NCBI GenBank assembly: GCA_963757685.1
Contig: CAVWSW010000006.1
Span: forward strand, 359,083 to 423,082
Direction of reading: 5' to 3'
DNA from: an uncultured Actinomycetota bacterium
GTDB taxonomy: Bacteria > Actinomycetota > Actinomycetes > Actinomycetales > Demequinaceae
DNA: 64,000 nt
Below are positions 1 through 64,000 of the stretch, piece by piece. Below the pieces are notes generated by a model. It did not search any database and was not told where the DNA came from. It worked only from the letters and a program-made list of their open reading frames with translations. A program made the translations under genes and the position numbers. Each line of letters opens with the position of its first letter. Positions within the stretch are counted from its first letter, which is position 1.

Positions 1-83
1 GTGTCGAGCACCATGATGAACTGGGCGGCCGCGAGCATGATCATCACGGACCAGCTGGCCTTGGGGATTGATGGCGAGGTCAC
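1..83 (-). CDS. MFS transporter (DHA2/EmrB-QacA-like), 5' end only, runs off the window
   Basis: Manual translation from GTG at 83: MTSPSIPKASWSVMIMLAAAQFIMVLDT, a typical DHA2 TM1 motif (AQF..VLD). Confidence 0.65.
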   Translation of the reverse strand, partial: MTSPSIPKASWSVMIMLAAAQFIMVLD

Positions 84-132
84 GGGTGAAACGCTACTCG
101 TTTACGCCACCATCGTGCGTGACAATGGACGC

Positions 133-654
133 ATGATTCGCGATGCACTGCCCATGGACGATGCCGAACGGATCGCTGAGATCTATAACCACTACGTGAC
201 ACACGACATCGCCACCTTCGAGGTGGATCAGATCGGCGGGGCGGCCATGGCGAACCGCATCGCCGCCGTACAAGACGCGGGCTTGCCGTGGATTGTCGCC
301 ACCGACGCACTTGGCGTCGTGGGCTACGCATACGCCTCGCCATTCCAGGTGCGAGCGGCGTACCGACACACGCTATCGGTCTCCGTCTACCTCGATCGAG
401 CAGAGCGAGGCCACGGGCTTGGCCGCTCGCTTTACGCCGAATTAGTGCACCGCGTAGGACAACTGACCGAAGGACCGCATGCACCAGTGCACTCGCTCGT
501 TGCGGTTATCGCCCTGCCGAACCCCGCATCCGTCGCGGTGCACGAGGCTTTTGGTTTCACACATAGAGGAACGCTCGCGGACGCTGGCCGAAAGTTTGAT
601 GGCTGGATCGACGTTGGCTATTGGCAAAAAGCGCTGATTGAGCACACGGACTGA
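133..654 (+). CDS. GNAT N-acetyltransferase (phosphinothricin acetyltransferase/YncA-like)
   Basis: IYNHYV..ATFE, GYAYA..R.AY, SVY...RGHGLG, N.AS..HE.FGF and G.KF..W.DV motifs; ATG 133 follows GACAAT-N6. Confidence 0.85.
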   Translation: MIRDALPMDDAERIAEIYNHYVTHDIATFEVDQIGGAAMANRIAAVQDAGLPWIVATDALGVVGYAYASPFQVRAAYRHTLSVSVYLDRAERGHGLGRSLYAELVHRVGQLTEGPHAPVHSLVAVIALPNPASVAVHEAFGFTHRGTLADAGRKFDGWIDVGYWQKALIEHTD

Positions 655-806
655 CCTGTTCGGGTCCGCACGGCGCGGGCCAGATTTCTCACACTTCCTC
701 GCGCACGCACCCACCGAGCCACAACAATGGGTGCGTCGCGGCGTGGCCTGTGCCTTTTTGGTCGCGGCTCCCGGATATCGGGAAAATTGAATAGAAGGAA
801 ATCCAG

Positions 807-1223
807 ATGAAAACCCCCACCGAGAGGCGGGGATCCGAGGCCGGCTTTACGCTCGTCGAATTGCTGGTCGTCATCATCATTATCGGAATCCTCGCTGCAA
901 TCGCCATACCGATGTTCACGCATCAGAAGGCTAAGGCGGAGGATGCCGCTGCCAAGTCAGATATCGCGAATCTCGCAACCTTTGTGTTGGGAGCGATAAG
1001 TGAGACGGACGCGGTGCCCACAGTGACTGTGGTGGGCAATGCGTACGTGGTCAACGGCACAGAAGTTGTGGGTGCATCGCAACACGTAGTCTTCGGTGGC
1101 ATCACCGGGACAACCGTGAGCACGTGGTGCATTGACGTGACGAACCCCAACGGGTCAATCTCGGCAAGCCCTGGCTTCATGTACTCCGCTGCGAATGGAC
1201 TTACCCAAGGGCAGTGTCCTTAA
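807..1223 (+). CDS. Type IV pilin-like protein with class III signal peptide
   Basis: G|FTLVELLVVIIIIGILAAIAIP prepilin motif with E5; C-terminal Cys pair; AGAAGGA RBS. Confidence 0.9.
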   Translation: MKTPTERRGSEAGFTLVELLVVIIIIGILAAIAIPMFTHQKAKAEDAAAKSDIANLATFVLGAISETDAVPTVTVVGNAYVVNGTEVVGASQHVVFGGITGTTVSTWCIDVTNPNGSISASPGFMYSAANGLTQGQCP

Positions 1224-1238
1224 CATTTGTCAGCAAAC

Positions 1239-1280
1239 AAGCGGGCTCGGCTCCTCACGGAGCCGGGCCCGCTTTTCCTT
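1239..1280 (+). terminator. Intrinsic terminator after pilin gene
   Basis: AAGCGGGCTCGGCTCC-tcac-GGAGCCGGGCCCGCTT followed by TTCCTT. Confidence 0.8.
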
Positions 1281-1362
1281 GTCCAGTAGCGGCCGCCCGA
1301 CGCTCATGGTAGTTATGGTGCCATCACTGGTCTGGTGTGACGAAGGTCGAGAGGAGCGGGCC

Positions 1363-1728
1363 ATGAGCGCGCTGTGTTGGTTTGAGATTCCGTGTACCAA
1401 TTTCGAGCGCGCTACCGCGTTCTACGAGGCGGTGTTCGACGCCCCTCTCCAGCTTGAGGACATCGGCGACGGCAATCGCAAGTCGCTCTTCTTGCACGAG
1501 GGCACCCCTCAGGGCGCGGTGTCCTGGGGTCCAGACTGGACGCCTTCTGGAGTTGGCGTTGTCGTCTACTTCGACGCGGGGCCGGATCTCCAGGTAGTGC
1601 TTGACAGGGTCGTCGGAGCTGGCGGCGCGATCGTGGAGTCCAAGCAGACGGTGGACGCGACTTCAGGCTATTGGGGTCGTTTTCGAGACACAGAAGGCAA
1701 CATCATCGGGGTGTTGTCGCCCAACTAA
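1363..1728 (+). CDS. VOC/glyoxalase family protein
   Basis: WFEIP..ERA..FYE.VF, VYF, V..AGG, F.DTEGN.IG motifs; GAGGAG RBS. Confidence 0.85.
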   Translation: MSALCWFEIPCTNFERATAFYEAVFDAPLQLEDIGDGNRKSLFLHEGTPQGAVSWGPDWTPSGVGVVVYFDAGPDLQVVLDRVVGAGGAIVESKQTVDATSGYWGRFRDTEGNIIGVLSPN

Positions 1729-1769
1729 GAGAAGCGGCCCAGTTCCCCTCCGGGACCCGGGCCGTTCTC
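1729..1769. terminator. Hairpin between convergent VOC gene and metE
   Basis: GAGAAGCGGCCC...GGGCCGTTCTC imperfect inverted repeat. Confidence 0.55.
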
Positions 1770-1783
1770 AGTTAGTTTACTGA

Positions 1784-4111
1784 CTAGTTCGCGGCTCGCA
1801 CCGTGCGTGTGGCAGCCATGAGGTTTTTGAGGCTCTCGTTGGTCTCTGCGTAAGCGCGGGTCTTGAGGCCGCAGTCAGGGTTGACCCACAGCTGCTTGCC
1901 GGGAATCGACTCCTTCGCGAGCTGCAACAACTCGGTGATCTCCTGCTCTGAGGGAACGCGTGGCGAGTGGATGTCCCATACGCCGGGCCCAATCTGACGC
2001 TCGTAGCCGTGGTTGCGAATCGCGGGGAGAACCTCCATGCGGGATCGCGCGGCCTCGATCGAGGTGACGTCCGCGCCAAGGCCATCGATCGCGTCGATGA
2101 TCTCGCCGAACTCGGAGTAGCACAGGTGGGTGTGAACCTGCGTCGAGTCCTTGGCGCCAGAGGTGGACAGGCGGAACGAGTTCACGGACCACGCGAGGTA
2201 GGCCGCCTGGTCACGCTTCTTGAGAGGCAGCAGTTCGCGCAAGGCGGGCTCGTCTACCTGGATGATGCCGATGCCTGCGTCCTCGAGGTCGCGGATCTCC
2301 TGGCGAAGCGCAAGGCCAACCTGGTTGGCCGTGATGCCAAGCGGCTGGTCATCACGCACGAACGACCAAGCGAGGATCGTCACTGGGCCCGTGAGCATGC
2401 CCTTGACCGGCTTCTCAGAAAGCGACTGCGCGTACTCGGCCCAGCGCACGGTCATCGGCTTGGGCCGCGCAACGTCGCCCCACAGGATCGAGGGACGTGT
2501 GCAACGCGAGCCATATGACTGCACCCAGCCGTTGACCGTGACGTCGAAGCCGTCGAGCAGCTCAGCGAAGTACTGCACCATGTCGTTGCGCTCGGCCTCG
2601 CCGTGCACCAGCACGTCAAGCCCCAGCTCTTCCTGCAGGTCGACGACGGTCTTGATCTCGGCCTTCATCGCCTCTTCGTAGGCGGCGTCGTCGATCTCAC
2701 CCTTGGCCCATGCGGCGCGGGCCTTGCGAATCTCAGCGGTCTGCGGGAAAGAGCCGATGGTGGTGGTCGCGAGCTCAGGAAGGTGGAAGCGGGCGTCCTG
2801 CGCGGCCACGCGTACGGCATAAGGAGAGCGCTCCATGTCGGCGGAGGTCACGGCGTCAAGCGCGGCGCGCACATCGGCACGGTTGGTGCCGGGGTGTGCC
2901 TTGCGCGAAGCGAGCGCAGCGCGCGCCTCGCTCAAGGCGCTGGCCACGGTGTCTCCGCCCGAGCGTCGGGCCGCGGCGAGGGTGACGACCTCGGCAACCT
3001 TCTCGTCGGCGAAAGCGAGCCACGAGATCAGCTCTTCGCCAAGGTGCTCCTCTCCCTTGAGGGTGTGGGGAACGTGGAACAGAGAGGTAGAGGTGCCGAT
3101 GGAGACAACCGCACCGCGAGCGGCGACCGCGTCCGCCTTGGCGAGCGCCGCGTCAAGGTCCGTGCGCCAGATGTTGTGGCCGTCAACGACGCCCGCGACG
3201 ATCTGCACTCCCGCGAGGTCCGCAGCGGGAATCCCACCGCGCACGAGGTCGATCGCGATGGCGTCTACGCCGGCCGCGGTCAGCACGGGCAGCGCATCGT
3301 CGAGCGAGTTGTAGGGCGCGGCGACCAGCAGTTTGGGGCTCTTGGCGAGACCCGCGAGCGTGCCGTACACGGTCGCGGCGTTAGCGAGCACCTCTGCGCG
3401 ATCCGCGTCGATGTCCGCAACCAGCACGGGCTCGTCGATCTGCACCCACTCAGCCCCAGCGTCGGCCAGCTTGCCAAGCAGTTCGCTGTAGACAGCAAGC
3501 AGGTCAGCGAGACGCTCGATGGGGTGGAAGCCGCTAGGCGCGTCATCGGAAGGCTTGGCGAGGTAGAGGAACGTGAGGGGGCCCGTGATGACCGGGCGCG
3601 TGACGAAGCCGTCGGCCTTGGCCTCGAGGAACTCGTCAACCCAGCGATTCGAGCTGAGTGCGAAAACCGTCTCCGGGCCGATTTCCGGAACCAGGTAGTG
3701 GTAGTTCGAGTCGAACCACTTGGTCATCTCGAGCGGGGCCTTAGCGCCCTCGCCACGCGCGATAGTGGAGTAGCCGGCCAAGGTGACGGAGCCGTCGGCC
3801 TTGCGCAGGTCGGCGAAGCGCGTGGGTACGGCACCAAAGGTGACGGCGGCGTCAAGCACGTGGTCATAGAAGGAAAAGTTGCTGGGGATGGAGGAGTCCT
3901 TGGTGCCGAGCCCAAGCCCGCGCAGGTTCTCGCGGTTCTCTGCGCGCAGAGCGGCGGCTGCGGCCTCGAGGTCGGCCTCGCTCGTGGCGCCCTTCCAGAA
4001 GGATTCGAGCGCCTTCTTGAGCTCGCGCATGCGGCCGATGCGCGGGTATCCGAGGACGATTCCGCCGGGGAAGGCGGGCGCGGTGGCAGGGGCGTTTGTT
4101 GGCTCGGTCAT
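1784..4111 (-). CDS. metE: Cobalamin-independent methionine synthase
   Basis: GYPRIG..RELK, EMTKWFDSNYHY, TTTIGSFPQT, HTHLCYSE and WVNPDCGLKTR motifs; 775 aa. Confidence 0.97.
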   Translation of the reverse strand: MTEPTNAPATAPAFPGGIVLGYPRIGRMRELKKALESFWKGATSEADLEAAAAALRAENRENLRGLGLGTKDSSIPSNFSFYDHVLDAAVTFGAVPTRFADLRKADGSVTLAGYSTIARGEGAKAPLEMTKWFDSNYHYLVPEIGPETVFALSSNRWVDEFLEAKADGFVTRPVITGPLTFLYLAKPSDDAPSGFHPIERLADLLAVYSELLGKLADAGAEWVQIDEPVLVADIDADRAEVLANAATVYGTLAGLAKSPKLLVAAPYNSLDDALPVLTAAGVDAIAIDLVRGGIPAADLAGVQIVAGVVDGHNIWRTDLDAALAKADAVAARGAVVSIGTSTSLFHVPHTLKGEEHLGEELISWLAFADEKVAEVVTLAAARRSGGDTVASALSEARAALASRKAHPGTNRADVRAALDAVTSADMERSPYAVRVAAQDARFHLPELATTTIGSFPQTAEIRKARAAWAKGEIDDAAYEEAMKAEIKTVVDLQEELGLDVLVHGEAERNDMVQYFAELLDGFDVTVNGWVQSYGSRCTRPSILWGDVARPKPMTVRWAEYAQSLSEKPVKGMLTGPVTILAWSFVRDDQPLGITANQVGLALRQEIRDLEDAGIGIIQVDEPALRELLPLKKRDQAAYLAWSVNSFRLSTSGAKDSTQVHTHLCYSEFGEIIDAIDGLGADVTSIEAARSRMEVLPAIRNHGYERQIGPGVWDIHSPRVPSEQEITELLQLAKESIPGKQLWVNPDCGLKTRAYAETNESLKNLMAATRTVRAAN

Positions 4112-4277
4112 GATTCCTCGTGGAGGCTTGTGCGCGGCGGGCTCGCCATTGCGCTTTGTCGACGCCTGCGAGGCGCCGAAGGATGCCCCGCGATTCTAGC
4201 CGGTTCGTGCGTGCGTGGCCAGGCCGCGCTGTGGTCGCGCGGGAACAGGCTGCGAGAGCGCGTGCGACGATGGAGGC

Positions 4278-4697
4278 ATGGAAGAGATCGCACCCCGCTC
4301 AGTCACCCTTCGCCGCGAGTCCGAGGGCGTCTACATAGCCACCAATCCGGCCGGCGCCGAGATCCGCTTTGGCAATGCTCCCGATGCGTTTGGCAACGTG
4401 GAGTTGCTGCTCGCGGCTGTCGCCGGCTGCTCTGGCACGGACCTCGATGTGATGACGTCTCGGCGTGCCGAGCCCACCGCGTGGTCGGCATCGGTGACCG
4501 CAGACAAGGTCAATACGGACGGCGCAACCATCTTGCGCGACATCGTCGTCACGTTCCACGTGGAGTTCCCTGAAGGCGAGGACGGCGACAAGGCCCGCGC
4601 CCGCATCGAGCCCGCGCTCAAGGCCGCTCACGAGAAAACGTGCACCGTGTCACGCACCATCGAGCACGGCGCGAAGGTCACGCTGCAAGCGAGCTAA
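4278..4697 (+). CDS. OsmC/Ohr family protein
   Basis: ELLLAAVAGCSGTD and C-terminal CTVSRTI two-Cys signature. Confidence 0.85.
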   Translation: MEEIAPRSVTLRRESEGVYIATNPAGAEIRFGNAPDAFGNVELLLAAVAGCSGTDLDVMTSRRAEPTAWSASVTADKVNTDGATILRDIVVTFHVEFPEGEDGDKARARIEPALKAAHEKTCTVSRTIEHGAKVTLQAS

Positions 4698-5599
4698 CTG
4701 ACGTGAGGCTTGAGCGCCTGCACAAGGTCAAGCGCAGCCTCGTGGCGGTTGAACGTGATGATGTGGATGCCAGGGGCGCCGGCCGCAAGGAGCTCGCGCG
4801 ACAACTGAGCAGCGTGGGCGACTCCTGCGGCACGAGCCGCCGCGTCGTCGGCCTCCGCAGCCTCGAGGGCGGCACACAACTCAGCGGGCGTCGGGACGCC
4901 AGTGAGCTGTTCCGCATGAGCCGCCCGCCGCGCGGAGACGAGCGGCATGACCTCGGGCACGATGGGCATGGTGATGCCCTGCGCTCGCGCGTCAATGACG
5001 AGCGCCTCATACTGCGCGACGTCATAAAAGACCTGGGTAATCGCGAAATCGGCCCCCGCGTCCTGCTTGGCACGCAACACGTCGAGGCCCAGCTGCCGCC
5101 ATTGCTCCATCGCATGCTGGGCGGGGAAGGCCGTCACGCCAACGGACAAGTCATCGACGCCGTGCGCGTGCGCGACCTCGCGCAACAACTCCACGAGTTG
5201 GTACGCATACAACAGGCCGTCAGGGTGCGGCCGCCAGTCCGCCTGGCCCTGCGGCGGGTCGCCGCGCAAAGCGAGGAAGTCGCGCACGCCGTCGGCCAAG
5301 TAGGTCTCGATCACGGCGGCGAGCTCCGCTCGCGACTGATCAACACACGTGAGGTGCGCGAGCGGCGGGATGGTGTGTGCCTGAGCAAGCGCGTGGACAA
5401 CGGCGCGCGACGTTGACCGCGTAGACCCCGAGGCGCCATACGTGATCGACATGAAGTCCGGGTTTGTTGCCGCGAGCAGGCCCATCGTGAGCATCAGGGT
5501 GTCCTCGGCCGCTGTGGTGCGCGGCGGGAAGAGCTCATAGGAAAGCGTGGGCTCACGCTCGCCGCGCGCGGCGGCGTCGAGGAGGCTGCGGATCGTCAT
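4694..5599 (-). CDS. metF: 5,10-methylenetetrahydrofolate reductase
   Basis: SYELFPPR, SITYGASGS, AHLTC, LALRGDPP, AITQVFYD motifs. Confidence 0.95.
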   Translation of the reverse strand: MTIRSLLDAAARGEREPTLSYELFPPRTTAAEDTLMLTMGLLAATNPDFMSITYGASGSTRSTSRAVVHALAQAHTIPPLAHLTCVDQSRAELAAVIETYLADGVRDFLALRGDPPQGQADWRPHPDGLLYAYQLVELLREVAHAHGVDDLSVGVTAFPAQHAMEQWRQLGLDVLRAKQDAGADFAITQVFYDVAQYEALVIDARAQGITMPIVPEVMPLVSARRAAHAEQLTGVPTPAELCAALEAAEADDAAARAAGVAHAAQLSRELLAAGAPGIHIITFNRHEAALDLVQALKPHVS

Positions 5600-5706
5600 G
5601 GCGCTCGCAAGAATACGCGTCCCCAGGCCCGACGCTAGAACCAGTTATCCCCAGGGCTCGCCTTCCGCCGCACACCGTGTGGGCGGCGCGCGGCAGACTG
5701 GGCCGC

Positions 5707-6276
5707 ATGATCACTGAGACAAACGACATGATCCGCTGTTTTGGCGCAGGCGACCCTCTCTATGAGCAGTATCACGACCACGAGTGGGGAACGCCGGTGC
5801 ACGGCGACTCCGCGATCTTTGAGCGCATCGTGCTCGAGGGCGCCCAGTCCGGACTGTCGTGGATAACCATCCTGCGCAAACGCGAGGGGTACCGCGAGGC
5901 GTTCGCTGCGTTCGACCCCGAGGCGGTCGCAACTTTCACCGACGCGGACTTCGATCGGCTCATGGACAACCCTGGCATCGTGCGCAATCGCCTCAAGATC
6001 GCGTCCGCGATCACCAACGCGAAGGCGGTGGTCGCAATGCGCGAGGCTGGCGAAAGCCTCGATGAGCTCTTTTGGAGTTTCCAGCCGCCAGCGCGCAAGC
6101 GACCGCCCGTGTCGTGGGCGGAGGTGCCCGGCTTCACGGACGAGTCAAAGGCGCTCGCGAAGGCGCTCAAGCAGCGCGGGTTCGTGTTCGTTGGTCCAAC
6201 GACGATGTACGCATCGATGCAGGCATGCGGCCTGGTAAACGACCACATCAAGGGATGCGTGGCGCTCAAGCGCTAG
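5707..6276 (+). CDS. tag: DNA-3-methyladenine glycosylase I
   Basis: YHDHEWG, LEGAQSGLSWITILRKR, FVGPTT.Y..MQA.GLVNDH..C. Confidence 0.95.
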   Translation: MITETNDMIRCFGAGDPLYEQYHDHEWGTPVHGDSAIFERIVLEGAQSGLSWITILRKREGYREAFAAFDPEAVATFTDADFDRLMDNPGIVRNRLKIASAITNAKAVVAMREAGESLDELFWSFQPPARKRPPVSWAEVPGFTDESKALAKALKQRGFVFVGPTTMYASMQACGLVNDHIKGCVALKR

Positions 6277-6297
6277 CGCCGCCAAAGCGCTAGGGCG

Positions 6298-6807
6298 TTA
6301 GCAGTACGCCTTGCGGTGACGCTCGACGGCGTCCTCGATGCACGCCTCGACGACGCGCTTGTCCGCAGGCAACCACGCCACGTCCCGCCACGCTCCCGGC
6401 TCTAGCCAGCGCACGGCGTCATGATCTTCGAGCGCCCTGACTTGCGGGATCACCCCGTCAACGCCCGGCGCGACTGTCGCCCACCAGATGCGCAACACGA
6501 GCCGCACACCCTCGACGTCTCCGGGGCGCAGCATCCACACGGGTTCATCGCAGCCGTAGTCGCCGCCGTCGTCCGGCCCAGGAATCTCGTCGCCAAGCAA
6601 CACCTCGATGCCGAGCTCTTCGCGCAGTTCGCGGCGTAGCGCGCCCTCCACGGTCTCGCCTCGCTCCACCTTGCCGCCGGGGAACTCCCACAGGCCGGCG
6701 AGGGCGGCTGGCGCGTTGCGCCGCGCAGCAAGCAACAATCGCGGCACCTCAAGGGAATCGGTGAGGGCAACCGCCACCACCAGCCGCGTGCCGCTAGCCG
6801 CGCTCAT
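6298..6807 (-). CDS. NUDIX hydrolase (MutT/NudG-like)
   Basis: WEFPGGKVERGETVEGALRRELREELG Nudix box; WLPAD. Confidence 0.88.
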   Translation of the reverse strand: MSAASGTRLVVAVALTDSLEVPRLLLAARRNAPAALAGLWEFPGGKVERGETVEGALRRELREELGIEVLLGDEIPGPDDGGDYGCDEPVWMLRPGDVEGVRLVLRIWWATVAPGVDGVIPQVRALEDHDAVRWLEPGAWRDVAWLPADKRVVEACIEDAVERHRKAYC

Positions 6808-6810
6808 GGG

Positions 6811-7194
6811 TTACGCCGTGAGCTCTCCGTAGGCGGCGGCGTCGAGCAAGCCCGCTGGGGCCTCGGTCAAGGTGACCTTAAAGATCCACCCGCCGGCGAA
6901 CGCGTCCGCATTGATGTTCCCTGGCTCTGAGGTGAGCGCTTCGTTGACCGTGGTCACCGTGCCCGTCACGGGAGAGTAAAGCTCGCTAACGGCCTTCGTG
7001 GATTCAAGCTCGCCGCACACCTGGCCCGCCGTCACGCTCCCACCCACAGTGGGGGCCTCGACGTAGACGATGTCGCCAAGAGCGTCGGCCGCGTGCTCGG
7101 TGATGCCCACCGTCACCTGGCCGCCAACGACCAGTTCGCCGTCCACCCACTCATGCTCAACCGAGTACTTCAAGTTCTCTGGAACGCTTGCCAT
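6811..7194 (-). CDS. gcvH: Glycine cleavage system H protein
   Basis: HEWV, GITEHAADALGDIVYV, lipoyl motif ESTKAVSELYSP. Confidence 0.95.
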   Translation of the reverse strand: MASVPENLKYSVEHEWVDGELVVGGQVTVGITEHAADALGDIVYVEAPTVGGSVTAGQVCGELESTKAVSELYSPVTGTVTTVNEALTSEPGNINADAFAGGWIFKVTLTEAPAGLLDAAAYGELTA

Positions 7195-7217
7195 TTCCGG
7201 ATCTCGCCTCTCTCTCG

Positions 7218-8336
7218 TCACGCCCGCCGGTACAAAGGTAACGCCGCAACCGTCATCGGTTCGCCCCTGCCCCGCACGTCGATCAGCACCTGTGTGCCGG
7301 GTTCGCTCGCCGACGGTTCCACATAGGCCATCCCGATGGGTCGCCCAAGCGTTGGAGAGGGGGCGCCAGACGTCACCTCGCCGAGGCGTGTGCCGTCGGC
7401 GTCGGTGACGGCGTAGCCAGTACGCGGGGAGCGGCGGCCGTCACCAACGAGGCCAACAAGCACTCGCGTGGGGGCGGCGTCGCGCGCCGCCTCTAGTGCC
7501 GCCCGCCCAACGAAATCGCCCCGCGGGCTGGCTTCCGTACCAAAGGCGATGACGCGGCCAAGGCCAGCATCGAAGGGTGTGGTCTCGCGAGTGAGTTCTT
7601 GACCATAGAGCGGCATGCCGGCCTCGAGCCGCAACGTGTCGCGCGATGAGAGCCCGCACGGTGTCAGCGCGTCGCCTCCCACCGCGAGCGCCAGACGCCA
7701 CACGGCAACAGCCTCGTCAGCGCCAACGAAGAGCTCAAAACCGTCCTCGCCCGTGTAACCGGTACGCGCCACAAACGCATGGATATCGCCGTCGAGCACA
7801 ACGTTCGTTGCGGCGTAATACGGCAACGTGTCGAGGTTCTCCGCGTCGCGAGCGATCATCGCGCGCACGATGCCGGGCGACGCCGGCCCCTGCACGGCGA
7901 TGAGGGCCACCGCTGCGGACTCGTCGTGGAGCGTCACCGCGAAGAGCCCAGCGCGACTATTGAGTTCCGCAAACACCGTGTCCTTGTTAGAGGCATTTGC
8001 CACGATGACGAAGTGGTCCCAATCGCGGCGATAGGCCACCAAATCGTCGATCACGCCGCCGTCAGGTGCGCAGATCATCGTGTACTTCGCCTTGCCGAGC
8101 GCCATGGCGCCCATGCGCCCAATGAGCGCGTACTCGAGGAACGCAACCGCATCCGCGCCCCGCACCGCGATCTCCCCCATATGGGAAAGATCGAAGAGGC
8201 CCGCGGAGGTGCGCACCGCGACGTGCTCCGCGATATCGCCGGTGTAGCGAACTGGCATTTCCCAGCCAGCAAAGTCAACGAGCGTTGCGCCGAGCGCAAC
8301 ATGTTCGTCGTGAAGCGGAGAGCGGAGCGGGTTCAC
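7218..8336 (-). CDS. gcvT: Glycine cleavage system aminomethyltransferase T
   Basis: FAGWEMPVRY, LFDLSHMG, RTGYTGEDGFE, RDTLRLEAGMPLYG; GTG start after TACGGT-N6. Confidence 0.95.
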   Translation of the reverse strand: MNPLRSPLHDEHVALGATLVDFAGWEMPVRYTGDIAEHVAVRTSAGLFDLSHMGEIAVRGADAVAFLEYALIGRMGAMALGKAKYTMICAPDGGVIDDLVAYRRDWDHFVIVANASNKDTVFAELNSRAGLFAVTLHDESAAVALIAVQGPASPGIVRAMIARDAENLDTLPYYAATNVVLDGDIHAFVARTGYTGEDGFELFVGADEAVAVWRLALAVGGDALTPCGLSSRDTLRLEAGMPLYGQELTRETTPFDAGLGRVIAFGTEASPRGDFVGRAALEAARDAAPTRVLVGLVGDGRRSPRTGYAVTDADGTRLGEVTSGAPSPTLGRPIGMAYVEPSASEPGTQVLIDVRGRGEPMTVAALPLYRRA

Positions 8337-8376
8337 AGCACAACCGTACTTGAGACCGCAATCTTCACGTGCGCGG

Positions 8377-8937
8377 TCACTCCTGACCGGCAAGCAAGGC
8401 GATGATCCAAATGATCGCGGCGGTGACGATCGCGGCTGTAAGGCCCACCACTATCGCGGTCGTGATCAGCCGCTTGTGGCGAGCGGCCTCGCGACGCGCT
8501 CGCGCCTGGGCAGGGTCTTGGACTCCTACGTTTTCCGGCACGGGCGTGGCGCGCGCGGGCTCTGGCGGAAGGCTGATGGGAGCGGCACGCGGCACGTACT
8601 CCTCTGCAGGTTTGCCGAATTCTCCGCGTTCCGCGACCGCGCCGCCGATCTCGCCGGGCGGCAACGCGGGCAACGCAGGTTTGCGCGTGGGCGCGGCTGT
8701 GGACTTACCCTTTGCGCGCCGAGACAAGCGGGTCGCGTCGGCTGTCTCATCATCAACCGCCATGTGGCGCGAAGAGAGCTCTGTGTATTCGTCGGGTTCG
8801 GTCGCCAGCTGGTCGCGCACGCGTACCGACAGCAGCGTGACGTCTTCCGCCTCCTTGTTGCGTTCGGAGAGTTCCGTCGAGTCCGCGACGGCTTCCGTAG
8901 CCGGCTGCGCAACTACGGGTTCACCGGGCTCCGTCAT
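8377..8937 (-). CDS. Hypothetical membrane-anchored protein (disordered cytoplasmic part, C-terminal TM); last gene of kinase operon
   Basis: ATG overlaps PP2C stop (ATGA); C-terminal hydrophobic helix; D/E-x-T motifs (EDVT, DEYT, DDET). Confidence 0.7.
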   Translation of the reverse strand: MTEPGEPVVAQPATEAVADSTELSERNKEAEDVTLLSVRVRDQLATEPDEYTELSSRHMAVDDETADATRLSRRAKGKSTAAPTRKPALPALPPGEIGGAVAERGEFGKPAEEYVPRAAPISLPPEPARATPVPENVGVQDPAQARARREAARHKRLITTAIVVGLTAAIVTAAIIWIIALLAGQE

Positions 8938-9749
8938 GCCCACACCCTCACTCGCGTGGTCTGCGTGGTGTCGTCGTCTGAAGGGTCTTCCGTCCACATG
9001 CGCCACGGCGCCGCCTCGGCGCCCGCGCTCGTGCGTACGCCAACCGCTTGCACCACCACTGCCGTGACGTTGTCGGACGTCTTACCCGCGAGGGCCGCGT
9101 CCACGAGGCGCTCTGCGACGTCGGCCCCTGACAGCCTCACCACCTCGGCAATGCGCGAATCGGTGACGGCCCTTGTCAGCCCGTCCGAACACACCACGAG
9201 CCACTCTCCCGGAACGGCCGGCATGAGCCACGCGTCGAAGCCGAGCATGCCGTCCCCAATAGCTCGCGTCACCACATTGCGCTCGGGATGAGTCAGCGCC
9301 TCAACCGCCGTGATCTCGCCCGCGTCAAGCAGGTCTTGCACGTACGAGTGATCAACGGTCACTTGCTGGATGAAGTTTTCGGTCACGCGATAGACACGCG
9401 AATCACCAACGTTGACGACCATCCACCATGGCTCGCCGTTGTGCTCAACCGCCACCACTCCCGTGAGGGTCGAGCCCGAGTGGCTACCCACTTGTGCGGA
9501 GATAGCCATCACGTCGACTTGTGCCTGCTCCACGGCGGCGGCGACCTCGTCTGGGCCAATGACAGGGGCGCCTACCAGTGGCAAGAAGGCCTCGACCACC
9601 GCTGCACTCGCCGCCGCCCCGGCCGCGTGCCCGCCCATGCCGTCGGCCACGATGAATACCGGACCGGACGCGCAATAGGAGTCCTCGTTACGTGGACGTG
9701 GACCCGCATCGGTCGCCCCTCTGCCAACACCCCACTGCATGGTCCTCAT
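8934..9749 (-). CDS. PP2C/PPM family Ser/Thr protein phosphatase
   Basis: R..NED, VADGMGGH, NVGDSRVY, CSDGL, DNVT motifs. Confidence 0.93.
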   Translation of the reverse strand: MRTMQWGVGRGATDAGPRPRNEDSYCASGPVFIVADGMGGHAAGAAASAAVVEAFLPLVGAPVIGPDEVAAAVEQAQVDVMAISAQVGSHSGSTLTGVVAVEHNGEPWWMVVNVGDSRVYRVTENFIQQVTVDHSYVQDLLDAGEITAVEALTHPERNVVTRAIGDGMLGFDAWLMPAVPGEWLVVCSDGLTRAVTDSRIAEVVRLSGADVAERLVDAALAGKTSDNVTAVVVQAVGVRTSAGAEAAPWRMWTEDPSDDDTTQTTRVRVWA

Positions 9750-10948
9750 GATGCGAGTTCGCGTTGGTCGATGATGATCGCCTCGAGGTCGCCCAATAGC
9801 AGCGTGCCCTCGATCTTCGCTTCCGTTTGCGCCTTCACCTCAAGTTCGGTCCCGGACGTGTCACGGACAAACGTGCCATTCGTGGATCCAAGGTCGGTGA
9901 CGAACCAATAGTCGGACTCGCGCCGCAATCGCGCATGCAGCTTAGACATGGTGCGGGTGTCATCGATGATCGGCAGCACGCCGGGAATGGGGCGGATACC
10001 TTCGCGCCCGATCGTCGTGATGTCCTCGAGGTCGTATTCCTCTGCTCCGACGACACGTAGCACCCACCGTGCACGGCGCCGCTGGGCAAAGAAGGTCGCG
10101 TCATCGTCGTCGTCGAGACCCCATGCGAGGGGGTCTGGCAGCGGCACTGGGGTTAATGGGGCGGCGTCTATGTCGTAGGGCGAATAGCTGCGCGGCACCT
10201 CACCGGTGACGTCGTGTTCCTCAGTAGTCATGATTTCTTCCCTCAGTTCTGGCACTGCCGTGGGTTCTTCATTGCCCGACGCTGGTTCCGGTTCAGGTTC
10301 GGGTACAGATTCCGGTTCGGGTACAGATTCTGGTGCTGGGTCACGTGCAGATTCCGGTTCGGCAAGAGCGACGGCCGCCGGCGCGACCACTCTGCGAATC
10401 GCTCGCGTGGCGTCGTCCGCTTCTGGGAGCTGCTCGCTCTCTTGGGCGACCGCGCCCACTACGGGACCGCCAACGGCGGCGCGCACACCGCCGAAGCCAA
10501 CGACCGTCGCCCAGAGCGGGGGGAGGATCGCGGCAAGCCACCACAGCCGTTGCTGTACCACCAGGCGCGTCTCGATACGGTTTGCACCAAGAATCCAGAA
10601 CACCCAGCCAACAAGCGACGCGAGTACTGCGACCGAAACCGCAAGCCCTGCGATGACGCTTAATTCGCCAGAGCCCGCTACTGCGTCGGCCGCGCGCAAG
10701 GCAACAACGACTCCAAAGACGAGCCACGCGGCGGCCGCGACTGCGCGCGAGATCCACACCGGAGCCGTGGGAAGGTCGGCGGCACGTGCCGCGACCACGT
10801 AGCGATAGATGGGAATCCAGGCGCCGCCAAATGGGGCGTCGTCGTGCCCTCTTCCCATCTTGGCGAACACCGCGGTCAGCGCGAAGCCCATCCACACAAA
10901 GGCCACAAGGAGAGCAACGAGCACAACTGCAAACTCAGCCAACACCAT
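9746..10948 (-). CDS. Multi-TM protein with C-terminal FHA domain
   Basis: N-terminal TMs (AWIPIY), Pro/Glu linker, FHA motifs IGR, MSKLHA, DLGSTNGT. Confidence 0.85.
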   Translation of the reverse strand: MVLAEFAVVLVALLVAFVWMGFALTAVFAKMGRGHDDAPFGGAWIPIYRYVVAARAADLPTAPVWISRAVAAAAWLVFGVVVALRAADAVAGSGELSVIAGLAVSVAVLASLVGWVFWILGANRIETRLVVQQRLWWLAAILPPLWATVVGFGGVRAAVGGPVVGAVAQESEQLPEADDATRAIRRVVAPAAVALAEPESARDPAPESVPEPESVPEPEPEPASGNEEPTAVPELREEIMTTEEHDVTGEVPRSYSPYDIDAAPLTPVPLPDPLAWGLDDDDDATFFAQRRRARWVLRVVGAEEYDLEDITTIGREGIRPIPGVLPIIDDTRTMSKLHARLRRESDYWFVTDLGSTNGTFVRDTSGTELEVKAQTEAKIEGTLLLGDLEAIIIDQRELAS

Positions 10949-13448
10949 TGGCGCCCCCCTTGTCAGAGGCCCGCGCATGCCAATGCGCGGGTTGCGCGGT
11001 GGAGGGAACCGGTTCGGGAGCCTGCGTCGCGACGGAGTTCCACATCGACCGCAACGAGAGGCGCATCTTCGCCCTCCCCCAGAAGCCGCGATCCGCGAGC
11101 CACGCGGCCCGCTCAGAGGCAACGAGTCGCCAGAATTCGTCGGCGTCCTCCAACACTGCCCCCCTCGTGCTGAAGGTAGTGCTGTCAGTCAGTTGCGCGA
11201 GCCGGACCCCGCTAAGGCTCCCGTACGCGCGAGCGGTTTCGAGGCGCGTCGCGAGAGGCATGGGTGCAAAGCCCGCGTCGACCGCAGTGTCGAGGTACTC
11301 TTCCCAGCCGTTGTGTATCGAGTCCCATGGCTGACCTACGCGGCGCCGACGCCGACGCAGTCCCTTCCATACGAGGATCGCGAGGAACGGCCCCAGGATC
11401 ACGAGCACTGCTAGCAGGCTGATCCCCGCCGCGCGGGCGACCGGTCCAATCGCGTCCCAGAAGCTTTGGTCGGCTGGCGCGGGAGGTTGAGTTTGCGCCG
11501 CGGAACCGCGCTGACTGGAGGGCGGCGCGATGGGCTCAGCGCGCCGAGGGTCAAGGTCCGGCGCGAACTTGGGGTCCCGCTGCTGCGTGACGATCGGCGA
11601 CGGCGAATTCGTGTGCTGCGGCGTGACATCCACGGGGATCCACGTCCCGTTTGCCGACTGCACCTCCGCCCACACGGCCATGTTTTGACCGCGGCACGTC
11701 CCCTCGACGCAGGCCGGGACTGACCAGCCCGTCACATCGGTGTCCGTGAGGTGCACACCGAGCACAACGCGCGAGGGGAATCCAAGGTTGGCCGCGATCA
11801 GTGCAACGGCCGCGGCGAACTGCTCGTCGTCGCCTATCGCAGCGACGAGGCTCGCTCCCGGAGTGTCCGCAACGGAGGCCTCGCGTTCGTTGAGCTGGGT
11901 GAAGAGGCGGTCGATTCGGTCGTACGAACTCCCGGCAGCAGAGCCCGCGAACGAGTATGACCCGAGCGCCGCCTCCCACGCGGCTGTCGTGCCCGATTCG
12001 GTCAGCGAATGAGACAAGTAGCCTCGTTCGCGCAAGCGCTTTACGAGCTCGGCGAAACCCGCACCGTCGTGCGTTACGCCCTGGTGAGTGACCCAGTCGA
12101 CAAGCGACGTGGGAACGAGGCTCGACGAGATGGTGTCGCCACCGGGCGCGGCGCCCAACATGTTGAGAGCGGGCGCGGTCGCCGGAACATAGGCCGATAC
12201 CGTGTACGAGTCACGTGCCACCAACGCGCCGGCGTTGGTCACAAGGCCGGTGCCGGTGGCGGGTTGATAAAAGAAAGAGTCAACGAGCTCGCCATTGTGC
12301 TCGCCGTGGAAGGTGACGGACCCCAAGCGCCCGATGAGCGGCACCCACACTCCTGTCGACGCCTTGAGCGTGATCGTCGCGGACACCGGCACCGAGTTTT
12401 CAGGAGCGGCAATGCCGGACGGCACCCTCTGGAACGGTGCGGAAGTTCCTTCCGGGCCGGCAGCGGTGAAAGAGTCTCCGTCGAAGAACGGCAACGTCGC
12501 GAGGCGCACGCGGTCGGCTTCGCCACTCGTGACATCGACGGTGAAGAGTTCCGCGTCAAATTGGTCGTCAGAGAAGTAGTTGCGGTACGACGCGAGCGGG
12601 GTGACGGTCGAGTTCACCACCACGCGCGGCTCGATCACGGAACGCGCCACGCTTCGTGGAATGTCCGCGGTAATGGGCCCGGCGACGAGCGATCCCACCA
12701 CTAAGGCGACGGTGACCATTGCCAGTCCACCAACAAATGCTCCAAGCGATCGCGCGGGATGCCTCCCGGACAGGCTCGCCGTGGACGAGCCTTTCAGCAA
12801 CGACCGACGCCGCACATAGATCGCCCGCCAGGTAGTCCACCCAAGCAGCACCGCGAACGTCGACAGCCCGATGACAAACTCTTGGTTCATATAGACGCCG
12901 TACGGAGCCCACGCGAGTTCCGGCGCGCGAGTCGCGGGACCTATCAAGACCGCGGTGGCCACCATGATCGCGGTGACGAGGCCGGCGAAGCCCCACCAGC
13001 GTCGGGCGCGCGCAGCGAACGTTGTGGAAACCACGGTGCCGACGAGCAACAAGGCGAGAGGGGGCACAAGCGTCGCGCCATACTCGCCAAGCGGAAGCGG
13101 CAGCGTAACCACGTCCTTCCATCCCGCGACAGGGCCCCTCGCGAGTTCTCCGAGCGCGGCAAGCAGTGTCGTGTCACCGGCCGTGAAGCTTGGGATCGCG
13201 AGAGTCAACCCGATACCCACATACGCGGCAACGGTGAGCCCGGCAACACTCAGCCCGTTCCAGCCGAGACGATCGCTAACGACGACGATGACCGCGCCCG
13301 CCGCGATGCTCGCCGCGGACACCGCGACGAAAGCCCTCGACTCGTAGACCGGGTACAAGGACCACGCTGCCATCGCTGCACCAGCGGCCATAAAGGCGGC
13401 GCTGATGAGCGCATAGGTCACCGTCGTTTGGCGGGCGGGACGGCTCAT
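10935..13448 (-). CDS. Multi-TM transglutaminase-like (TgpA-type) protein with degenerate catalytic triad
   Basis: About 7 N-terminal TMs; TGase core GDDEQFA..LGFPSRVVLG..AVWAEV..WIPVDVTP; C-terminal TM. Confidence 0.85.
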   Translation of the reverse strand: MSRPARQTTVTYALISAAFMAAGAAMAAWSLYPVYESRAFVAVSAASIAAGAVIVVVSDRLGWNGLSVAGLTVAAYVGIGLTLAIPSFTAGDTTLLAALGELARGPVAGWKDVVTLPLPLGEYGATLVPPLALLLVGTVVSTTFAARARRWWGFAGLVTAIMVATAVLIGPATRAPELAWAPYGVYMNQEFVIGLSTFAVLLGWTTWRAIYVRRRSLLKGSSTASLSGRHPARSLGAFVGGLAMVTVALVVGSLVAGPITADIPRSVARSVIEPRVVVNSTVTPLASYRNYFSDDQFDAELFTVDVTSGEADRVRLATLPFFDGDSFTAAGPEGTSAPFQRVPSGIAAPENSVPVSATITLKASTGVWVPLIGRLGSVTFHGEHNGELVDSFFYQPATGTGLVTNAGALVARDSYTVSAYVPATAPALNMLGAAPGGDTISSSLVPTSLVDWVTHQGVTHDGAGFAELVKRLRERGYLSHSLTESGTTAAWEAALGSYSFAGSAAGSSYDRIDRLFTQLNEREASVADTPGASLVAAIGDDEQFAAAVALIAANLGFPSRVVLGVHLTDTDVTGWSVPACVEGTCRGQNMAVWAEVQSANGTWIPVDVTPQHTNSPSPIVTQQRDPKFAPDLDPRRAEPIAPPSSQRGSAAQTQPPAPADQSFWDAIGPVARAAGISLLAVLVILGPFLAILVWKGLRRRRRRVGQPWDSIHNGWEEYLDTAVDAGFAPMPLATRLETARAYGSLSGVRLAQLTDSTTFSTRGAVLEDADEFWRLVASERAAWLADRGFWGRAKMRLSLRSMWNSVATQAPEPVPSTAQPAHWHARASDKGGANGVG

Positions 13449-14812
13449 ACGCGGGCTCCCTTCGCGAGGAGCGGGCGCAGGTCGTCAAGTACGCCAAGCT
13501 TGAGCACTCGCGTGCGGCCCATGGGGCGAAGCGAGGGTTCCGCACTGGGATCGCACACAACCGCGGCCACCGCGACGTCGACCGGAAAGGCGAGGGCAGC
13601 GCTCTGCAGATGCGCGAGCGTTGCGCGCGAACCGGTCACAAGAAAAGCCAACGACGTGTCCGAGCGGCTCTCGGCCACCATCCGCGTGATGGAGGGCAAT
13701 TCGACAACCGCATGGCCCGACGCGACGCCAGCCAAGTCGTCGAGCAGAGCTCTGGGGGAGGTCACCTTGAGTTGGCGCAGAGAACGAACGGTCGCGCGCG
13801 CAAACTCTGGGACCTCTCCGCTGGTCACAGCTTGCAAGTCCCTGCCGTCTCGCAACGCACGCACCCCCAGCGAGCCGATCGCACTCACCGCCATCTCAAA
13901 CTCGTCGTCCGACGCGTAGGAGGCAGCATTCAGGTCAAGGACAAGGCTGATCGTCGAGCGCCGCGTCTCTTCGAATTGGCGGACCATCAGCGTGCCGGTC
14001 TTGGCGGTCGACTTCCAATGAATGTGACGTTGCGCGTCTCCGGTCGCGTATTCGCGCACAGACTGGAACGAGATGTCCTCGCTGGTAATCGTCTTGGTCG
14101 CGGAGCCCTCGAGGTCCTTGATGAACCCGACGGATGTTGACGGGATCGCGATAGTCACGGGGTGGATGTACAGCGTGCGGACGTCAGCCCAGTGAAATTC
14201 TCGTTGTAGTAGGTGGAGCGGATCGGTGCGAGTGGTGGTGGCTGGACCAACGTCTACGACGCCCCGGTGCCGAGCGGGGATCTCGATGCGCTCCCTGTGC
14301 TCATGGCCATGGCGCAACAGCGGCACGTGAAAGTCAACAAGAGCGGCTCCAACGGGGATCTGGATGCGACCAGGCAACGCGATCCCCGCGCGTGGACTGC
14401 GCACCACGAAATCCCCAAACGCCTCTTGGCCAGCCACCACTGCGTCGTGCTCAAGCGCGAAGTCCACCTCGTAGTTGGCGCGCCCAATGAGGGTGGGCGT
14501 GGCGAGCAACAACAGGATGATGGCAACGCACGCGCCAATCAGGAACTCGCCCCACCCAACCCCCACACCAACGACAAGACCCACAATCGCCCACAGCAAC
14601 ACCAGCCACCCCGCCGCGGTAACCGTGGATGCGAGAGTTGCCCACGTTCGCCGCAGTAGCGCCCGCACCGCGCGCGCCAGACGCAACGCGCCAATTCCCA
14701 CGGCAACCCACCGGCCGCCAGATTCGTCGAGGTACTCGGTGCGCGTGATCGCGGGCGCAGGCGCGGGACCCGCCGCGGGAGCCCGGGTCTGCGACAGTGA
14801 GCGACTGCTCAC
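13445..14812 (-). CDS. DUF58 family protein (MoxR partner)
   Basis: DPL.L, VREY..GD..RHIHWKSTAKTGTLMVRQFE motif; N-terminal TMs. Confidence 0.92.
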   Translation of the reverse strand: MSSRSLSQTRAPAAGPAPAPAITRTEYLDESGGRWVAVGIGALRLARAVRALLRRTWATLASTVTAAGWLVLLWAIVGLVVGVGVGWGEFLIGACVAIILLLLATPTLIGRANYEVDFALEHDAVVAGQEAFGDFVVRSPRAGIALPGRIQIPVGAALVDFHVPLLRHGHEHRERIEIPARHRGVVDVGPATTTRTDPLHLLQREFHWADVRTLYIHPVTIAIPSTSVGFIKDLEGSATKTITSEDISFQSVREYATGDAQRHIHWKSTAKTGTLMVRQFEETRRSTISLVLDLNAASYASDDEFEMAVSAIGSLGVRALRDGRDLQAVTSGEVPEFARATVRSLRQLKVTSPRALLDDLAGVASGHAVVELPSITRMVAESRSDTSLAFLVTGSRATLAHLQSAALAFPVDVAVAAVVCDPSAEPSLRPMGRTRVLKLGVLDDLRPLLAKGARV

Positions 14813-15774
14813 TCAAGGTCCTTGTGGCTAGGCGGGGGCGTGTCGAGCAATACCTGACCGATGACCGCCGTAGGCGTGACGCCGTCAAACTCCGCCTCCG
14901 GATCAAGGATGAGGCGGTGGGCGAGCACGGCGTCTGCGAGAGTCTTGACGTCGTCCGGCGTGACGAAGGTGCGATCGTGAGCCAACGCCCAAACCCGGGA
15001 CGTGCGAGCGAGCGCGATCGCGCCACGCATCGACGCCCCAAGCCGGACCTGGGTCGCGTTGCGCGTCGCATTGACGATGCGCGCGATGTAGTCGAGCACG
15101 AGCGGGCTGCTGTGCACTTCCCGGCCAAGGTCCACCATTGCGGCGATCGTCTTGAGTTCCACAATTGGGTCCACCGCAACGCGCGGGGGACGGCCGGCCT
15201 CTAGGAGCCGTAGCGTCGACGCGTGGTCCGGATAACCGAGCGACGTGCGCATGATGAATCGGTCCAGTTGCGCTTCCGGCAGCGAGTAGGTGCCGGCCTG
15301 CTCCACGGGGTTTTGGGTAGCGACCACCATGAACGGCGAGCCAGCGACACGAGTCACACCGTCGATCGTCACCTGGCCCTCGTCCATGACCTCGAGCAGG
15401 GCGGACTGAGTCTTGGGGCTTGCCCTGTTGATCTCGTCGGCCAGCACGACGTTCGCGAAAACGGGGCCCGCGTGGAACTCAAACTTCCCCTTCTTCTGAT
15501 CGAACACGGTGATTCCGGTAACGTCCCCCGGCAAGAGGTCGGGGGTGAATTGGATGCGTGTGCTCGTGCCGCGCACGGTCTGCGCCATCGCGCGCGCGAG
15601 CGACGTCTTGCCGGTGCCCGGGACGTCTTCGAGCAACAGGTGCCCCTCGGCGACCATTGCCGTGAACGCAAGTTCAACGACGTGACGCTTCCCGAGCACG
15701 GCAAGCTCAACGTTGTTGCATAACGAACGGAACGTGTCCGCAAACCACTTCGCTTGATCGTCAGTAACAGTCAT
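14809..15774 (-). CDS. moxR: MoxR family AAA+ ATPase
   Basis: LLEDVPGTGKT, RIQFTPDLLPGD, LADEINRA, ATQNP.EQ.GTY.LPEAQLDRF. Confidence 0.95.
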   Translation of the reverse strand: MTVTDDQAKWFADTFRSLCNNVELAVLGKRHVVELAFTAMVAEGHLLLEDVPGTGKTSLARAMAQTVRGTSTRIQFTPDLLPGDVTGITVFDQKKGKFEFHAGPVFANVVLADEINRASPKTQSALLEVMDEGQVTIDGVTRVAGSPFMVVATQNPVEQAGTYSLPEAQLDRFIMRTSLGYPDHASTLRLLEAGRPPRVAVDPIVELKTIAAMVDLGREVHSSPLVLDYIARIVNATRNATQVRLGASMRGAIALARTSRVWALAHDRTFVTPDDVKTLADAVLAHRLILDPEAEFDGVTPTAVIGQVLLDTPPPSHKDLE

Positions 15775-15804
15775 GGGTCTCCTCGAGACATTCATCGGCC
15801 GATT

Positions 15805-18800
15805 TCATGGCGTAGGTGAGGGGGTAGGTGAAGGGCTAGGAGTGACAGAGGGGTTTGGATCGGGCGCACCAGAACACGTCGTTGTGTCAGAGGTCCACTG
15901 GGCGATTCCTTGGAGCGCGCCTTGGAATTTGACGCGAACGCTCGCCGTGCGCATCGCGGTGAAGTCATTCGTGATTCTGTCGTCGACGTCCCGAAGGGTC
16001 CACGTCGCAGACCAATCCGACCTCGAAGCCGCGACGGAGAGCGTGGGCGCCTCGCCCACTCGGCACGCGTCGACCGTGACCTTGGTGCGGTATTCCGCCG
16101 AGCCCGGGACAGGAGACACGGTCGCGAGCGCCGTCGAGCATTGCGTGTTTAGCAGGTCAAACACCACACACACGAACGTGTTGACGGAGACGGGGGCGCC
16201 TATGGGCATGGTCGAGAAATCGGTGGTCGCGGTGTCGCCATCGAAACTGAAGAAGGCAACCGCGCCGAGCGGCATCCCGAGCAGGCTGATGCTGGGTGCG
16301 GTGACGTCAGTGCTGCACCACATGCCGTTGCCGTCGCACGTCGATGCGACCTGATAGCCCGTCGTGACTATTGGCGCGCCAGGGTCAATCCACGGGTAAA
16401 TCGTGACGTCGACGCGGGTTGCCGAGCCGTAGTTAACAGCGCCAATGAGCGACCTCGCACATACGGTGATCTTGTTACTCACATTTGCCGTCACCGGAAC
16501 CGTAAGCGACGCGGTGCCGCCGGTCGCTTGCACCATCGCGCTGCACGCGCCAGCGCTCACGGTGCCGACCCACGTTTCCGAGCCGACGCCGCCCGTCTTC
16601 ACCGAGACCGTCAACTGCGCGCTCATTGCCCCGCCGAGCACCTCGGTACCGATGGTTCCGATCGTCGGGGCGCCAACACCATTCGCGCTAAACGAGACCG
16701 CCGCCCCTTGAGCCTGGGCGCCCGCTATGGCCGGCAAGTCGAGGTTCGTGATGGGCGTCACCGTGACCAATTGCGTGTCGTTGGCGCCGAGGAAGTACGC
16801 GGGGATGGAGACGTGACCCTTGCCGGATATCGACACCACTTTGGTTTCGCCAGAGGCGCTCGTGATCTGCAGGGCGCTCGTGTTGGCGTCGGTGACATCG
16901 AGCTCGATATCGATCCGCTTGCCTTCGCCTGTCGTCGTGCGTGTGGGCAGCCACGTGATGTTTTCCGGCGCCGCCGGGGGTGCGTAGCTCCAGGCGACCA
17001 CGGTGACGGACCCGCGCGATTCGCCGACGCTGTTGACGGCCTTCGCGGAGTACGTGTGCTTTACCCCGTTGGTCAGGCCGGTGATGGGCGCACACACGCC
17101 GTCGGGACCACAGGTTTGCACCTTGGTGGCGCCCTCGTAAATCGCGTAGCCGGTGATCGCCGGGTAAGAAACGCCAGTGCCACTGCTCACCGAGAGCGTC
17201 AGGCTGCCATTCCCGAAGGCGACTTGCCGCACCTCGGAAGGAGCGGCCGGGAAGCCCTGCAGGTCGATCGTTAGGGTGCCAACCCTGTCGCCAGCGCTGA
17301 TGCGGCCCTGGGCGTCCTTAACGGTGTAGGTCGCGGTGCACGTGCTACCAGCAGTGTCGTTTGTCCACGATGCTGTGATTGCGCTGGTACCCGAGACACT
17401 GAAGTTCACATCTGGGCAGTTCGGGTCTGGGATGACGGAGGCCACCTCAAGCGGAGTTTCTGGCAACGGATTGACCTCGCCGGGGCCGCCGATCACGGTG
17501 ACGGTGCAGGAATTGCCTGACGCAGCCGAGCATTGCCGCGAGATCGTCGCGGCCTTGGGGAAGGTTGACGGAGCCGGCCCAACGGTGAAGCTCAGCGATA
17601 CGGCTGGCACGTCCGGATCGGAAGGCAACGACACCGTGGCACCATCGACGTTGCCGGGCACCGAACGGTCCTCCGCCGTGATCGTGAGTACGGTTCCCAC
17701 GCGCGTCACGACAAATTGCTGACCCTGATACTCAAACGCGATGTCGACCGCGCGAGGGGCGGCTCCCTTGGGCCACGTCACCATGCCAGCGAGGTCGAAC
17801 GTGGTCGTCGTTCCTGGTGAGATCTCGAGCGACGCGCTCTTGAGGATGGGCGACGGCGCCCTCGGAACGATGGTGATGGGGACGGGCACGAGCGTGAAGC
17901 GATCCTGATCAGAAACCCGCGCAGAGATGCGGCAGATGTCTGAGTATGGGGCGCCATCAGACGCGGTGTACTTGATCATCGTCCCCGACACAAGTTCGCA
18001 CGTGGAGCCTTTCCGCACGCCCGACGCTGTCACGTCTGAGGGATCGACGATGAGTTCCGCGTCGGCAGGGATAGCGACGAGCGGGCCCAGGTCAAAGGTC
18101 ACCGATGACCCCTCCTCGACCTGAGGTTGCACGAAGGTCTCTTTGAGCGACAACCGTGACTCATCGAGCCCAGGGATACGCAAGAAGCCGTAACTCGTGA
18201 CCTCTTCACCAGCGAAGTTCAGCCCGGTGACCTGGAACGGCACGATCCGGCTCTCATCTGACAGCGGCCCGGAGATTACCCACCCGTCTACCGCCATGTC
18301 TGGCTGATCGCCCCATAGCGAGAGTGTGAGGCCCGCGGGATCTCCAGACGCCCACGAGACTTTCCCGGTGAGCACGTCTACACCCATCGGCAGCGCCTCA
18401 CGGGTGTCGAGTGCAAGCACCGTGTCCGCGACCAACGGCACGTCAACGACGGGCTCCCTGACGGCCTTCAAGATAATGCGGCTCACCGCCGTCGAGCCCG
18501 CCTCGTTTCGCACCGTGTATACGTAAACGAAGGTGCCCGGCTGATCGCCAACGCTCAACGTCACCGTGCCGTCGACTACCGACACCACGCGGCCCGCGAG
18601 ATCGCGGTACTCGTCGGACTCGAGCGGCGCGTCGGGCGACACATCGACGAGCGAGAGTTCGCCGCCTCCCAGGTCAAAGTCGTTTGCCATCGGCAATACC
18701 ACCACGGTGCGTCCGGCCCCCGCTTGTGCCTGCACGTAATCGGTGTACGTCACCGGGCGCGCCTCGAGATCCGCAGCAATCACGCCGATCGTCGCGGTGC

Positions 18801-21800
18801 CGATTGCGGTCTCACCACGCGCGTCGATCACGGAGTACGTGAACGACACCTGGCCGGAGAATCCGGGCTCCGAGGTGTACGCGATGCCGCGTCCGTCCGC
18901 GGTAACTGCGGCGATGCCGGACGGCGGTTGGGTCTCAACTCTTCGCAGGGACACCCTGTCACCATCGGGATCCAGGCGCGTGCCGTCAAACGCGAGCGTG
19001 ACGCTTTCGCCGGATGCGACGCGACCCGTCAGGTTTGGCGGCGTTGGCGGAGCGTTTGTTTGGGAGTCGAGCACGGTGACCACGAGGCGAGCCGTCGCTC
19101 GTTGCCCGGGATAGCCAAGCACGTAGGCGTCGTAGGTAACGACGTAGGTACCAGGTGTCGCGGGTGCCAGATACCGAAGCTTGGAGCCTGCGGCGAAGAC
19201 GAGACCCGCATTTTGGACGTTAACGACCGAGCCGGGATCCAACGCAATCACGTTCCCAGCTGGCCCGATGTCGTTCGTGAGCACGTCGACGTTTGCTTGC
19301 CTTCCGACCCGCACGGTAATGGAGTCATCGACAGCGAGCGGAGGAGTTGGCGTTGTCGTGGCAAGCAGCACCACTGTCACCTCCCCTGTCACGGTCATCT
19401 CCGGGCGACCACTGCCATCGGACACCGTGTAGGTGACGACACCAAGCGGGCCAGGGCGACCGTCGGCTGTCGCTCCGCTCACGCGTAGCGCAGAAAAACC
19501 GATAACGTCTGAGCTGAGCTGGGCGCCAGCCGCGGGGGCCACGCTCACGTCGGAGATGAGCAGCACCCGGTTGCCTGGGTTGGACACCGCCTTGAGGACA
19601 TCCACGGTGGCGTCTTCCTTTGAACGCACGAACGCGGTCAGCGGCACCGTGGTGAGCCGTTCCTCCTGTGGCGCGATGACCGTGATGCGCGCAACGCCTC
19701 GAGCCTCAGAGGTGCCGTCAGTAACCTTGAAGTCGACGAGGTGCGACCCGGGCTCGGTCGCGGAAAAGGTGAAGCCGATTACCGACTGCGCCACGGCAAC
19801 GGAGGCGTCATCCCCAGGAGCCAGCGAAGCCTCGCTCACCTGCAGCGGGCCGACGGCGCCGCTCACGTGCTTGCCAACGTCGACCGTCGCGGTAACGCCA
19901 GCCGTCACGGTAAGCGAGAGATCCCGCACTCGCAATTCCGGTTCGCCGAGCACGGTAATGGTGAGTTCCTTCGAAGCCTGCGCACCGCGCGAATCCGACA
20001 CCGTCACGGACACGGGGGCCACGCCACCCCCGCCCGCGTTCGCGTTCGTGTGCTGAAATACCAAGCGCCCCTCAGGCGAAGCGGCAACGACGCCCGTAGC
20101 GAACGTTGTGGTAGCGCCGGCGAGATAGATCGGGTCGCCCTCTGGATCGACCCATCCGGTCAGCACGTCGGCAGACACGGTGCCGCCAGGGTTTACCTGC
20201 GGCGCGGGCCACTCAGCGAGGCACCCAGCGACGCCGCACCACTCTGGCGGAGTGTTGACCGACGGGTCCTTCACCGTGAGGGTCACAGTCGCGGGGGTAG
20301 ACAGCAGCCCGTCGCTCGTTGTGCCGTCCGTGATGACGTACGTGAAACGTACGGATCCTTTGGCGTTCGGCGAGACCGCGATCACAAGCGACTGATCGTC
20401 GTCGGCAAGCGACAACGTGCCAAACGCTGGATCAAGGTTGCCGATGTCCGGTTGCCACACCGTGAGCACGTCTTTGTTTGCATCGTGGTCGTTGAGCAGC
20501 ACCGGCAAGATCACCTGCCGACCTGCCCGCACGCCAAAGTCGTCGTTCTCGGCCACCGGCGCTCGCGGATCCGTAACCTCGCTGGCAACGTTTTCGTCGT
20601 CGTCCGTAGTCGGCGTTTCCTGGTTGGGGTCCCACTGCTGTGACGAGGCGACGAGTTGCCCGGACGGCACGCTCCAGACCCATCCAGAGCGGCCTTCGTT
20701 GAGGATCATGCGGCTGCCGTTTGACCGGAGCTGCGGGGAGCGCTGGTCTCCGAGCGTGAGACCTCCATAATCGAGCGATGTCCGTTCGCCACTCGACCGC
20801 CACAATGTGCCGGGCCCGCTCCCCGCAGGTAACCACGCGCCAACCAAGTCGCCGGTTGCGGGGTCGATTGCCGGTGACGCAGGCTCTCCGAGCACCACGT
20901 TGGCGGCCCCAAACGTTCGCGTTGCTGAGCCGTCGGAGAGGGACACCTCCACGATTCCGAACGAATCGGCAATGAGTGCTGCGGAGCCTTCCTCACTCGA
21001 CTGCTGCAAGCGACCGGAAGCGTCGACGCCGGAGTCGGATGGCCCGTCGGCGCCGGACCTCCACACCCGGCCAGACGCCGGATCGAAGAGCACCCAGGCG
21101 CTCCCCACCCAAGCGAGTTGGACACCCTCGCCCTGCGGGCCGTCTACGACAGTGTCGATCCCGTCGATGAGGCCCGTAGCGGCGCTAGCGCGCATCACGG
21201 AACCATCCTCAGCTGAATACGCAGCAACCTTGCCTGACGCTGACATTGCGACGGCGACTGCGCGGAACTCCGGGCGTTCTTGACCGGCTGCGACCTCCGT
21301 ATTCGCGAACGGGTCGAGTCGTGTTGGTGACGTCGCGGAACCGTCAGAAACGCGGCCCGCCGTGACCGCTCCGTCGCCGGTCAAGTACGCGACAAAATCG
21401 CCAGAGTGCACCATGGCGTCGGTCCCAGATGGCGTCGCAACCGTCGACTGCGAGCCGGCCGAATCGATGTCCGTTGGCTTCGCGGTGTCTACCGTGGTGA
21501 CGCTGCCAAGGTTGTTCGAGAACACAAGCAGCGCCGTGCCCGACTGCACAAGGTCCGTTGGCGAGGACACGTTCTTGACGGTGTCGACCTCGCCCACGAC
21601 GGTGTTCACCCGGCCAAAGCGCTGGCCAGCCACAGACTGCATTGCCCATACCGACGGGTCGTCCGGTGTCACCTCGCGCTGATCGAAGCCTGGCGCGAGC
21701 GCCGCGCCAATCGCGACCGTAGCGGCAACGGCAACCACTGCCGCCCACGTGACGGCGTGGCCGCGCGCGCCGCCAACGCGGGTGCGGGGAGCGTCGGGCG

Positions 21801-21807
21801 TAGCCAC
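15805..21807 (-). CDS. 2000-aa surface protein: N-terminal TM, probable propeller-like region, tandem Ig-like (Big_9/cadherin-like) repeats, fibronectin type III domain, Pro/Thr tail
   Basis: Repeated P.A..D...V...VL.ND.D..GD.L and F.Y.V.DG units; Fn3 motif GLTNGVKHTYSAKAVNSVGES. Confidence 0.88.
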   Translation of the reverse strand: MATPDAPRTRVGGARGHAVTWAAVVAVAATVAIGAALAPGFDQREVTPDDPSVWAMQSVAGQRFGRVNTVVGEVDTVKNVSSPTDLVQSGTALLVFSNNLGSVTTVDTAKPTDIDSAGSQSTVATPSGTDAMVHSGDFVAYLTGDGAVTAGRVSDGSATSPTRLDPFANTEVAAGQERPEFRAVAVAMSASGKVAAYSAEDGSVMRASAATGLIDGIDTVVDGPQGEGVQLAWVGSAWVLFDPASGRVWRSGADGPSDSGVDASGRLQQSSEEGSAALIADSFGIVEVSLSDGSATRTFGAANVVLGEPASPAIDPATGDLVGAWLPAGSGPGTLWRSSGERTSLDYGGLTLGDQRSPQLRSNGSRMILNEGRSGWVWSVPSGQLVASSQQWDPNQETPTTDDDENVASEVTDPRAPVAENDDFGVRAGRQVILPVLLNDHDANKDVLTVWQPDIGNLDPAFGTLSLADDDQSLVIAVSPNAKGSVRFTYVITDGTTSDGLLSTPATVTLTVKDPSVNTPPEWCGVAGCLAEWPAPQVNPGGTVSADVLTGWVDPEGDPIYLAGATTTFATGVVAASPEGRLVFQHTNANAGGGGVAPVSVTVSDSRGAQASKELTITVLGEPELRVRDLSLTVTAGVTATVDVGKHVSGAVGPLQVSEASLAPGDDASVAVAQSVIGFTFSATEPGSHLVDFKVTDGTSEARGVARITVIAPQEERLTTVPLTAFVRSKEDATVDVLKAVSNPGNRVLLISDVSVAPAAGAQLSSDVIGFSALRVSGATADGRPGPLGVVTYTVSDGSGRPEMTVTGEVTVVLLATTTPTPPLAVDDSITVRVGRQANVDVLTNDIGPAGNVIALDPGSVVNVQNAGLVFAAGSKLRYLAPATPGTYVVTYDAYVLGYPGQRATARLVVTVLDSQTNAPPTPPNLTGRVASGESVTLAFDGTRLDPDGDRVSLRRVETQPPSGIAAVTADGRGIAYTSEPGFSGQVSFTYSVIDARGETAIGTATIGVIAADLEARPVTYTDYVQAQAGAGRTVVVLPMANDFDLGGGELSLVDVSPDAPLESDEYRDLAGRVVSVVDGTVTLSVGDQPGTFVYVYTVRNEAGSTAVSRIILKAVREPVVDVPLVADTVLALDTREALPMGVDVLTGKVSWASGDPAGLTLSLWGDQPDMAVDGWVISGPLSDESRIVPFQVTGLNFAGEEVTSYGFLRIPGLDESRLSLKETFVQPQVEEGSSVTFDLGPLVAIPADAELIVDPSDVTASGVRKGSTCELVSGTMIKYTASDGAPYSDICRISARVSDQDRFTLVPVPITIVPRAPSPILKSASLEISPGTTTTFDLAGMVTWPKGAAPRAVDIAFEYQGQQFVVTRVGTVLTITAEDRSVPGNVDGATVSLPSDPDVPAVSLSFTVGPAPSTFPKAATISRQCSAASGNSCTVTVIGGPGEVNPLPETPLEVASVIPDPNCPDVNFSVSGTSAITASWTNDTAGSTCTATYTVKDAQGRISAGDRVGTLTIDLQGFPAAPSEVRQVAFGNGSLTLSVSSGTGVSYPAITGYAIYEGATKVQTCGPDGVCAPITGLTNGVKHTYSAKAVNSVGESRGSVTVVAWSYAPPAAPENITWLPTRTTTGEGKRIDIELDVTDANTSALQITSASGETKVVSISGKGHVSIPAYFLGANDTQLVTVTPITNLDLPAIAGAQAQGAAVSFSANGVGAPTIGTIGTEVLGGAMSAQLTVSVKTGGVGSETWVGTVSAGACSAMVQATGGTASLTVPVTANVSNKITVCARSLIGAVNYGSATRVDVTIYPWIDPGAPIVTTGYQVASTCDGNGMWCSTDVTAPSISLLGMPLGAVAFFSFDGDTATTDFSTMPIGAPVSVNTFVCVVFDLLNTQCSTALATVSPVPGSAEYRTKVTVDACRVGEAPTLSVAASRSDWSATWTLRDVDDRITNDFTAMRTASVRVKFQGALQGIAQWTSDTTTCSGAPDPNPSVTPSPSPTPSPTP

Positions 21808-22911
21808 TTAGCGCCCCACAACCAGCAAGATGGTCAACACAATTCCAATGACGGCCGCACCACCGATGATGACGCCAATCAGGATGCCGCGCCCGATGCG
21901 GTCTCGCCGACCTTCGCTGCGGCTCTGGGTGCCAGTGCGCGGAAGCGGGTCAAGGACGTGTTGGCGCTGCGTTGCGACACTCACGGTCGAGTGAATGGGG
22001 GCGCCAGAGTGGTCGCCGGCGTAAGCAGAAGGCGCCCACTCTGCACTGGGCAGTTCGAGGGCCGTTATCGGCAAGCCCATCTCCCGTTCAACCGACTGGA
22101 GCGCCTCGCCAAACTCGCGCGCGGAGCCATAGCGGTCGTCGGGCAATCGGCGCAGGCCAGCCTCTAGTGCCGCCTCGAAGGCAGGCGGCGCATCCTCGCG
22201 ACCAGTTGGCACGTACTTGGCGCGCATGATGCGGCCGCGGAGTTGCTCATCCGAGTGGCGACCCCCTGGAATGTCGAACGGAGCGTGCTGGGCAGCGAGC
22301 GTGTACACCGTTGCGGCGAGCGCCCACACTTCGCTCGCGACCGTTCCCGAGCTGCGGCGGTCAACGACCTCTGGCGCACTCCACGGAGGCGACATCGCGA
22401 TCATGTCGTCTTCGCCCGTGACGGTCGCCGAGGCAACGCCAAAGTCGCTCAGCACCGGGTGACCAAACGTCGTGACGAGGATGTTGGAGGGCTTGATGTC
22501 TCGGTGCAGCATCCCTACTCGGTTCGCGGATTCCACGGCCGCGGCTATCTTCACACCAACCGAAAGGACTTCCGCGATGGGAATCTGTTCCGTCCGGTAT
22601 CGCGTCGCCATCGACGACGGGCAGTGCTCCATGACGAGGTAAGGGCGGCCATCCGGCGCCACTGAGGCCTCATACACCGTGAGGATCGCAGGGTGAGCGC
22701 TGAGGCCCGCCATGACGTCAGCCTCCGCCGCGAACGCGCGCGCGGCAGCGTCGTCCGTGATGGGGGTGAGCAAGACCTTTACCGCGACCACGCGGCGAGG
22801 CATGTTCTGCTGGTACAAAAAGACGTCGGCAAAGCCCCCCGAACCGAGCGGGCGCACGTATGTGTAGCCCGGCAGATTGGGGGGAGTCAGTGTTTTGCGA
22901 CGTGCGGCCAC
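21808..22911 (-). CDS. Hanks-type Ser/Thr protein kinase with C-terminal TM
   Basis: LGSGGFADV, VAVK, HRDIKPSN, DFG, APE; terminal hydrophobic helix; GGAGG RBS. Confidence 0.93.
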   Translation of the reverse strand: MAARRKTLTPPNLPGYTYVRPLGSGGFADVFLYQQNMPRRVVAVKVLLTPITDDAAARAFAAEADVMAGLSAHPAILTVYEASVAPDGRPYLVMEHCPSSMATRYRTEQIPIAEVLSVGVKIAAAVESANRVGMLHRDIKPSNILVTTFGHPVLSDFGVASATVTGEDDMIAMSPPWSAPEVVDRRSSGTVASEVWALAATVYTLAAQHAPFDIPGGRHSDEQLRGRIMRAKYVPTGREDAPPAFEAALEAGLRRLPDDRYGSAREFGEALQSVEREMGLPITALELPSAEWAPSAYAGDHSGAPIHSTVSVATQRQHVLDPLPRTGTQSRSEGRRDRIGRGILIGVIIGGAAVIGIVLTILLVVGR

Positions 22912-23046
22912 GGTCCTCCCTCAGGGCCAGTGTCGACGCTCCGGGCGACCTGGAGCGCTAGACGGAAAGACTAACTGAGCGCGCGCCAATCACACCTATG
23001 AGTGTGGCGACCTCCACACTCGTATAAACGCGGCGCAAATCCGACT

Positions 23047-25896
<2,850 letters not shown>

Positions 25897-25942
25897 TGGC
25901 CCATTGTGGCGCATCGTGCCGCGGAGTCATTCGCGCGGCGCG

Positions 25943-26119
25943 TCAGGTTTCGTCAACGACGGGGGCATCGGCCGCGTTTTTCTGAATCGACGCGATGGCG
26001 TCCTTGGCCGACTGCTTCTGGTTGTAGCCCTGGCTACTCGCGAGAATGTTGCCATTCGCCGCGACTACGCGAAAGCGGAATTCGCCCGCGGCATCCTGAT
26101 AGATCGTGAATTTCATCAT
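25943..26119 (-). CDS. YegP/DUF1508 (UPF0339) family small protein, 58 aa; absent from ORF track
   Basis: MMKFTIYQDAAGEFRFRVVAANGNILASSQGYNQKQSAKDAIASIQKNA; GGAG RBS. Confidence 0.85.
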   Translation of the reverse strand: MMKFTIYQDAAGEFRFRVVAANGNILASSQGYNQKQSAKDAIASIQKNAADAPVVDET

Positions 26120-26216
26120 TGCTCCAACTGTTGGCCCCTCGCCTTCGATGTTATGGCCACGCCGCGTGCCGCGCGCGGCGAGCGCGCGTCCACTTGCGGG
26201 CGGCTAACCTTGCGCC

Positions 26217-26648
26217 ATGGCCGAATGGGATCCAAAGTCTGGCAAGGTGCGCCCAACGTGGACCGTGCGCTTCAGCGCGTGGTCAATTTTCCTGGGATGT
26301 GTCATCGCCGCGGTGACCACTGCGGTGGTGCTGTTCGTGACGCTCATCACGGGTCCGGGGCTCGACGAGCTCGCGGACGCGGGCTCCGTAGCGCGCGGCG
26401 GCATCTTCCTCTTTGGGCTCATCCTGGTGATCTTCTTGCTCTTGGGACCGGTGCTCGCGTGGGGCCTTGGTTTCACCCTCCGGAGCAACACCAACCAGGG
26501 CGTTCACGTGCTCGCTTTCGCCGCGCTGGGGCTGTTCGTTGGGTTCATGATCGGCAACTTCGTTGGACTCGGTTCGATCGTCGCACCCGCCGCGGGCATC
26601 GGCGCCGCGGTTGGCCGCTGGGCTATCTCGAGCCAGGCGAAGATCTAG
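26217..26648 (+). CDS. Hypothetical membrane protein (about 4 TM)
   Basis: Hydrophobic helices; TAACCT-N6-ATG; host-like codon usage. Confidence 0.7.
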   Translation: MAEWDPKSGKVRPTWTVRFSAWSIFLGCVIAAVTTAVVLFVTLITGPGLDELADAGSVARGGIFLFGLILVIFLLLGPVLAWGLGFTLRSNTNQGVHVLAFAALGLFVGFMIGNFVGLGSIVAPAAGIGAAVGRWAISSQAKI

Positions 26649-26733
26649 CAGGACTGGCGCGCGCGGCTCGGGCCGCTAGATTCCGCGAGCGCCCGTGAGA
26701 GCTCAACCACGCGCGGCCCATTAACCTGAGTCC

Positions 26734-27702
26734 GTGAAGGTCATCATTCAGATCCCGTGCCTCAACGAGGAGGCGACGCTTCCCTTGGTGCTCGCCACCA
26801 TGCCAACCCACATCGATGGCGTCGACGAGATCGACATCGTCATCATCGACGACGGGTCAACGGACCGCACCGCGGAGGTGGCTCGAGAGCACGGCATCAC
26901 CCACATCGTGAAGCACACGCGCACGATGGGCCTTGCGCGGTCCTTCGCGGATGGTGTCGAATACGCGCTCGCGCATGGCGCGGATATCGTGGTCAACACC
27001 GACGGCGACAACCAGTACCCGCAAGAGCGCATCGGGGACCTTGTGGCCCCCATCCTCGCGGGCCGCGCGGACATCGTGATCGGCGATCGCCAGACCCAAT
27101 CCATCGCACACTTCTCATTCTTCAAGAAGTTCATGCAGCGCTTCGGCAGCTGGGTCGTCAATCGCGCGGCAGGCACCAAGTTGCCCGACGCTGCCTCCGG
27201 CTTTCGCGCCTACAGCAGGTACTCGCTCTATCGGCTGAACATCGTGACGCAGTTCAGCTATTGCATGGAGACCATCATCCAGGCGGGCAACAAGCGCCTC
27301 GCGATCGAGTCGGTGCCCATCACCACCAACCCTAAGACGCGAGAGTCCCGCCTGTTCAACAACGTCTTTGAGCACATGATGAAGTCCGGGCAGGCGATTA
27401 TGCGCTCGTACATCATGTTCAAGCCGTGGTCCATCTTCCGCGCGCTGGCGTTTACGTTCGGGATCCTTGGCCTGATCCCGTTCATCCGCTTCGCGATCGT
27501 GCGCCTTCAGGGAGACGACGGCAACCACATTCAGTCGCTCATCCTTGGCGGCGCGCTCATCTCCGGAGCGCTGCTCGCGGTCGCCCTCGGCGTGCTATCC
27601 GACCTCCTGAAGACCAACCGCATCCTCATGGAGGATCAGCTGGAGCGCCTCAAGGTGCAGCAGTACGGTCCGGCACGCTCGCCGGTCGACCGCGTCCAAT
27701 AG
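26734..27702 (+). CDS. GT2 glycosyltransferase (DPM/GtrB-like) with two C-terminal TMs
   Basis: IPCLNEE, IDDGSTDRT, TDGDNQY, DAASGFRAY. Confidence 0.92.
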   Translation: MKVIIQIPCLNEEATLPLVLATMPTHIDGVDEIDIVIIDDGSTDRTAEVAREHGITHIVKHTRTMGLARSFADGVEYALAHGADIVVNTDGDNQYPQERIGDLVAPILAGRADIVIGDRQTQSIAHFSFFKKFMQRFGSWVVNRAAGTKLPDAASGFRAYSRYSLYRLNIVTQFSYCMETIIQAGNKRLAIESVPITTNPKTRESRLFNNVFEHMMKSGQAIMRSYIMFKPWSIFRALAFTFGILGLIPFIRFAIVRLQGDDGNHIQSLILGGALISGALLAVALGVLSDLLKTNRILMEDQLERLKVQQYGPARSPVDRVQ

Positions 27703-28574
27703 CGACGCCGATACCAAAGCCGATTGCGTCTGCCGCGGTCATCAGGAAGCGGCTCACGAGCGCCAAGCTCAGCGCTTGCGGACCGGTGGCCACCGAGCCG
27801 AGCAACACCACGAGCGCGGCCTCTCGCGCGCCAGCGCCCGCGGGGGCGATCACTACGAGGAAGCCCACGAGCCACGCAAGCGCGAACGCGCCCGTTGCGA
27901 TGACGTAATTGGCCTTGGGGCCCGGCGCGATCTCGCGCAGCAGCAGCCACGCCTGCAGCCCAAGCAGCAGCCACATGAGCACCGACCACGCGGCGGAGCC
28001 AAGCAGCGCACCCCCTGAAACATGCGCCGGCTCCTCCGTGCGCTTGGTCAGGCGGAAAGCGAGCGCCACGAGTCGCCGCAGCACGGGAGGCGTGAGCGCC
28101 GCAACCAAAGCCACGGCAACCGGGAGGATCCACCAATAGGTGGCAACGGCGTCGGGCACCGTGAGCGCAATGCCAACCACGCCAACGATCGCCGCCGTCA
28201 CCACTCCAACGACCATCGCCACGATCGAGCCGGTCATGGCGCGCGCTCGCGAGACGCCGTGGTCGCGAGCGAACTCCGCTTGGGCGAGCACGGGCCACAC
28301 GGATCCGGGCACGTATTTGCCCACTTGGCTCAGCAAGAACACGCGCAGGGCCGACGGCACGCTCGTCTTGAGCCCAACACTCACCATGACCTGGCGCCAG
28401 GACAGCCCGTTCACCCCAAGCGCGACGGTGGCGGCGAGCCCGGCGAGCACCACGTGTTTGCCAGGAAAGTGAGCGCAGGGCCTCTGTGACCTCGTCCCAC
28501 TCCTTGATGACCACCACGACGAGCAGGCCAAGCGCGACGGCGAGAAAGCCCCAGCGCAAGAGGTTCTTCTTCAC
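27650..28574 (-). CDS. Lysylphosphatidylglycerol-synthase TM/flippase-like protein (one frameshift near 28460)
   Basis: MKKNLLRWGFL start in one frame; SQVGKYVPGSVW and PAGAGAREAAL in another; GTGA overlap with upstream gene. Confidence 0.75.
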
Positions 28575-29400
28575 GCGTTCACCGAGGCCCATGTGCGAGC
28601 GATGCCGTCGGCAAGGGACGTGGTCGCCTGCCAGCCCAGTTGCTTGTGCGCCCGGGACACGTCCAGCCAATTCGCCGCAGGATCAATGCCACGAGCGGGT
28701 TCGCGCATAACTTCCACCTCGTGCGGCGCCACTGTCACGCGTATCACCTCGAGCAACTGCGCGAGGCTCGTGCCCACGCCGGATCCGAGGTTGATGATTC
28801 CTTGTGGCGCGACATCGGCTGCGCACTCAATGGCATCCGCGACATCGGCGATGTACACAAAGTCCCTCACCGCGCCGCCATCGCCAAACAAGGTGATGGG
28901 GGAACCGGCTCGGATGGCATGTAGCCAGAGGCCCACCACCCCCTGCGCTCCGGCACTGACCGGGACCATACGGATTTGCTACGCGCAACACAGTGTGTGC
29001 GAGCCCCGACTCGGCGAGCAGCCTTTCTTGCGCGAGCTTGATGCGGCCGTACTCGTTCGCCGGGTGGGGCTCATCGCTCTCGTGGAACGGTGCCCGCGCG
29101 GGTGGGCCGTAGACCGCTCCTCCCGAGCTCAGCAGCACAACGTGAGGCGGACGTTTGGTGCGCCGTACCGTGGCGACCAGCTCCTCGAGATCTGCGATGG
29201 CGCTTCCGCGCGCGTGGTGTTCGCAGGCGTAACGTGACCCGCCGCCCACACCACCGCGCGCGTAGCGCGACCGCCGTCACGTACGGCTGGTCTCTGGTGA
29301 AGCGGCCAACGCGCTCGCCGCGGCGCTCGAGTTCGGCAGCTGTCGCCGAGCCAAGGAAACCTCGCGAGCCGACGACGGCCACGTCATACACTGTGCTCAC
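28571..29400 (-). CDS. NAD-dependent epimerase/dehydratase (frameshifted)
   Basis: GSRGFLG, SSGGAVYG, YGRIK, R.ANPYGPGQ and RDFVYIADVA spread over three frames. Confidence 0.8.
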
Positions 29401-29431
29401 TCGCCCCGCTCCTCGCATTGGATTGAATTCT

Positions 29432-30595
29432 ATGGCCAGACCGCGCGCGCTCGTCGTGGCGACCACCTACCCCGCGCGCCCCGGCGACGGCACCCCTGCG
29501 TTCGTCGCAGACCTCTGCGGCGAACTCGCGCTCGAGTTCGACGTCACGGTACTGGTGCCACGCGTTGCCGGGGCTCCCGCGCGCGAGGTATCGCCCGACG
29601 GCTCCCTCACCGTGGTTCGTCATCGCTACCTTCCGCGGCGCTTTGAGTCCGTAGCTGACGGGGCGATTCTCGAAAACGTGCGCGCTCGCAAGTCCGCGTT
29701 GCTGCAGGTGCCGTTCTTGGTTGCGTCGCAGTGGTTTGCCGTGCAGGAGGGCCGCGCGTTCCACGCGACCCGACGTCATTCACGCCCACTGGCTCATCCC
29801 CGCTGGCGTGTCCGCCCGCGCGCTCGGGCAGGCGGACCCCACTCGTGGTGACCACGCTCGGCGGGGATCTCTATGCGCTGCGCGGCCGGCTTCCCACGTG
29901 GCTCAAGCGTCGCGTCGTCGCGCGCCGCACGCGTCGTGACGGTCATGAACGAGGACATGGCAAACGTGGTGCGCTCGCTCGGCGGTGCGGACGTGCGCGT
30001 GATGCCCATGGGTGCGCGATTCTCCGTGGTGACGCCGGTTGCAGACGAAGGGCCGGTGCGCGTGCTCGCCGTGGGGCGGCTTGTCGAGAAGAAGGGGTTC
30101 GACGTGCTGCTTGCCGCTTTGGCGGAAGTTCCCGACGCTCGGCTCACCATCGTTGGCGACGGCCCGGATCGCGAAGCGCTGGTTGCGGCGGCCGCGGGCC
30201 TCGGCGAGCGCGTCACCTTCGCGGGCCAGCTTGGCCGCGAGGCCCTCGACGCCGCGTACGCGCACGCGGACATCGCGGTGTTCCCCTCGCGGCCCGCCGC
30301 ATCCGGGGACCAAGACGGCTTGCCCGTAGCCATGCTCGAGGCGATGGGGTCGGGACTTGCGGTGATCGCCTCCGACCTACCTGGGCTCAACGAGGCAGTC
30401 GTCGACGGCGAGTCAGGGATTCTCGTGGCTCCAGGCGACGCCGGCGCCCTTGCCGCCGCGCTAGGAGACCTTGCGGGAGAGGCTCCGCGGCGTCGGGCGC
30501 TAGGCGAGGCAGCAAAGGTGAGGGCGAGCGGCTACTCGGTGCAAGCAGTTGGCGCGGGTTACCGGGCGCTACTGCGAGAAGTCATAGGCCGCTAA
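29432..30595 (+). CDS. GT4 glycosyltransferase (frameshifted)
   Basis: TTYP, PDVIHAHW, VGRLVEKKGFD, DGLPVAMLEAM motifs across frames. Confidence 0.85.
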
Positions 30596-30606
30596 GGCGG
30601 GCGGCG

Positions 30607-30785
30607 TCCTGCGTGCGCCTGATGCCTCGCTTTCCCCCCGACGCGGCTCCTGCGTGCGCCTGACGCCTATCTCGTCTTCGCGCCACATCGTGGCGAGGCG
30701 CGGCGGGGCGTGGCGAGGAGTCACGAGGCGTGACGCGCACGCAGGAGTTGGGCCCGCCAGAAAACGAGGCGTGACGCGCACGCAG
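30607..30785. repeat. Fold-back (REPIN/BIME-like) element: two direct units plus two inverted units, 41-bp period
   Basis: TCCTGCGTGCGCCTGA(T/C)GCCT at 30607 and 30648; GAGGCGTGACGCGCACGCAG ending 30744 and 30785. Confidence 0.85.
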
Positions 30786-30803
30786 CGCGCGCCGCCAGAC
30801 CGG

Positions 30804-31175
30804 CTACTGGTCCCTACCCCGCAACTTGTCGATCTGCCTGCGCTCACGCTTGGTTGGCCGCCCAGCGCCGCGATCGCGCTTGGCAACAGGCGGCGCCGCG
30901 GCTGCGCGCACCGCAGGGGCCGGCGTGTGATCGAGGTAAGCCGTGGCGGCCTCATCCGCGCCAACGCGCTTTGACCGCGTCTGCGTCACCTCAAGCTGGC
31001 GATCGAGCCCCGCCTTGCGCACCGACACGCGATCGCCAACGTGTACCGGAGTGGCAGCCTTCGCGTGCTCGCCGTTGACTCGCACGTGCCCCGCGCGGCA
31101 CGCGGCTGTCGCCTGGGTGCGGCTCTTGTAGATGCGAACCGACCAGAGCCACGCGTCAACGCGGGCCGAGGCCAC
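30804..31175 (-). CDS. RNA-binding S4 domain protein (Hsp15/HslR-like)
   Basis: RVDAWLWSVRIYKSR..A..AC, GAGRPTKRERR. Confidence 0.9.
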   Translation of the reverse strand: MASARVDAWLWSVRIYKSRTQATAACRAGHVRVNGEHAKAATPVHVGDRVSVRKAGLDRQLEVTQTRSKRVGADEAATAYLDHTPAPAVRAAAAPPVAKRDRGAGRPTKRERRQIDKLRGRDQ

Positions 31176-31177
31176 AG

Positions 31178-33039
<1,862 letters not shown>

Positions 33040-33098
33040 GCGGGTAAGTCTGCCCCATCCGTTCGCGCCGTGAGCGCTCCGCGCCTGTCTCGTCGCAC

Positions 33099-33193
33099 GC
33101 CCTCCTCCACACAAAGGCTGTTGCGTCCGCACCTTTTGCCCCAGTTCACACCTTTTTCCGGGGTGTCCCGGGCGAATAAGTGTGGAGGAGGGC
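33099..33193. repeat. 95-bp element bounded by perfect 14-bp inverted repeats
   Basis: GCCCTCCTCCACAC (33099-33112) and GTGTGGAGGAGGGC (33180-33193). Confidence 0.75.
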
Positions 33194-33313
33194 CGCGGCT
33201 GGATGGGAGTTCGGCCGTGTGGACGTGGCACCTTGTGGACGGGGCGCAAAGAAGTTGCGTCGGAGACGCGCGCCCGAATGTTAAATCTGTGCGACGAAAT
33301 CGTTTGGGCACCC

Positions 33314-33329
33314 TGGAAGCGCATACATT
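33314..33329 (+). promoter_or_regulatory. LacI-family-like operator overlapping the -10 box of glgP
   Basis: TGGAAGCGCATACA (compare TGnAAGCGCTTnCA) overlapping TACATT-N6-GTG. Confidence 0.5.
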
Positions 33330-33335
33330 GTCTCC

Positions 33336-35786
33336 GTGACCATGCTTCCCGTCGCCGCGCGCGAGTACAACGTTGAGAGTTTCACCCGCGAGTTCTTGCG
33401 GGAGGTGAACTTTGGACAGGGCGTCGATCTCGATCGCGCGTCCACGAATGACAAGTACCTTGCGCTTGCCCGCACGGTGCGCGCGTACCTCATGACGCGT
33501 TGGCTCGAGACGCTCCGCAACCAAGCGAAGAGCCAGTCGAAGACGGTCGCGTACATGTCCGCGGAGTTCTTGCTTGGGCGCCAACTCGACAACAACCTGA
33601 TCGCCGCCGACCTCCACGAGATCGCGCGCGATTCGCTCGCAAGCCTCGGAATCGATATCGATGAACTGCGCGAGGCGGAGATCGAGCCGGGCCTCGGCAA
33701 CGGCGGCCTTGGCCGTCTCGCCGCGTGCTTCATCGACTCGCTCGCCACGCTCGACGTCCAGTCGATCGGCTACGGCATCCGCTACGAATTCGGCATCTTC
33801 AAGCAGCGCTTCGAAGAGGGCCGCCAAGTGGAGGATCCAGACGACTGGCTACGCCTTGGCTCGCCATGGGAGTTGCCGCACCCAGAGAACGCGGTGAAGG
33901 TTGGCTTTGGCGGCACCGTCGAGGATTGGACCGACGCTGCGGGCAAGAAGCGCCGACGCTGGGTGCCGGAGTGGGAAGTCAACGGGGTTCCGTTCAACTA
34001 CATGGTTCCCGGCTATCGCAACGGCCGTGTCAACACGCTTCGCCTGTGGAGCGCGCGCGCCACCCAAGAGTTTGACCTCAAGATCTTCAACTCTGGCGAC
34101 TACGCCGACGCGGTTAAGTCTCAGACGCAAGCAGAGAACATCTCCAAGGTGCTGTACCCGGAGGACTCCACACCACAGGGCAAGGAACTGCGACTTCAGC
34201 AGCAGTACTTCTTTGTTGCGTGTTCCCTCAAGGACTTCATCAACAACGTCCTGCCTCAGGACTATGACCTCACCCACCTCCCCGAGCGCATCACCTTCCA
34301 GCTCAATGACACTCACCCTGTGATCGCGGTGCCGGAGCTCATGCGCCTGCTGATCGACGACCACGGCTGGGATTGGGCCGACGCCTGGGCGATCACTCAG
34401 AAGGTATTCGCGTACACGTGCCACACGCTGTTGCCAGAGGCGCTGGAGGTGTGGCCGGTTGACCTGCTTGGCCGTCTGTTGCCACGACACCTCGAGATCA
34501 TCTACCGCATCAACGATGACTTCCTCGACGACGTCCGCGACCGCTTCCCTGGTGATTACCTTCGCGAACGCCACATGTCGATCATTGCGGAGGAGCCCGT
34601 GCGCGCCGTGCGCATGGCCTTCCTCGCCACCGTTGCCGGTTTCAAGGTGAACGGCGTCGCCGCCCTGCACTCCGAGCTGCTTCGCGACAAGGTGCTCAAG
34701 GATTTCGCGGAGATGTATCCGGAGAAGTTCACCAACGTCACGAACGGCGTCACGCCCCGACGCTTCATTCGCATGTCCAATCCCGGGCTTACCCAGCTCA
34801 TCACGGAGGCCGTTGGGGACGGGTGGGTCAACAACCTCGACAGGCTCCAGGGCCTCGAGTCGTTCGCCGAAGACCCAGAGTTCCGCGAGCGCTTCGCCGC
34901 CGTCAAGACGGCAAACCGCGAACGTTTTGCGGCGGTGCTCAAGGCACGCGACGGCCTTGAACTCGCTCAGGACGGCATGGTTGACGCGATGGTCAAGCGC
35001 CTCCACGAGTACAAGCGGCAGTCCCTCAAGTTGCTTCACATCGTCTCGCTCTACGAGCACATCACTACGGGCAAGGTGAAGCTAGAGGACGTCACGCCGC
35101 GCACCTTCGTGTTTGGCGCCAAGGCCGCTCCCGGCTACGTCCGCGCCAAGGAGACCATCTACCTGATCAACGCGGTTGGCGCCACGATCAACGCCGACGC
35201 GTCACTCAAGGGCCGCCTCAAGGTCGCCTTCCCCGCGAACTACAACGTGACTCTCGCGGAGACGCTCATCCCCGCCGCGGACCTGTCTGAGCAGATTTCG
35301 CTCGCGGGCAAGGAGGCGTCTGGCACCGGGAACATGAAGTTCGCGCTCAACGGCGCGCTCACGATCGGCACCGACGACGGCGCTAACGTCGAGATCCGCA
35401 AGCTTGTTGGCGACGACAACTTCTTCCTCTTTGGCATGGTGGAACCGGAGGTCGAGGCGCTGCAGTCAAAGGGCTACGACCCCGGCAGCTTCTACGAGCA
35501 AGACGAGGACCTCCGCAATGCCCTCAACCTGCTCGCCTCTGGCGTGTTCACGGGCGGCGACCGTGGGGGCGCGGTTGCGTCAGTGTTCGCAAGCCTCGTT
35601 GAGCGCGACCGCTTCATGGCGCTCGCGGACTTCCGGGCCTACATGGATGCGCAGGCTCGCGTCGACGCGGCGTGGAAGGACCAGGACGCTTGGGTGCGTT
35701 CGGCGATCCTCAATGTGGCGCGGTCGGGGTTCTTCAGTTCCGACCGTTCTATCCGCGACTATCTCGACAAGATTTGGCGCGCCTAG
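33336..35786 (+). CDS. glgP: Glycogen/maltodextrin phosphorylase
   Basis: [31 protein letters not shown] motif [11 protein letters not shown]. Confidence 0.95.
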
Positions 35787-35834
35787 CCACTTTTCGGCAC
35801 GCAGTCCTACGTCAGATAGTCCACAATTAGCGGC

Positions 35835-37193
35835 GTGAACGAACCCGTACTGCTGGTGCTCGTTGTGGTGACGGCTCTCGTCTTTGACTTCACCAACGGC
35901 TTTCACGACACCGGCAACGCGATGGCCCCAACCATCGCGACGCGAGCGCTTAAGCCAAAGCAAGCTGTGCTGCTCGCCGCGATCCTCAACATGGTTGGCG
36001 CGTTTCTGTCGCTTACCGTGGCCGCGACCATCGCGAAAGGCATCGTTGACTCCGGCGTCGTGACCCTTGCCGTGGTGCTCGCCGGTCTCGCGGGCGGCAT
36101 CATCTGGAACCTCATCACGTGGCTCGTACGGCTGCCATCTAGCTCGTCACACGCGCTCGTTGGTGGCGTTGTTGGTGCGGTGCTCGCGGCCGCGGGTACC
36201 GCTGGCGTCAACTGGAGTGGGCTCGTCTCAAAGGTGATGCTCCCCGCTCTCATCGCTCCCATCGTCGCCATCACCGTTGCGGGGCTCGGCACGATGCTCG
36301 TGACGCGTGTCACCCGTCCCGTTTCCCAGAAGCACAACGACCGATCGTTCCGCCACGGCCAAATCGGCTCCGCCTCACTCATGGCGCTCGCGCACGGCAC
36401 CAACGACGCGCAGAAGACGATGGGTATCATCCTGCTCGCGCTCATCGCCGCGGGAGCGGTGCCTGCAGACTCTCCCGTGCCTCCATGGGTCATCGTGTCG
36501 TGTGCCATTGCCATGGGCCTGGGTACGTACACCGGTGGATGGCGCGTGATCCGCACGCTGGGCAAGGGCCTCGTGCGGCTCGACTCGCGCCAAGGCATGT
36601 CTGCCGACATGTCGTCCGCCTCCGTGATTTTGCTCTCGAGCCACTTCGGCTACTCGCTGTCCACGACCCAAGTGGCCACAGGGTCCATCCTTGGCACCGG
36701 CGTCGGCCGCAAGGGTGCAACTGTCGGTTGGTCGGTAGCGCGCAAGATGTTGATGGCGTGGGTCATCACTGTTCCTGCCGCGGCTGCAGTTGGCGGGCTC
36801 TGCTACGGCACCGGTGCATTGTTTGGACCTAAGGCCGGGCCGTTCGTCGTGTTCGGCATCTTGGTCGCGACGTCCGGCTTCATCTACCTGCTGTCTCGCC
36901 GCCAGCCCATCAGCGCGCACAACGTCAACGACGACTGGGAGCCCACGGTCAACGAAGAGTCGATCCTCGCGGACTCTGTGACCATGCACAACCCGCGCCT
37001 CATGCGCGTGCCGAAGCCGCCGCGTAGGCGCAGGCGAAAGCCCGTGCCGGTCCCCAAGAAGCTCAAGAAGCGCTCCAAGACCCAGCAAGCGAAGAAGCAA
37101 CAGACGAAGGGCTCGGTCAAGAAGACCGCCGCCGCCAAGAAATCGAAGAAGACCAAGGTCTCCGCTTCCAAGAAGAAGTCGAAGGCGAGGTAG
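35835..37193 (+). CDS. pit: PiT family inorganic phosphate transporter with Lys-rich C-terminal tail
   Basis: NGFHDTGNAMA, PSSSSHAL, HGTNDAQK, STTQ motifs. Confidence 0.9.
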   Translation: MNEPVLLVLVVVTALVFDFTNGFHDTGNAMAPTIATRALKPKQAVLLAAILNMVGAFLSLTVAATIAKGIVDSGVVTLAVVLAGLAGGIIWNLITWLVRLPSSSSHALVGGVVGAVLAAAGTAGVNWSGLVSKVMLPALIAPIVAITVAGLGTMLVTRVTRPVSQKHNDRSFRHGQIGSASLMALAHGTNDAQKTMGIILLALIAAGAVPADSPVPPWVIVSCAIAMGLGTYTGGWRVIRTLGKGLVRLDSRQGMSADMSSASVILLSSHFGYSLSTTQVATGSILGTGVGRKGATVGWSVARKMLMAWVITVPAAAAVGGLCYGTGALFGPKAGPFVVFGILVATSGFIYLLSRRQPISAHNVNDDWEPTVNEESILADSVTMHNPRLMRVPKPPRRRRRKPVPVPKKLKKRSKTQQAKKQQTKGSVKKTAAAKKSKKTKVSASKKKSKAR

Positions 37194-37199
37194 ACGCAC

Positions 37200-37430
37200 A
37201 TGAACACATTCGTGGAGTGGGGCTCACTCGCCAACATTGTGGTGTTCGGCATCCTCATCGGCGCAGGTCTGCCGACGTTGTATGCAATTGGCGTGCGGGC
37301 GCTCGACTCGTCGACGCGCGCCGCCGGGCGCTCCGTGACTCTCTACAAGGCGACCGCCTACTCATGCTTCGGCGCGGTAGGCGTCGTCATTCTCGGAGCC
37401 TTGGCGTTTATCGCGGCTGGCGGGCACTGA
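37200..37430 (+). CDS. Small 2-TM protein following pit
   Basis: GAGLP.LYA.G.R motif; two TMs; 6 bp after pit stop. Confidence 0.75.
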   Translation: MNTFVEWGSLANIVVFGILIGAGLPTLYAIGVRALDSSTRAAGRSVTLYKATAYSCFGAVGVVILGALAFIAAGGH

Positions 37431-37457
37431 CGCCCAACCCGGCCAGGGCGTTGGGCG
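37431..37457 (+). terminator. Hairpin after pit operon
   Basis: CGCCCAAC...GTTGGGCG; no U tract. Confidence 0.45.
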
Positions 37458-37473
37458 GCGCTAGCCTGACCCT

Positions 37474-38073
37474 GTGCAGCCGACGTATACAGACACCGCT
37501 CGCCTCCAGGTGACCCGTGCGTTCGGCGTGCTCCTCACGATCACCGGCGGCGTGGCGCTGTTCTTCCTTGGCGGGCAGTTCTTTGTGCCAGGTGACAACG
37601 CGGCTGCGCTTGGCAGTCTCGCCATCTTTGCGATTGGCCTCACCTTGCTATTGCTCGCGCGCGCGAGGCTCGCGACGGCATGGGAGGCGAACAAGCCCTA
37701 TCTGCTGAGCGAAGCCGGGCCGACGGCTGTGCACGGCAGGCAGGATCTCGTGACCCGGTTCCTGCGCGCGGGACGCATCGCGATGGGGCTGTTCTTGGTC
37801 TTCGGGGTCGTTTTCATGTTTCTCTTCTCCGCCATTAACTGCGGCGAACGCATCGATGGCTTTTGCGGCGACGTTGGGCGCCCTCCGGAGTGGCTTGTGG
37901 TGGTGTGGCAAGCGACGACATTGGTTGTTGGCGCCGCGTACATCGCGCTCGTGAGCCTGCGCAGAACGCTCGAGGCCGAGGCCGAACGTATCGGTGTTGT
38001 CGTCGCTGAGGGGCAGCGCCGCCGGCGCCATGATCACCACATGGATGGCACTGACCGGTTCTCCTGGGAGTAA
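37474..38073 (+). CDS. Hypothetical membrane protein (4 TM, loop Cys pair)
   Basis: Hydrophobic helices; TAGCCT-N6-GTG. Confidence 0.65.
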   Translation: MQPTYTDTARLQVTRAFGVLLTITGGVALFFLGGQFFVPGDNAAALGSLAIFAIGLTLLLLARARLATAWEANKPYLLSEAGPTAVHGRQDLVTRFLRAGRIAMGLFLVFGVVFMFLFSAINCGERIDGFCGDVGRPPEWLVVVWQATTLVVGAAYIALVSLRRTLEAEAERIGVVVAEGQRRRRHDHHMDGTDRFSWE

Positions 38074-38111
38074 GCGCGCGCACACCGGTTAGCGCGCCTA
38101 CTGTTGGCGAC

Positions 38112-38750
38112 ATGACTGAACAAGCGTGGTTTATTGCCTTCGGATGGATCGGCTCCATCCTCGTCGTGTGGTCCCTGATGGTGTCGCGAGTGCTGCGGTT
38201 CCGGTGGATGAACTTCGCAGGCGCGTTCATCGCCACCATCTACAACGGTGCCATCCAACTGTGGCCGTTCTTCGCCATGAACTTCGCGATCACCATCATC
38301 GATGCTTATTGGATCTGGAAGCTCACCCATGAGCGTCACGACGTGGAGGCGTACAGGGTGATCCCCGTCGCGGCAGACGACGCTTTCCTTCAGCATGTCC
38401 TTTCCACCCATCACGACGACATCGCTCGCAACGCCCCAGCTTTCGCCCCAACGCCACAGGCCGGCGAGACCCGCAAGGCATTTCTCGTAGTCCGCGGTGA
38501 CGAGAACGTTGGCGTTGTCGCGCTGCGCACCGAGGGCGCCGGGGTTGGCGTCGTTGAACTCGACTGGGTCAAGCCAAGTTTCCGAGACTTCACGCCAGGC
38601 GAGTTCGTTTACCGCGAGTCCCACGCATTGTCCGACGCTGGGTTCACTCGCGTCGAAATGGAGCCTTCGGAGTCACTCGACGTCCATTACCTCGCGCGCA
38701 TGGGATTTGTGTCCAAGGAAAACCGCTGGGTACGCGAGGTTGCAGCTTAG
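38112..38750 (+). CDS. Membrane protein: YgjV-like 3-TM N-terminus plus GNAT-like C-terminal domain
   Basis: GW.GS.LVV.SL..R.LRFRW.N; ELDWVKPSFRDFTPG; YL.RMGF. Confidence 0.65.
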   Translation: MTEQAWFIAFGWIGSILVVWSLMVSRVLRFRWMNFAGAFIATIYNGAIQLWPFFAMNFAITIIDAYWIWKLTHERHDVEAYRVIPVAADDAFLQHVLSTHHDDIARNAPAFAPTPQAGETRKAFLVVRGDENVGVVALRTEGAGVGVVELDWVKPSFRDFTPGEFVYRESHALSDAGFTRVEMEPSESLDVHYLARMGFVSKENRWVREVAA

Positions 38751-38768
38751 CCCGGCAGCAGCGTCGGG

Positions 38769-40439
38769 CTAAATCAGCACCTTGGGGCCGGAACGCCTAA
38801 CGGAACTGAACGCCGACCCAGTGAGAATGCCGAGCGCGATGGCGACCATGGTCGCAACCGTCACGGCGAGAATGGCTAGGCCATTGCCGCCACCGTCAAG
38901 AACTGCCGTGACTCCAACGAGACCAAGCCCCCCGGGCACCAGTAGCCAGAATCCGGGCAGAAAACTCACGGAAGACGCCGGGGCGTTGGCGAAACGCGAT
39001 ACGAGGATGGCGACGGGCGTCATCGCACATGCGCCGATGAATGCGGCGATTGGCCCCGAGAAGAACAAGCTGCCAATCACCTGAGCGCTGTACGCCACGT
39101 AAAGCACCAGCACAATCCACGGCACAAACCGGAGGCGGCCGCCCCTGTTGACGACTACTGCGACGCCAAAGAAGGCGACCGCTATCCATGGTGCTATGGG
39201 ACCCAGCGGGTACGTGCCCTCCGCAATAGTGATGTGCGGGACGCCTACGAGCGTGGCGCCTGCAACGATGCCGCCGGCGAGCAGCACCAATCTCATGAAG
39301 CCGGCGGCCAGTCGCCCGGCGCCCGACATCATCTGCCCGGTCGCCAGTTCCACAACGCCCGTGGTCAGCAGCACGCCAGGAAGTAACACCACCAGCGGCG
39401 CGATGACTGAGGGAAGCGCCACCAGATCCAGGCCGGATCGCGCCACCAGAAAAACGACGACTGCGCACACAAAGGCCACGCCAACAATCACGAGCGGCTG
39501 CAAGGTGGCCCGCAGAGTAGCCGTCGCAATCACGGCAAGCCCAACACCGGCGCCGAGCACCGCTGCAAGAACCATGCTCGCCCAGGAACCGCCAAGGATG
39601 ACCGCGAGCGCGGCACTGACGACGCCGGCTGCGATCACGCGCACCGCGATGCCGAACGGAGACTTCGCTTCTCGCATCTCGAGTACTTGTGCCCGCGCCT
39701 CCACCGCTGAGAGCTGACCCATGCGCGCCTTGACCACGACCCTGTCCAACGCATCCAACTGGTGCAGGAGCAGTGGGCTGTTGCCGCTCGCAACCACGCC
39801 CGTGCGCACGTCAATGTGATCCCGCGCGGACACGAAGAGCGCCGTGGGCATCACCACCACCTCCGTGCGCGGCTGGCCGTTGACACGTGCAATCTCCTCG
39901 AGCGACTCCTGCACCGTATTCACGCTGTAGCCGGCGTCGATCATTGCCTCGCCCACCGCCTCGAGCGTCGCGAAGCCCTCCTCAAGCGTCAGCGTGCCCG
40001 CAAGCGGGTGCACGGGGAATTCGTTTATCGGCGCGATCCGCGCGCGCCGTATCAGGGCGAAGAGCACCAGAGCGCTTAGGCAGAGCACAAGGATCGCTGC
40101 GGCTAGCGCCCCTGGGGAGACCGAACTCTGCGTGATCGCTGGAGGAATCACCTCCGTGACGGGAGGGGACGGTGTCGCGCTTGGGGTGACTGACGGCGCC
40201 GCAGAGGCCGACGGGACCGCGGTTGCGGAGGGCGAGGCGCTCGCCGTCGCGGTGGCGGTCGGCGACGGGCTGGGGGTCAGCGTCGCGGTAGGCGAGGGGC
40301 TGGGCGTCACGACTACGGGGGGTGACGGCGCTGGTGTCACGGACGTGGGCACGGCGAGCGCCGGGCCACTTGCGATTGCGAGCGCCGCCAGCACGTGCAA
40401 CAGGGACCTGCGCGCGGTCTTGCTACTCAGAATCCACAC
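38769..40439 (-). CDS. ThrE family threonine/serine exporter with N-terminal signal peptide and Pro/Ser/Thr extension
   Basis: G..MI.AG.....V, VMPT, LLPG..LT..V.ELA......G, LVPG motifs. Confidence 0.8.
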   Translation of the reverse strand: MWILSSKTARRSLLHVLAALAIASGPALAVPTSVTPAPSPPVVVTPSPSPTATLTPSPSPTATATASASPSATAVPSASAAPSVTPSATPSPPVTEVIPPAITQSSVSPGALAAAILVLCLSALVLFALIRRARIAPINEFPVHPLAGTLTLEEGFATLEAVGEAMIDAGYSVNTVQESLEEIARVNGQPRTEVVVMPTALFVSARDHIDVRTGVVASGNSPLLLHQLDALDRVVVKARMGQLSAVEARAQVLEMREAKSPFGIAVRVIAAGVVSAALAVILGGSWASMVLAAVLGAGVGLAVIATATLRATLQPLVIVGVAFVCAVVVFLVARSGLDLVALPSVIAPLVVLLPGVLLTTGVVELATGQMMSGAGRLAAGFMRLVLLAGGIVAGATLVGVPHITIAEGTYPLGPIAPWIAVAFFGVAVVVNRGGRLRFVPWIVLVLYVAYSAQVIGSLFFSGPIAAFIGACAMTPVAILVSRFANAPASSVSFLPGFWLLVPGGLGLVGVTAVLDGGGNGLAILAVTVATMVAIALGILTGSAFSSVRRSGPKVLI

Positions 40440-40593
40440 ACTGACCGCTCCTCGACCGTAGGCACCAGAGGTCGCGCGCGACGGGTCGCGCCACGTTCCG
40501 AGACTAGCCGACGACCTGTGGACGTCACCGTGACCACAAGGGAGGTCGTGGCTGGGCCTTGTGGCGCTGCCATGGGGCGCTCACACTTGTGTC

Positions 40594-41001
40594 ATGCGGG
40601 CTCGCGACGTTGCCACGGTGCTTGGAGTTGTCGCGCTCCTAGCCGCGACCATCTCCGGCTGCAGCAGCCCAGAACAGTATCCGAGTCTCGACGCGAACCC
40701 TGCGGTGGTCGACTTCACGACCGCGGCCAAGAGCGGCGCGCCGGTGGAGGTCCACATGCCAGTCAACGGATTTCTCGCGGTGACCGGCAGCGGAACGGAG
40801 TACACGGAGGACAAGTACTGGACTGTGAACATCACCAACCCGTCCGTAGTGAAGTTCTACCCCTTCGATGGATCTGGCCGAGCCGCGCGCCAAGCGCTAC
40901 TCGCGGGCCTGAAACCCGGCACGACCACAGCGGTCATCACCTACACGGGCGGCGCCACTCCTGAGACGGTGACCTACGACGTGACCGTCGGCGACGGCTG
41001 A
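40594..41001 (+). CDS. Putative lipoprotein
   Basis: Signal peptide with lipobox ISG|C; CACACT-N6-ATG. Confidence 0.7.
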   Translation: MRARDVATVLGVVALLAATISGCSSPEQYPSLDANPAVVDFTTAAKSGAPVEVHMPVNGFLAVTGSGTEYTEDKYWTVNITNPSVVKFYPFDGSGRAARQALLAGLKPGTTTAVITYTGGATPETVTYDVTVGDG

Positions 41002-41044
41002 CCCCGGCCGACGCGCCACAGCCCGCCCCAGCGTCGGGCATAAG

Positions 41045-41084
41045 AAAAGGCCCCCTCGTTGGTATCAACCAACCCTTGGGGGCC
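41045..41084 (-). terminator. Terminator downstream of tRNA-Leu
   Basis: GGCCCCC...GGGGGCC hairpin followed by TTTT on the minus strand. Confidence 0.65.
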
Positions 41085-41087
41085 TCG

Positions 41088-41170
41088 TGCGCGAGGGGGG
41101 ATTTGAACCCCCACGCCCTTTCGGACACTGGCACCTGAAGCCAGCGCGTCTGCCGTTCCGCCACTCGCGC
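41088..41170 (-). tRNA. tRNA-Leu(CAG), CCA not encoded
   Basis: GCGCGAGTGGCGGAACGGCAGACGCG-CTGGC-TTCAGGT-GCCAG, long variable arm, GGTTCAAATCC, CTCGCGCA. Confidence 0.97.
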
Positions 41171-41217
41171 GCGCCGGGTAACTCTAACACGCAAGGGGCC
41201 GCCGGTACGATGGCCAT

Positions 41218-41924
41218 ATGGGAGTCCTGGATCGCTTCGAGAAGGGCGTCGAGAACGCCATGCAGAACGCGTTTGCCAAGACGTTTAAGTCCGGCGTAAA
41301 GCCCGTTGAGCTCGCCTCCGCGGTCAAGCGCGAGTGCGACGCCCGTGCCGCCGCGGTTGACCGCAACCGCACCGTGGCGCCCAACGAATACGTCATCTCG
41401 CTCTCTCCCGCCGATCTCGAGACCGTCACCAGTTGGGGCGACGAGGCCCTCGCGCACGAGCTCCAAGACGCGCTCGAGGACCACGCGCGCAGTCTGCGCT
41501 ACGCGTTCGTGGGATCGGTCGGCGTCGAATTCCAAGAGGACGAGTCGCTCAGCACGGGCCGCTACGCAGTGACGAGCCGCACCACCCGCGGACCCGTAGC
41601 CCCTGCTACCAGCCCGGATCCACTGAGCCGCTTCCCGCTGCTCGAGATCGACGGCCAGCGCTACAACCTCACGGGTGCAACCACGGTCATCGGCCGCGGC
41701 ACCGAGGCTGACGTCGTGGTTGACGACAACGGCGTGAGCCGCCGGCACATCAGCTTCGAGGTCACCCCAGACGGCACGATCCTCAGCGACCTCGGCTCTA
41801 CGAACGGCACCTTCGTGGAGGAGCAGCGCATCACGCGAGGTCACGCTCGTTGACGGCAACGCGATCCGCATCGGCCGCACTCCCATCATGTACTGGGACG
41901 CCGTGCATTACGGACGAGGACTGA
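41218..41924 (+). CDS. fhaA: FhaA (DUF3662 + FHA); frameshifts near 3' end
   Basis: MGVLDRFE, F.S.V.PVE.A, APN.Y, IGRG, VSRRH, DLGSTNGT; C-terminus LVDGNAIRIGRT in shifted frame. Confidence 0.85.
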
Positions 41925-41943
41925 GCCGGGTGCGTAGCCGACC

Positions 41944-42466
41944 ATGAGTCAACTCTCCGTCACCCTGCTTCGGCTTGGCTTCCTGGTGCTGCTGTGGGTC
42001 ATGGTGCTGAGCTCGATCGGCGTGCTTCGCGCCGACCTTTACGGCACGCGCGTTACCCAGCGCGGCCGCGGCCGTAAGGCGCGTCGCGTGCCCGACGCCA
42101 TGGCTGAGAAGACCGCAGCGCCCAAGTAGGGGGGCTACGGGTGTGCGCGCAGGCGCGATCTCGCCAGACGAGGCGCCGCCCGCTCGCCTTGCGGTCACGG
42201 CTGGCCCGCTCAAGGGCACAACGCTGCCGCTCAGTTCCGCTCCGGTACTCATAGGCCGCGCGCCAACGTGCACGCTCGTCATCGACGACGACTACTGCTC
42301 CGCTCGGCATTGCCGCATCTTTCCCGAAAACGGCGAGTGGAAGGTCGAGGACCTCGGGTCCACGAACGGCACGTTCCTTGGCAACCAGAAGGTGACCGAC
42401 CCCGTGCCGCTGCGCCGCGGCGACCAGGTCCGCATCGGCGCCACCACGCTGGAGCTCGCCCAGTGA
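41944..42466 (+). CDS. fhaB: FhaB/FipA (TM + FHA); frameshift near 42125
   Basis: LRLGFLVLLW..LRADLYG, then IGRAP..DDYCSARH..EDLGSTNGT. Confidence 0.85.
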
Positions 42467-43675
42467 CGTTTCTCGCTTGGCATTCGCCGCGCGCACTGAC
42501 GTTGGCCTCGCGCGCGCCAACAACCAAGACTCCGGCTACGCGGGTCCCCACTTGTTGCTCGTCGCGGACGGCATGGGCGGCGCCGCTGGTGGTGACATCG
42601 CGTCGTCCATCGCGGTTGGGCGGCTCGCGGCACTCGACGGCGAGGCGCTTGGGCCAGACGAGGCGCTCGACGAACTGAAGAGCGCGATCTCCGAGGCCCA
42701 CGGCCTGATCGTCGGCCGCGCGCGCAACGATCCCGAACTGAGCGGACTCGGCACCACCGTGACGGCAATGCTGCGTTCCGGCTCCACCCTCATGATGGCG
42801 CACATCGGCGACTCGCGCGCGCTACCTGTTGCGCGACGGATCGCTCGATCAGGTGTCCACCGACCACACGTTTGTTCAGCACCTCGTCGACACCGGCCGG
42901 CTCTCGCGTCGCGGACGCGGAGAACCACCCCAAGCGCAACCTCATCTTGCGCGTGCTCGGCGACATCGACGCCAACGTCCCCGTCGACATCTCCGTGCGC
43001 GAGACCAAGACTGGCGACCGCTGGATGCTGTGTTCCGACGGCCTGTCTGGCGTGGTGAGCCGCGACACGATGCACAAGACGCTGCTCGAGGTCGAGGATC
43101 CAGGCGACTGCGCGGACGCCCTTGTTTCGCTCGCGCTCGCCGCGGGCGCTCCCGACAACGTGACGTGCATCATCGGCGACATCGTGGACATCGACGAGCT
43201 TCCGGACGGCGTCGGCCCGTCCACAGCGTCCCAAGTGGTTGGTGCGGCGGCGGCGGACCGGAACCGACCGTCGAGCGCGGCGGGAACCCCCGCGGCGCGC
43301 GCGGCGAGTCTCAACTCGCGGCGAGTTCGCCGACGAAGACGACGACGGGTCGACAACGTCCACCCGGTGGGAGAAGTGGCGCCCGTGGATGCTCCCGCTC
43401 ATCGTGGTGGTGGTGCTGCTCGGCGCGCTGTGGGCTGGCTACGCGTGGACGCAGATCGCAGTACTTCGTGGGCGAGCACGACGGTGTGGTCGCGATCTAC
43501 CGCGGCATTCCAGGGGAGGTCGGGCCCCTCGATCTGTCGACGCTCGTCGCGGAGACGGACATCCCGCTCGATTCGCTACAGCCGTATGCCCGTGACCGCA
43601 TCGAAGCGACCATCAGAGTAGGTGGGGTGCCAGAGGCACGCGGCCGTGATCATTGGCCTGCAGGCGAGCCAGTAG
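42463..43675 (+). CDS. pstP: PstP PP2C phosphatase with TM and extracellular domain; multiple frameshifts
   Basis: DVGL.R.NNQDSGYAG, ADGMGG, HIGDSR, CSDGLS, GAPDNVT, QYFVG..GVVAIYRG. Confidence 0.85.
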
Positions 43676-45019
43676 TGGCAACCGTCTCTACCGTCCGATA
43701 CCAGCGCGGCCGCGGCTCCGAGCTGTTGTTGCTCGGCCTCTCCGCGTTCATCACGGTGTCGGCCCGCGCGCTCGTTGACTACCACGCCGACGTCTTGGTC
43801 ATCTCTCAGATGCTCTGGTACACGGTGATTGTCGTCGCCGTGCTGCTCGCGCATCCACCTCGCGCTTCGCCGCTGGGCACGCGACGCGGACCCCGTGATC
43901 GTGCCCGCGGTGGCCGCCCTGACCGGGGTGGGCCTCGCGATGATTCGGCGCATCGACTTCGCGTGGGCTCAGCGTGGAGCGCCCACCCACTTTGGCCAAA
44001 TCCAGTCCATGTGGGTGCTCGTGGGCGCTGGGCTATGCGTGCTCATCATCGTGGTGCTGCGCGACTACCGCGTGCTGCGTCGCTTCACGTACACGGCCGG
44101 CGTGCTTGGGCTCGTTGGCTTGCTGCTTCCGCTGATGCCCGTGATTGGCCGCGAGGTCAACGGCGCGCGCATCTGGATCGGCCTCTTTGGCCGCTCGCTC
44201 CAGCCAGGGGAGTTCGCCAAGATCGCGTTCGTGATCTTCTTTGCGGGGTACCTGCAGACCAACCGCGACACTCTCGCCGTGACGGGGCCCAAGATCCTGG
44301 GCATCCGTTTTCCGCGCGCTCGCGACATGGGCCCATTGATCGTGGTGTGGGCCGCGGCGATTGCGGTGCAGGTCTTCGAACAGGACCTCGGCACCTCACT
44401 GCTCCTCTTTGGCATCTTCGTTGGCATGCTCTACGTGGCAACGCGACGCACCAGTTGGGTCGTCCTTGGCATGGGGCTCTTCGTCGTGGGCGCCGCATTC
44501 GCCGGGCACGATGTTTGCGCACGTGCGCGTGCGCTACGTCGCGTGGCTCCACGCGCTGGACCCCGATGTCTACTCTTCTGGCCAATCCGAGCAGCTCGTG
44601 CGCGGCCTGTTTGGCATGGCGTCGGGCGGGCTATTTGGCACGGGGCTTGGCAAGGGCGCCCGGACCTCGTGCCGTACGCGTACTCGGACTTCATCATCGC
44701 CTCGCTTGGCGAGGAACTTGGCCTCACGGGACTGCTCGCGCTACTCATGCTGTACGTGATCATCGTGCACCGGGCGATGCGCACGGCCATCGGCGTGCGC
44801 GACGGATTCGGCAAGCTCCTCGCCGCTGGGCTGGGCTTCACGATCGCGCTGCAGACGTTCATCGTCGTCGGCGGCGTCATGCGCGTCATTCCGCTCACTG
44901 GCCTCGCCACTCCGTTCCTCGCGTACGGCGGTTCGGCGATGATCGCCAACTGGATCATCGTGGCGCTGCTGCTGCGAATATCGGACCAGGCGCGAAGACC
45001 GCAGGAGGTGACCGCATGA
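43675..45019 (+). CDS. rodA: RodA/FtsW SEDS protein; frameshifts
   Basis: NGARIWI, QPGEFAKI, DLGTSLL, SDFI...GEELG, IPLTG..TPFLAYGGS. Confidence 0.88.
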
Positions 45020-46489
45020 ACGAACCCATGCGCAAACTCTCCGTAGTCGTGCTGGTCATGTTCTTGGCGCTCATGGTGGCCGCGTCCTGGATTCAAGTGG
45101 TGGAAGCAACCTCGCTAAACTCGGACTCGCGCAACGTCCGCACGCTCTACCGCGAATTCGGCAACTTCCGCGGCCCCTTCGTCGTGGACGGCGAGAGCGT
45201 GGTGTTCTCGGCTCCCATCGACGACCCCTTCAACTACCAGCGCACCTACACCGACGGCAAGCTCTACGCCGCGGCCACCGGCTACTACTCGATCGTGTTC
45301 GGCAAGACCGCGCTCGAGCAGACGGAGAACGCGCTGCTCGCGGGAACGTCCGACGCGCTGTTCTGGAATCGCCTGCGGCGACCTCTTTGGCGGGCGCGGA
45401 GCAGCAAGGCGCGTCCGTCGAGCTCACGCTCCGCGCGCGAATGCAGCAGGTCGCGGCTGAGCAGCTCGGCGACCAGAAGGGCGCCGTCGTCGCGATCGAC
45501 CCGAGGACGGGCGCGATCCTCGCCATGGTGACGAGCCCCACGTTCGACCCCGCGGTGCTCGCGGGCCACGACACGCTCGGACGTCAACGACGCCTACCAA
45601 GCGCTGAACGACGACCCCAACGGGCCGCTCGTCAATCGCGCGATCGCGGGCGACACCTACCCGCCGGGCTCCACCTTCAAGCTCATCGTCGCCGCCGCCG
45701 CGCTGGAGGCCGGCTACAGCCCAGACTCCACGGTGTACGCACCGGATGAGCTGCCGCTCCCTGGCTCGACCAAGAGCCATCAAGAACTACGGCGGCGAGA
45801 GCTGCGGAGCCAGCGAGCAGATCACGCCTCGAGCAGCGCTCACCGTGAGCTGCAACACGGCATTCGCGGACTTGGGGATGACTTGGGCTGGGCCGCGATC
45901 GAGAACAAGGCGAAGGAGTTTGGCTGGACCGACACCTTCCGCGTGCCTCTCGTGGTCACGCCTTCGCGTCTGCCAGACGGACCCGGACCCTGCCCAGGTG
46001 GCGAATGAGCTCCATCGGCCAGTTCGACGTCCGCGCCACGCCCATGCAGATGGCGATGGTCGCGGCGGCTATCGCCAACGGCGGCATACTCATGACGCCC
46101 TACCTCGTGGACACCGCGCGAGCGAGCGACCTCAGCGTGATCGAGAAGTCCACGCCGGTGCAGTACGGCCAGCCGCTCACGACCCTCGAGGCCGACGCAG
46201 CTCACGCAGATGATGGTGTCGGTCGTGGACGAACGGCACGGGCAAGGCCGCGCAGATCCCCGGCGTCTCGGTCGCGGGCAAGACGGGCACCGCGGAGACG
46301 GGGCTCGACACGCCTCCGCACGCGTGGTTCGTTGGCTTCGCTCCCGCCGAGAATCCCGTGATCGCCGTCGCCGTGATCGTGGAGAACGGCGGCGACCTTG
46401 GCGACGAGGCAACGGGCGGCAAGGTCGCCGCGCCGATCGCCAAGGCCGTCATGGAGAAGGCCATCGAACTCAGCAAGGCGGGGAAATGA
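45016..46489 (+). CDS. pbpA: Class B penicillin-binding protein PbpA; frameshifts
   Basis: YPPGSTFK (SxxK), SCNT (SxN), GKTGTAE (KTG) across frames. Confidence 0.85.
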
Positions 46490-47427
46490 CGATGCGCGCG
46501 GGCACCACGCTCGCCGACCGCTACGTGCTGACGCTCGCTCCTCGCCGTTGGCGGCATGGGCGAGGTGTGGCGGGCCGAGGACACGGAGCTCGACCGCCCC
46601 GTCGCCGTCAAGGTGCTCAAGGAGGCGGCACAGCGGCAACGAGACGTTCCTCAAGCGCTTCCGCAACGAGGCGAAGAACGCGGCGGGCCTCACGCACCCC
46701 AACATCGCCCAGGTCTTCGACTACGGCGACCACGACGGCATCGCGTACCTCGTCATGGAGCTCGTCGAGGGCGAGCCGCTCAGCACCATTCTTGAACGCG
46801 AGCGCACCATCTCGAGGCGCGGCGTCGTCCGCATCCTCAACGAGACGTCAAAGGGCCTCGCGGCGGCCCACGATGCCGGCGTCATGCACCGCGACATCAA
46901 GCCTGGCAACCTGCTCATCTTTGGCGACGACCACGTCAAGATCACCGACTTTGGCGTGTCGCGAGGCACAGGCCAGACCACGCTCACCGCCACCGGAATG
47001 GTGATGGGAACCGCCCAATACCTCGCGCCCGAACTCGCGCTCGGCAAGCCGGCCACCCCGGCGTCGGACATCTATGCGCTCGGCATCATCGCGTACGAGG
47101 CCGTGGTGGGCAGGCGCCCCTTCACCGCGGCGAACGCCGTCGACATCGCGATCGCGCAGGTCAACGACCCCGTGCCGCCGCTCCCCGACGCAGTGTCGCC
47201 CGGCATGCGCGACTCATCATGGTGCTGCTCGAAAAGAACCCCCGCAAGCGGCCCCACACCACGGAGGCTTTGGACAAAGTGCTGGGTGCCATGCACGTGC
47301 CCGACGCTGTGCCGACTCCCGTTGGCCCCGGCGGCCTGCCGCGCGCGAGCCAAAGCGACAGATGCCGCCAAGCATCGCCCCGCGAGAGTTCCGCGCGAGG
47401 CCAGATGTGCGGCGCTCACCATCGTGA
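46486..47427 (+). CDS. pknA: Ser/Thr kinase PknA; frameshifts, 3' end uncertain
   Basis: GGMGEVW, VAVK, HRDIKPGN, DFG, GTAQYLAPE; lies between pbpA and pknB. Confidence 0.8.
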
Positions 47428-47489
47428 GCGCAGGAAATGCGACAATGATGCCAGGATACGGACCCGTTGGGCCCGCGGAGGGACGACAG

Positions 47490-49567
47490 ATGAGCGACGA
47501 CGCGAAGATTCTCGCGGGCAGGTATGAGGTCGGCGACCTCATCGGGCGCGGCGGCATGGCCGAGGTCCACATCGGCTACGACACGCGCCTTGGCCGCACC
47601 GTCGCCATCAAGATTCTGCGCGCGGACCTCGCGCGCGACCCGACCTTCCAGACCCGTTTTCGTCGCGAGGCGCAGTCGGCCGCTGGCCTCAACCACCCCT
47701 CGATCGTCGCCGTCTACGACACGGGCGAAGACACCGTTGTCAGCTCCACAGGCGTGCCGCAGGCCATGCCCTTCATCGTCATGGAGTACGTCGAGGGTCA
47801 CACCGTTCGCGACATCCTGAAGGGCGACGTCGCCGCGCCCATCGACGAGGCCGTCGAGATCGTCGCGGGCGTGCTCGCGGCGCTCGACTACTCGCACCAC
47901 GCGGGCCTCGTCCACCGCGACATCAAGCCCGCGAACGTGATGCTCACCCCCACGGGCGCGGTCAAGGTCATGGACTTCGGCATCGCGCGCGCGCTCGCCG
48001 ACGCCGGCCAGACGATGACGCAGACGCAAGCCGTCGTCGGCACGGCCCAGTACTTGTCGCCCGAGCAGGCGCGCGGCGAGAACGTCGACGCCCGCTCCGA
48101 CCTGTATTCGACCGGTTGCCTGCTCTTCGAACTCCTCACCGGGCGCCCCCCGTTCATCGGCGACTCGCCGGTTTCCGTCGCGTACCAGCACGTGCGCGAG
48201 GCGGCGCCGCGCCCGTCGCAGTTCGCGTCCGACGTCCCGCCAGAGCTCGACCAGATCGTTCTGCGCGCGCTCGCCAAGGACCGCAACGAGCGGTACTCGA
48301 GTGCCGGAGAGTTCCTCGCGGATCTGCGAGCGTTCAGCTCGGGAGACCCCGTTGATCCTTCAACCGGCGCCATCGGCGTTGGTGCTGCTGCCCTCATGGG
48401 CGGCGCTGCCGGCCTTGGCGCCGCTGCCCTCATGGGTGGCGATGGCACTGACCAGCCAACGCAGGCCATGCCGCCCGTCGTCGAGACCGGCGCCACCGAG
48501 ATCATGCCCGCGCAGTCGCCGTGGGCAACGGTTGCTCCAGCCGGCGCGGGCGCTGCCGCGCCCGTGATTGTGGCGCAGCCACTCGATCCCACTCTCCTTG
48601 ACGACGACGACCTTGATCGCAAGGGCAAGAACCGCAGCTATTGGTTGCTTGGCGGTGCAATTGTCGCCGCGCTGCTCGTCATTCTCGCTATCTTCATGTT
48701 CACGCGCGGCGGCGGGGCAGATCCCGACCCGTCCGCAACGGCCATTCCCATCGTTGACATGACCGGATTCACGCAAGCGGAAGCGCAAGCCGCGCTCGAC
48801 AAATTGGGCCTCGTGGCCGACTTCCAAGAGGAGCCCTCGGATACGCAAGATAAGGACCTCGTCACGCGTACGGACCCTGCGGCCGGTGAGACGGTCGCCG
48901 CTGGAGCCACCGTGACGGTATACCTTTCCACTGGCCCCGCAGAAGTCACCATTCCCGACGTTGCGAACATGACCCAAGAGGCTGCCATCGCCGCGCTCAC
49001 AGAAGCAGGTCTCGTGGTGCAACGCGTGGACTCCGACGACACGCATCCTGAGATCGCCAAGGACCTCGCTACCGGCACCGACACCGCCCGCAGGGACAGC
49101 CGCCGCGAACGGCGATGCCGTGGTGTTGCTCATCGCGAGCGGTCAAGTGGACCTGCCAGATGTCACCGGCACTACAGAGGACGACAGCGCGCGCGACGCT
49201 CGGGGACCTTGGCCTATCGATCACGACCAAACGGGTCGAGACCAGCAAGTACGCAGACGGCACGGTCTACAAGCAGAGCCCGACCCCTGGCCGCGTTGAT
49301 GTTGGCTCCACCGTCACCATCACCGTTGCCTCGACGCCTACCACTGCACCGGTGCCCAATGTCGTTGGCAAGTCGCAAGCGGACGCAACGGCCACGCTCA
49401 TTGACGCGGGCTTCAAGGTGACCGTCAAGTCTGGCCCGTCGAACGACCAGCCAAACGGCAATGTCTTTGCGCAGAGCCCTGAGGCCGGGATCTCGCTTGG
49501 CATTGGGCAGCCCGTGACGATCTTCGTGTCAACCGGGCCGGCGCCCACCGACCTCGCCGCCCCATAG
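47490..49567 (+). CDS. pknB: PASTA-domain Ser/Thr kinase PknB; frameshifts near 49090-49190
   Basis: IGRGGMAEV, HRDIKPAN, DFGIARA, TQT.AV.GTAQYLSPEQ, TM, about 4 PASTA repeats; GGAGG RBS. Confidence 0.92.
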
Positions 49568-49578
49568 CCGCGCCCTGC

Positions 49579-49793
49579 TTAGCGGTGCACAAGCACGCCT
49601 GCACGGTGCTTCTTGTGCACCGCTTGCTTTGACACGCCTAGGTCTGCCGCGATCTGCTCCCACGTGAGCCCCGCATTACGTCCGCGGCGCACTGCGCCGC
49701 TTCTTGCTGCTCAATGTCTCGCCGTGCCGCGCGCACCTCTTGCAGGGCACGCCGCACACCATCCGGGTCCGCCTCGTCAGCCATCGTCACCAT
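49579..49793 (-). CDS. Small HTH protein (about 71 aa; one frameshift near 49695); absent from ORF track
   Basis: MVTMADEADP...RRDIEQQEAA / VRRGRNAGLTWEQIAADLGVSKQAVHKKH; GGAGG RBS. Confidence 0.75.
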
Positions 49794-49809
49794 GTCCCAC
49801 TACCTCCTC

Positions 49810-49827
49810 CGTCAACCCTAGTTGACG
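49810..49827. promoter_or_regulatory. Palindromic operator upstream of HTH gene
   Basis: CGTCAAC-ccta-GTTGACG perfect dyad next to the RBS. Confidence 0.65.
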
Positions 49828-49868
49828 CGAAGAGGGCGTGTCAGCAATGTTCGCTGCGGGGAAAAGAA

Positions 49869-50489
49869 CTACCGACGCACGAGGGGCGACAGGCCAGCGG
49901 AACGCGCCTCGGCGTCGGGCATGCCGCACACCTCAAGCCAATTGGCGAGCAGGCGGTGCCCGCCCTCTGTGAGAACGGACTCCGGGTGAAATTGCACGCC
50001 CGTGAGGGGCAGCGTGCGGTGTTGCAAGCCCATGATGATGCCCGACGCCGTGGTTGCGGTGACCTCGAGCTCGTCAGGAACGGTGGGGGTTTCCACGGCG
50101 AGCGAGTGATAGCGCGTTGCCGTGAACGGCGAGGGAAGGCCGGTAAGTACGCCATCGCCCTCGTGCTCCACGTGCGAGGTCTTGCCGTGCATGAGTTCTG
50201 GCGCGTGGCTCACGACTCCGCCAAAGACCTCGGCGAGCGCCTGGTGACCAAGGCACACTCCCAGCATCGGCACGTTCGCCTCGGCACACTCGCGAATGAT
50301 CTCGAGCGAGCAGCCGGCCTCCGCGGGGGTGCCGGGGCCGGGGGAGACGAGCACGCCGTCGAACTCGCTCACGGGAGGGTGCGGGACGTCGTTGCGAAAC
50401 ACGACGGTCTCGGCGCCCATCTGGCGCAAGTAGCCAACGATCGTGTAGACAAACGAGTCGTAGTTGTCGATCACGAGGATGCGCGTCAT
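49869..50489 (-). CDS. trpG: Aminodeoxychorismate/anthranilate synthase component II (glutamine amidotransferase)
   Basis: IDNYDSF, SPGPG.P, GVCLGHQ, RYHSL, VQFHPES. Confidence 0.92.
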   Translation of the reverse strand: MTRILVIDNYDSFVYTIVGYLRQMGAETVVFRNDVPHPPVSEFDGVLVSPGPGTPAEAGCSLEIIRECAEANVPMLGVCLGHQALAEVFGGVVSHAPELMHGKTSHVEHEGDGVLTGLPSPFTATRYHSLAVETPTVPDELEVTATTASGIIMGLQHRTLPLTGVQFHPESVLTEGGHRLLANWLEVCGMPDAEARSAGLSPLVRR

Positions 50490-50653
50490 GTGCCATCTCC
50501 CACACTTTGGTCCTGAATGCCGAACGTCACGGACACCCACGGGAAAACGTACTCGAACAGAGCCCACACGATCGCCGCGAGCGCAACGACAACGATAATC
50601 GCGCGCAACCAGCGAGGGCCAGGGATCGCGCTCCAGACCGCGGGAAAGATCAT
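50486..50653 (-). CDS. Small membrane protein between sortase and trpG
   Basis: MIFPAVWSAIPGPRWLR...LFEYVFPW; ATGA overlaps on both sides. Confidence 0.75.
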   Translation of the reverse strand: MIFPAVWSAIPGPRWLRAIIVVVALAAIVWALFEYVFPWVSVTFGIQDQSVGDGT

Positions 50654-51448
50654 GAGGACGTCACCTCGGCGAGTTCCGCGGGCACGCCGTTGCCCGTTGG
50701 CGACCAGTACACGAGCTCGCCGTGCACAACGTAGCGCTGCGCCGCGGAGTACATGGGTGGCAACTCGTGAGCGTGATGTAGTGGTTGTCGGGCGCGGCCC
50801 CTGGGTTGTTGGGCACTGGCGCGATGACCTTGACCGCCGATGGGCTTCACGATCTCGTGGCTCGTCACCTGATACACGAACCACGCGTCCTTTGTCTGGA
50901 CCACGAGGTAGTCGCCTGTCATGAGTTCGGCGATGCGGTTGAACGGCTTGCCGTACGTGGTGCGGTGCGCGCTGATCGCGAAATTGCCGAGCCCGCCTGG
51001 CATCGCGGTGTTGGGGTAGTGGCCGATCCCGAGCCTGTCGAGAATCTTGTGCCGGTCAACGCCCTCGGAGATGGGCTTGATGTAGTCCGCGCCCCAACGC
51101 GGCACGTAGAACGTCGCGAAGGTGGTGCCCACTGCGGGCTCCTGCATGTCCGGCGCGGTGTCAGGGCTGAGCTTCAGCTCGTCCGGGATGGCCTTTGGCG
51201 CGTCGCCCGACAGGCTGGTTCGCGGTGATGGCCGGCGTGTACGCCCAATCCAGGTCCGCCACCGTCTGTTCTTGCACGGCGTTGGCCTCGACGTCGGTGT
51301 AGAACAGCTGCCACACCACGTAGAGCCCAAGCACGGCTCCCGCGATGATCATGAGCTCGCCAACCAACGCGAGCGCGCGCGAGCCCACGCCCGGCCGCTT
51401 GGCCCGCGTGGCGTCGGGCGTAGCGGCGGGCTCCGCGACCGTTTCCAT
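50650..51448 (-). CDS. Class E sortase; frameshifts
   Basis: GEL.I..G..LGLYVVWQL, GHYPNTAMPG..GNFA.SAHRTTYG.PF, TLTSCHP...RY across frames. Confidence 0.85.
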
Positions 51449-51583
51449 GGTCCTGCAAGGGTACGCGACGCGGCTCGACAAGAAAATGAGAGGTTGCGCA
51501 CACGCGCCGTTTGCCACGATTCCAAGGCCGGCGCTCGCGCGGGTACTCTTATCCCCAGTGTTCACCCGTTAGAGGAGCCCGCA

Positions 51584-51832
51584 GTGCCCGTGTCAAAGAA
51601 GCGCGACAAGAAGCAATCCGTCAAGGTGCCTCGCAACGTCGGCAAGGTCTCAACCGAGAATCCAGCTTGGTTGCTGCCCACCGCGCTGACGCTGGTGATC
51701 TTGGGCCCGGCGTGGATCATCGTCTACTACATCTCCAAGGGCGCATACCCCCTGGACATCGGCCACTTGAACGTCGCCGTTGGGTTCTTGTTCCTCATGG
51801 CGTCGATGGTCCTCTTCACGCGCTGGAAGTAG
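51584..51832 (+). CDS. crgA: Cell division protein CrgA
   Basis: MPVSKKR, NPAW, two TMs, C-terminal TRWK; GAGGAG RBS; conserved position. Confidence 0.9.
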   Translation: MPVSKKRDKKQSVKVPRNVGKVSTENPAWLLPTALTLVILGPAWIIVYYISKGAYPLDIGHLNVAVGFLFLMASMVLFTRWK

Positions 51833-51844
51833 CGACAAGTAGTT

Positions 51845-51900
51845 ACACCCATGTAGTTATCCCCGGCTGGGGACAACCTTGGGGAGAACTACACGCGTGT
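51845..51900. promoter_or_regulatory. Imperfect dyad carrying three DnaA-box-like 9-mers after crgA
   Basis: TTATCCCCG 51857; TGGGGACAA 51868; TGGGGAGAA 51880; flanks TGTAGTT/AACTACA. Confidence 0.5.
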
Positions 51901-52651
51901 GATTCGCTGGTTTCTTGCGGGCCTGCCGCTTCTCGACGCCTCGCAGCATCACCAGCATCGTGAGTGCCCCCGCAACGGCTCCGCCGAGGTGGCCCTGCCA
52001 CGAGATACTGCTCGATGAAGAAACCAAGGAACAAGCCAAATACCGGCCGACGCTATGAGCGTTTGAGCGGGCAACTTCAGTTTGAGCAACACGACCGCGT
52101 AGCCGGCGATGAGGCCAAAGATCGCTCCAGACGCGCCTACCGCCGCGCTATTGAACAGCACAACGGCAAGTGACCCGCCAAGCAGCGACACGAAGTAGAG
52201 GATCGTGAACCGAAGGCGTCCAAGGATCGGCTCCAACTGCGTGCCGAATTGCCACAACACGAACATGTTCATCGCGATGTGCAGATAGCCGCCATGCGTG
52301 AAGCCGCTCAGGATCCAATCGGACCACTGCGAACCGGGGTGAATTGCCCACGCCGTGATCCACTTGCCGCGACCGCCAAGTAGCAAGGGGCCAACAAAGT
52401 ACGCCACGACGTTCGCGATGATCAGCGCGTACGTGACGACCGGCTGGCCGCCCGCGCTCACAAAACCCAAGGCGGTTGAACAACGGTCCGCGCTGCTCCG
52501 CCGCCTCGCGCACGCAGTCAACGCACTGAATGCCAACGGGCGCTGGCCGCTGACACTCCGGGCACACAGGGCGCCCGCAGCGTTGGCAGTTCACATACGA
52601 AACCCTGTCGGGGTGGCGCGGGCAAACGGGAGGCGAGGCAGCGTCGGGCAC
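51857..52651 (-). CDS. Rhomboid intramembrane serine protease with N-terminal Zn-finger; frameshifts
   Basis: C.RHPDR...CQRCGRPVCPEC..C..C, HIAMNM, GASGAIFG, SWQGHLGG. Confidence 0.85.
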
Positions 52652-52658
52652 GCCGAAC

Positions 52659-53201
52659 CTAGTCCTCTGTGATGGTGACGCCCGTGATCATGACGTCCTC
52701 AAGCGGGCGGTCATTGCGACCAACGGGAGTGGTGGCGATCTTGTCAACGACCGCACGCGACGCGTCGTCGGCAACCTTGCCAAAGATCGTGTGCGCGCCG
52801 GTGAGGTGAGGCGTGGGCCCAACGGTGATGAAGAACTGCGAGCCGTTGGTGCCGCCCGGACGCCCGGTGATGGGGTTGAGGCGCTTTCCCGCGTTCGCCA
52901 TGGCGAGCAGGTAAGGCTCCGTGAACGCGAGCTCTGGGTGGATCTCGTCGTCGAAGTTGTAGCCAGGGCCGCCCGTGCCGGTTCCCTGAGGGCAGCCGCC
53001 CTGGATCATGAATCCGTCAATGACGCGGTGGAAGACGAGCCCGTCGTAGAACGGCTCGTGGCTTGGCTGACCGGTCTCTGGGTCCTTCCACTCCTTCTCG
53101 CCGGTGGCGAGGCCGGTGAAGTTGGCAACCGTCGCCGGTGCGTGGTTGGGGTATAGCTCCACGATGATGGAGCCTTCTGTCGTCTCAATCGTTGCCTTCA
53201 T
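52659..53201 (-). CDS. ppiA: Cyclophilin-type peptidyl-prolyl isomerase
   Basis: [35 protein letters not shown]. Confidence 0.95.
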
Positions 53202-53287
53202 AGGCCCCATTGTTCCACGGCCTCGCCATTGAGCGGTTTGCGTGGCACGATGGAAAGAGAACATCTGATGTGGGGAAAGGAATCACC

Positions 53288-54224
53288 ATGAACACGGCGA
53301 AGGCTAAGCAAGGCGACGCAGGACTACCAGAAGCAGGCCGCGGAGGCCGCAAAGGTGGCGAAGGCCGCGGCTGTAGAGGCCGCGTCAGCGGCGGCTGAAG
53401 CTGCCGCGCGCGCCAAGGAGTGGGCGGGTCCGCAGGTTGACCAAGCGAAGGAATGGCTGGGACCGCGAGCCAAGCACGTCTACGCAGAGGGTGCCCGACG
53501 CGCAGAACCGTTTGTGCGTAAGGCCGGCTCGCGTGCGGGCGAGTGGAGCGACGCCCTTCACGCAGCCGTTGTTGGCGCCGCCATCCCCGCCGTGATCGCC
53601 GCAGTCGATTCCGCGGCACACACGGACGACGAGCCCGAATACAAGAGCGTGTGGCCCAAGATCGTGATTCCCGCGATGCTCGTTGGGGCAGCCGCCGCCG
53701 CGCTCGTCGTCTGGGCGCGGCGCGACCCGGGCCGCGACACGTGGGCAGGCGAAGATGACGAGTGGGAGTTCGCCGACGACTCGGCCTTCAAGGACCAGCT
53801 CCGCGACGGCGTAAACCGTGCAGCCGACGCCGCGACGGACGCCGCCAAGCGTGCCGCCGTCGCCGCAAGCGCCGCCGCTTCTGCAGCCGCCGAAGTCATC
53901 ACCGAAAAGGCGGGCCCCGCGGTTGCCAAGGTGAAAGACACCGCCGTTGCCGAGGCCAAGAAGGTGGCGGACGCTGCCGGTCCCGCCGTGACCAAGGTCA
54001 AGGAGACCGCGGTTTCCGAGGCCAAGAAGGTCAAGGACGCCGCGGGCGAGGCGCGCTCAAAGGCGGCTGCCGGGCTCGCGGACACGTTCGACGACGCGGA
54101 GGACGTGTGGGAGGACGAAGGCGGCACCAACGACGACGGGCTCACACCCGTAGAGAAGGTGGCACCCGTCAAGCCGGCTCGCAAGCCCGCAGCAAAGAAG
54201 CCTGCGCCTAAGAAGCCCGAGTAG
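53288..54224 (+). CDS. Ala/Lys-rich membrane protein at the cwsA position (frameshift near 5' end)
   Basis: GAAAGGA RBS before ATG 53288; single TM; AKKP tail; divergent from ppiA. Confidence 0.6.
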
Positions 54225-54811
54225 TTCCTAGCCGAGCCTCGAGCCCCGCGCGCACCGCGGGCCACTCGGAGTCGAGGATCGAGAACACCACGGTGTCTCT
54301 GATGGATCCGTCGCGCCACAACGTGTGTTGCCGCAGGATGCCGTCCTGAGTGGCGCCCAGTTTCGCGATTGCCGCGCGGGACTGGGCGTTGCTTGCGTGG
54401 GTACGGAACTCGACTGCGATGCAGTTCAGGTCTTCGAACGCCCTCGAGAGCAGCAAGTACTTGGCTGCGGGGTTGATCGCCGTTCCGTGCGCCGCCGTGC
54501 CCATCCACGTTGACCCAATCTCGAGCCGCCGGTTGGGCTCATCGAGATTCATGTACGTGGTCATGCCGACGGCCGCGTTGGAGTCCCGGTCGATGATCGC
54601 CCACGGCGCCATCCGCCCAGCCGCGTGCTCCGCGAGGCGACGGTCGATTTCGGCCGGTACCGCGTCGGGCGCGGGAACGGTTGTGTACCAGGCGGTTTTC
54701 CAAAGATTGTCCTGGCCCGACGCTATGGCGAGGGCCGGCGCGTGCGCTTGGCTCAGCGCGTTCAAGCGTCACGCGGCCAAGGGTGAGCGTTGGCGTATCG
54801 GCAAAGGACAT
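54208..54811 (-). CDS. RimJ/RimL-type GNAT acetyltransferase (frameshift near 54760)
   Basis: LEIGSTW, N..AK.LLL..AFE, VEFRT...N..SR.AI..LGA..DGILR, RDTVVFSI. Confidence 0.85.
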
Positions 54812-54943
54812 GGCGTCAGGGTATCGGTAAGGGTCCCGAGCGCGTTCGCCGCGGTGCTCGGCCTTCTGGGCGCTCGTCGCGGGCTCGCAGTGCGGGGATT
54901 GTTGGCTCTGGCTAGCCGCACGCGCGGGGCGTAAGGTTCCCAC

Positions 54944-55291
54944 ATGGCCAACGAGGATCCAACCGTCTCCAACCCGGAGCATTACCGCGTCCTGTTCGAA
55001 AACGAGCATGTGCGGGTGCTGGACTACGCGGACGTCCCAGGCGACCGCACCACCCCGCACGTGCATCCCAACAGCGTGATGATCACGCTCACGGATTTTC
55101 ACCGGAAGCTGATCACGCCCGCAGGGGATCGCGATGTTGCGCTGATCGCCAACCAAGCCGTGTGGCTCCCCGCCCAGCGTCACGCGGGCGAAAACATAGG
55201 GTCCACCCCAACGCACACGATCTTGGTTGAGCTCAAGGGCGATTCGGCGGGAGCAATCGATGGCGCCGCAGTAGGGCCAGATATCCGGTAG
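54944..55291 (+). CDS. Cupin-fold protein
   Basis: FENEHVRVL, PG..T.PH.HP, H.GENIG, VELK. Confidence 0.8.
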   Translation: MANEDPTVSNPEHYRVLFENEHVRVLDYADVPGDRTTPHVHPNSVMITLTDFHRKLITPAGDRDVALIANQAVWLPAQRHAGENIGSTPTHTILVELKGDSAGAIDGAAVGPDIR

Positions 55292-55307
55292 TGCCCGGAG
55301 CGGGGAG

Positions 55308-55380
55308 TGGAGCCTAGGGGAATCGAACCCCTGACCTCCTGCTTGCAAAGCAGGCGCTCTACCAATTGAGCTAAGGCCCC
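55308..55380 (-). tRNA. tRNA-Ala(TGC)
   Basis: GGGGCCTTAGCTCAATTGGTAGAGCG-CCTGC-TTTGCAA-GCAGG...GGTTCGATTCC-CCTAGGCTCCA; G3:U70 pair. Confidence 0.97.
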
Positions 55381-55404
55381 GCGGGACGTGCACATCTCAA
55401 AAAA

Positions 55405-55518
55405 CTAGAAGCGATCCAGAACCTCGTCCCAGAGGTCTCGCGGCTCGCGGTCGCTGAGCACGACCACAATCGCAACAACCGCTGCGGCGGCGAGTGCCAC
55501 CAGTGCGAGTTTCTTCAT
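55405..55518 (-). CDS. DLW-39 family small protein (37 aa); absent from ORF track
   Basis: MKKLALVALAAAAVVAIVVVLSDREPRDLWDEVLDRF; GAGGTG RBS; between tRNA-Ile and tRNA-Ala. Confidence 0.8.
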   Translation of the reverse strand: MKKLALVALAAAAVVAIVVVLSDREPRDLWDEVLDRF

Positions 55519-55531
55519 CTCATCACCTCAG

Positions 55532-55605
55532 TGGGCCCAGGAGGACTTGAACCTCCGACCTCTTCGTTATCAGCGAAGCGCTCTAACCGCCTGAGCTATG
55601 GGCCC
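55532..55605 (-). tRNA. tRNA-Ile(GAT)
   Basis: GGGCCCATAGCTCAGGCGGTTAGAGCG-CTTCG-CTGATAA-CGAAG...GGTTCAAGTCC-TCCTGGGCCCA. Confidence 0.97.
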
Positions 55606-55690
55606 TATTGCGGCCTCAGCCGCGGCGACCAACTGTACCCGAAACGAGGGGGAGCACCCAAACCGGCGTCCTCTGCTGCGTCGGGCGAAA

Positions 55691-56569
55691 TTAGTCGTCG
55701 GTAAGTGTCACGTACACGCCGCCGACTACGGACGAGACGGTGTTGTACAGGAACGCCCCGATCGTCGTCAGTGCGGTCAAGAGGATGACGTTCATGACGG
55801 AGACAAGAATGGCCGCGGACATGACCTTGTTGAGTTCAAAGATCTTGATGATGTCGACTGGCTGCTCGCCGGCAAACAGCTTGTTCACCCACTGATCTAC
55901 CAGCGAGAACAGGCCAAACTGGTTGAGCGCGTTCCAGAGTACGAACACGGCGACGACGAGCATGATCCCGATCGCGACGGAGAGCAAGAAGCCCATCTTC
56001 AGCACCGACCACGGGTCAATCCGGCTCACGAGCACGCGCGCCTTGCGAGGGCCGCCGCGCTTGTTGGACGCAGTGAGGTCGTCGCCTTCGGTGAGCGACT
56101 TCTTGGCGCGGATCGCGAACCCCTTGAACGCGTCGGTGCCCGCAGTGAACGCGCCAGCGACGCCCGAACCCGAGTGGGCGGGAGCCTCTGCCGTCGCTAC
56201 ACCTGCAGCTGTGGGAGCGGCCACGGCCGCCGTGGCGCCCGTCGCAGGCGTCCATTGATAATTGGATTCCACGGGAGCGGGCTGCGTGGGCCGGGCCAGT
56301 GGAGCGGTCGACGCTGTACGAACCGGGGCCGCTGTGGCGGAGGTGGGCGCGGTGCTACGCGGAACGGAGAAGGGTCCAGCGGGGCCAGCGCCACTCTGCG
56401 TGCCAGCCGGGGTGCCAGCTGGGGTGCCAGACGGGGTGCCAGCCGCGATTGGCCGGAATGCCGAACGGCGCGGCGTGGATCCGGTTTCGGTTGGCGCCTC
56501 CGCGGAAGCGGCAGGCGTAACGGGCGCGAAGGCGCTACCGGGTGGTGTGGCGCGTTCGTCGGCGTTCAT
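55691..56569 (-). CDS. DUF3566 membrane protein
   Basis: PRKAR..SRIDPWSVLKMGFL, FLYN..SS.VGG..VTLTDD; AGGAG RBS. Confidence 0.9.
   Translation of the reverse strand: MNADERATPPGSAFAPVTPAASAEAPTETGSTPRRSAFRPIAAGTPSGTPAGTPAGTQSGAGPAGPFSVPRSTAPTSATAAPVRTASTAPLARPTQPAPVESNYQWTPATGATAAVAAPTAAGVATAEAPAHSGSGVAGAFTAGTDAFKGFAIRAKKSLTEGDDLTASNKRGGPRKARVLVSRIDPWSVLKMGFLLSVAIGIMLVVAVFVLWNALNQFGLFSLVDQWVNKLFAGEQPVDIIKIFELNKVMSAAILVSVMNVILLTALTTIGAFLYNTVSSVVGGVYVTLTDD
56400..56444. repeat. 12-bp coding tandem repeat (GTP[S/A] x3-4)
   Basis: GTGCCAG recurring every 12 bp, four times. Confidence 0.7.
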
Positions 56570-56816
56570 AAACACTCCTAGTGCCGCTTCGGACGCGGCG
56601 TGCTGGTTCTCAGGGTACTTGAGTGGCGGTCAGCGGTCTGTCGGGACGAATCCACCGAAGGCAGGTTGCACTACCGTACCTGAACGAGTGGGGCGCTGGC
56701 CAGGTTGCATCGCGTTCGGCGCTCGTTTCCTTGAGTCGCGGGCGCAGGCCGACGGATGGGTGACCTTTGGCCCTCGTCGCGCCACGGCGTCGGGGTTACG
56801 GTGAGGAAAAGTTCCG

Positions 56817-56832
56817 ATACCCCCGGAGGTAT
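56817..56832. promoter_or_regulatory. CsoR/CstR-family-like operator overlapping RBS
   Basis: ATACC-cccgga-GGTAT, just downstream of TACGGT -10 box (56797). Confidence 0.65.
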
Positions 56833-56835
56833 GCC

Positions 56836-59320
56836 ATGAAGCTCGTCGTTGTTGGCGGCGTTGCCGCAGGTGCGTCCACCGCCGCGCGAGCAAGGCGGCT
56901 CGACGAGTCCGCGGAAATTGTGGTGCTCGAACGCGGTCACCACGTCTCGTTCGCGAACTGCGGCTTGCCGTACCACGTCGGCGAGGTCATCACCGATCGC
57001 TCTCGGCTCATCCTGCAGACCCCAGAGAGCCTGCGCGAGTCCCTCAACATCGACGTGCGGCTCGGCGCCGAGGTGGTGTCGATCGATCCCGCAAGCAAAG
57101 ACGGTTACCGTGCGCGAGGTCGATACGGCACGCGAGTACACGGAAACCTACGACGCGCTCGCGCTGTGTGTTGGCGCGGAGGCTATGAGGCCACCGCTTC
57201 CCGGCATCGATCACCCTGCCGTGCACGTGCTCCGGCGGATCGGCGACATGGACGCGATCAAGTCGCGGCTCGACGCGGCGGTCGCCGAGCAAAAGGCGGG
57301 CAGGCGCGGTGTCGTCCAGGCCGTCGTGGTCGGCGCCGGATACATCGGACTGGAAATGGCGGAGAACCTGCACCACCGAGGGGTGCAGGTCGAAGTGGTT
57401 GAACTGTCCGACCAAATTCTGCCGCCAGTGGACGCCGAGATCGCGAGCCCCGTCGAGCAGCACTTGCGCGCTCGCGGCGTCGGCGTGCACCTGTCGACGG
57501 CAGCCGCCGCGTTCCAGCCCCTTGAGGGAGAGCGTGTGCGCGTGGAGCTCAACAACAACACGCGTCTCGACGCAGACCTTGTGATCCTCGCGGCCGGGGT
57601 GCGGCCATCTGTTGGCCTTGCGCGAGACGCCGGGTTGGTCTTGGGTCCACGCGGGGGCATCAAGGTCGATACGCACATGCGCACGTCTGACCCGTCCATC
57701 TGGGCCGCGGGCGACGCTGTGGAGACACCACACCCGGTGTTGCCGGGCGAGTACCTCAATCCGCTTGCCGGGCCGGCGAACCGCCAGGCGCGCGTGGCTG
57801 CAGAGAACATCTGCGGGCGCGACACGGAGTACAAGTCCACTCAGGGCACCTCGATCGTCAAGGTGTTCGACATGACTGCAGGCGGAACCGGCGCCACAGC
57901 TCGGCAACTTACCGCTGCGGGAGTGGACTTCCGGGTAGTTCACGTGCACCCATCCGGTCATGCGGGGTACTACCCGGGCACCGCGATGATGCACATCAAG
58001 CTGCTGTTCTCTCCTACAGACGGCCGGGTGCTCGGCGCGCAAGCGTGCGGGTTCGATGGCGTCGACAAGCGGCTAGACCTGTTCGCTATGGCGGTGCGCG
58101 CCGGGCTCACGGTCTACGACCTCGAGGAACAAGAGCTTGCCTACGCGCCGCCGTTCGGCTCCGCGAAGGATCCCATCAACATGGCCGGCTTCGTCGCGTC
58201 AAACGTGCTGCGCGGCGACCTCAAACTTTGGTACGCCGAGGACTATCCAGGCGCCGTCGAGGGTTCACGGCTTGTCGATGTCCGCACGCGCGACGAGTGG
58301 GACCTCTGGCACCTAGCTGGCGCCGAATGCGTGCCGCTTGGCGAGTTGCGCGAGGCGATTTCTGACTGGGACCGCTCGGTGCCAGTGCGTCTGTATTGCG
58401 CCGTTGGCTTCCGCTCCTATCTCGCCTATCGCATCCTGGTGCAGAGCGGCTTCACGGACGTGCGCACGCTCAGCGGCGGGTCCATCACCTTCAAGGCCGT
58501 CCACGAAGTCGAAGAGGAGGGCTACCAGGCCCTACCCCCCATGGAGAACTATGCGGAGAAGGTGTCGGTTGCGTCGGCCGTTGCCGTGGCGACGGGACAA
58601 GTGACTGACCTCGATTGCACGGGGCTGGCATGCCCAGGGCCGCTGATGCGCCTCGCCGCAACCATGAAGGAGAAGAACGCTGGCGACGAGCTTCGCGTCA
58701 CCGTTTCCGATCCCGGCTTTGCGCTCGACGCCCCGGTGTGGGCTTCGAAGAACGGGCACACGCTCGTGTCGCTAGAGCCAAAGGGTCCGGGCTACGTTGC
58801 TGTGATCCGCAAGGGCGGCGTCGCCCCCGTTGTCTCCTCGCATTCCGGCGGCAACAAGCTGTCCATGGTGGTGTTCAGCGGGGACCTCGACAAGCAGATA
58901 GCCGCATTCATCATCGCGAATGGCGCGCTCGCGATGGGCCAAGAAGTGTCGATGTTCTTCACGTTCTGGGCGCTCAACACGCTGCGGAAGTCCGACCCTC
59001 CAAAGCGCCAGAAGAAGGCAATGGAGAAGATGTTCGGCGTGATGATGCCGCGCGGTGCGGACAAGCTCAAGCTGTCGCAAATGCACATGATGGGCGCAGG
59101 CACAGCGATGATCAAGGGCGTCATGAAACAGCACGCGGTGCCGTCGCTGCCCGAACTGATTGCTTCCTCGCAAGCCGGCGGGGCACGGTTGCTTGGTTGC
59201 ACCATGACGATGGATCTGCTGGGCATTGCGCCGTCCGACCTCTTGGACGGCGTGGAGCTCGCGGGCGTCGCCACGTTCCTTGGCGAGGCTCAGGAGAGCG
59301 GCACCACGCTGTTCATCTAG
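56836..59320 (+). CDS. CoA-disulfide/persulfide reductase-rhodanese-TusA-DsrE fusion (frameshift near 57092)
   Basis: GGVAAG, SFANCGLPY, LAYAPPF, rhodanese YCAVGFRS, TusA DCTGLACPGP, DsrE FFTFWAL and GCTMTMD. Confidence 0.9.
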
Positions 59321-59966
59321 ACCCGGAGGCCACGCGGACTACGGGGTCCGTAGCCTCGCCAAGAGCGATGTCGACGAGCGCCGTCGCGAGGTCAGCTCGT
59401 GAGATTGAACCTCCACCAGGCACATCACGCTTCACATTGGATCGATATCCGCGGGCCGTGCCATTCGTGAGCCGCGGTGGCCGCACGCAGATCGCCTCGA
59501 CATCTGCGGTGCTCATCGCGGCTTCCAGAGTCCGCGTATCCGCATACGGCTTCGAGAAGAACCGTCCTAGCACGCCTTTGACGGCACGCATGGGAGCCGC
59601 GTCCGTGTCACTGAACGCGCCCGTGGCACTTATCGCGACCACGCGGCCCGCTCCATGGTCACTCACTGCGTAGGCGGCAGCCATCGCAACATCGGTTTGA
59701 GGGGTCTCGCTCCCATCTGCAGAGAAGGCGACACACGAAATGAACGTCGCATCCCGCGGTGTGGCCGCTGCCAACGCGCGACCATCGGAAGGGTCCAGCA
59801 CCAGCACCTCGACTCCGGTGGCGACGAATGCCGAACTCTGGTCCGCGCGCCGCACCACCGCTAACGTGCGCGTGCCTCGGGCCGCCGCATTCGCGACGAC
59901 GAGTGCGCCCGTGCGGCCCGAGGCGCCGAGCACAACAACTGGCCTTGTACCCACGACTCTCCTCAT
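59313..59966 (-). CDS. NAD(P)H-binding protein (atypical SDR/flavin reductase-like)
   Basis: LGASGRTG, VRPPRLT, ISRADLA. Confidence 0.85.
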   Translation of the reverse strand: MRRVVGTRPVVVLGASGRTGALVVANAAARGTRTLAVVRRADQSSAFVATGVEVLVLDPSDGRALAAATPRDATFISCVAFSADGSETPQTDVAMAAAYAVSDHGAGRVVAISATGAFSDTDAAPMRAVKGVLGRFFSKPYADTRTLEAAMSTADVEAICVRPPRLTNGTARGYRSNVKRDVPGGGSISRADLATALVDIALGEATDPVVRVASGSR

Positions 59967-60004
59967 ACCTGGAGCGCCAGTCTACGAAGGCAGTACGACG
60001 AGCG

Positions 60005-60775
60005 CTAGAACCAACGCCCGCGCGCGAGGAGGACCTCTTTGAGCAGGTCCGCGCGATCGCTGATGAGCCCGTCAACCCCAACGTCAAGCAGCGCCTCCAT
60101 CTGCGCAGGGTCGTTGACCGTCCACACGTGGACCTGCCTTCCCGCCGCGTGCGCCGCGCTCACTTGTCGCGCGTGGAGAGTTCGCAGTGGCCCGACGCTG
60201 GACGGCACCTGCAGCACGTCCGTCTCCTTGAGCGAATTGCCGGGGGCAACGCCAAGCGTCGCTCGCGTCCAGAAGCCGGCCGCCTCGCTTGTACCCGCCG
60301 AGGTAGCGACGGGGCGAGTCAACAGTTTCACGGTTGCCGAGCGTCGGGCGGCGGAAAATGACGCGACGCATACCCGATCATGAGCTTTGGTGCGCTCGAT
60401 AGCCGCGGCGATCGGCGCGATGCCGGAACTCGCCTTGACGTCAACGTTGACCCTGAGTTCTGGCCACGTGCCAAGGATGTCCTCGAACAGAGGGACGGGC
60501 TCCACGCCACCGATCTTCGCGTGTTTGACCTGATCCCACGTCATGGCGGCCACGTCCCCGTGCCCGTCCGTCGTGCGGTCGAGGCTGGCGTCGTGGAGGG
60601 CAACCGCTACGCCATCCGAGGTGCCATGGGCGTCGGTCTCTACGTAGTGATAGCCCATGTCCACCGCCGCGGCGAACGCGGCCATGGAGTTCTCGAGGCC
60701 TTCGCGGCTGAACCCGCGGTGGGCAAGCGCGGTGATGGCGCCGCCCGTATCGAAGTAGGGGTGGCGCACGCTCAC
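60005..60775 (-). CDS. Glycerophosphodiester phosphodiesterase
   Basis: AHRG, ENSM.AF, ETD, HD..LDRTT, HVWTVN, GVDGLISD. Confidence 0.92.
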   Translation of the reverse strand: MSVRHPYFDTGGAITALAHRGFSREGLENSMAAFAAAVDMGYHYVETDAHGTSDGVAVALHDASLDRTTDGHGDVAAMTWDQVKHAKIGGVEPVPLFEDILGTWPELRVNVDVKASSGIAPIAAAIERTKAHDRVCVASFSAARRSATVKLLTRPVATSAGTSEAAGFWTRATLGVAPGNSLKETDVLQVPSSVGPLRTLHARQVSAAHAAGRQVHVWTVNDPAQMEALLDVGVDGLISDRADLLKEVLLARGRWF

Positions 60776-61686
60776 GGGAGGACTCGTCCCAGCCACTGCG
60801 CGACGCCGGCGTAGTACGCCGCGCGCGGGCCGGGTGCGGAAAGCGTGAGGTCGTGCATCCCGTCGTCGATCACGAGCTCCTCCGCGAGCGGGCCTAGCTT
60901 GGGTGTGAGACGCGCGGTCTCCGCGGTGTCCACCACGACGTCCTGGCTGTTGAACCGCGGGTTGTCGTCTCGCTCTGGTCCCGTCGAGGCCGAGCGAGCA
61001 ACCAGCACCGGAACGGCGATCCCCAATCCGCCATCGATGCGCTTCCATCCGCCGGTGACGGCGCCCACCCACTGCGCCGTCGTCGGGATTCCTTGCGGAC
61101 GCTTCCACTCCTGATTGAACTCGAGCGTGCCGCCGCCGTTCACGTGCAGCCGCTCGTTGTAGAGACTCGGAATGCGGCTCACGATCATGGTGGGTCGCAG
61201 CTTCATCACGGGCGTCACAACCCGCGCAAGGAGGGCCTGACCGCGGTTCAGTGGCAAGCCGAACAGCGGCGAGTTGAGGATCAGGCCCACTACCTGCGGG
61301 TGCGGTCGGTCGGCCGCCCAGATCGCGGCCGACAACCCTCCCGTTGAGTGGGCGTGAACGACGAGGGGAAGGCCGGGGTGAAGGTCGGCGATCGCCTCGC
61401 ACGCGGCGGCAATGTCGTCGCCGGGTTCGGTGAGGCTCGCCATGTCGTGAGGGTGATCGCTCGCGCGCTGCGAGCGGCCGGCCCCGCGCATGTCGACCGC
61501 GTAGAACGCGAGGCCTTGGGCTTCGAACCAGTGCGCGAGTTCCTCCTGGTAGAAGTAGTCGTTGTAGCCGTGGACGTGTAGCACGGCCGCTCGCGGATGG
61601 GCCGGCGGCGTATCGCTGCGAACCAAGGTGGCGCGGTCAAGAGGGGCCGCGCTGAAGCCGGCCAGAACGTCGGGCAAAAAGTCCAC
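60772..61686 (-). CDS. Alpha/beta hydrolase (lysophospholipase-like)
   Basis: HGYNDYF, DMRGAGRS, AHSTGG nucleophile elbow, D and HD catalytic positions. Confidence 0.88.
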   Translation of the reverse strand: MDFLPDVLAGFSAAPLDRATLVRSDTPPAHPRAAVLHVHGYNDYFYQEELAHWFEAQGLAFYAVDMRGAGRSQRASDHPHDMASLTEPGDDIAAACEAIADLHPGLPLVVHAHSTGGLSAAIWAADRPHPQVVGLILNSPLFGLPLNRGQALLARVVTPVMKLRPTMIVSRIPSLYNERLHVNGGGTLEFNQEWKRPQGIPTTAQWVGAVTGGWKRIDGGLGIAVPVLVARSASTGPERDDNPRFNSQDVVVDTAETARLTPKLGPLAEELVIDDGMHDLTLSAPGPRAAYYAGVAQWLGRVLP

Positions 61687-61722
61687 GTGCCGAATCTAGC
61701 CGTCATAGGGAACACTGTGGCC

Positions 61723-63099
61723 ATGAGCGAAGCGTCAATGACGATGGTGGCCGCGGACGAACGTCGCGTTCCCCGCAAGCAAGTGCTCTCGTGGGCGATG
61801 TGGGATTGGGCAACGCAGCCGTTCAATACGGTCATCTTGACCTTCGTGTTCACGGCGCTGTACCTGACGTCAGACGACTTCATCGACACCGAGACCATCG
61901 GCACAGCAACCAAGGCGCACAGGGAGGCGATTGCCCACCTCACGTTCGGCTTCGCTACGGCCATGACCATCGCGGGGATCCTGGTGGCGGTGGTGGCGCC
62001 GGTGCTCGGGCAAATGGCGGACCGTACAGGAAAGCGCAAAGCGTGGCTCGGGTGGAGCACGTTGCTGCTCGTCGCCGCGATGCTCTCGCTGTTCTTTGTG
62101 CAGGCGGCACCCTCGTACTTCACGCTCGGCGTGGCGATCCTGGCCATCGGTTCCGTGATTGGCGAGGTCGCGGGGGTCAACTACAACGCGATGCTCGTGC
62201 AGGTCTCGACGCCTCGCACGATGGGCCGCGTGTCTGGCCTTGGATGGGGGCTCGGGTACATCGGCGGCATCGTGGCGCTCGCGCTCGTTGTGGTGGCCGA
62301 CGCCTTTGATTGGTTTGGGCTCGACACCTCCAATGGCATGGCGTACCGGCTCATCGCGGTGGGGTGTGCGCTGTGGACCCTTGCCTTTGCGTGGCCGCTG
62401 TTCCGTTGGGTGCCGGAGGCGCCGTCAGCGGAACGGGAGTCAGACGGGCGAGGTGTCCTCGATGCGTACGCGGTGCTGTGGCGCAATGTCACCCAGCTGT
62501 GGCGTGAGGCCCGGCCGACCCTGTGGTTCTTGGCCGCCTCCGCTGTGTACAGAGACGGACTCGCAGGCGTGTTCGCCTTTGGCGCGGTCATCGCGGCGCG
62601 CGCCTACGACTTCTCGAACTCCGAGGTGATGGTCTTTGGCATCGCCGCGAACCTCATCGCTGGCGTCTCGACGATCATTGCCGGCCGCCTCGACGACCGC
62701 ATTGGCCCACGACGCGTCATCATCACCGCCCTGAGCGTCATAGTGATGGCCGGGCTCGCCGTGGCGTTCCTGCATGGGCTTGGCAACATCACGTTCTGGG
62801 TTGGCGGCTTGGTGCTGAGCGGGATGGTCGGTCCCGCGCAAGCATCCTCGCGCGCGCTCCTTGCGCGCCTTTCGCCCCAGGGGCGCGAATCCGAGATCTT
62901 TGGGCTCTACGCGACCACGGGCCGCGCCGCCTCGTTCCTCTCGCCAGCCGCGTGGGCGATCATGATTGGGATCACCGGGGCCACCTTGTGGGGGACGCTC
63001 GGGATCATCGGCGTCGTGGCGGCCGGGCTGGTGTTGATGCTGTTTGTGCGCACGCCGGCCGACGAAGGCAAGGTCGCGAGGCCGCTGCTCGCGGACTAG
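61723..63099 (+). CDS. MFS transporter (UMF1/ATG22-like)
   Basis: SWAMWDWATQPFNT, YNAML, GRVSGLGWGLGY.GG, E.FGLYATTGRA. Confidence 0.88.
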   Translation: MSEASMTMVAADERRVPRKQVLSWAMWDWATQPFNTVILTFVFTALYLTSDDFIDTETIGTATKAHREAIAHLTFGFATAMTIAGILVAVVAPVLGQMADRTGKRKAWLGWSTLLLVAAMLSLFFVQAAPSYFTLGVAILAIGSVIGEVAGVNYNAMLVQVSTPRTMGRVSGLGWGLGYIGGIVALALVVVADAFDWFGLDTSNGMAYRLIAVGCALWTLAFAWPLFRWVPEAPSAERESDGRGVLDAYAVLWRNVTQLWREARPTLWFLAASAVYRDGLAGVFAFGAVIAARAYDFSNSEVMVFGIAANLIAGVSTIIAGRLDDRIGPRRVIITALSVIVMAGLAVAFLHGLGNITFWVGGLVLSGMVGPAQASSRALLARLSPQGRESEIFGLYATTGRAASFLSPAAWAIMIGITGATLWGTLGIIGVVAAGLVLMLFVRTPADEGKVARPLLAD

Positions 63100-63145
63100 G
63101 TTGCCTGCGCCCGGGTTGGGCTCGGCGCTCAGAGCCCGAACGGGG

Positions 63146-63278
63146 CTCCTGCGAGGACACCAGGTCCGGATCTGGAGATTCCCAGTCTCCTGCGAGGACA
63201 CCAGGTTCAGCGCACCAACGCGATGTCCTCACAGGAGACACAAAACTCCTGATACCGGACCTCAGGTCCTCACAGGAG
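63146..63278. repeat. Second fold-back element: two direct units plus two inverted units, 41-bp period
   Basis: CTCCTGCGAGGACACCAGGT at 63146 and 63187; GTCCTCACAGGAG ending 63237 and 63278. Confidence 0.85.
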
Positions 63279-63289
63279 ACATGCCGCGC

Positions 63290-64000
63290 CTAGACGTCAG
63301 CGACGGGTGCGTCAGCGACAGGTGCCTCGTTCGCGACCGGAGCTTCGGCGACGGGCGCTTCCGCATCCGCCTCGCGATATCGGCTCGTCGCCATCGAGGT
63401 GACGCTCCACGTTCCGTGCGATCCCAATGATGTTGTCGCCAGCCGCAGGCTTCGCCAAGATCACGCCCATCGTGTCGCGGCCCTTGGCAGGCACCTCGCT
63501 CACGAACGCGCGCATGACCTTGCCGCGACTCCATGATGACAAGCACCTCGTCGGCCTCGTCAACAAGCAGCGCGCCAACCAGGTCGCCGCGCTCGTCTTG
63601 CAGCTTGGCGACCTTGATGCCGAGCCCGCCGCGTCCTTGGACGCGGTACTTGCTGACGTCCGTGCGCTTGGCGTAGCCGCCCTCGGTCACCACAAGCGAG
63701 AACGGGCCCGCCTGCGTGGTTTCGACGACGGTGGTTTCGACATCGCTGCCCTCACCTGCCTCGTCGCCTCGTCATCGTCGATAGCAGGCGTCCCCGCCGC
63801 GATCACGTCGGCGGCGAGCAGCTCGTCGTCGTCGCGGAACCGCATGCCCTTGACGCCAGACGTCGCGCGCCCCATCGGCCGCGTGTCCGACGCCGAGAAG
63901 CGGATCGACTGGCCCTTGCGGGAGACCAACATGAGGTCGTCATCGTCGGAGACCAGGCGCGCGGCCACGAGCTCGTCGGGAAGCAGACCGCCGTCCTCGC
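63290..64000 (-). CDS. gyrA: DNA gyrase subunit A, C-terminal part (5' end beyond window); frameshifts
   Basis: [42 protein letters not shown] pinwheel repeats; acidic EAPVA tail. Confidence 0.92.

Follow-up and report, generated by a model that had tools for sequence, protein, structure and literature searches.

We asked what an eight-gene cluster on the minus strand of a contig from a marine Demequina (positions 8377-22911 of the window, i.e. of the whole stretch of 64,000 nt that was analysed) may do, as it encodes a 2000-aa surface protein next to a kinase, a phosphatase and an FHA protein. We conclude that it is probably the Demequina member of the Esr/PFNA family, a membrane-embedded surface-sensing phosphothreonine pathway.

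Gene set and coupling of the cluster

Domains were assigned to the eight ORFs with Pfam and NCBIfam profiles, and the gene junctions were taken straight from the DNA letters. All eight ORFs were present, co-oriented, mostly overlapping and free of frameshifts and internal stops, and the junctions confirmed the arrangement described in the initial annotation. The eight genes form a single tightly coupled cluster: the GTG of the giant gene stands directly after the TAA of the kinase gene (codon-to-codon coupling), the giant and MoxR genes lie 9 nt apart, and 4-nt overlaps join MoxR to DUF58, DUF58 to the transglutaminase-like gene, FHA to PP2C and PP2C to the eighth gene (ATGA), while the transglutaminase-like and FHA genes overlap by 14 nt. 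The cluster is flanked by gcvP-like and gcvT-like genes. Upstream of the kinase gene, 135 nt (22912-23046, minus strand) separate it from the gcvP-like gene. They are likely the promoter region and include the RBS of the kinase gene as well as a GAGTGTGG...CCACACTC hairpin; a consensus promoter scan of this region found no promoter. The housekeeping PBP/PknA-PknB(PASTA) cluster lies apart on the plus strand at ~42.8-49.4 kb, so that the two are indeed separate, as had been claimed.

The first gene (21808-22911; 367 aa; Pkinase, E = 2.5e-33), whose GTG at 22911 is preceded by the strong RBS GGAGG, encodes a Ser/Thr kinase equivalent to EsrE/Pkb2. It consists of a cytoplasmic Hanks domain, with the VAVK, HRDIKPSN, DFG and APE motifs kept, and a single C-terminal TM helix (residues 347-365). 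Only two residues lie beyond this helix and the kinase therefore has no ectodomain; orthologues of other families have 90-130 aa there. The PP2C Ser/Thr phosphatase (8934-9749; 271 aa; Stp1_PP2C_phos, E = 5e-47), the equivalent of EsrF/PrpC, keeps its DGMGGH and DN motifs, and catalytic or binding motifs are intact in the kinase, PP2C, MoxR and the FHA domain alike. The FHA protein (9746-10948; FHA, E = 1.5e-09), an EsrG-type output protein, is a polytopic membrane protein with four TM helices. Its start is most likely the ATG at 10948 with the RBS AAGGGGGG, yielding ~400 aa, and not 11122.

Relatives of the cluster and their distribution

Pathways of this type have already been published twice, as the PFNA operon and as Esr. 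The Esr ('epibiont sensing and response') pathway was reported by Wang et al. (bioRxiv preprint, September 2026, doi 10.64898/2026.09.08.750141) in Schaalia odontolytica F0309, which carries Esr1/Esr2. In that pathway, which is often linked to Esx secretion, EsrA, a filament of beta-propeller and Ig domains, senses Saccharibacteria, and the output is an FHA protein that a kinase phosphorylates. In Schaalia, a specific transcriptional and phospho response to Saccharibacteria disappeared when esrA was deleted, EsrA was released when esrD was lost, and EsrG was Thr-phosphorylated. Across Actinomycetes 3502 Esr pathways were mapped, of which 40% were linked to esx and 60% did not adjoin esx, with 13 EsrG architectures. 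The earlier view that the function of the gene set is undescribed can thus not be upheld, as the preprint covers this set with genetics, proteomics and phosphoproteomics; the missing catalytic Cys (see below), Bifidobacterium/PFNA and Demequina are not discussed in it.

By sequence and predicted structure, the Demequina copy matches Esr gene for gene in seven protein types (EsrA, MoxR, vWA-like, EsrD, EsrE, EsrF and EsrG), with the MoxR and vWA-type (DUF58) genes directly downstream of the giant gene and a taxonomic range within Actinomycetales. It differs from Esr in that its kinase lacks an ectodomain, in an additional eighth gene for a Thr-repeat tail-anchored protein, and in that no esx genes adjoin the cluster in its flanks. 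Moreover, its FHA protein is a membrane protein with four TM helices, whereas Schaalia EsrG1 comprises a pseudophosphatase, a disordered region and FHA. The kinase without an ectodomain and the polytopic FHA protein suggest that the Demequina output may differ from that of Schaalia. In the Demequina assembly (completeness scored 58.7%) one WXG100 gene was present on another contig and EccB was not found. Genes for mycosin, EccB, EccD and two WXG100 proteins lie directly next to a second, tandem cluster of genome G530, which independently reproduces the link between Esr and Esx.

The PFNA operon of Bifidobacterium (pkb2-fn3-aaa-atp-duf58-tgm-prpC-hypothetical-fha) was described by the Nezametdinova/Danilenko group, who read it as a host-cytokine sensor 'unique to bifidobacteria' (PMC8430577). 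Each cluster numbers eight genes, among them one for PP2C, one for an FHA protein and a small hypothetical one, and the first five genes have the same order in Demequina and in PFNA, as they also do in two Bifidobacteriaceae loci (L073 and L074). Identity to Demequina was 38-40% for the kinase, 26% for the giant protein, 52% for MoxR, 36% for DUF58 and 24-25% for the transglutaminase-like protein. The likeness to PFNA that had been noticed at the outset was borne out in a genome that matched both Bifidobacterium 16S primers and carried the kinase, giant protein (with fn3), MoxR, DUF58 and TgpA-like transglutaminase genes in the same order. The Demequina and PFNA clusters differ in the order of the tail (FHA, PP2C and small protein in Demequina; prpC, hypothetical and fha in PFNA), in the giant protein, which in Bifidobacterium has ~1820 aa and a Pfam fn3 domain (residues 1522-1597 in L073), and in the kinase, which in Bifidobacterium has an ectodomain of ~130 aa. 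A restriction of the PFNA cluster to Bifidobacterium is contradicted by the Demequina window and by homologous clusters in many families.

The kinase, giant protein, MoxR, DUF58 and transglutaminase-like genes were kept in order in all 41 related loci with full flanks (Demequina and Microbacteriaceae). This co-conservation, the lack of which had been named as a possible argument against a common role, far exceeds what is expected by chance. When the N-terminal 800 aa were used as the query, homologues of the giant protein turned up in 184 of 401 genomes sampled from the GTDB order, nearly always as ORFs of 2000-2100 aa, and also outside this order; in 18 of 20 cross-family loci a DUF58 and a transglutaminase-like gene followed the giant gene. 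The spread over many families supports the initial suggestion of a general actinobacterial surface machine, not a bifidobacterial speciality.

The giant protein and its membrane partners

The giant protein (15805-21807; 2000 aa; Big_9/cadherin-like Ig repeats), the equivalent of EsrA/'FN3', starts with an Arg-rich N-tail and a hydrophobic segment of ~20 aa that is either a signal anchor or a signal peptide, and continues with a beta-propeller (residues ~50-400) and Ig/cadherin/FN3-like domains up to the C-terminus. With its secretion signal, N-terminal propeller, run of Ig domains and no LPXTG it is of the EsrA type; a C-terminal TM helix is also absent. The predicted structure of residues 38-420 (pLDDT 92, pTM 0.88) is a beta-propeller that matches YVTN, BamB and NirF, residues 400-1060 match Big_9, Cadherin_5 and Cadherin_4, and residues 1060-2000 were modelled (pLDDT 90.5) as chained Ig/FN3-like domains. 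Its first description as a giant Ig/Fn3 protein thus holds for the predicted fold and for the Big_9/cadherin matches but not for the Pfam fn3 family, of which no match was found in the Demequina protein even at E ≤1, while homologues have one. The least conserved part is not the propeller but the C-terminal tip, where the last ~390 aa were hypervariable in both the orthologue termini and the per-region conservation.

The cytoplasmic MoxR-family AAA+ ATPase (14809-15795; 328 aa; AAA_3, E = 2.9e-61, plus AAA_lid_2) has Walker A (GTGKT) and Walker B (DEINR) motifs, and its gene is the most conserved of the cluster, with 52-67% identity across families. The DUF58 (vWA-like) protein (13445-14812; 455 aa; DUF58, E = 1.6e-10) has a Thr/Arg-rich N-tail, a two-helix TM hairpin and a cytoplasmic DUF58 domain, in which the DxSxS MIDAS motif is absent (N-terminus and core aligned over 27 orthologues). 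The MoxR-vWA-beta-propeller ternary conflict systems (Kaur, Burroughs, Iyer, Aravind, eLife 2020, PMC7159879) may share with the Demequina cluster the combination of MoxR, a vWA-type protein and a propeller; as quoted in the Esr preprint, they use kinase and FHA domains as signalling outputs, and according to the same preprint Esr clusters were not detected in the ternary-system survey. The Demequina MoxR scores 43.5 bits against the bpMoxR profile (cut-off 27), far under its 205.6 bits against AAA_3. Again by the account in the preprint, the Esr-type clusters differ in having no polymorphic-toxin/effector domains and in a propeller that is extracellular, on a 2000-aa filament.

The TgpA-like pseudo-transglutaminase (10935-13448; 837 aa; Transglut_core, E = 5e-08), the equivalent of EsrD/'TGM', has, by hydropathy and the positive-inside rule, a cytoplasmic N-terminus, seven TM helices, an extracellular domain (~252-675), an eighth TM helix and a basic cytoplasmic tail (694-837). 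Its profile (A2) matches the TgpA structure 6g49 at E = 7e-09, and the orthologue in L073 also matches TgpA_N. GDDEQFA replaces the G-x-C-x-x-[FY]-A motif, and the catalytic Cys was absent in 64 of 64 aligned orthologues, two of them from the Esx-linked tandem pair; no Cys is among the invariant columns of A2. The position of the Cys was assigned by motif spacing from the aligned TgpA His and Asp, with what we take to be the numbering of the TgpA catalytic triad. In the profile alignment the His of 6g49 falls on a variable column and is usually lost in the actinobacterial proteins, as it is in the Demequina protein, and the Asp is mostly kept. Judged by these alignments, an EsrD-type protein cannot be a Cys-dependent transglutaminase, which puts the covalent anchoring step of the published Esr model in doubt for the whole family. 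A comparable set, the co-transcribed MoxR-DUF58-TgpA triad PA2875-PA2874-tgpA of P. aeruginosa, in which the essential gene tgpA has a link to the cell wall, has no giant protein (PMC3507681). Both sets combine a MoxR-type protein, a DUF58-type protein and a polytopic membrane protein with an extracytoplasmic transglutaminase fold; however, the Cys-His-Asp triad is intact in TgpA, which acts as a transglutaminase in vitro, and only in the actinobacterial set do a giant surface protein and a kinase module belong to the cluster.

How the pathway may work and what it may sense

What the analysis shows is which genes the cluster holds, how they are ordered and coupled, the folds and topology of their products and how widely they are conserved together; that the cluster works as in Schaalia, which cue it senses and what MoxR, DUF58 and the eighth gene contribute we infer. 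In the surface-sensing pathway that we favour, the EsrA-type protein would expose its propeller and ~16 Ig-like domains outside the cell and detect an external, probably cell-borne cue. The Cys-less EsrD-type protein would hold or organise the giant protein at the membrane, and the DUF58 hairpin protein would form the link between this complex and the MoxR ATPase in the cytoplasm. The tail-anchored kinase would thereby be switched on and later reset by PP2C, and the phospho-outputs would be the FHA protein in the membrane and, probably, the tail-anchored protein with the Thr repeats. When the propeller and the EsrD ectodomain were modelled together as a complex, the median score of 0.60 (runs 0.79, 0.60 and 0.18; best control 0.00) lent this pathway weak support. 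The mark used was attained in 58 of 80 solved complexes and in 2 of 110 mismatched pairs; at ≤0.60 it was attained in only 7 of the 80 but in both mismatches, so that a pass of this kind is wrong more often than it is right if the contact was not likely beforehand. To what has been published the Demequina copy adds few new details, namely the Cys-less transglutaminase in 64 orthologues, the kinase without an ectodomain, the variable tip, the conserved eighth gene and the absence of adjoining esx genes.

It is possible, if less probable, that the Demequina copy senses phage, predatory bacteria, contact with competitors or wall damage instead of Patescibacteria, and that its output is not Esx. 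The high diversity of the C-terminal 390 aa and of the FHA output proteins would fit such a cue, as would the lack of nearby esx genes in Demequina and, among the mapped pathways, the variety of EsrG architectures and the majority not adjoining esx; against it, a Saccharibacterium is the only experimental cue known for any member (Wang et al.). The initial annotation also put forward adhesion and a MoxR/DUF58 chaperone pair that would help assembly, both as conjectures. We consider it unlikely that the cluster is there for assembly instead of sensing, with MoxR, DUF58 and the TgpA-like protein serving the export, folding or anchoring of a giant adhesin or fibril and with kinase, PP2C and FHA protein only tuning this assembly to the growth state. 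Triads without a giant protein such as that of P. aeruginosa, the release of EsrA on esrD loss and two orphan giant-protein paralogues without partner genes (L068 and L083) agree with such a role, but the response lost on esrA deletion in Schaalia is not what a passive adhesin would give, and the codon-to-codon coupling of kinase and giant genes also speaks against it. A role of the giant protein in sensing host immune signals, as adhesin or as cytokine receptor, is very improbable: although fragments of the B. longum FN3 protein were reported to bind TNF-alpha and the operon was called species-specific and host-adapted in the PFNA literature, the cluster also occurs in Actinomycetales that live free in the sea, in soil, on glaciers and in lakes (Demequina, Cryobacterium, Leifsonia and Rhodoglobus among them), this distribution contradicts the bifidobacteria-only claim, and a cytokine sensor would be senseless for a sediment bacterium.

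Within the surface-sensing pathway, we tentatively consider an inverted geometry, rather doubtful as it is, at least for the Demequina clade: EsrA would be anchored at its N-terminus with the conserved propeller docked at the membrane on the dead EsrD ectodomain, and the hypervariable C-terminal ~390 aa, at the distal end of the Ig stalk, would be the ligand-binding tip. Demequina giant proteins have a Pro immediately after the AxA-like site, which is why the N-terminal helix would keep EsrA in the membrane. On the same reading, the eighth protein, in which acidic Thr motifs are repeated 2-8 times in tandem, would serve as a scaffold phosphorylated at several sites, with the kinase that lacks an ectodomain as its writer and the FHA protein in the membrane as its reader. 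The eighth gene (8377-8938; ~186 aa) matches no Pfam or NCBIfam family, and its start is most likely the ATG at 8938, not 9006. Its product has an acidic disordered cytoplasmic part and a TM helix at the extreme C-terminus, and carries four T-x-L-S-x-R motifs (residues 44, 57, 75 and 92 of the 209-aa ORF). In the Demequina/Microbacteriaceae clusters, the PP2C gene is likewise followed by an ORF with this location and topology, and 12 of the 13 ORFs with at least four generalized motifs, among 5996 ORFs, were eighth-gene ORFs.

The eight-gene cluster and its surroundings

The eight open reading frames that the initial annotation had described on the minus strand at 8377-22911, free of frameshifts, were confirmed when the ORFs were read and their domains assigned with Pfam and NCBIfam. 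All on that strand, they encode a Hanks-type Ser/Thr kinase (21808-22911), a 2000-aa giant protein with Big_9/cadherin-like Ig repeats (15805-21807), a MoxR AAA+ ATPase (14809-15795), a DUF58 protein (13445-14812), a Transglut_core membrane protein (TGase-like, 10935-13448), an FHA protein (listed ORF 9746-11122) and a Stp1-type PP2C (8934-9749), followed by a 209-aa ORF (8377-9006) without a Pfam or NCBIfam family. At the junctions, the kinase TAA directly abuts the GTG of the giant gene, the TGase-like and FHA genes overlap by 14 nt and four further overlaps are 4 nt long; the genes are predicted to be translationally coupled. Because the junctions were read from the sequence, two starts were moved: the FHA gene most likely starts at ATG 10948, with a AAGGGGGG ribosome-binding site ahead of it, and the probable start of the eighth gene is ATG 8938, where an ATGA overlap joins it to the PP2C stop. 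The kinase gene is preceded by 135 nt of spacer, in which a strong ribosome-binding site lies. A hairpin (GAGTGTGG-AGGTCG-CCACACTC, 22990-23030, minus strand), located upstream of the kinase gene and 3' of the stop of a gcvP-like gene, could be a terminator or an operator. A promoter/terminator scan was uninformative, with fewer matches than in shuffled sequence.

The cluster is flanked by a gcvT-like gene (7218-8393, a 391-aa ORF whose true start is probably later than listed) and the gcvP-like gene (23047-25914, 955 aa), labels drawn from length and from typical sequence at the N- and C-termini rather than from a family search. The same two flanks recur at most Demequina loci, and thus the glycine-cleavage genes are split by this cluster throughout the genus. 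Rfam gave no riboswitch near the gcv genes, its sole matches being three tRNAs. The cluster had also been regarded as separate from the housekeeping kinase genes, and indeed the PBP/PknA/PknB-PASTA division and wall cluster sits elsewhere in the window (42829-49421, plus strand). That cluster includes a PBP-A dimerisation domain, and in the ORF listing PknA and PknB are merged into a single ORF with two kinase domains and PASTA. Fold-back repeat elements were flagged on the first reading of the sequence at 30607-30785 and ~63146.

A scan with the DUF58 protein (one genome per species) yielded 63 loci, all from Demequina/Demequinaceae or Microbacteriaceae, which assigns the window to a Demequina. 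Co-conservation was looked for by comparison of these loci, and the kinase, giant protein, MoxR, DUF58 and TGase-like genes occurred in the same order at all 41 loci with full 10-kb flanks (PP2C at 39, FHA detected at 30). Two layouts were found: in one the FHA and PP2C genes lie downstream, as in the window; in the other the kinase is preceded by PP2C, accompanied by FHA at some loci. Both co-occur within some genomes. At three Demequina loci (L003, L005 and L006) the distance from the TGase-like start to the FHA domain is ~4.8 kb versus ~3.9 kb in other Demequina, which reflects either a much longer FHA-protein ORF (~700 aa) or the insertion of an additional gene. In a wider sample, 184 of the 401 genomes taken from the GTDB order encoded homologues of the N-terminal 800 aa of the giant protein; these came from many families, and their ORF lengths clustered at 2000-2100 aa. 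Full-length homologues were also present in other orders and another class, as expected from the proposal that this is a general actinobacterial machine. When 20 cross-family loci were compared, a DUF58 and a TGase-like gene followed the giant gene at 18 and the giant gene was an orphan at two; most of the 18 also had MoxR and a kinase, and often PP2C.

Relation to the Esr pathway and the PFNA operon

The initial annotation had considered the function of such a machine undescribed, which is now out of date: the gene set is that of the Esr ('epibiont sensing and response') pathway, defined in Schaalia odontolytica by Wang et al. (bioRxiv, 9 September 2026, doi 10.64898/2026.09.08.750141). EsrA, the giant protein of that preprint, is described as carrying a sec signal and, at its N-terminus, a WD40-class propeller, together with 14 Ig-like repeats and no LPXTG; the cluster also encodes MoxR, a vWA protein, the 'transglutaminase' EsrD, the kinase EsrE, the phosphatase EsrF and the FHA protein EsrG. 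Without esrA1 the cells no longer responded to the Saccharibacterium TM7-008 in either proteome or transcription, deletion of esrD1 released EsrA1 to the supernatant, and EsrG1 was phosphorylated at T152 upon infection, with T152A phenocopying the esrA1 deletion. Wang et al. count 3502 Esr pathways, the majority of them from Actinomycetales and Propionibacteriales, and distinguish at least 13 EsrG architectures. Of the pathways, 40% adjoin esx genes. No esx genes adjoin the cluster in the window, and the window's assembly, scored 58.7% complete, contained one WXG100 gene on another contig and no EccB match. We reproduced the Esr-esx link independently in genome G530, where two Esr-type clusters (L071 and L072) lie in tandem on contig C8 (40216-76215) and the second, which has no MoxR of its own, runs straight into genes for mycosin, EccB, EccD and two WXG100 proteins. 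The first of these clusters has a ClpC/ClpB-type ATPase gene upstream. Two other loci, L068 (G009:C11) and L083 (G725:C1), carry full-length EsrA paralogues of ~2000 aa and lack MoxR, DUF58 and TGase genes within 20 kb, and each genome also has a complete cluster; these orphans may be spare sensors sharing one machine.

The Bifidobacterium genus 16S primers Bif164F and Bif662R had exact matches at the expected spacing (~510 bp) in three genomes of a Bifidobacteriaceae-like family and none in a control genome. In this family the giant ORFs measure ~1820-1840 aa, and the gene order at one of its loci (L073) is kinase, giant protein (with an fn3 domain in Pfam), MoxR, DUF58 and TgpA_N/Transglut_core. 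This is the core order of the PFNA operon in a review of Bifidobacterium (kinase, giant FN3 protein, MoxR-type AAA, DUF58, TGM; PMC8430577), and therefore the homology to PFNA claimed in the initial annotation was right. The cluster is not 'unique to bifidobacteria', as that review states. PFNA, interpreted as sensing cytokines, and Esr, which senses threats in oral relatives of Actinomyces, are one and the same system, which reaches free-living marine Demequina. The two literatures do not cite each other and are now joined; the text of the Wang et al. preprint mentions neither Bifidobacterium, PFNA, catalytic residues nor Demequina. This distribution argues that the ancestral role is not host-specific, and we assign a low probability to the giant protein being a cytokine receptor, the reading suggested by PFNA. 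The operon is real and well conserved and the system is already known; the present copy contributes a handful of testable details, of which three bear on the Esr model: an EsrD without Cys chemistry for crosslinking, an EsrA that is most variable at its C-terminal tip and not in its propeller, and, beside the phosphatase, a tail-anchored Thr-repeat protein that is conserved in one clade.

The giant protein and the transglutaminase-like protein

The giant protein begins with an Arg-rich tail and a hydrophobic segment of ~20 residues. Directly after this segment orthologues share the propeller start D-x-[ND]-D-x-[GS]-V-W-V, and AlphaFold2 (57-sequence alignment) modelled the domain as a beta-propeller (pLDDT 92, pTM 0.88), with the YVTN propeller of an archaeal S-layer protein, BamB and NirF as the closest solved folds. 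Residues 400-1060 are Ig/cadherin repeats (Pfam) and residues 1060-2000 a string of Ig/FN3-like domains (model, pLDDT 90.5); a fold search with the model of the whole C-terminal half returned generic Ig-chain matches only and no identifiable tip domain. The protein has neither an LPXTG motif nor a C-terminal anchor. In the Demequina proteins the AxA-like site is followed by a Pro, a residue known to block signal peptidase I at +1. Identity to distant orthologues was ~23% for the propeller, ~21% for the stalk and ~13% for the last ~390 aa; cross-family BLAST alignments end near residue 1600, and the C-termini differ wholly from family to family. Wang et al. (2026) rank the propeller with the most diverse elements; within the orthologues sampled here, EsrA varies more at the C-terminal tip than in the propeller.

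From hydropathy and the positive-inside rule, the TGase-like protein (EsrD type) has its N-terminus inside and crosses the membrane with seven TM helices before the extracellular domain (~252-675); after an eighth helix it ends in a basic cytoplasmic tail. In all 64 aligned orthologues, among them those of Bifidobacteriaceae and the two from the esx-linked tandem pair, G-D-[DEAQSG]-[EQ]-Q-[FY]-[AST] stands in place of the G-x-C-x-x-[FY]-A motif, and a 54-row alignment contained no invariant or near-invariant Cys. A single-sequence PDB search with the ectodomain gave no match, whereas a profile search did; in the profile alignment to Pseudomonas aeruginosa TgpA (6g49), the catalytic His faces a variable column and the Asp is mostly kept. 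TgpA, in contrast, has an intact triad and in vitro activity (PMC3507681). On its sequence EsrD cannot crosslink by Cys chemistry, and the covalent-anchoring step proposed for it is unlikely to proceed as a transglutaminase reaction. The sequence and the EsrA release phenotype are both compatible with EsrD acting as a scaffold or in retention. A complex prediction for the propeller and the EsrD ectodomain gave a median of 0.60 (runs 0.79, 0.60 and 0.18; best control 0.00). Of 80 solved complexes, 58 reached the mark for such predictions, as did 2 of 110 mismatches, with only 7 of the 80 and both mismatches at 0.60 or under, and we treat the modelled pairing as a tentative lead, not as evidence of binding.

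Phospho-signalling proteins and the proposed mechanism

The kinase keeps all catalytic motifs, and its ORF ends two residues after a single TM helix. Among orthologues, 0-10 residues follow this helix in Demequina-type clusters versus 90-130 in the other layout and in other families, Bifidobacterium included. With almost nothing past the helix, the Demequina kinase must presumably be controlled through its helix or its cytoplasmic face. MoxR and PP2C also retain their motifs. The DUF58 protein comprises a Thr/Arg-rich N-terminal tail, a two-helix hairpin and a cytoplasmic DUF58 domain without the DxSxS MIDAS motif; in the FHA protein an acidic/Pro-rich linker joins four hydrophobic helices to a canonical FHA domain. 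TRTEY in the DUF58 tail was considered as an FHA ligand, a motif conserved only in Demequina and some Microbacteriaceae.

The eighth protein is acidic and disordered with a TM helix at its end. By BLAST it matched only in the two nearest relatives, but by position, topology and motif an ORF overlapping the PP2C stop sits after PP2C throughout the Demequina/Microbacteriaceae layout. PFNA likewise has a small hypothetical gene after prpC (PMC8430577). The eighth protein and its counterparts in that layout carry 2-8 tandem Thr motifs, which take the form T-x-L/M-S-x-R in Demequina but T-V-V-V-D/E-R in Microbacteriaceae. At least four generalized motifs occurred in 13 of the 5996 ORFs of all loci; 12 of these were the eighth-gene ORF and the thirteenth lies within the same cluster. 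We infer that the kinase and PP2C act on the eighth protein at multiple sites and that the FHA domain binds it.

We consider it fairly likely that the Demequina cluster is a surface sensor. The giant filament would detect an external, probably cell-borne, cue and would be kept at the membrane by EsrD; DUF58 and MoxR would link the membrane complex to the kinase, PP2C would reset the kinase, and the membrane FHA protein and the Thr-repeat protein would carry the signal. We give a low probability to the giant protein being solely an adhesin, given the loss of the Schaalia response upon esrA1 deletion. The window's own assembly contains two further, distant DUF58 paralogues (C7:50041-50634, E 2.5e-12; C5:4049-4498, E 5e-08), presumably parts of other MoxR systems, and a single TgpA-like gene was found in it.
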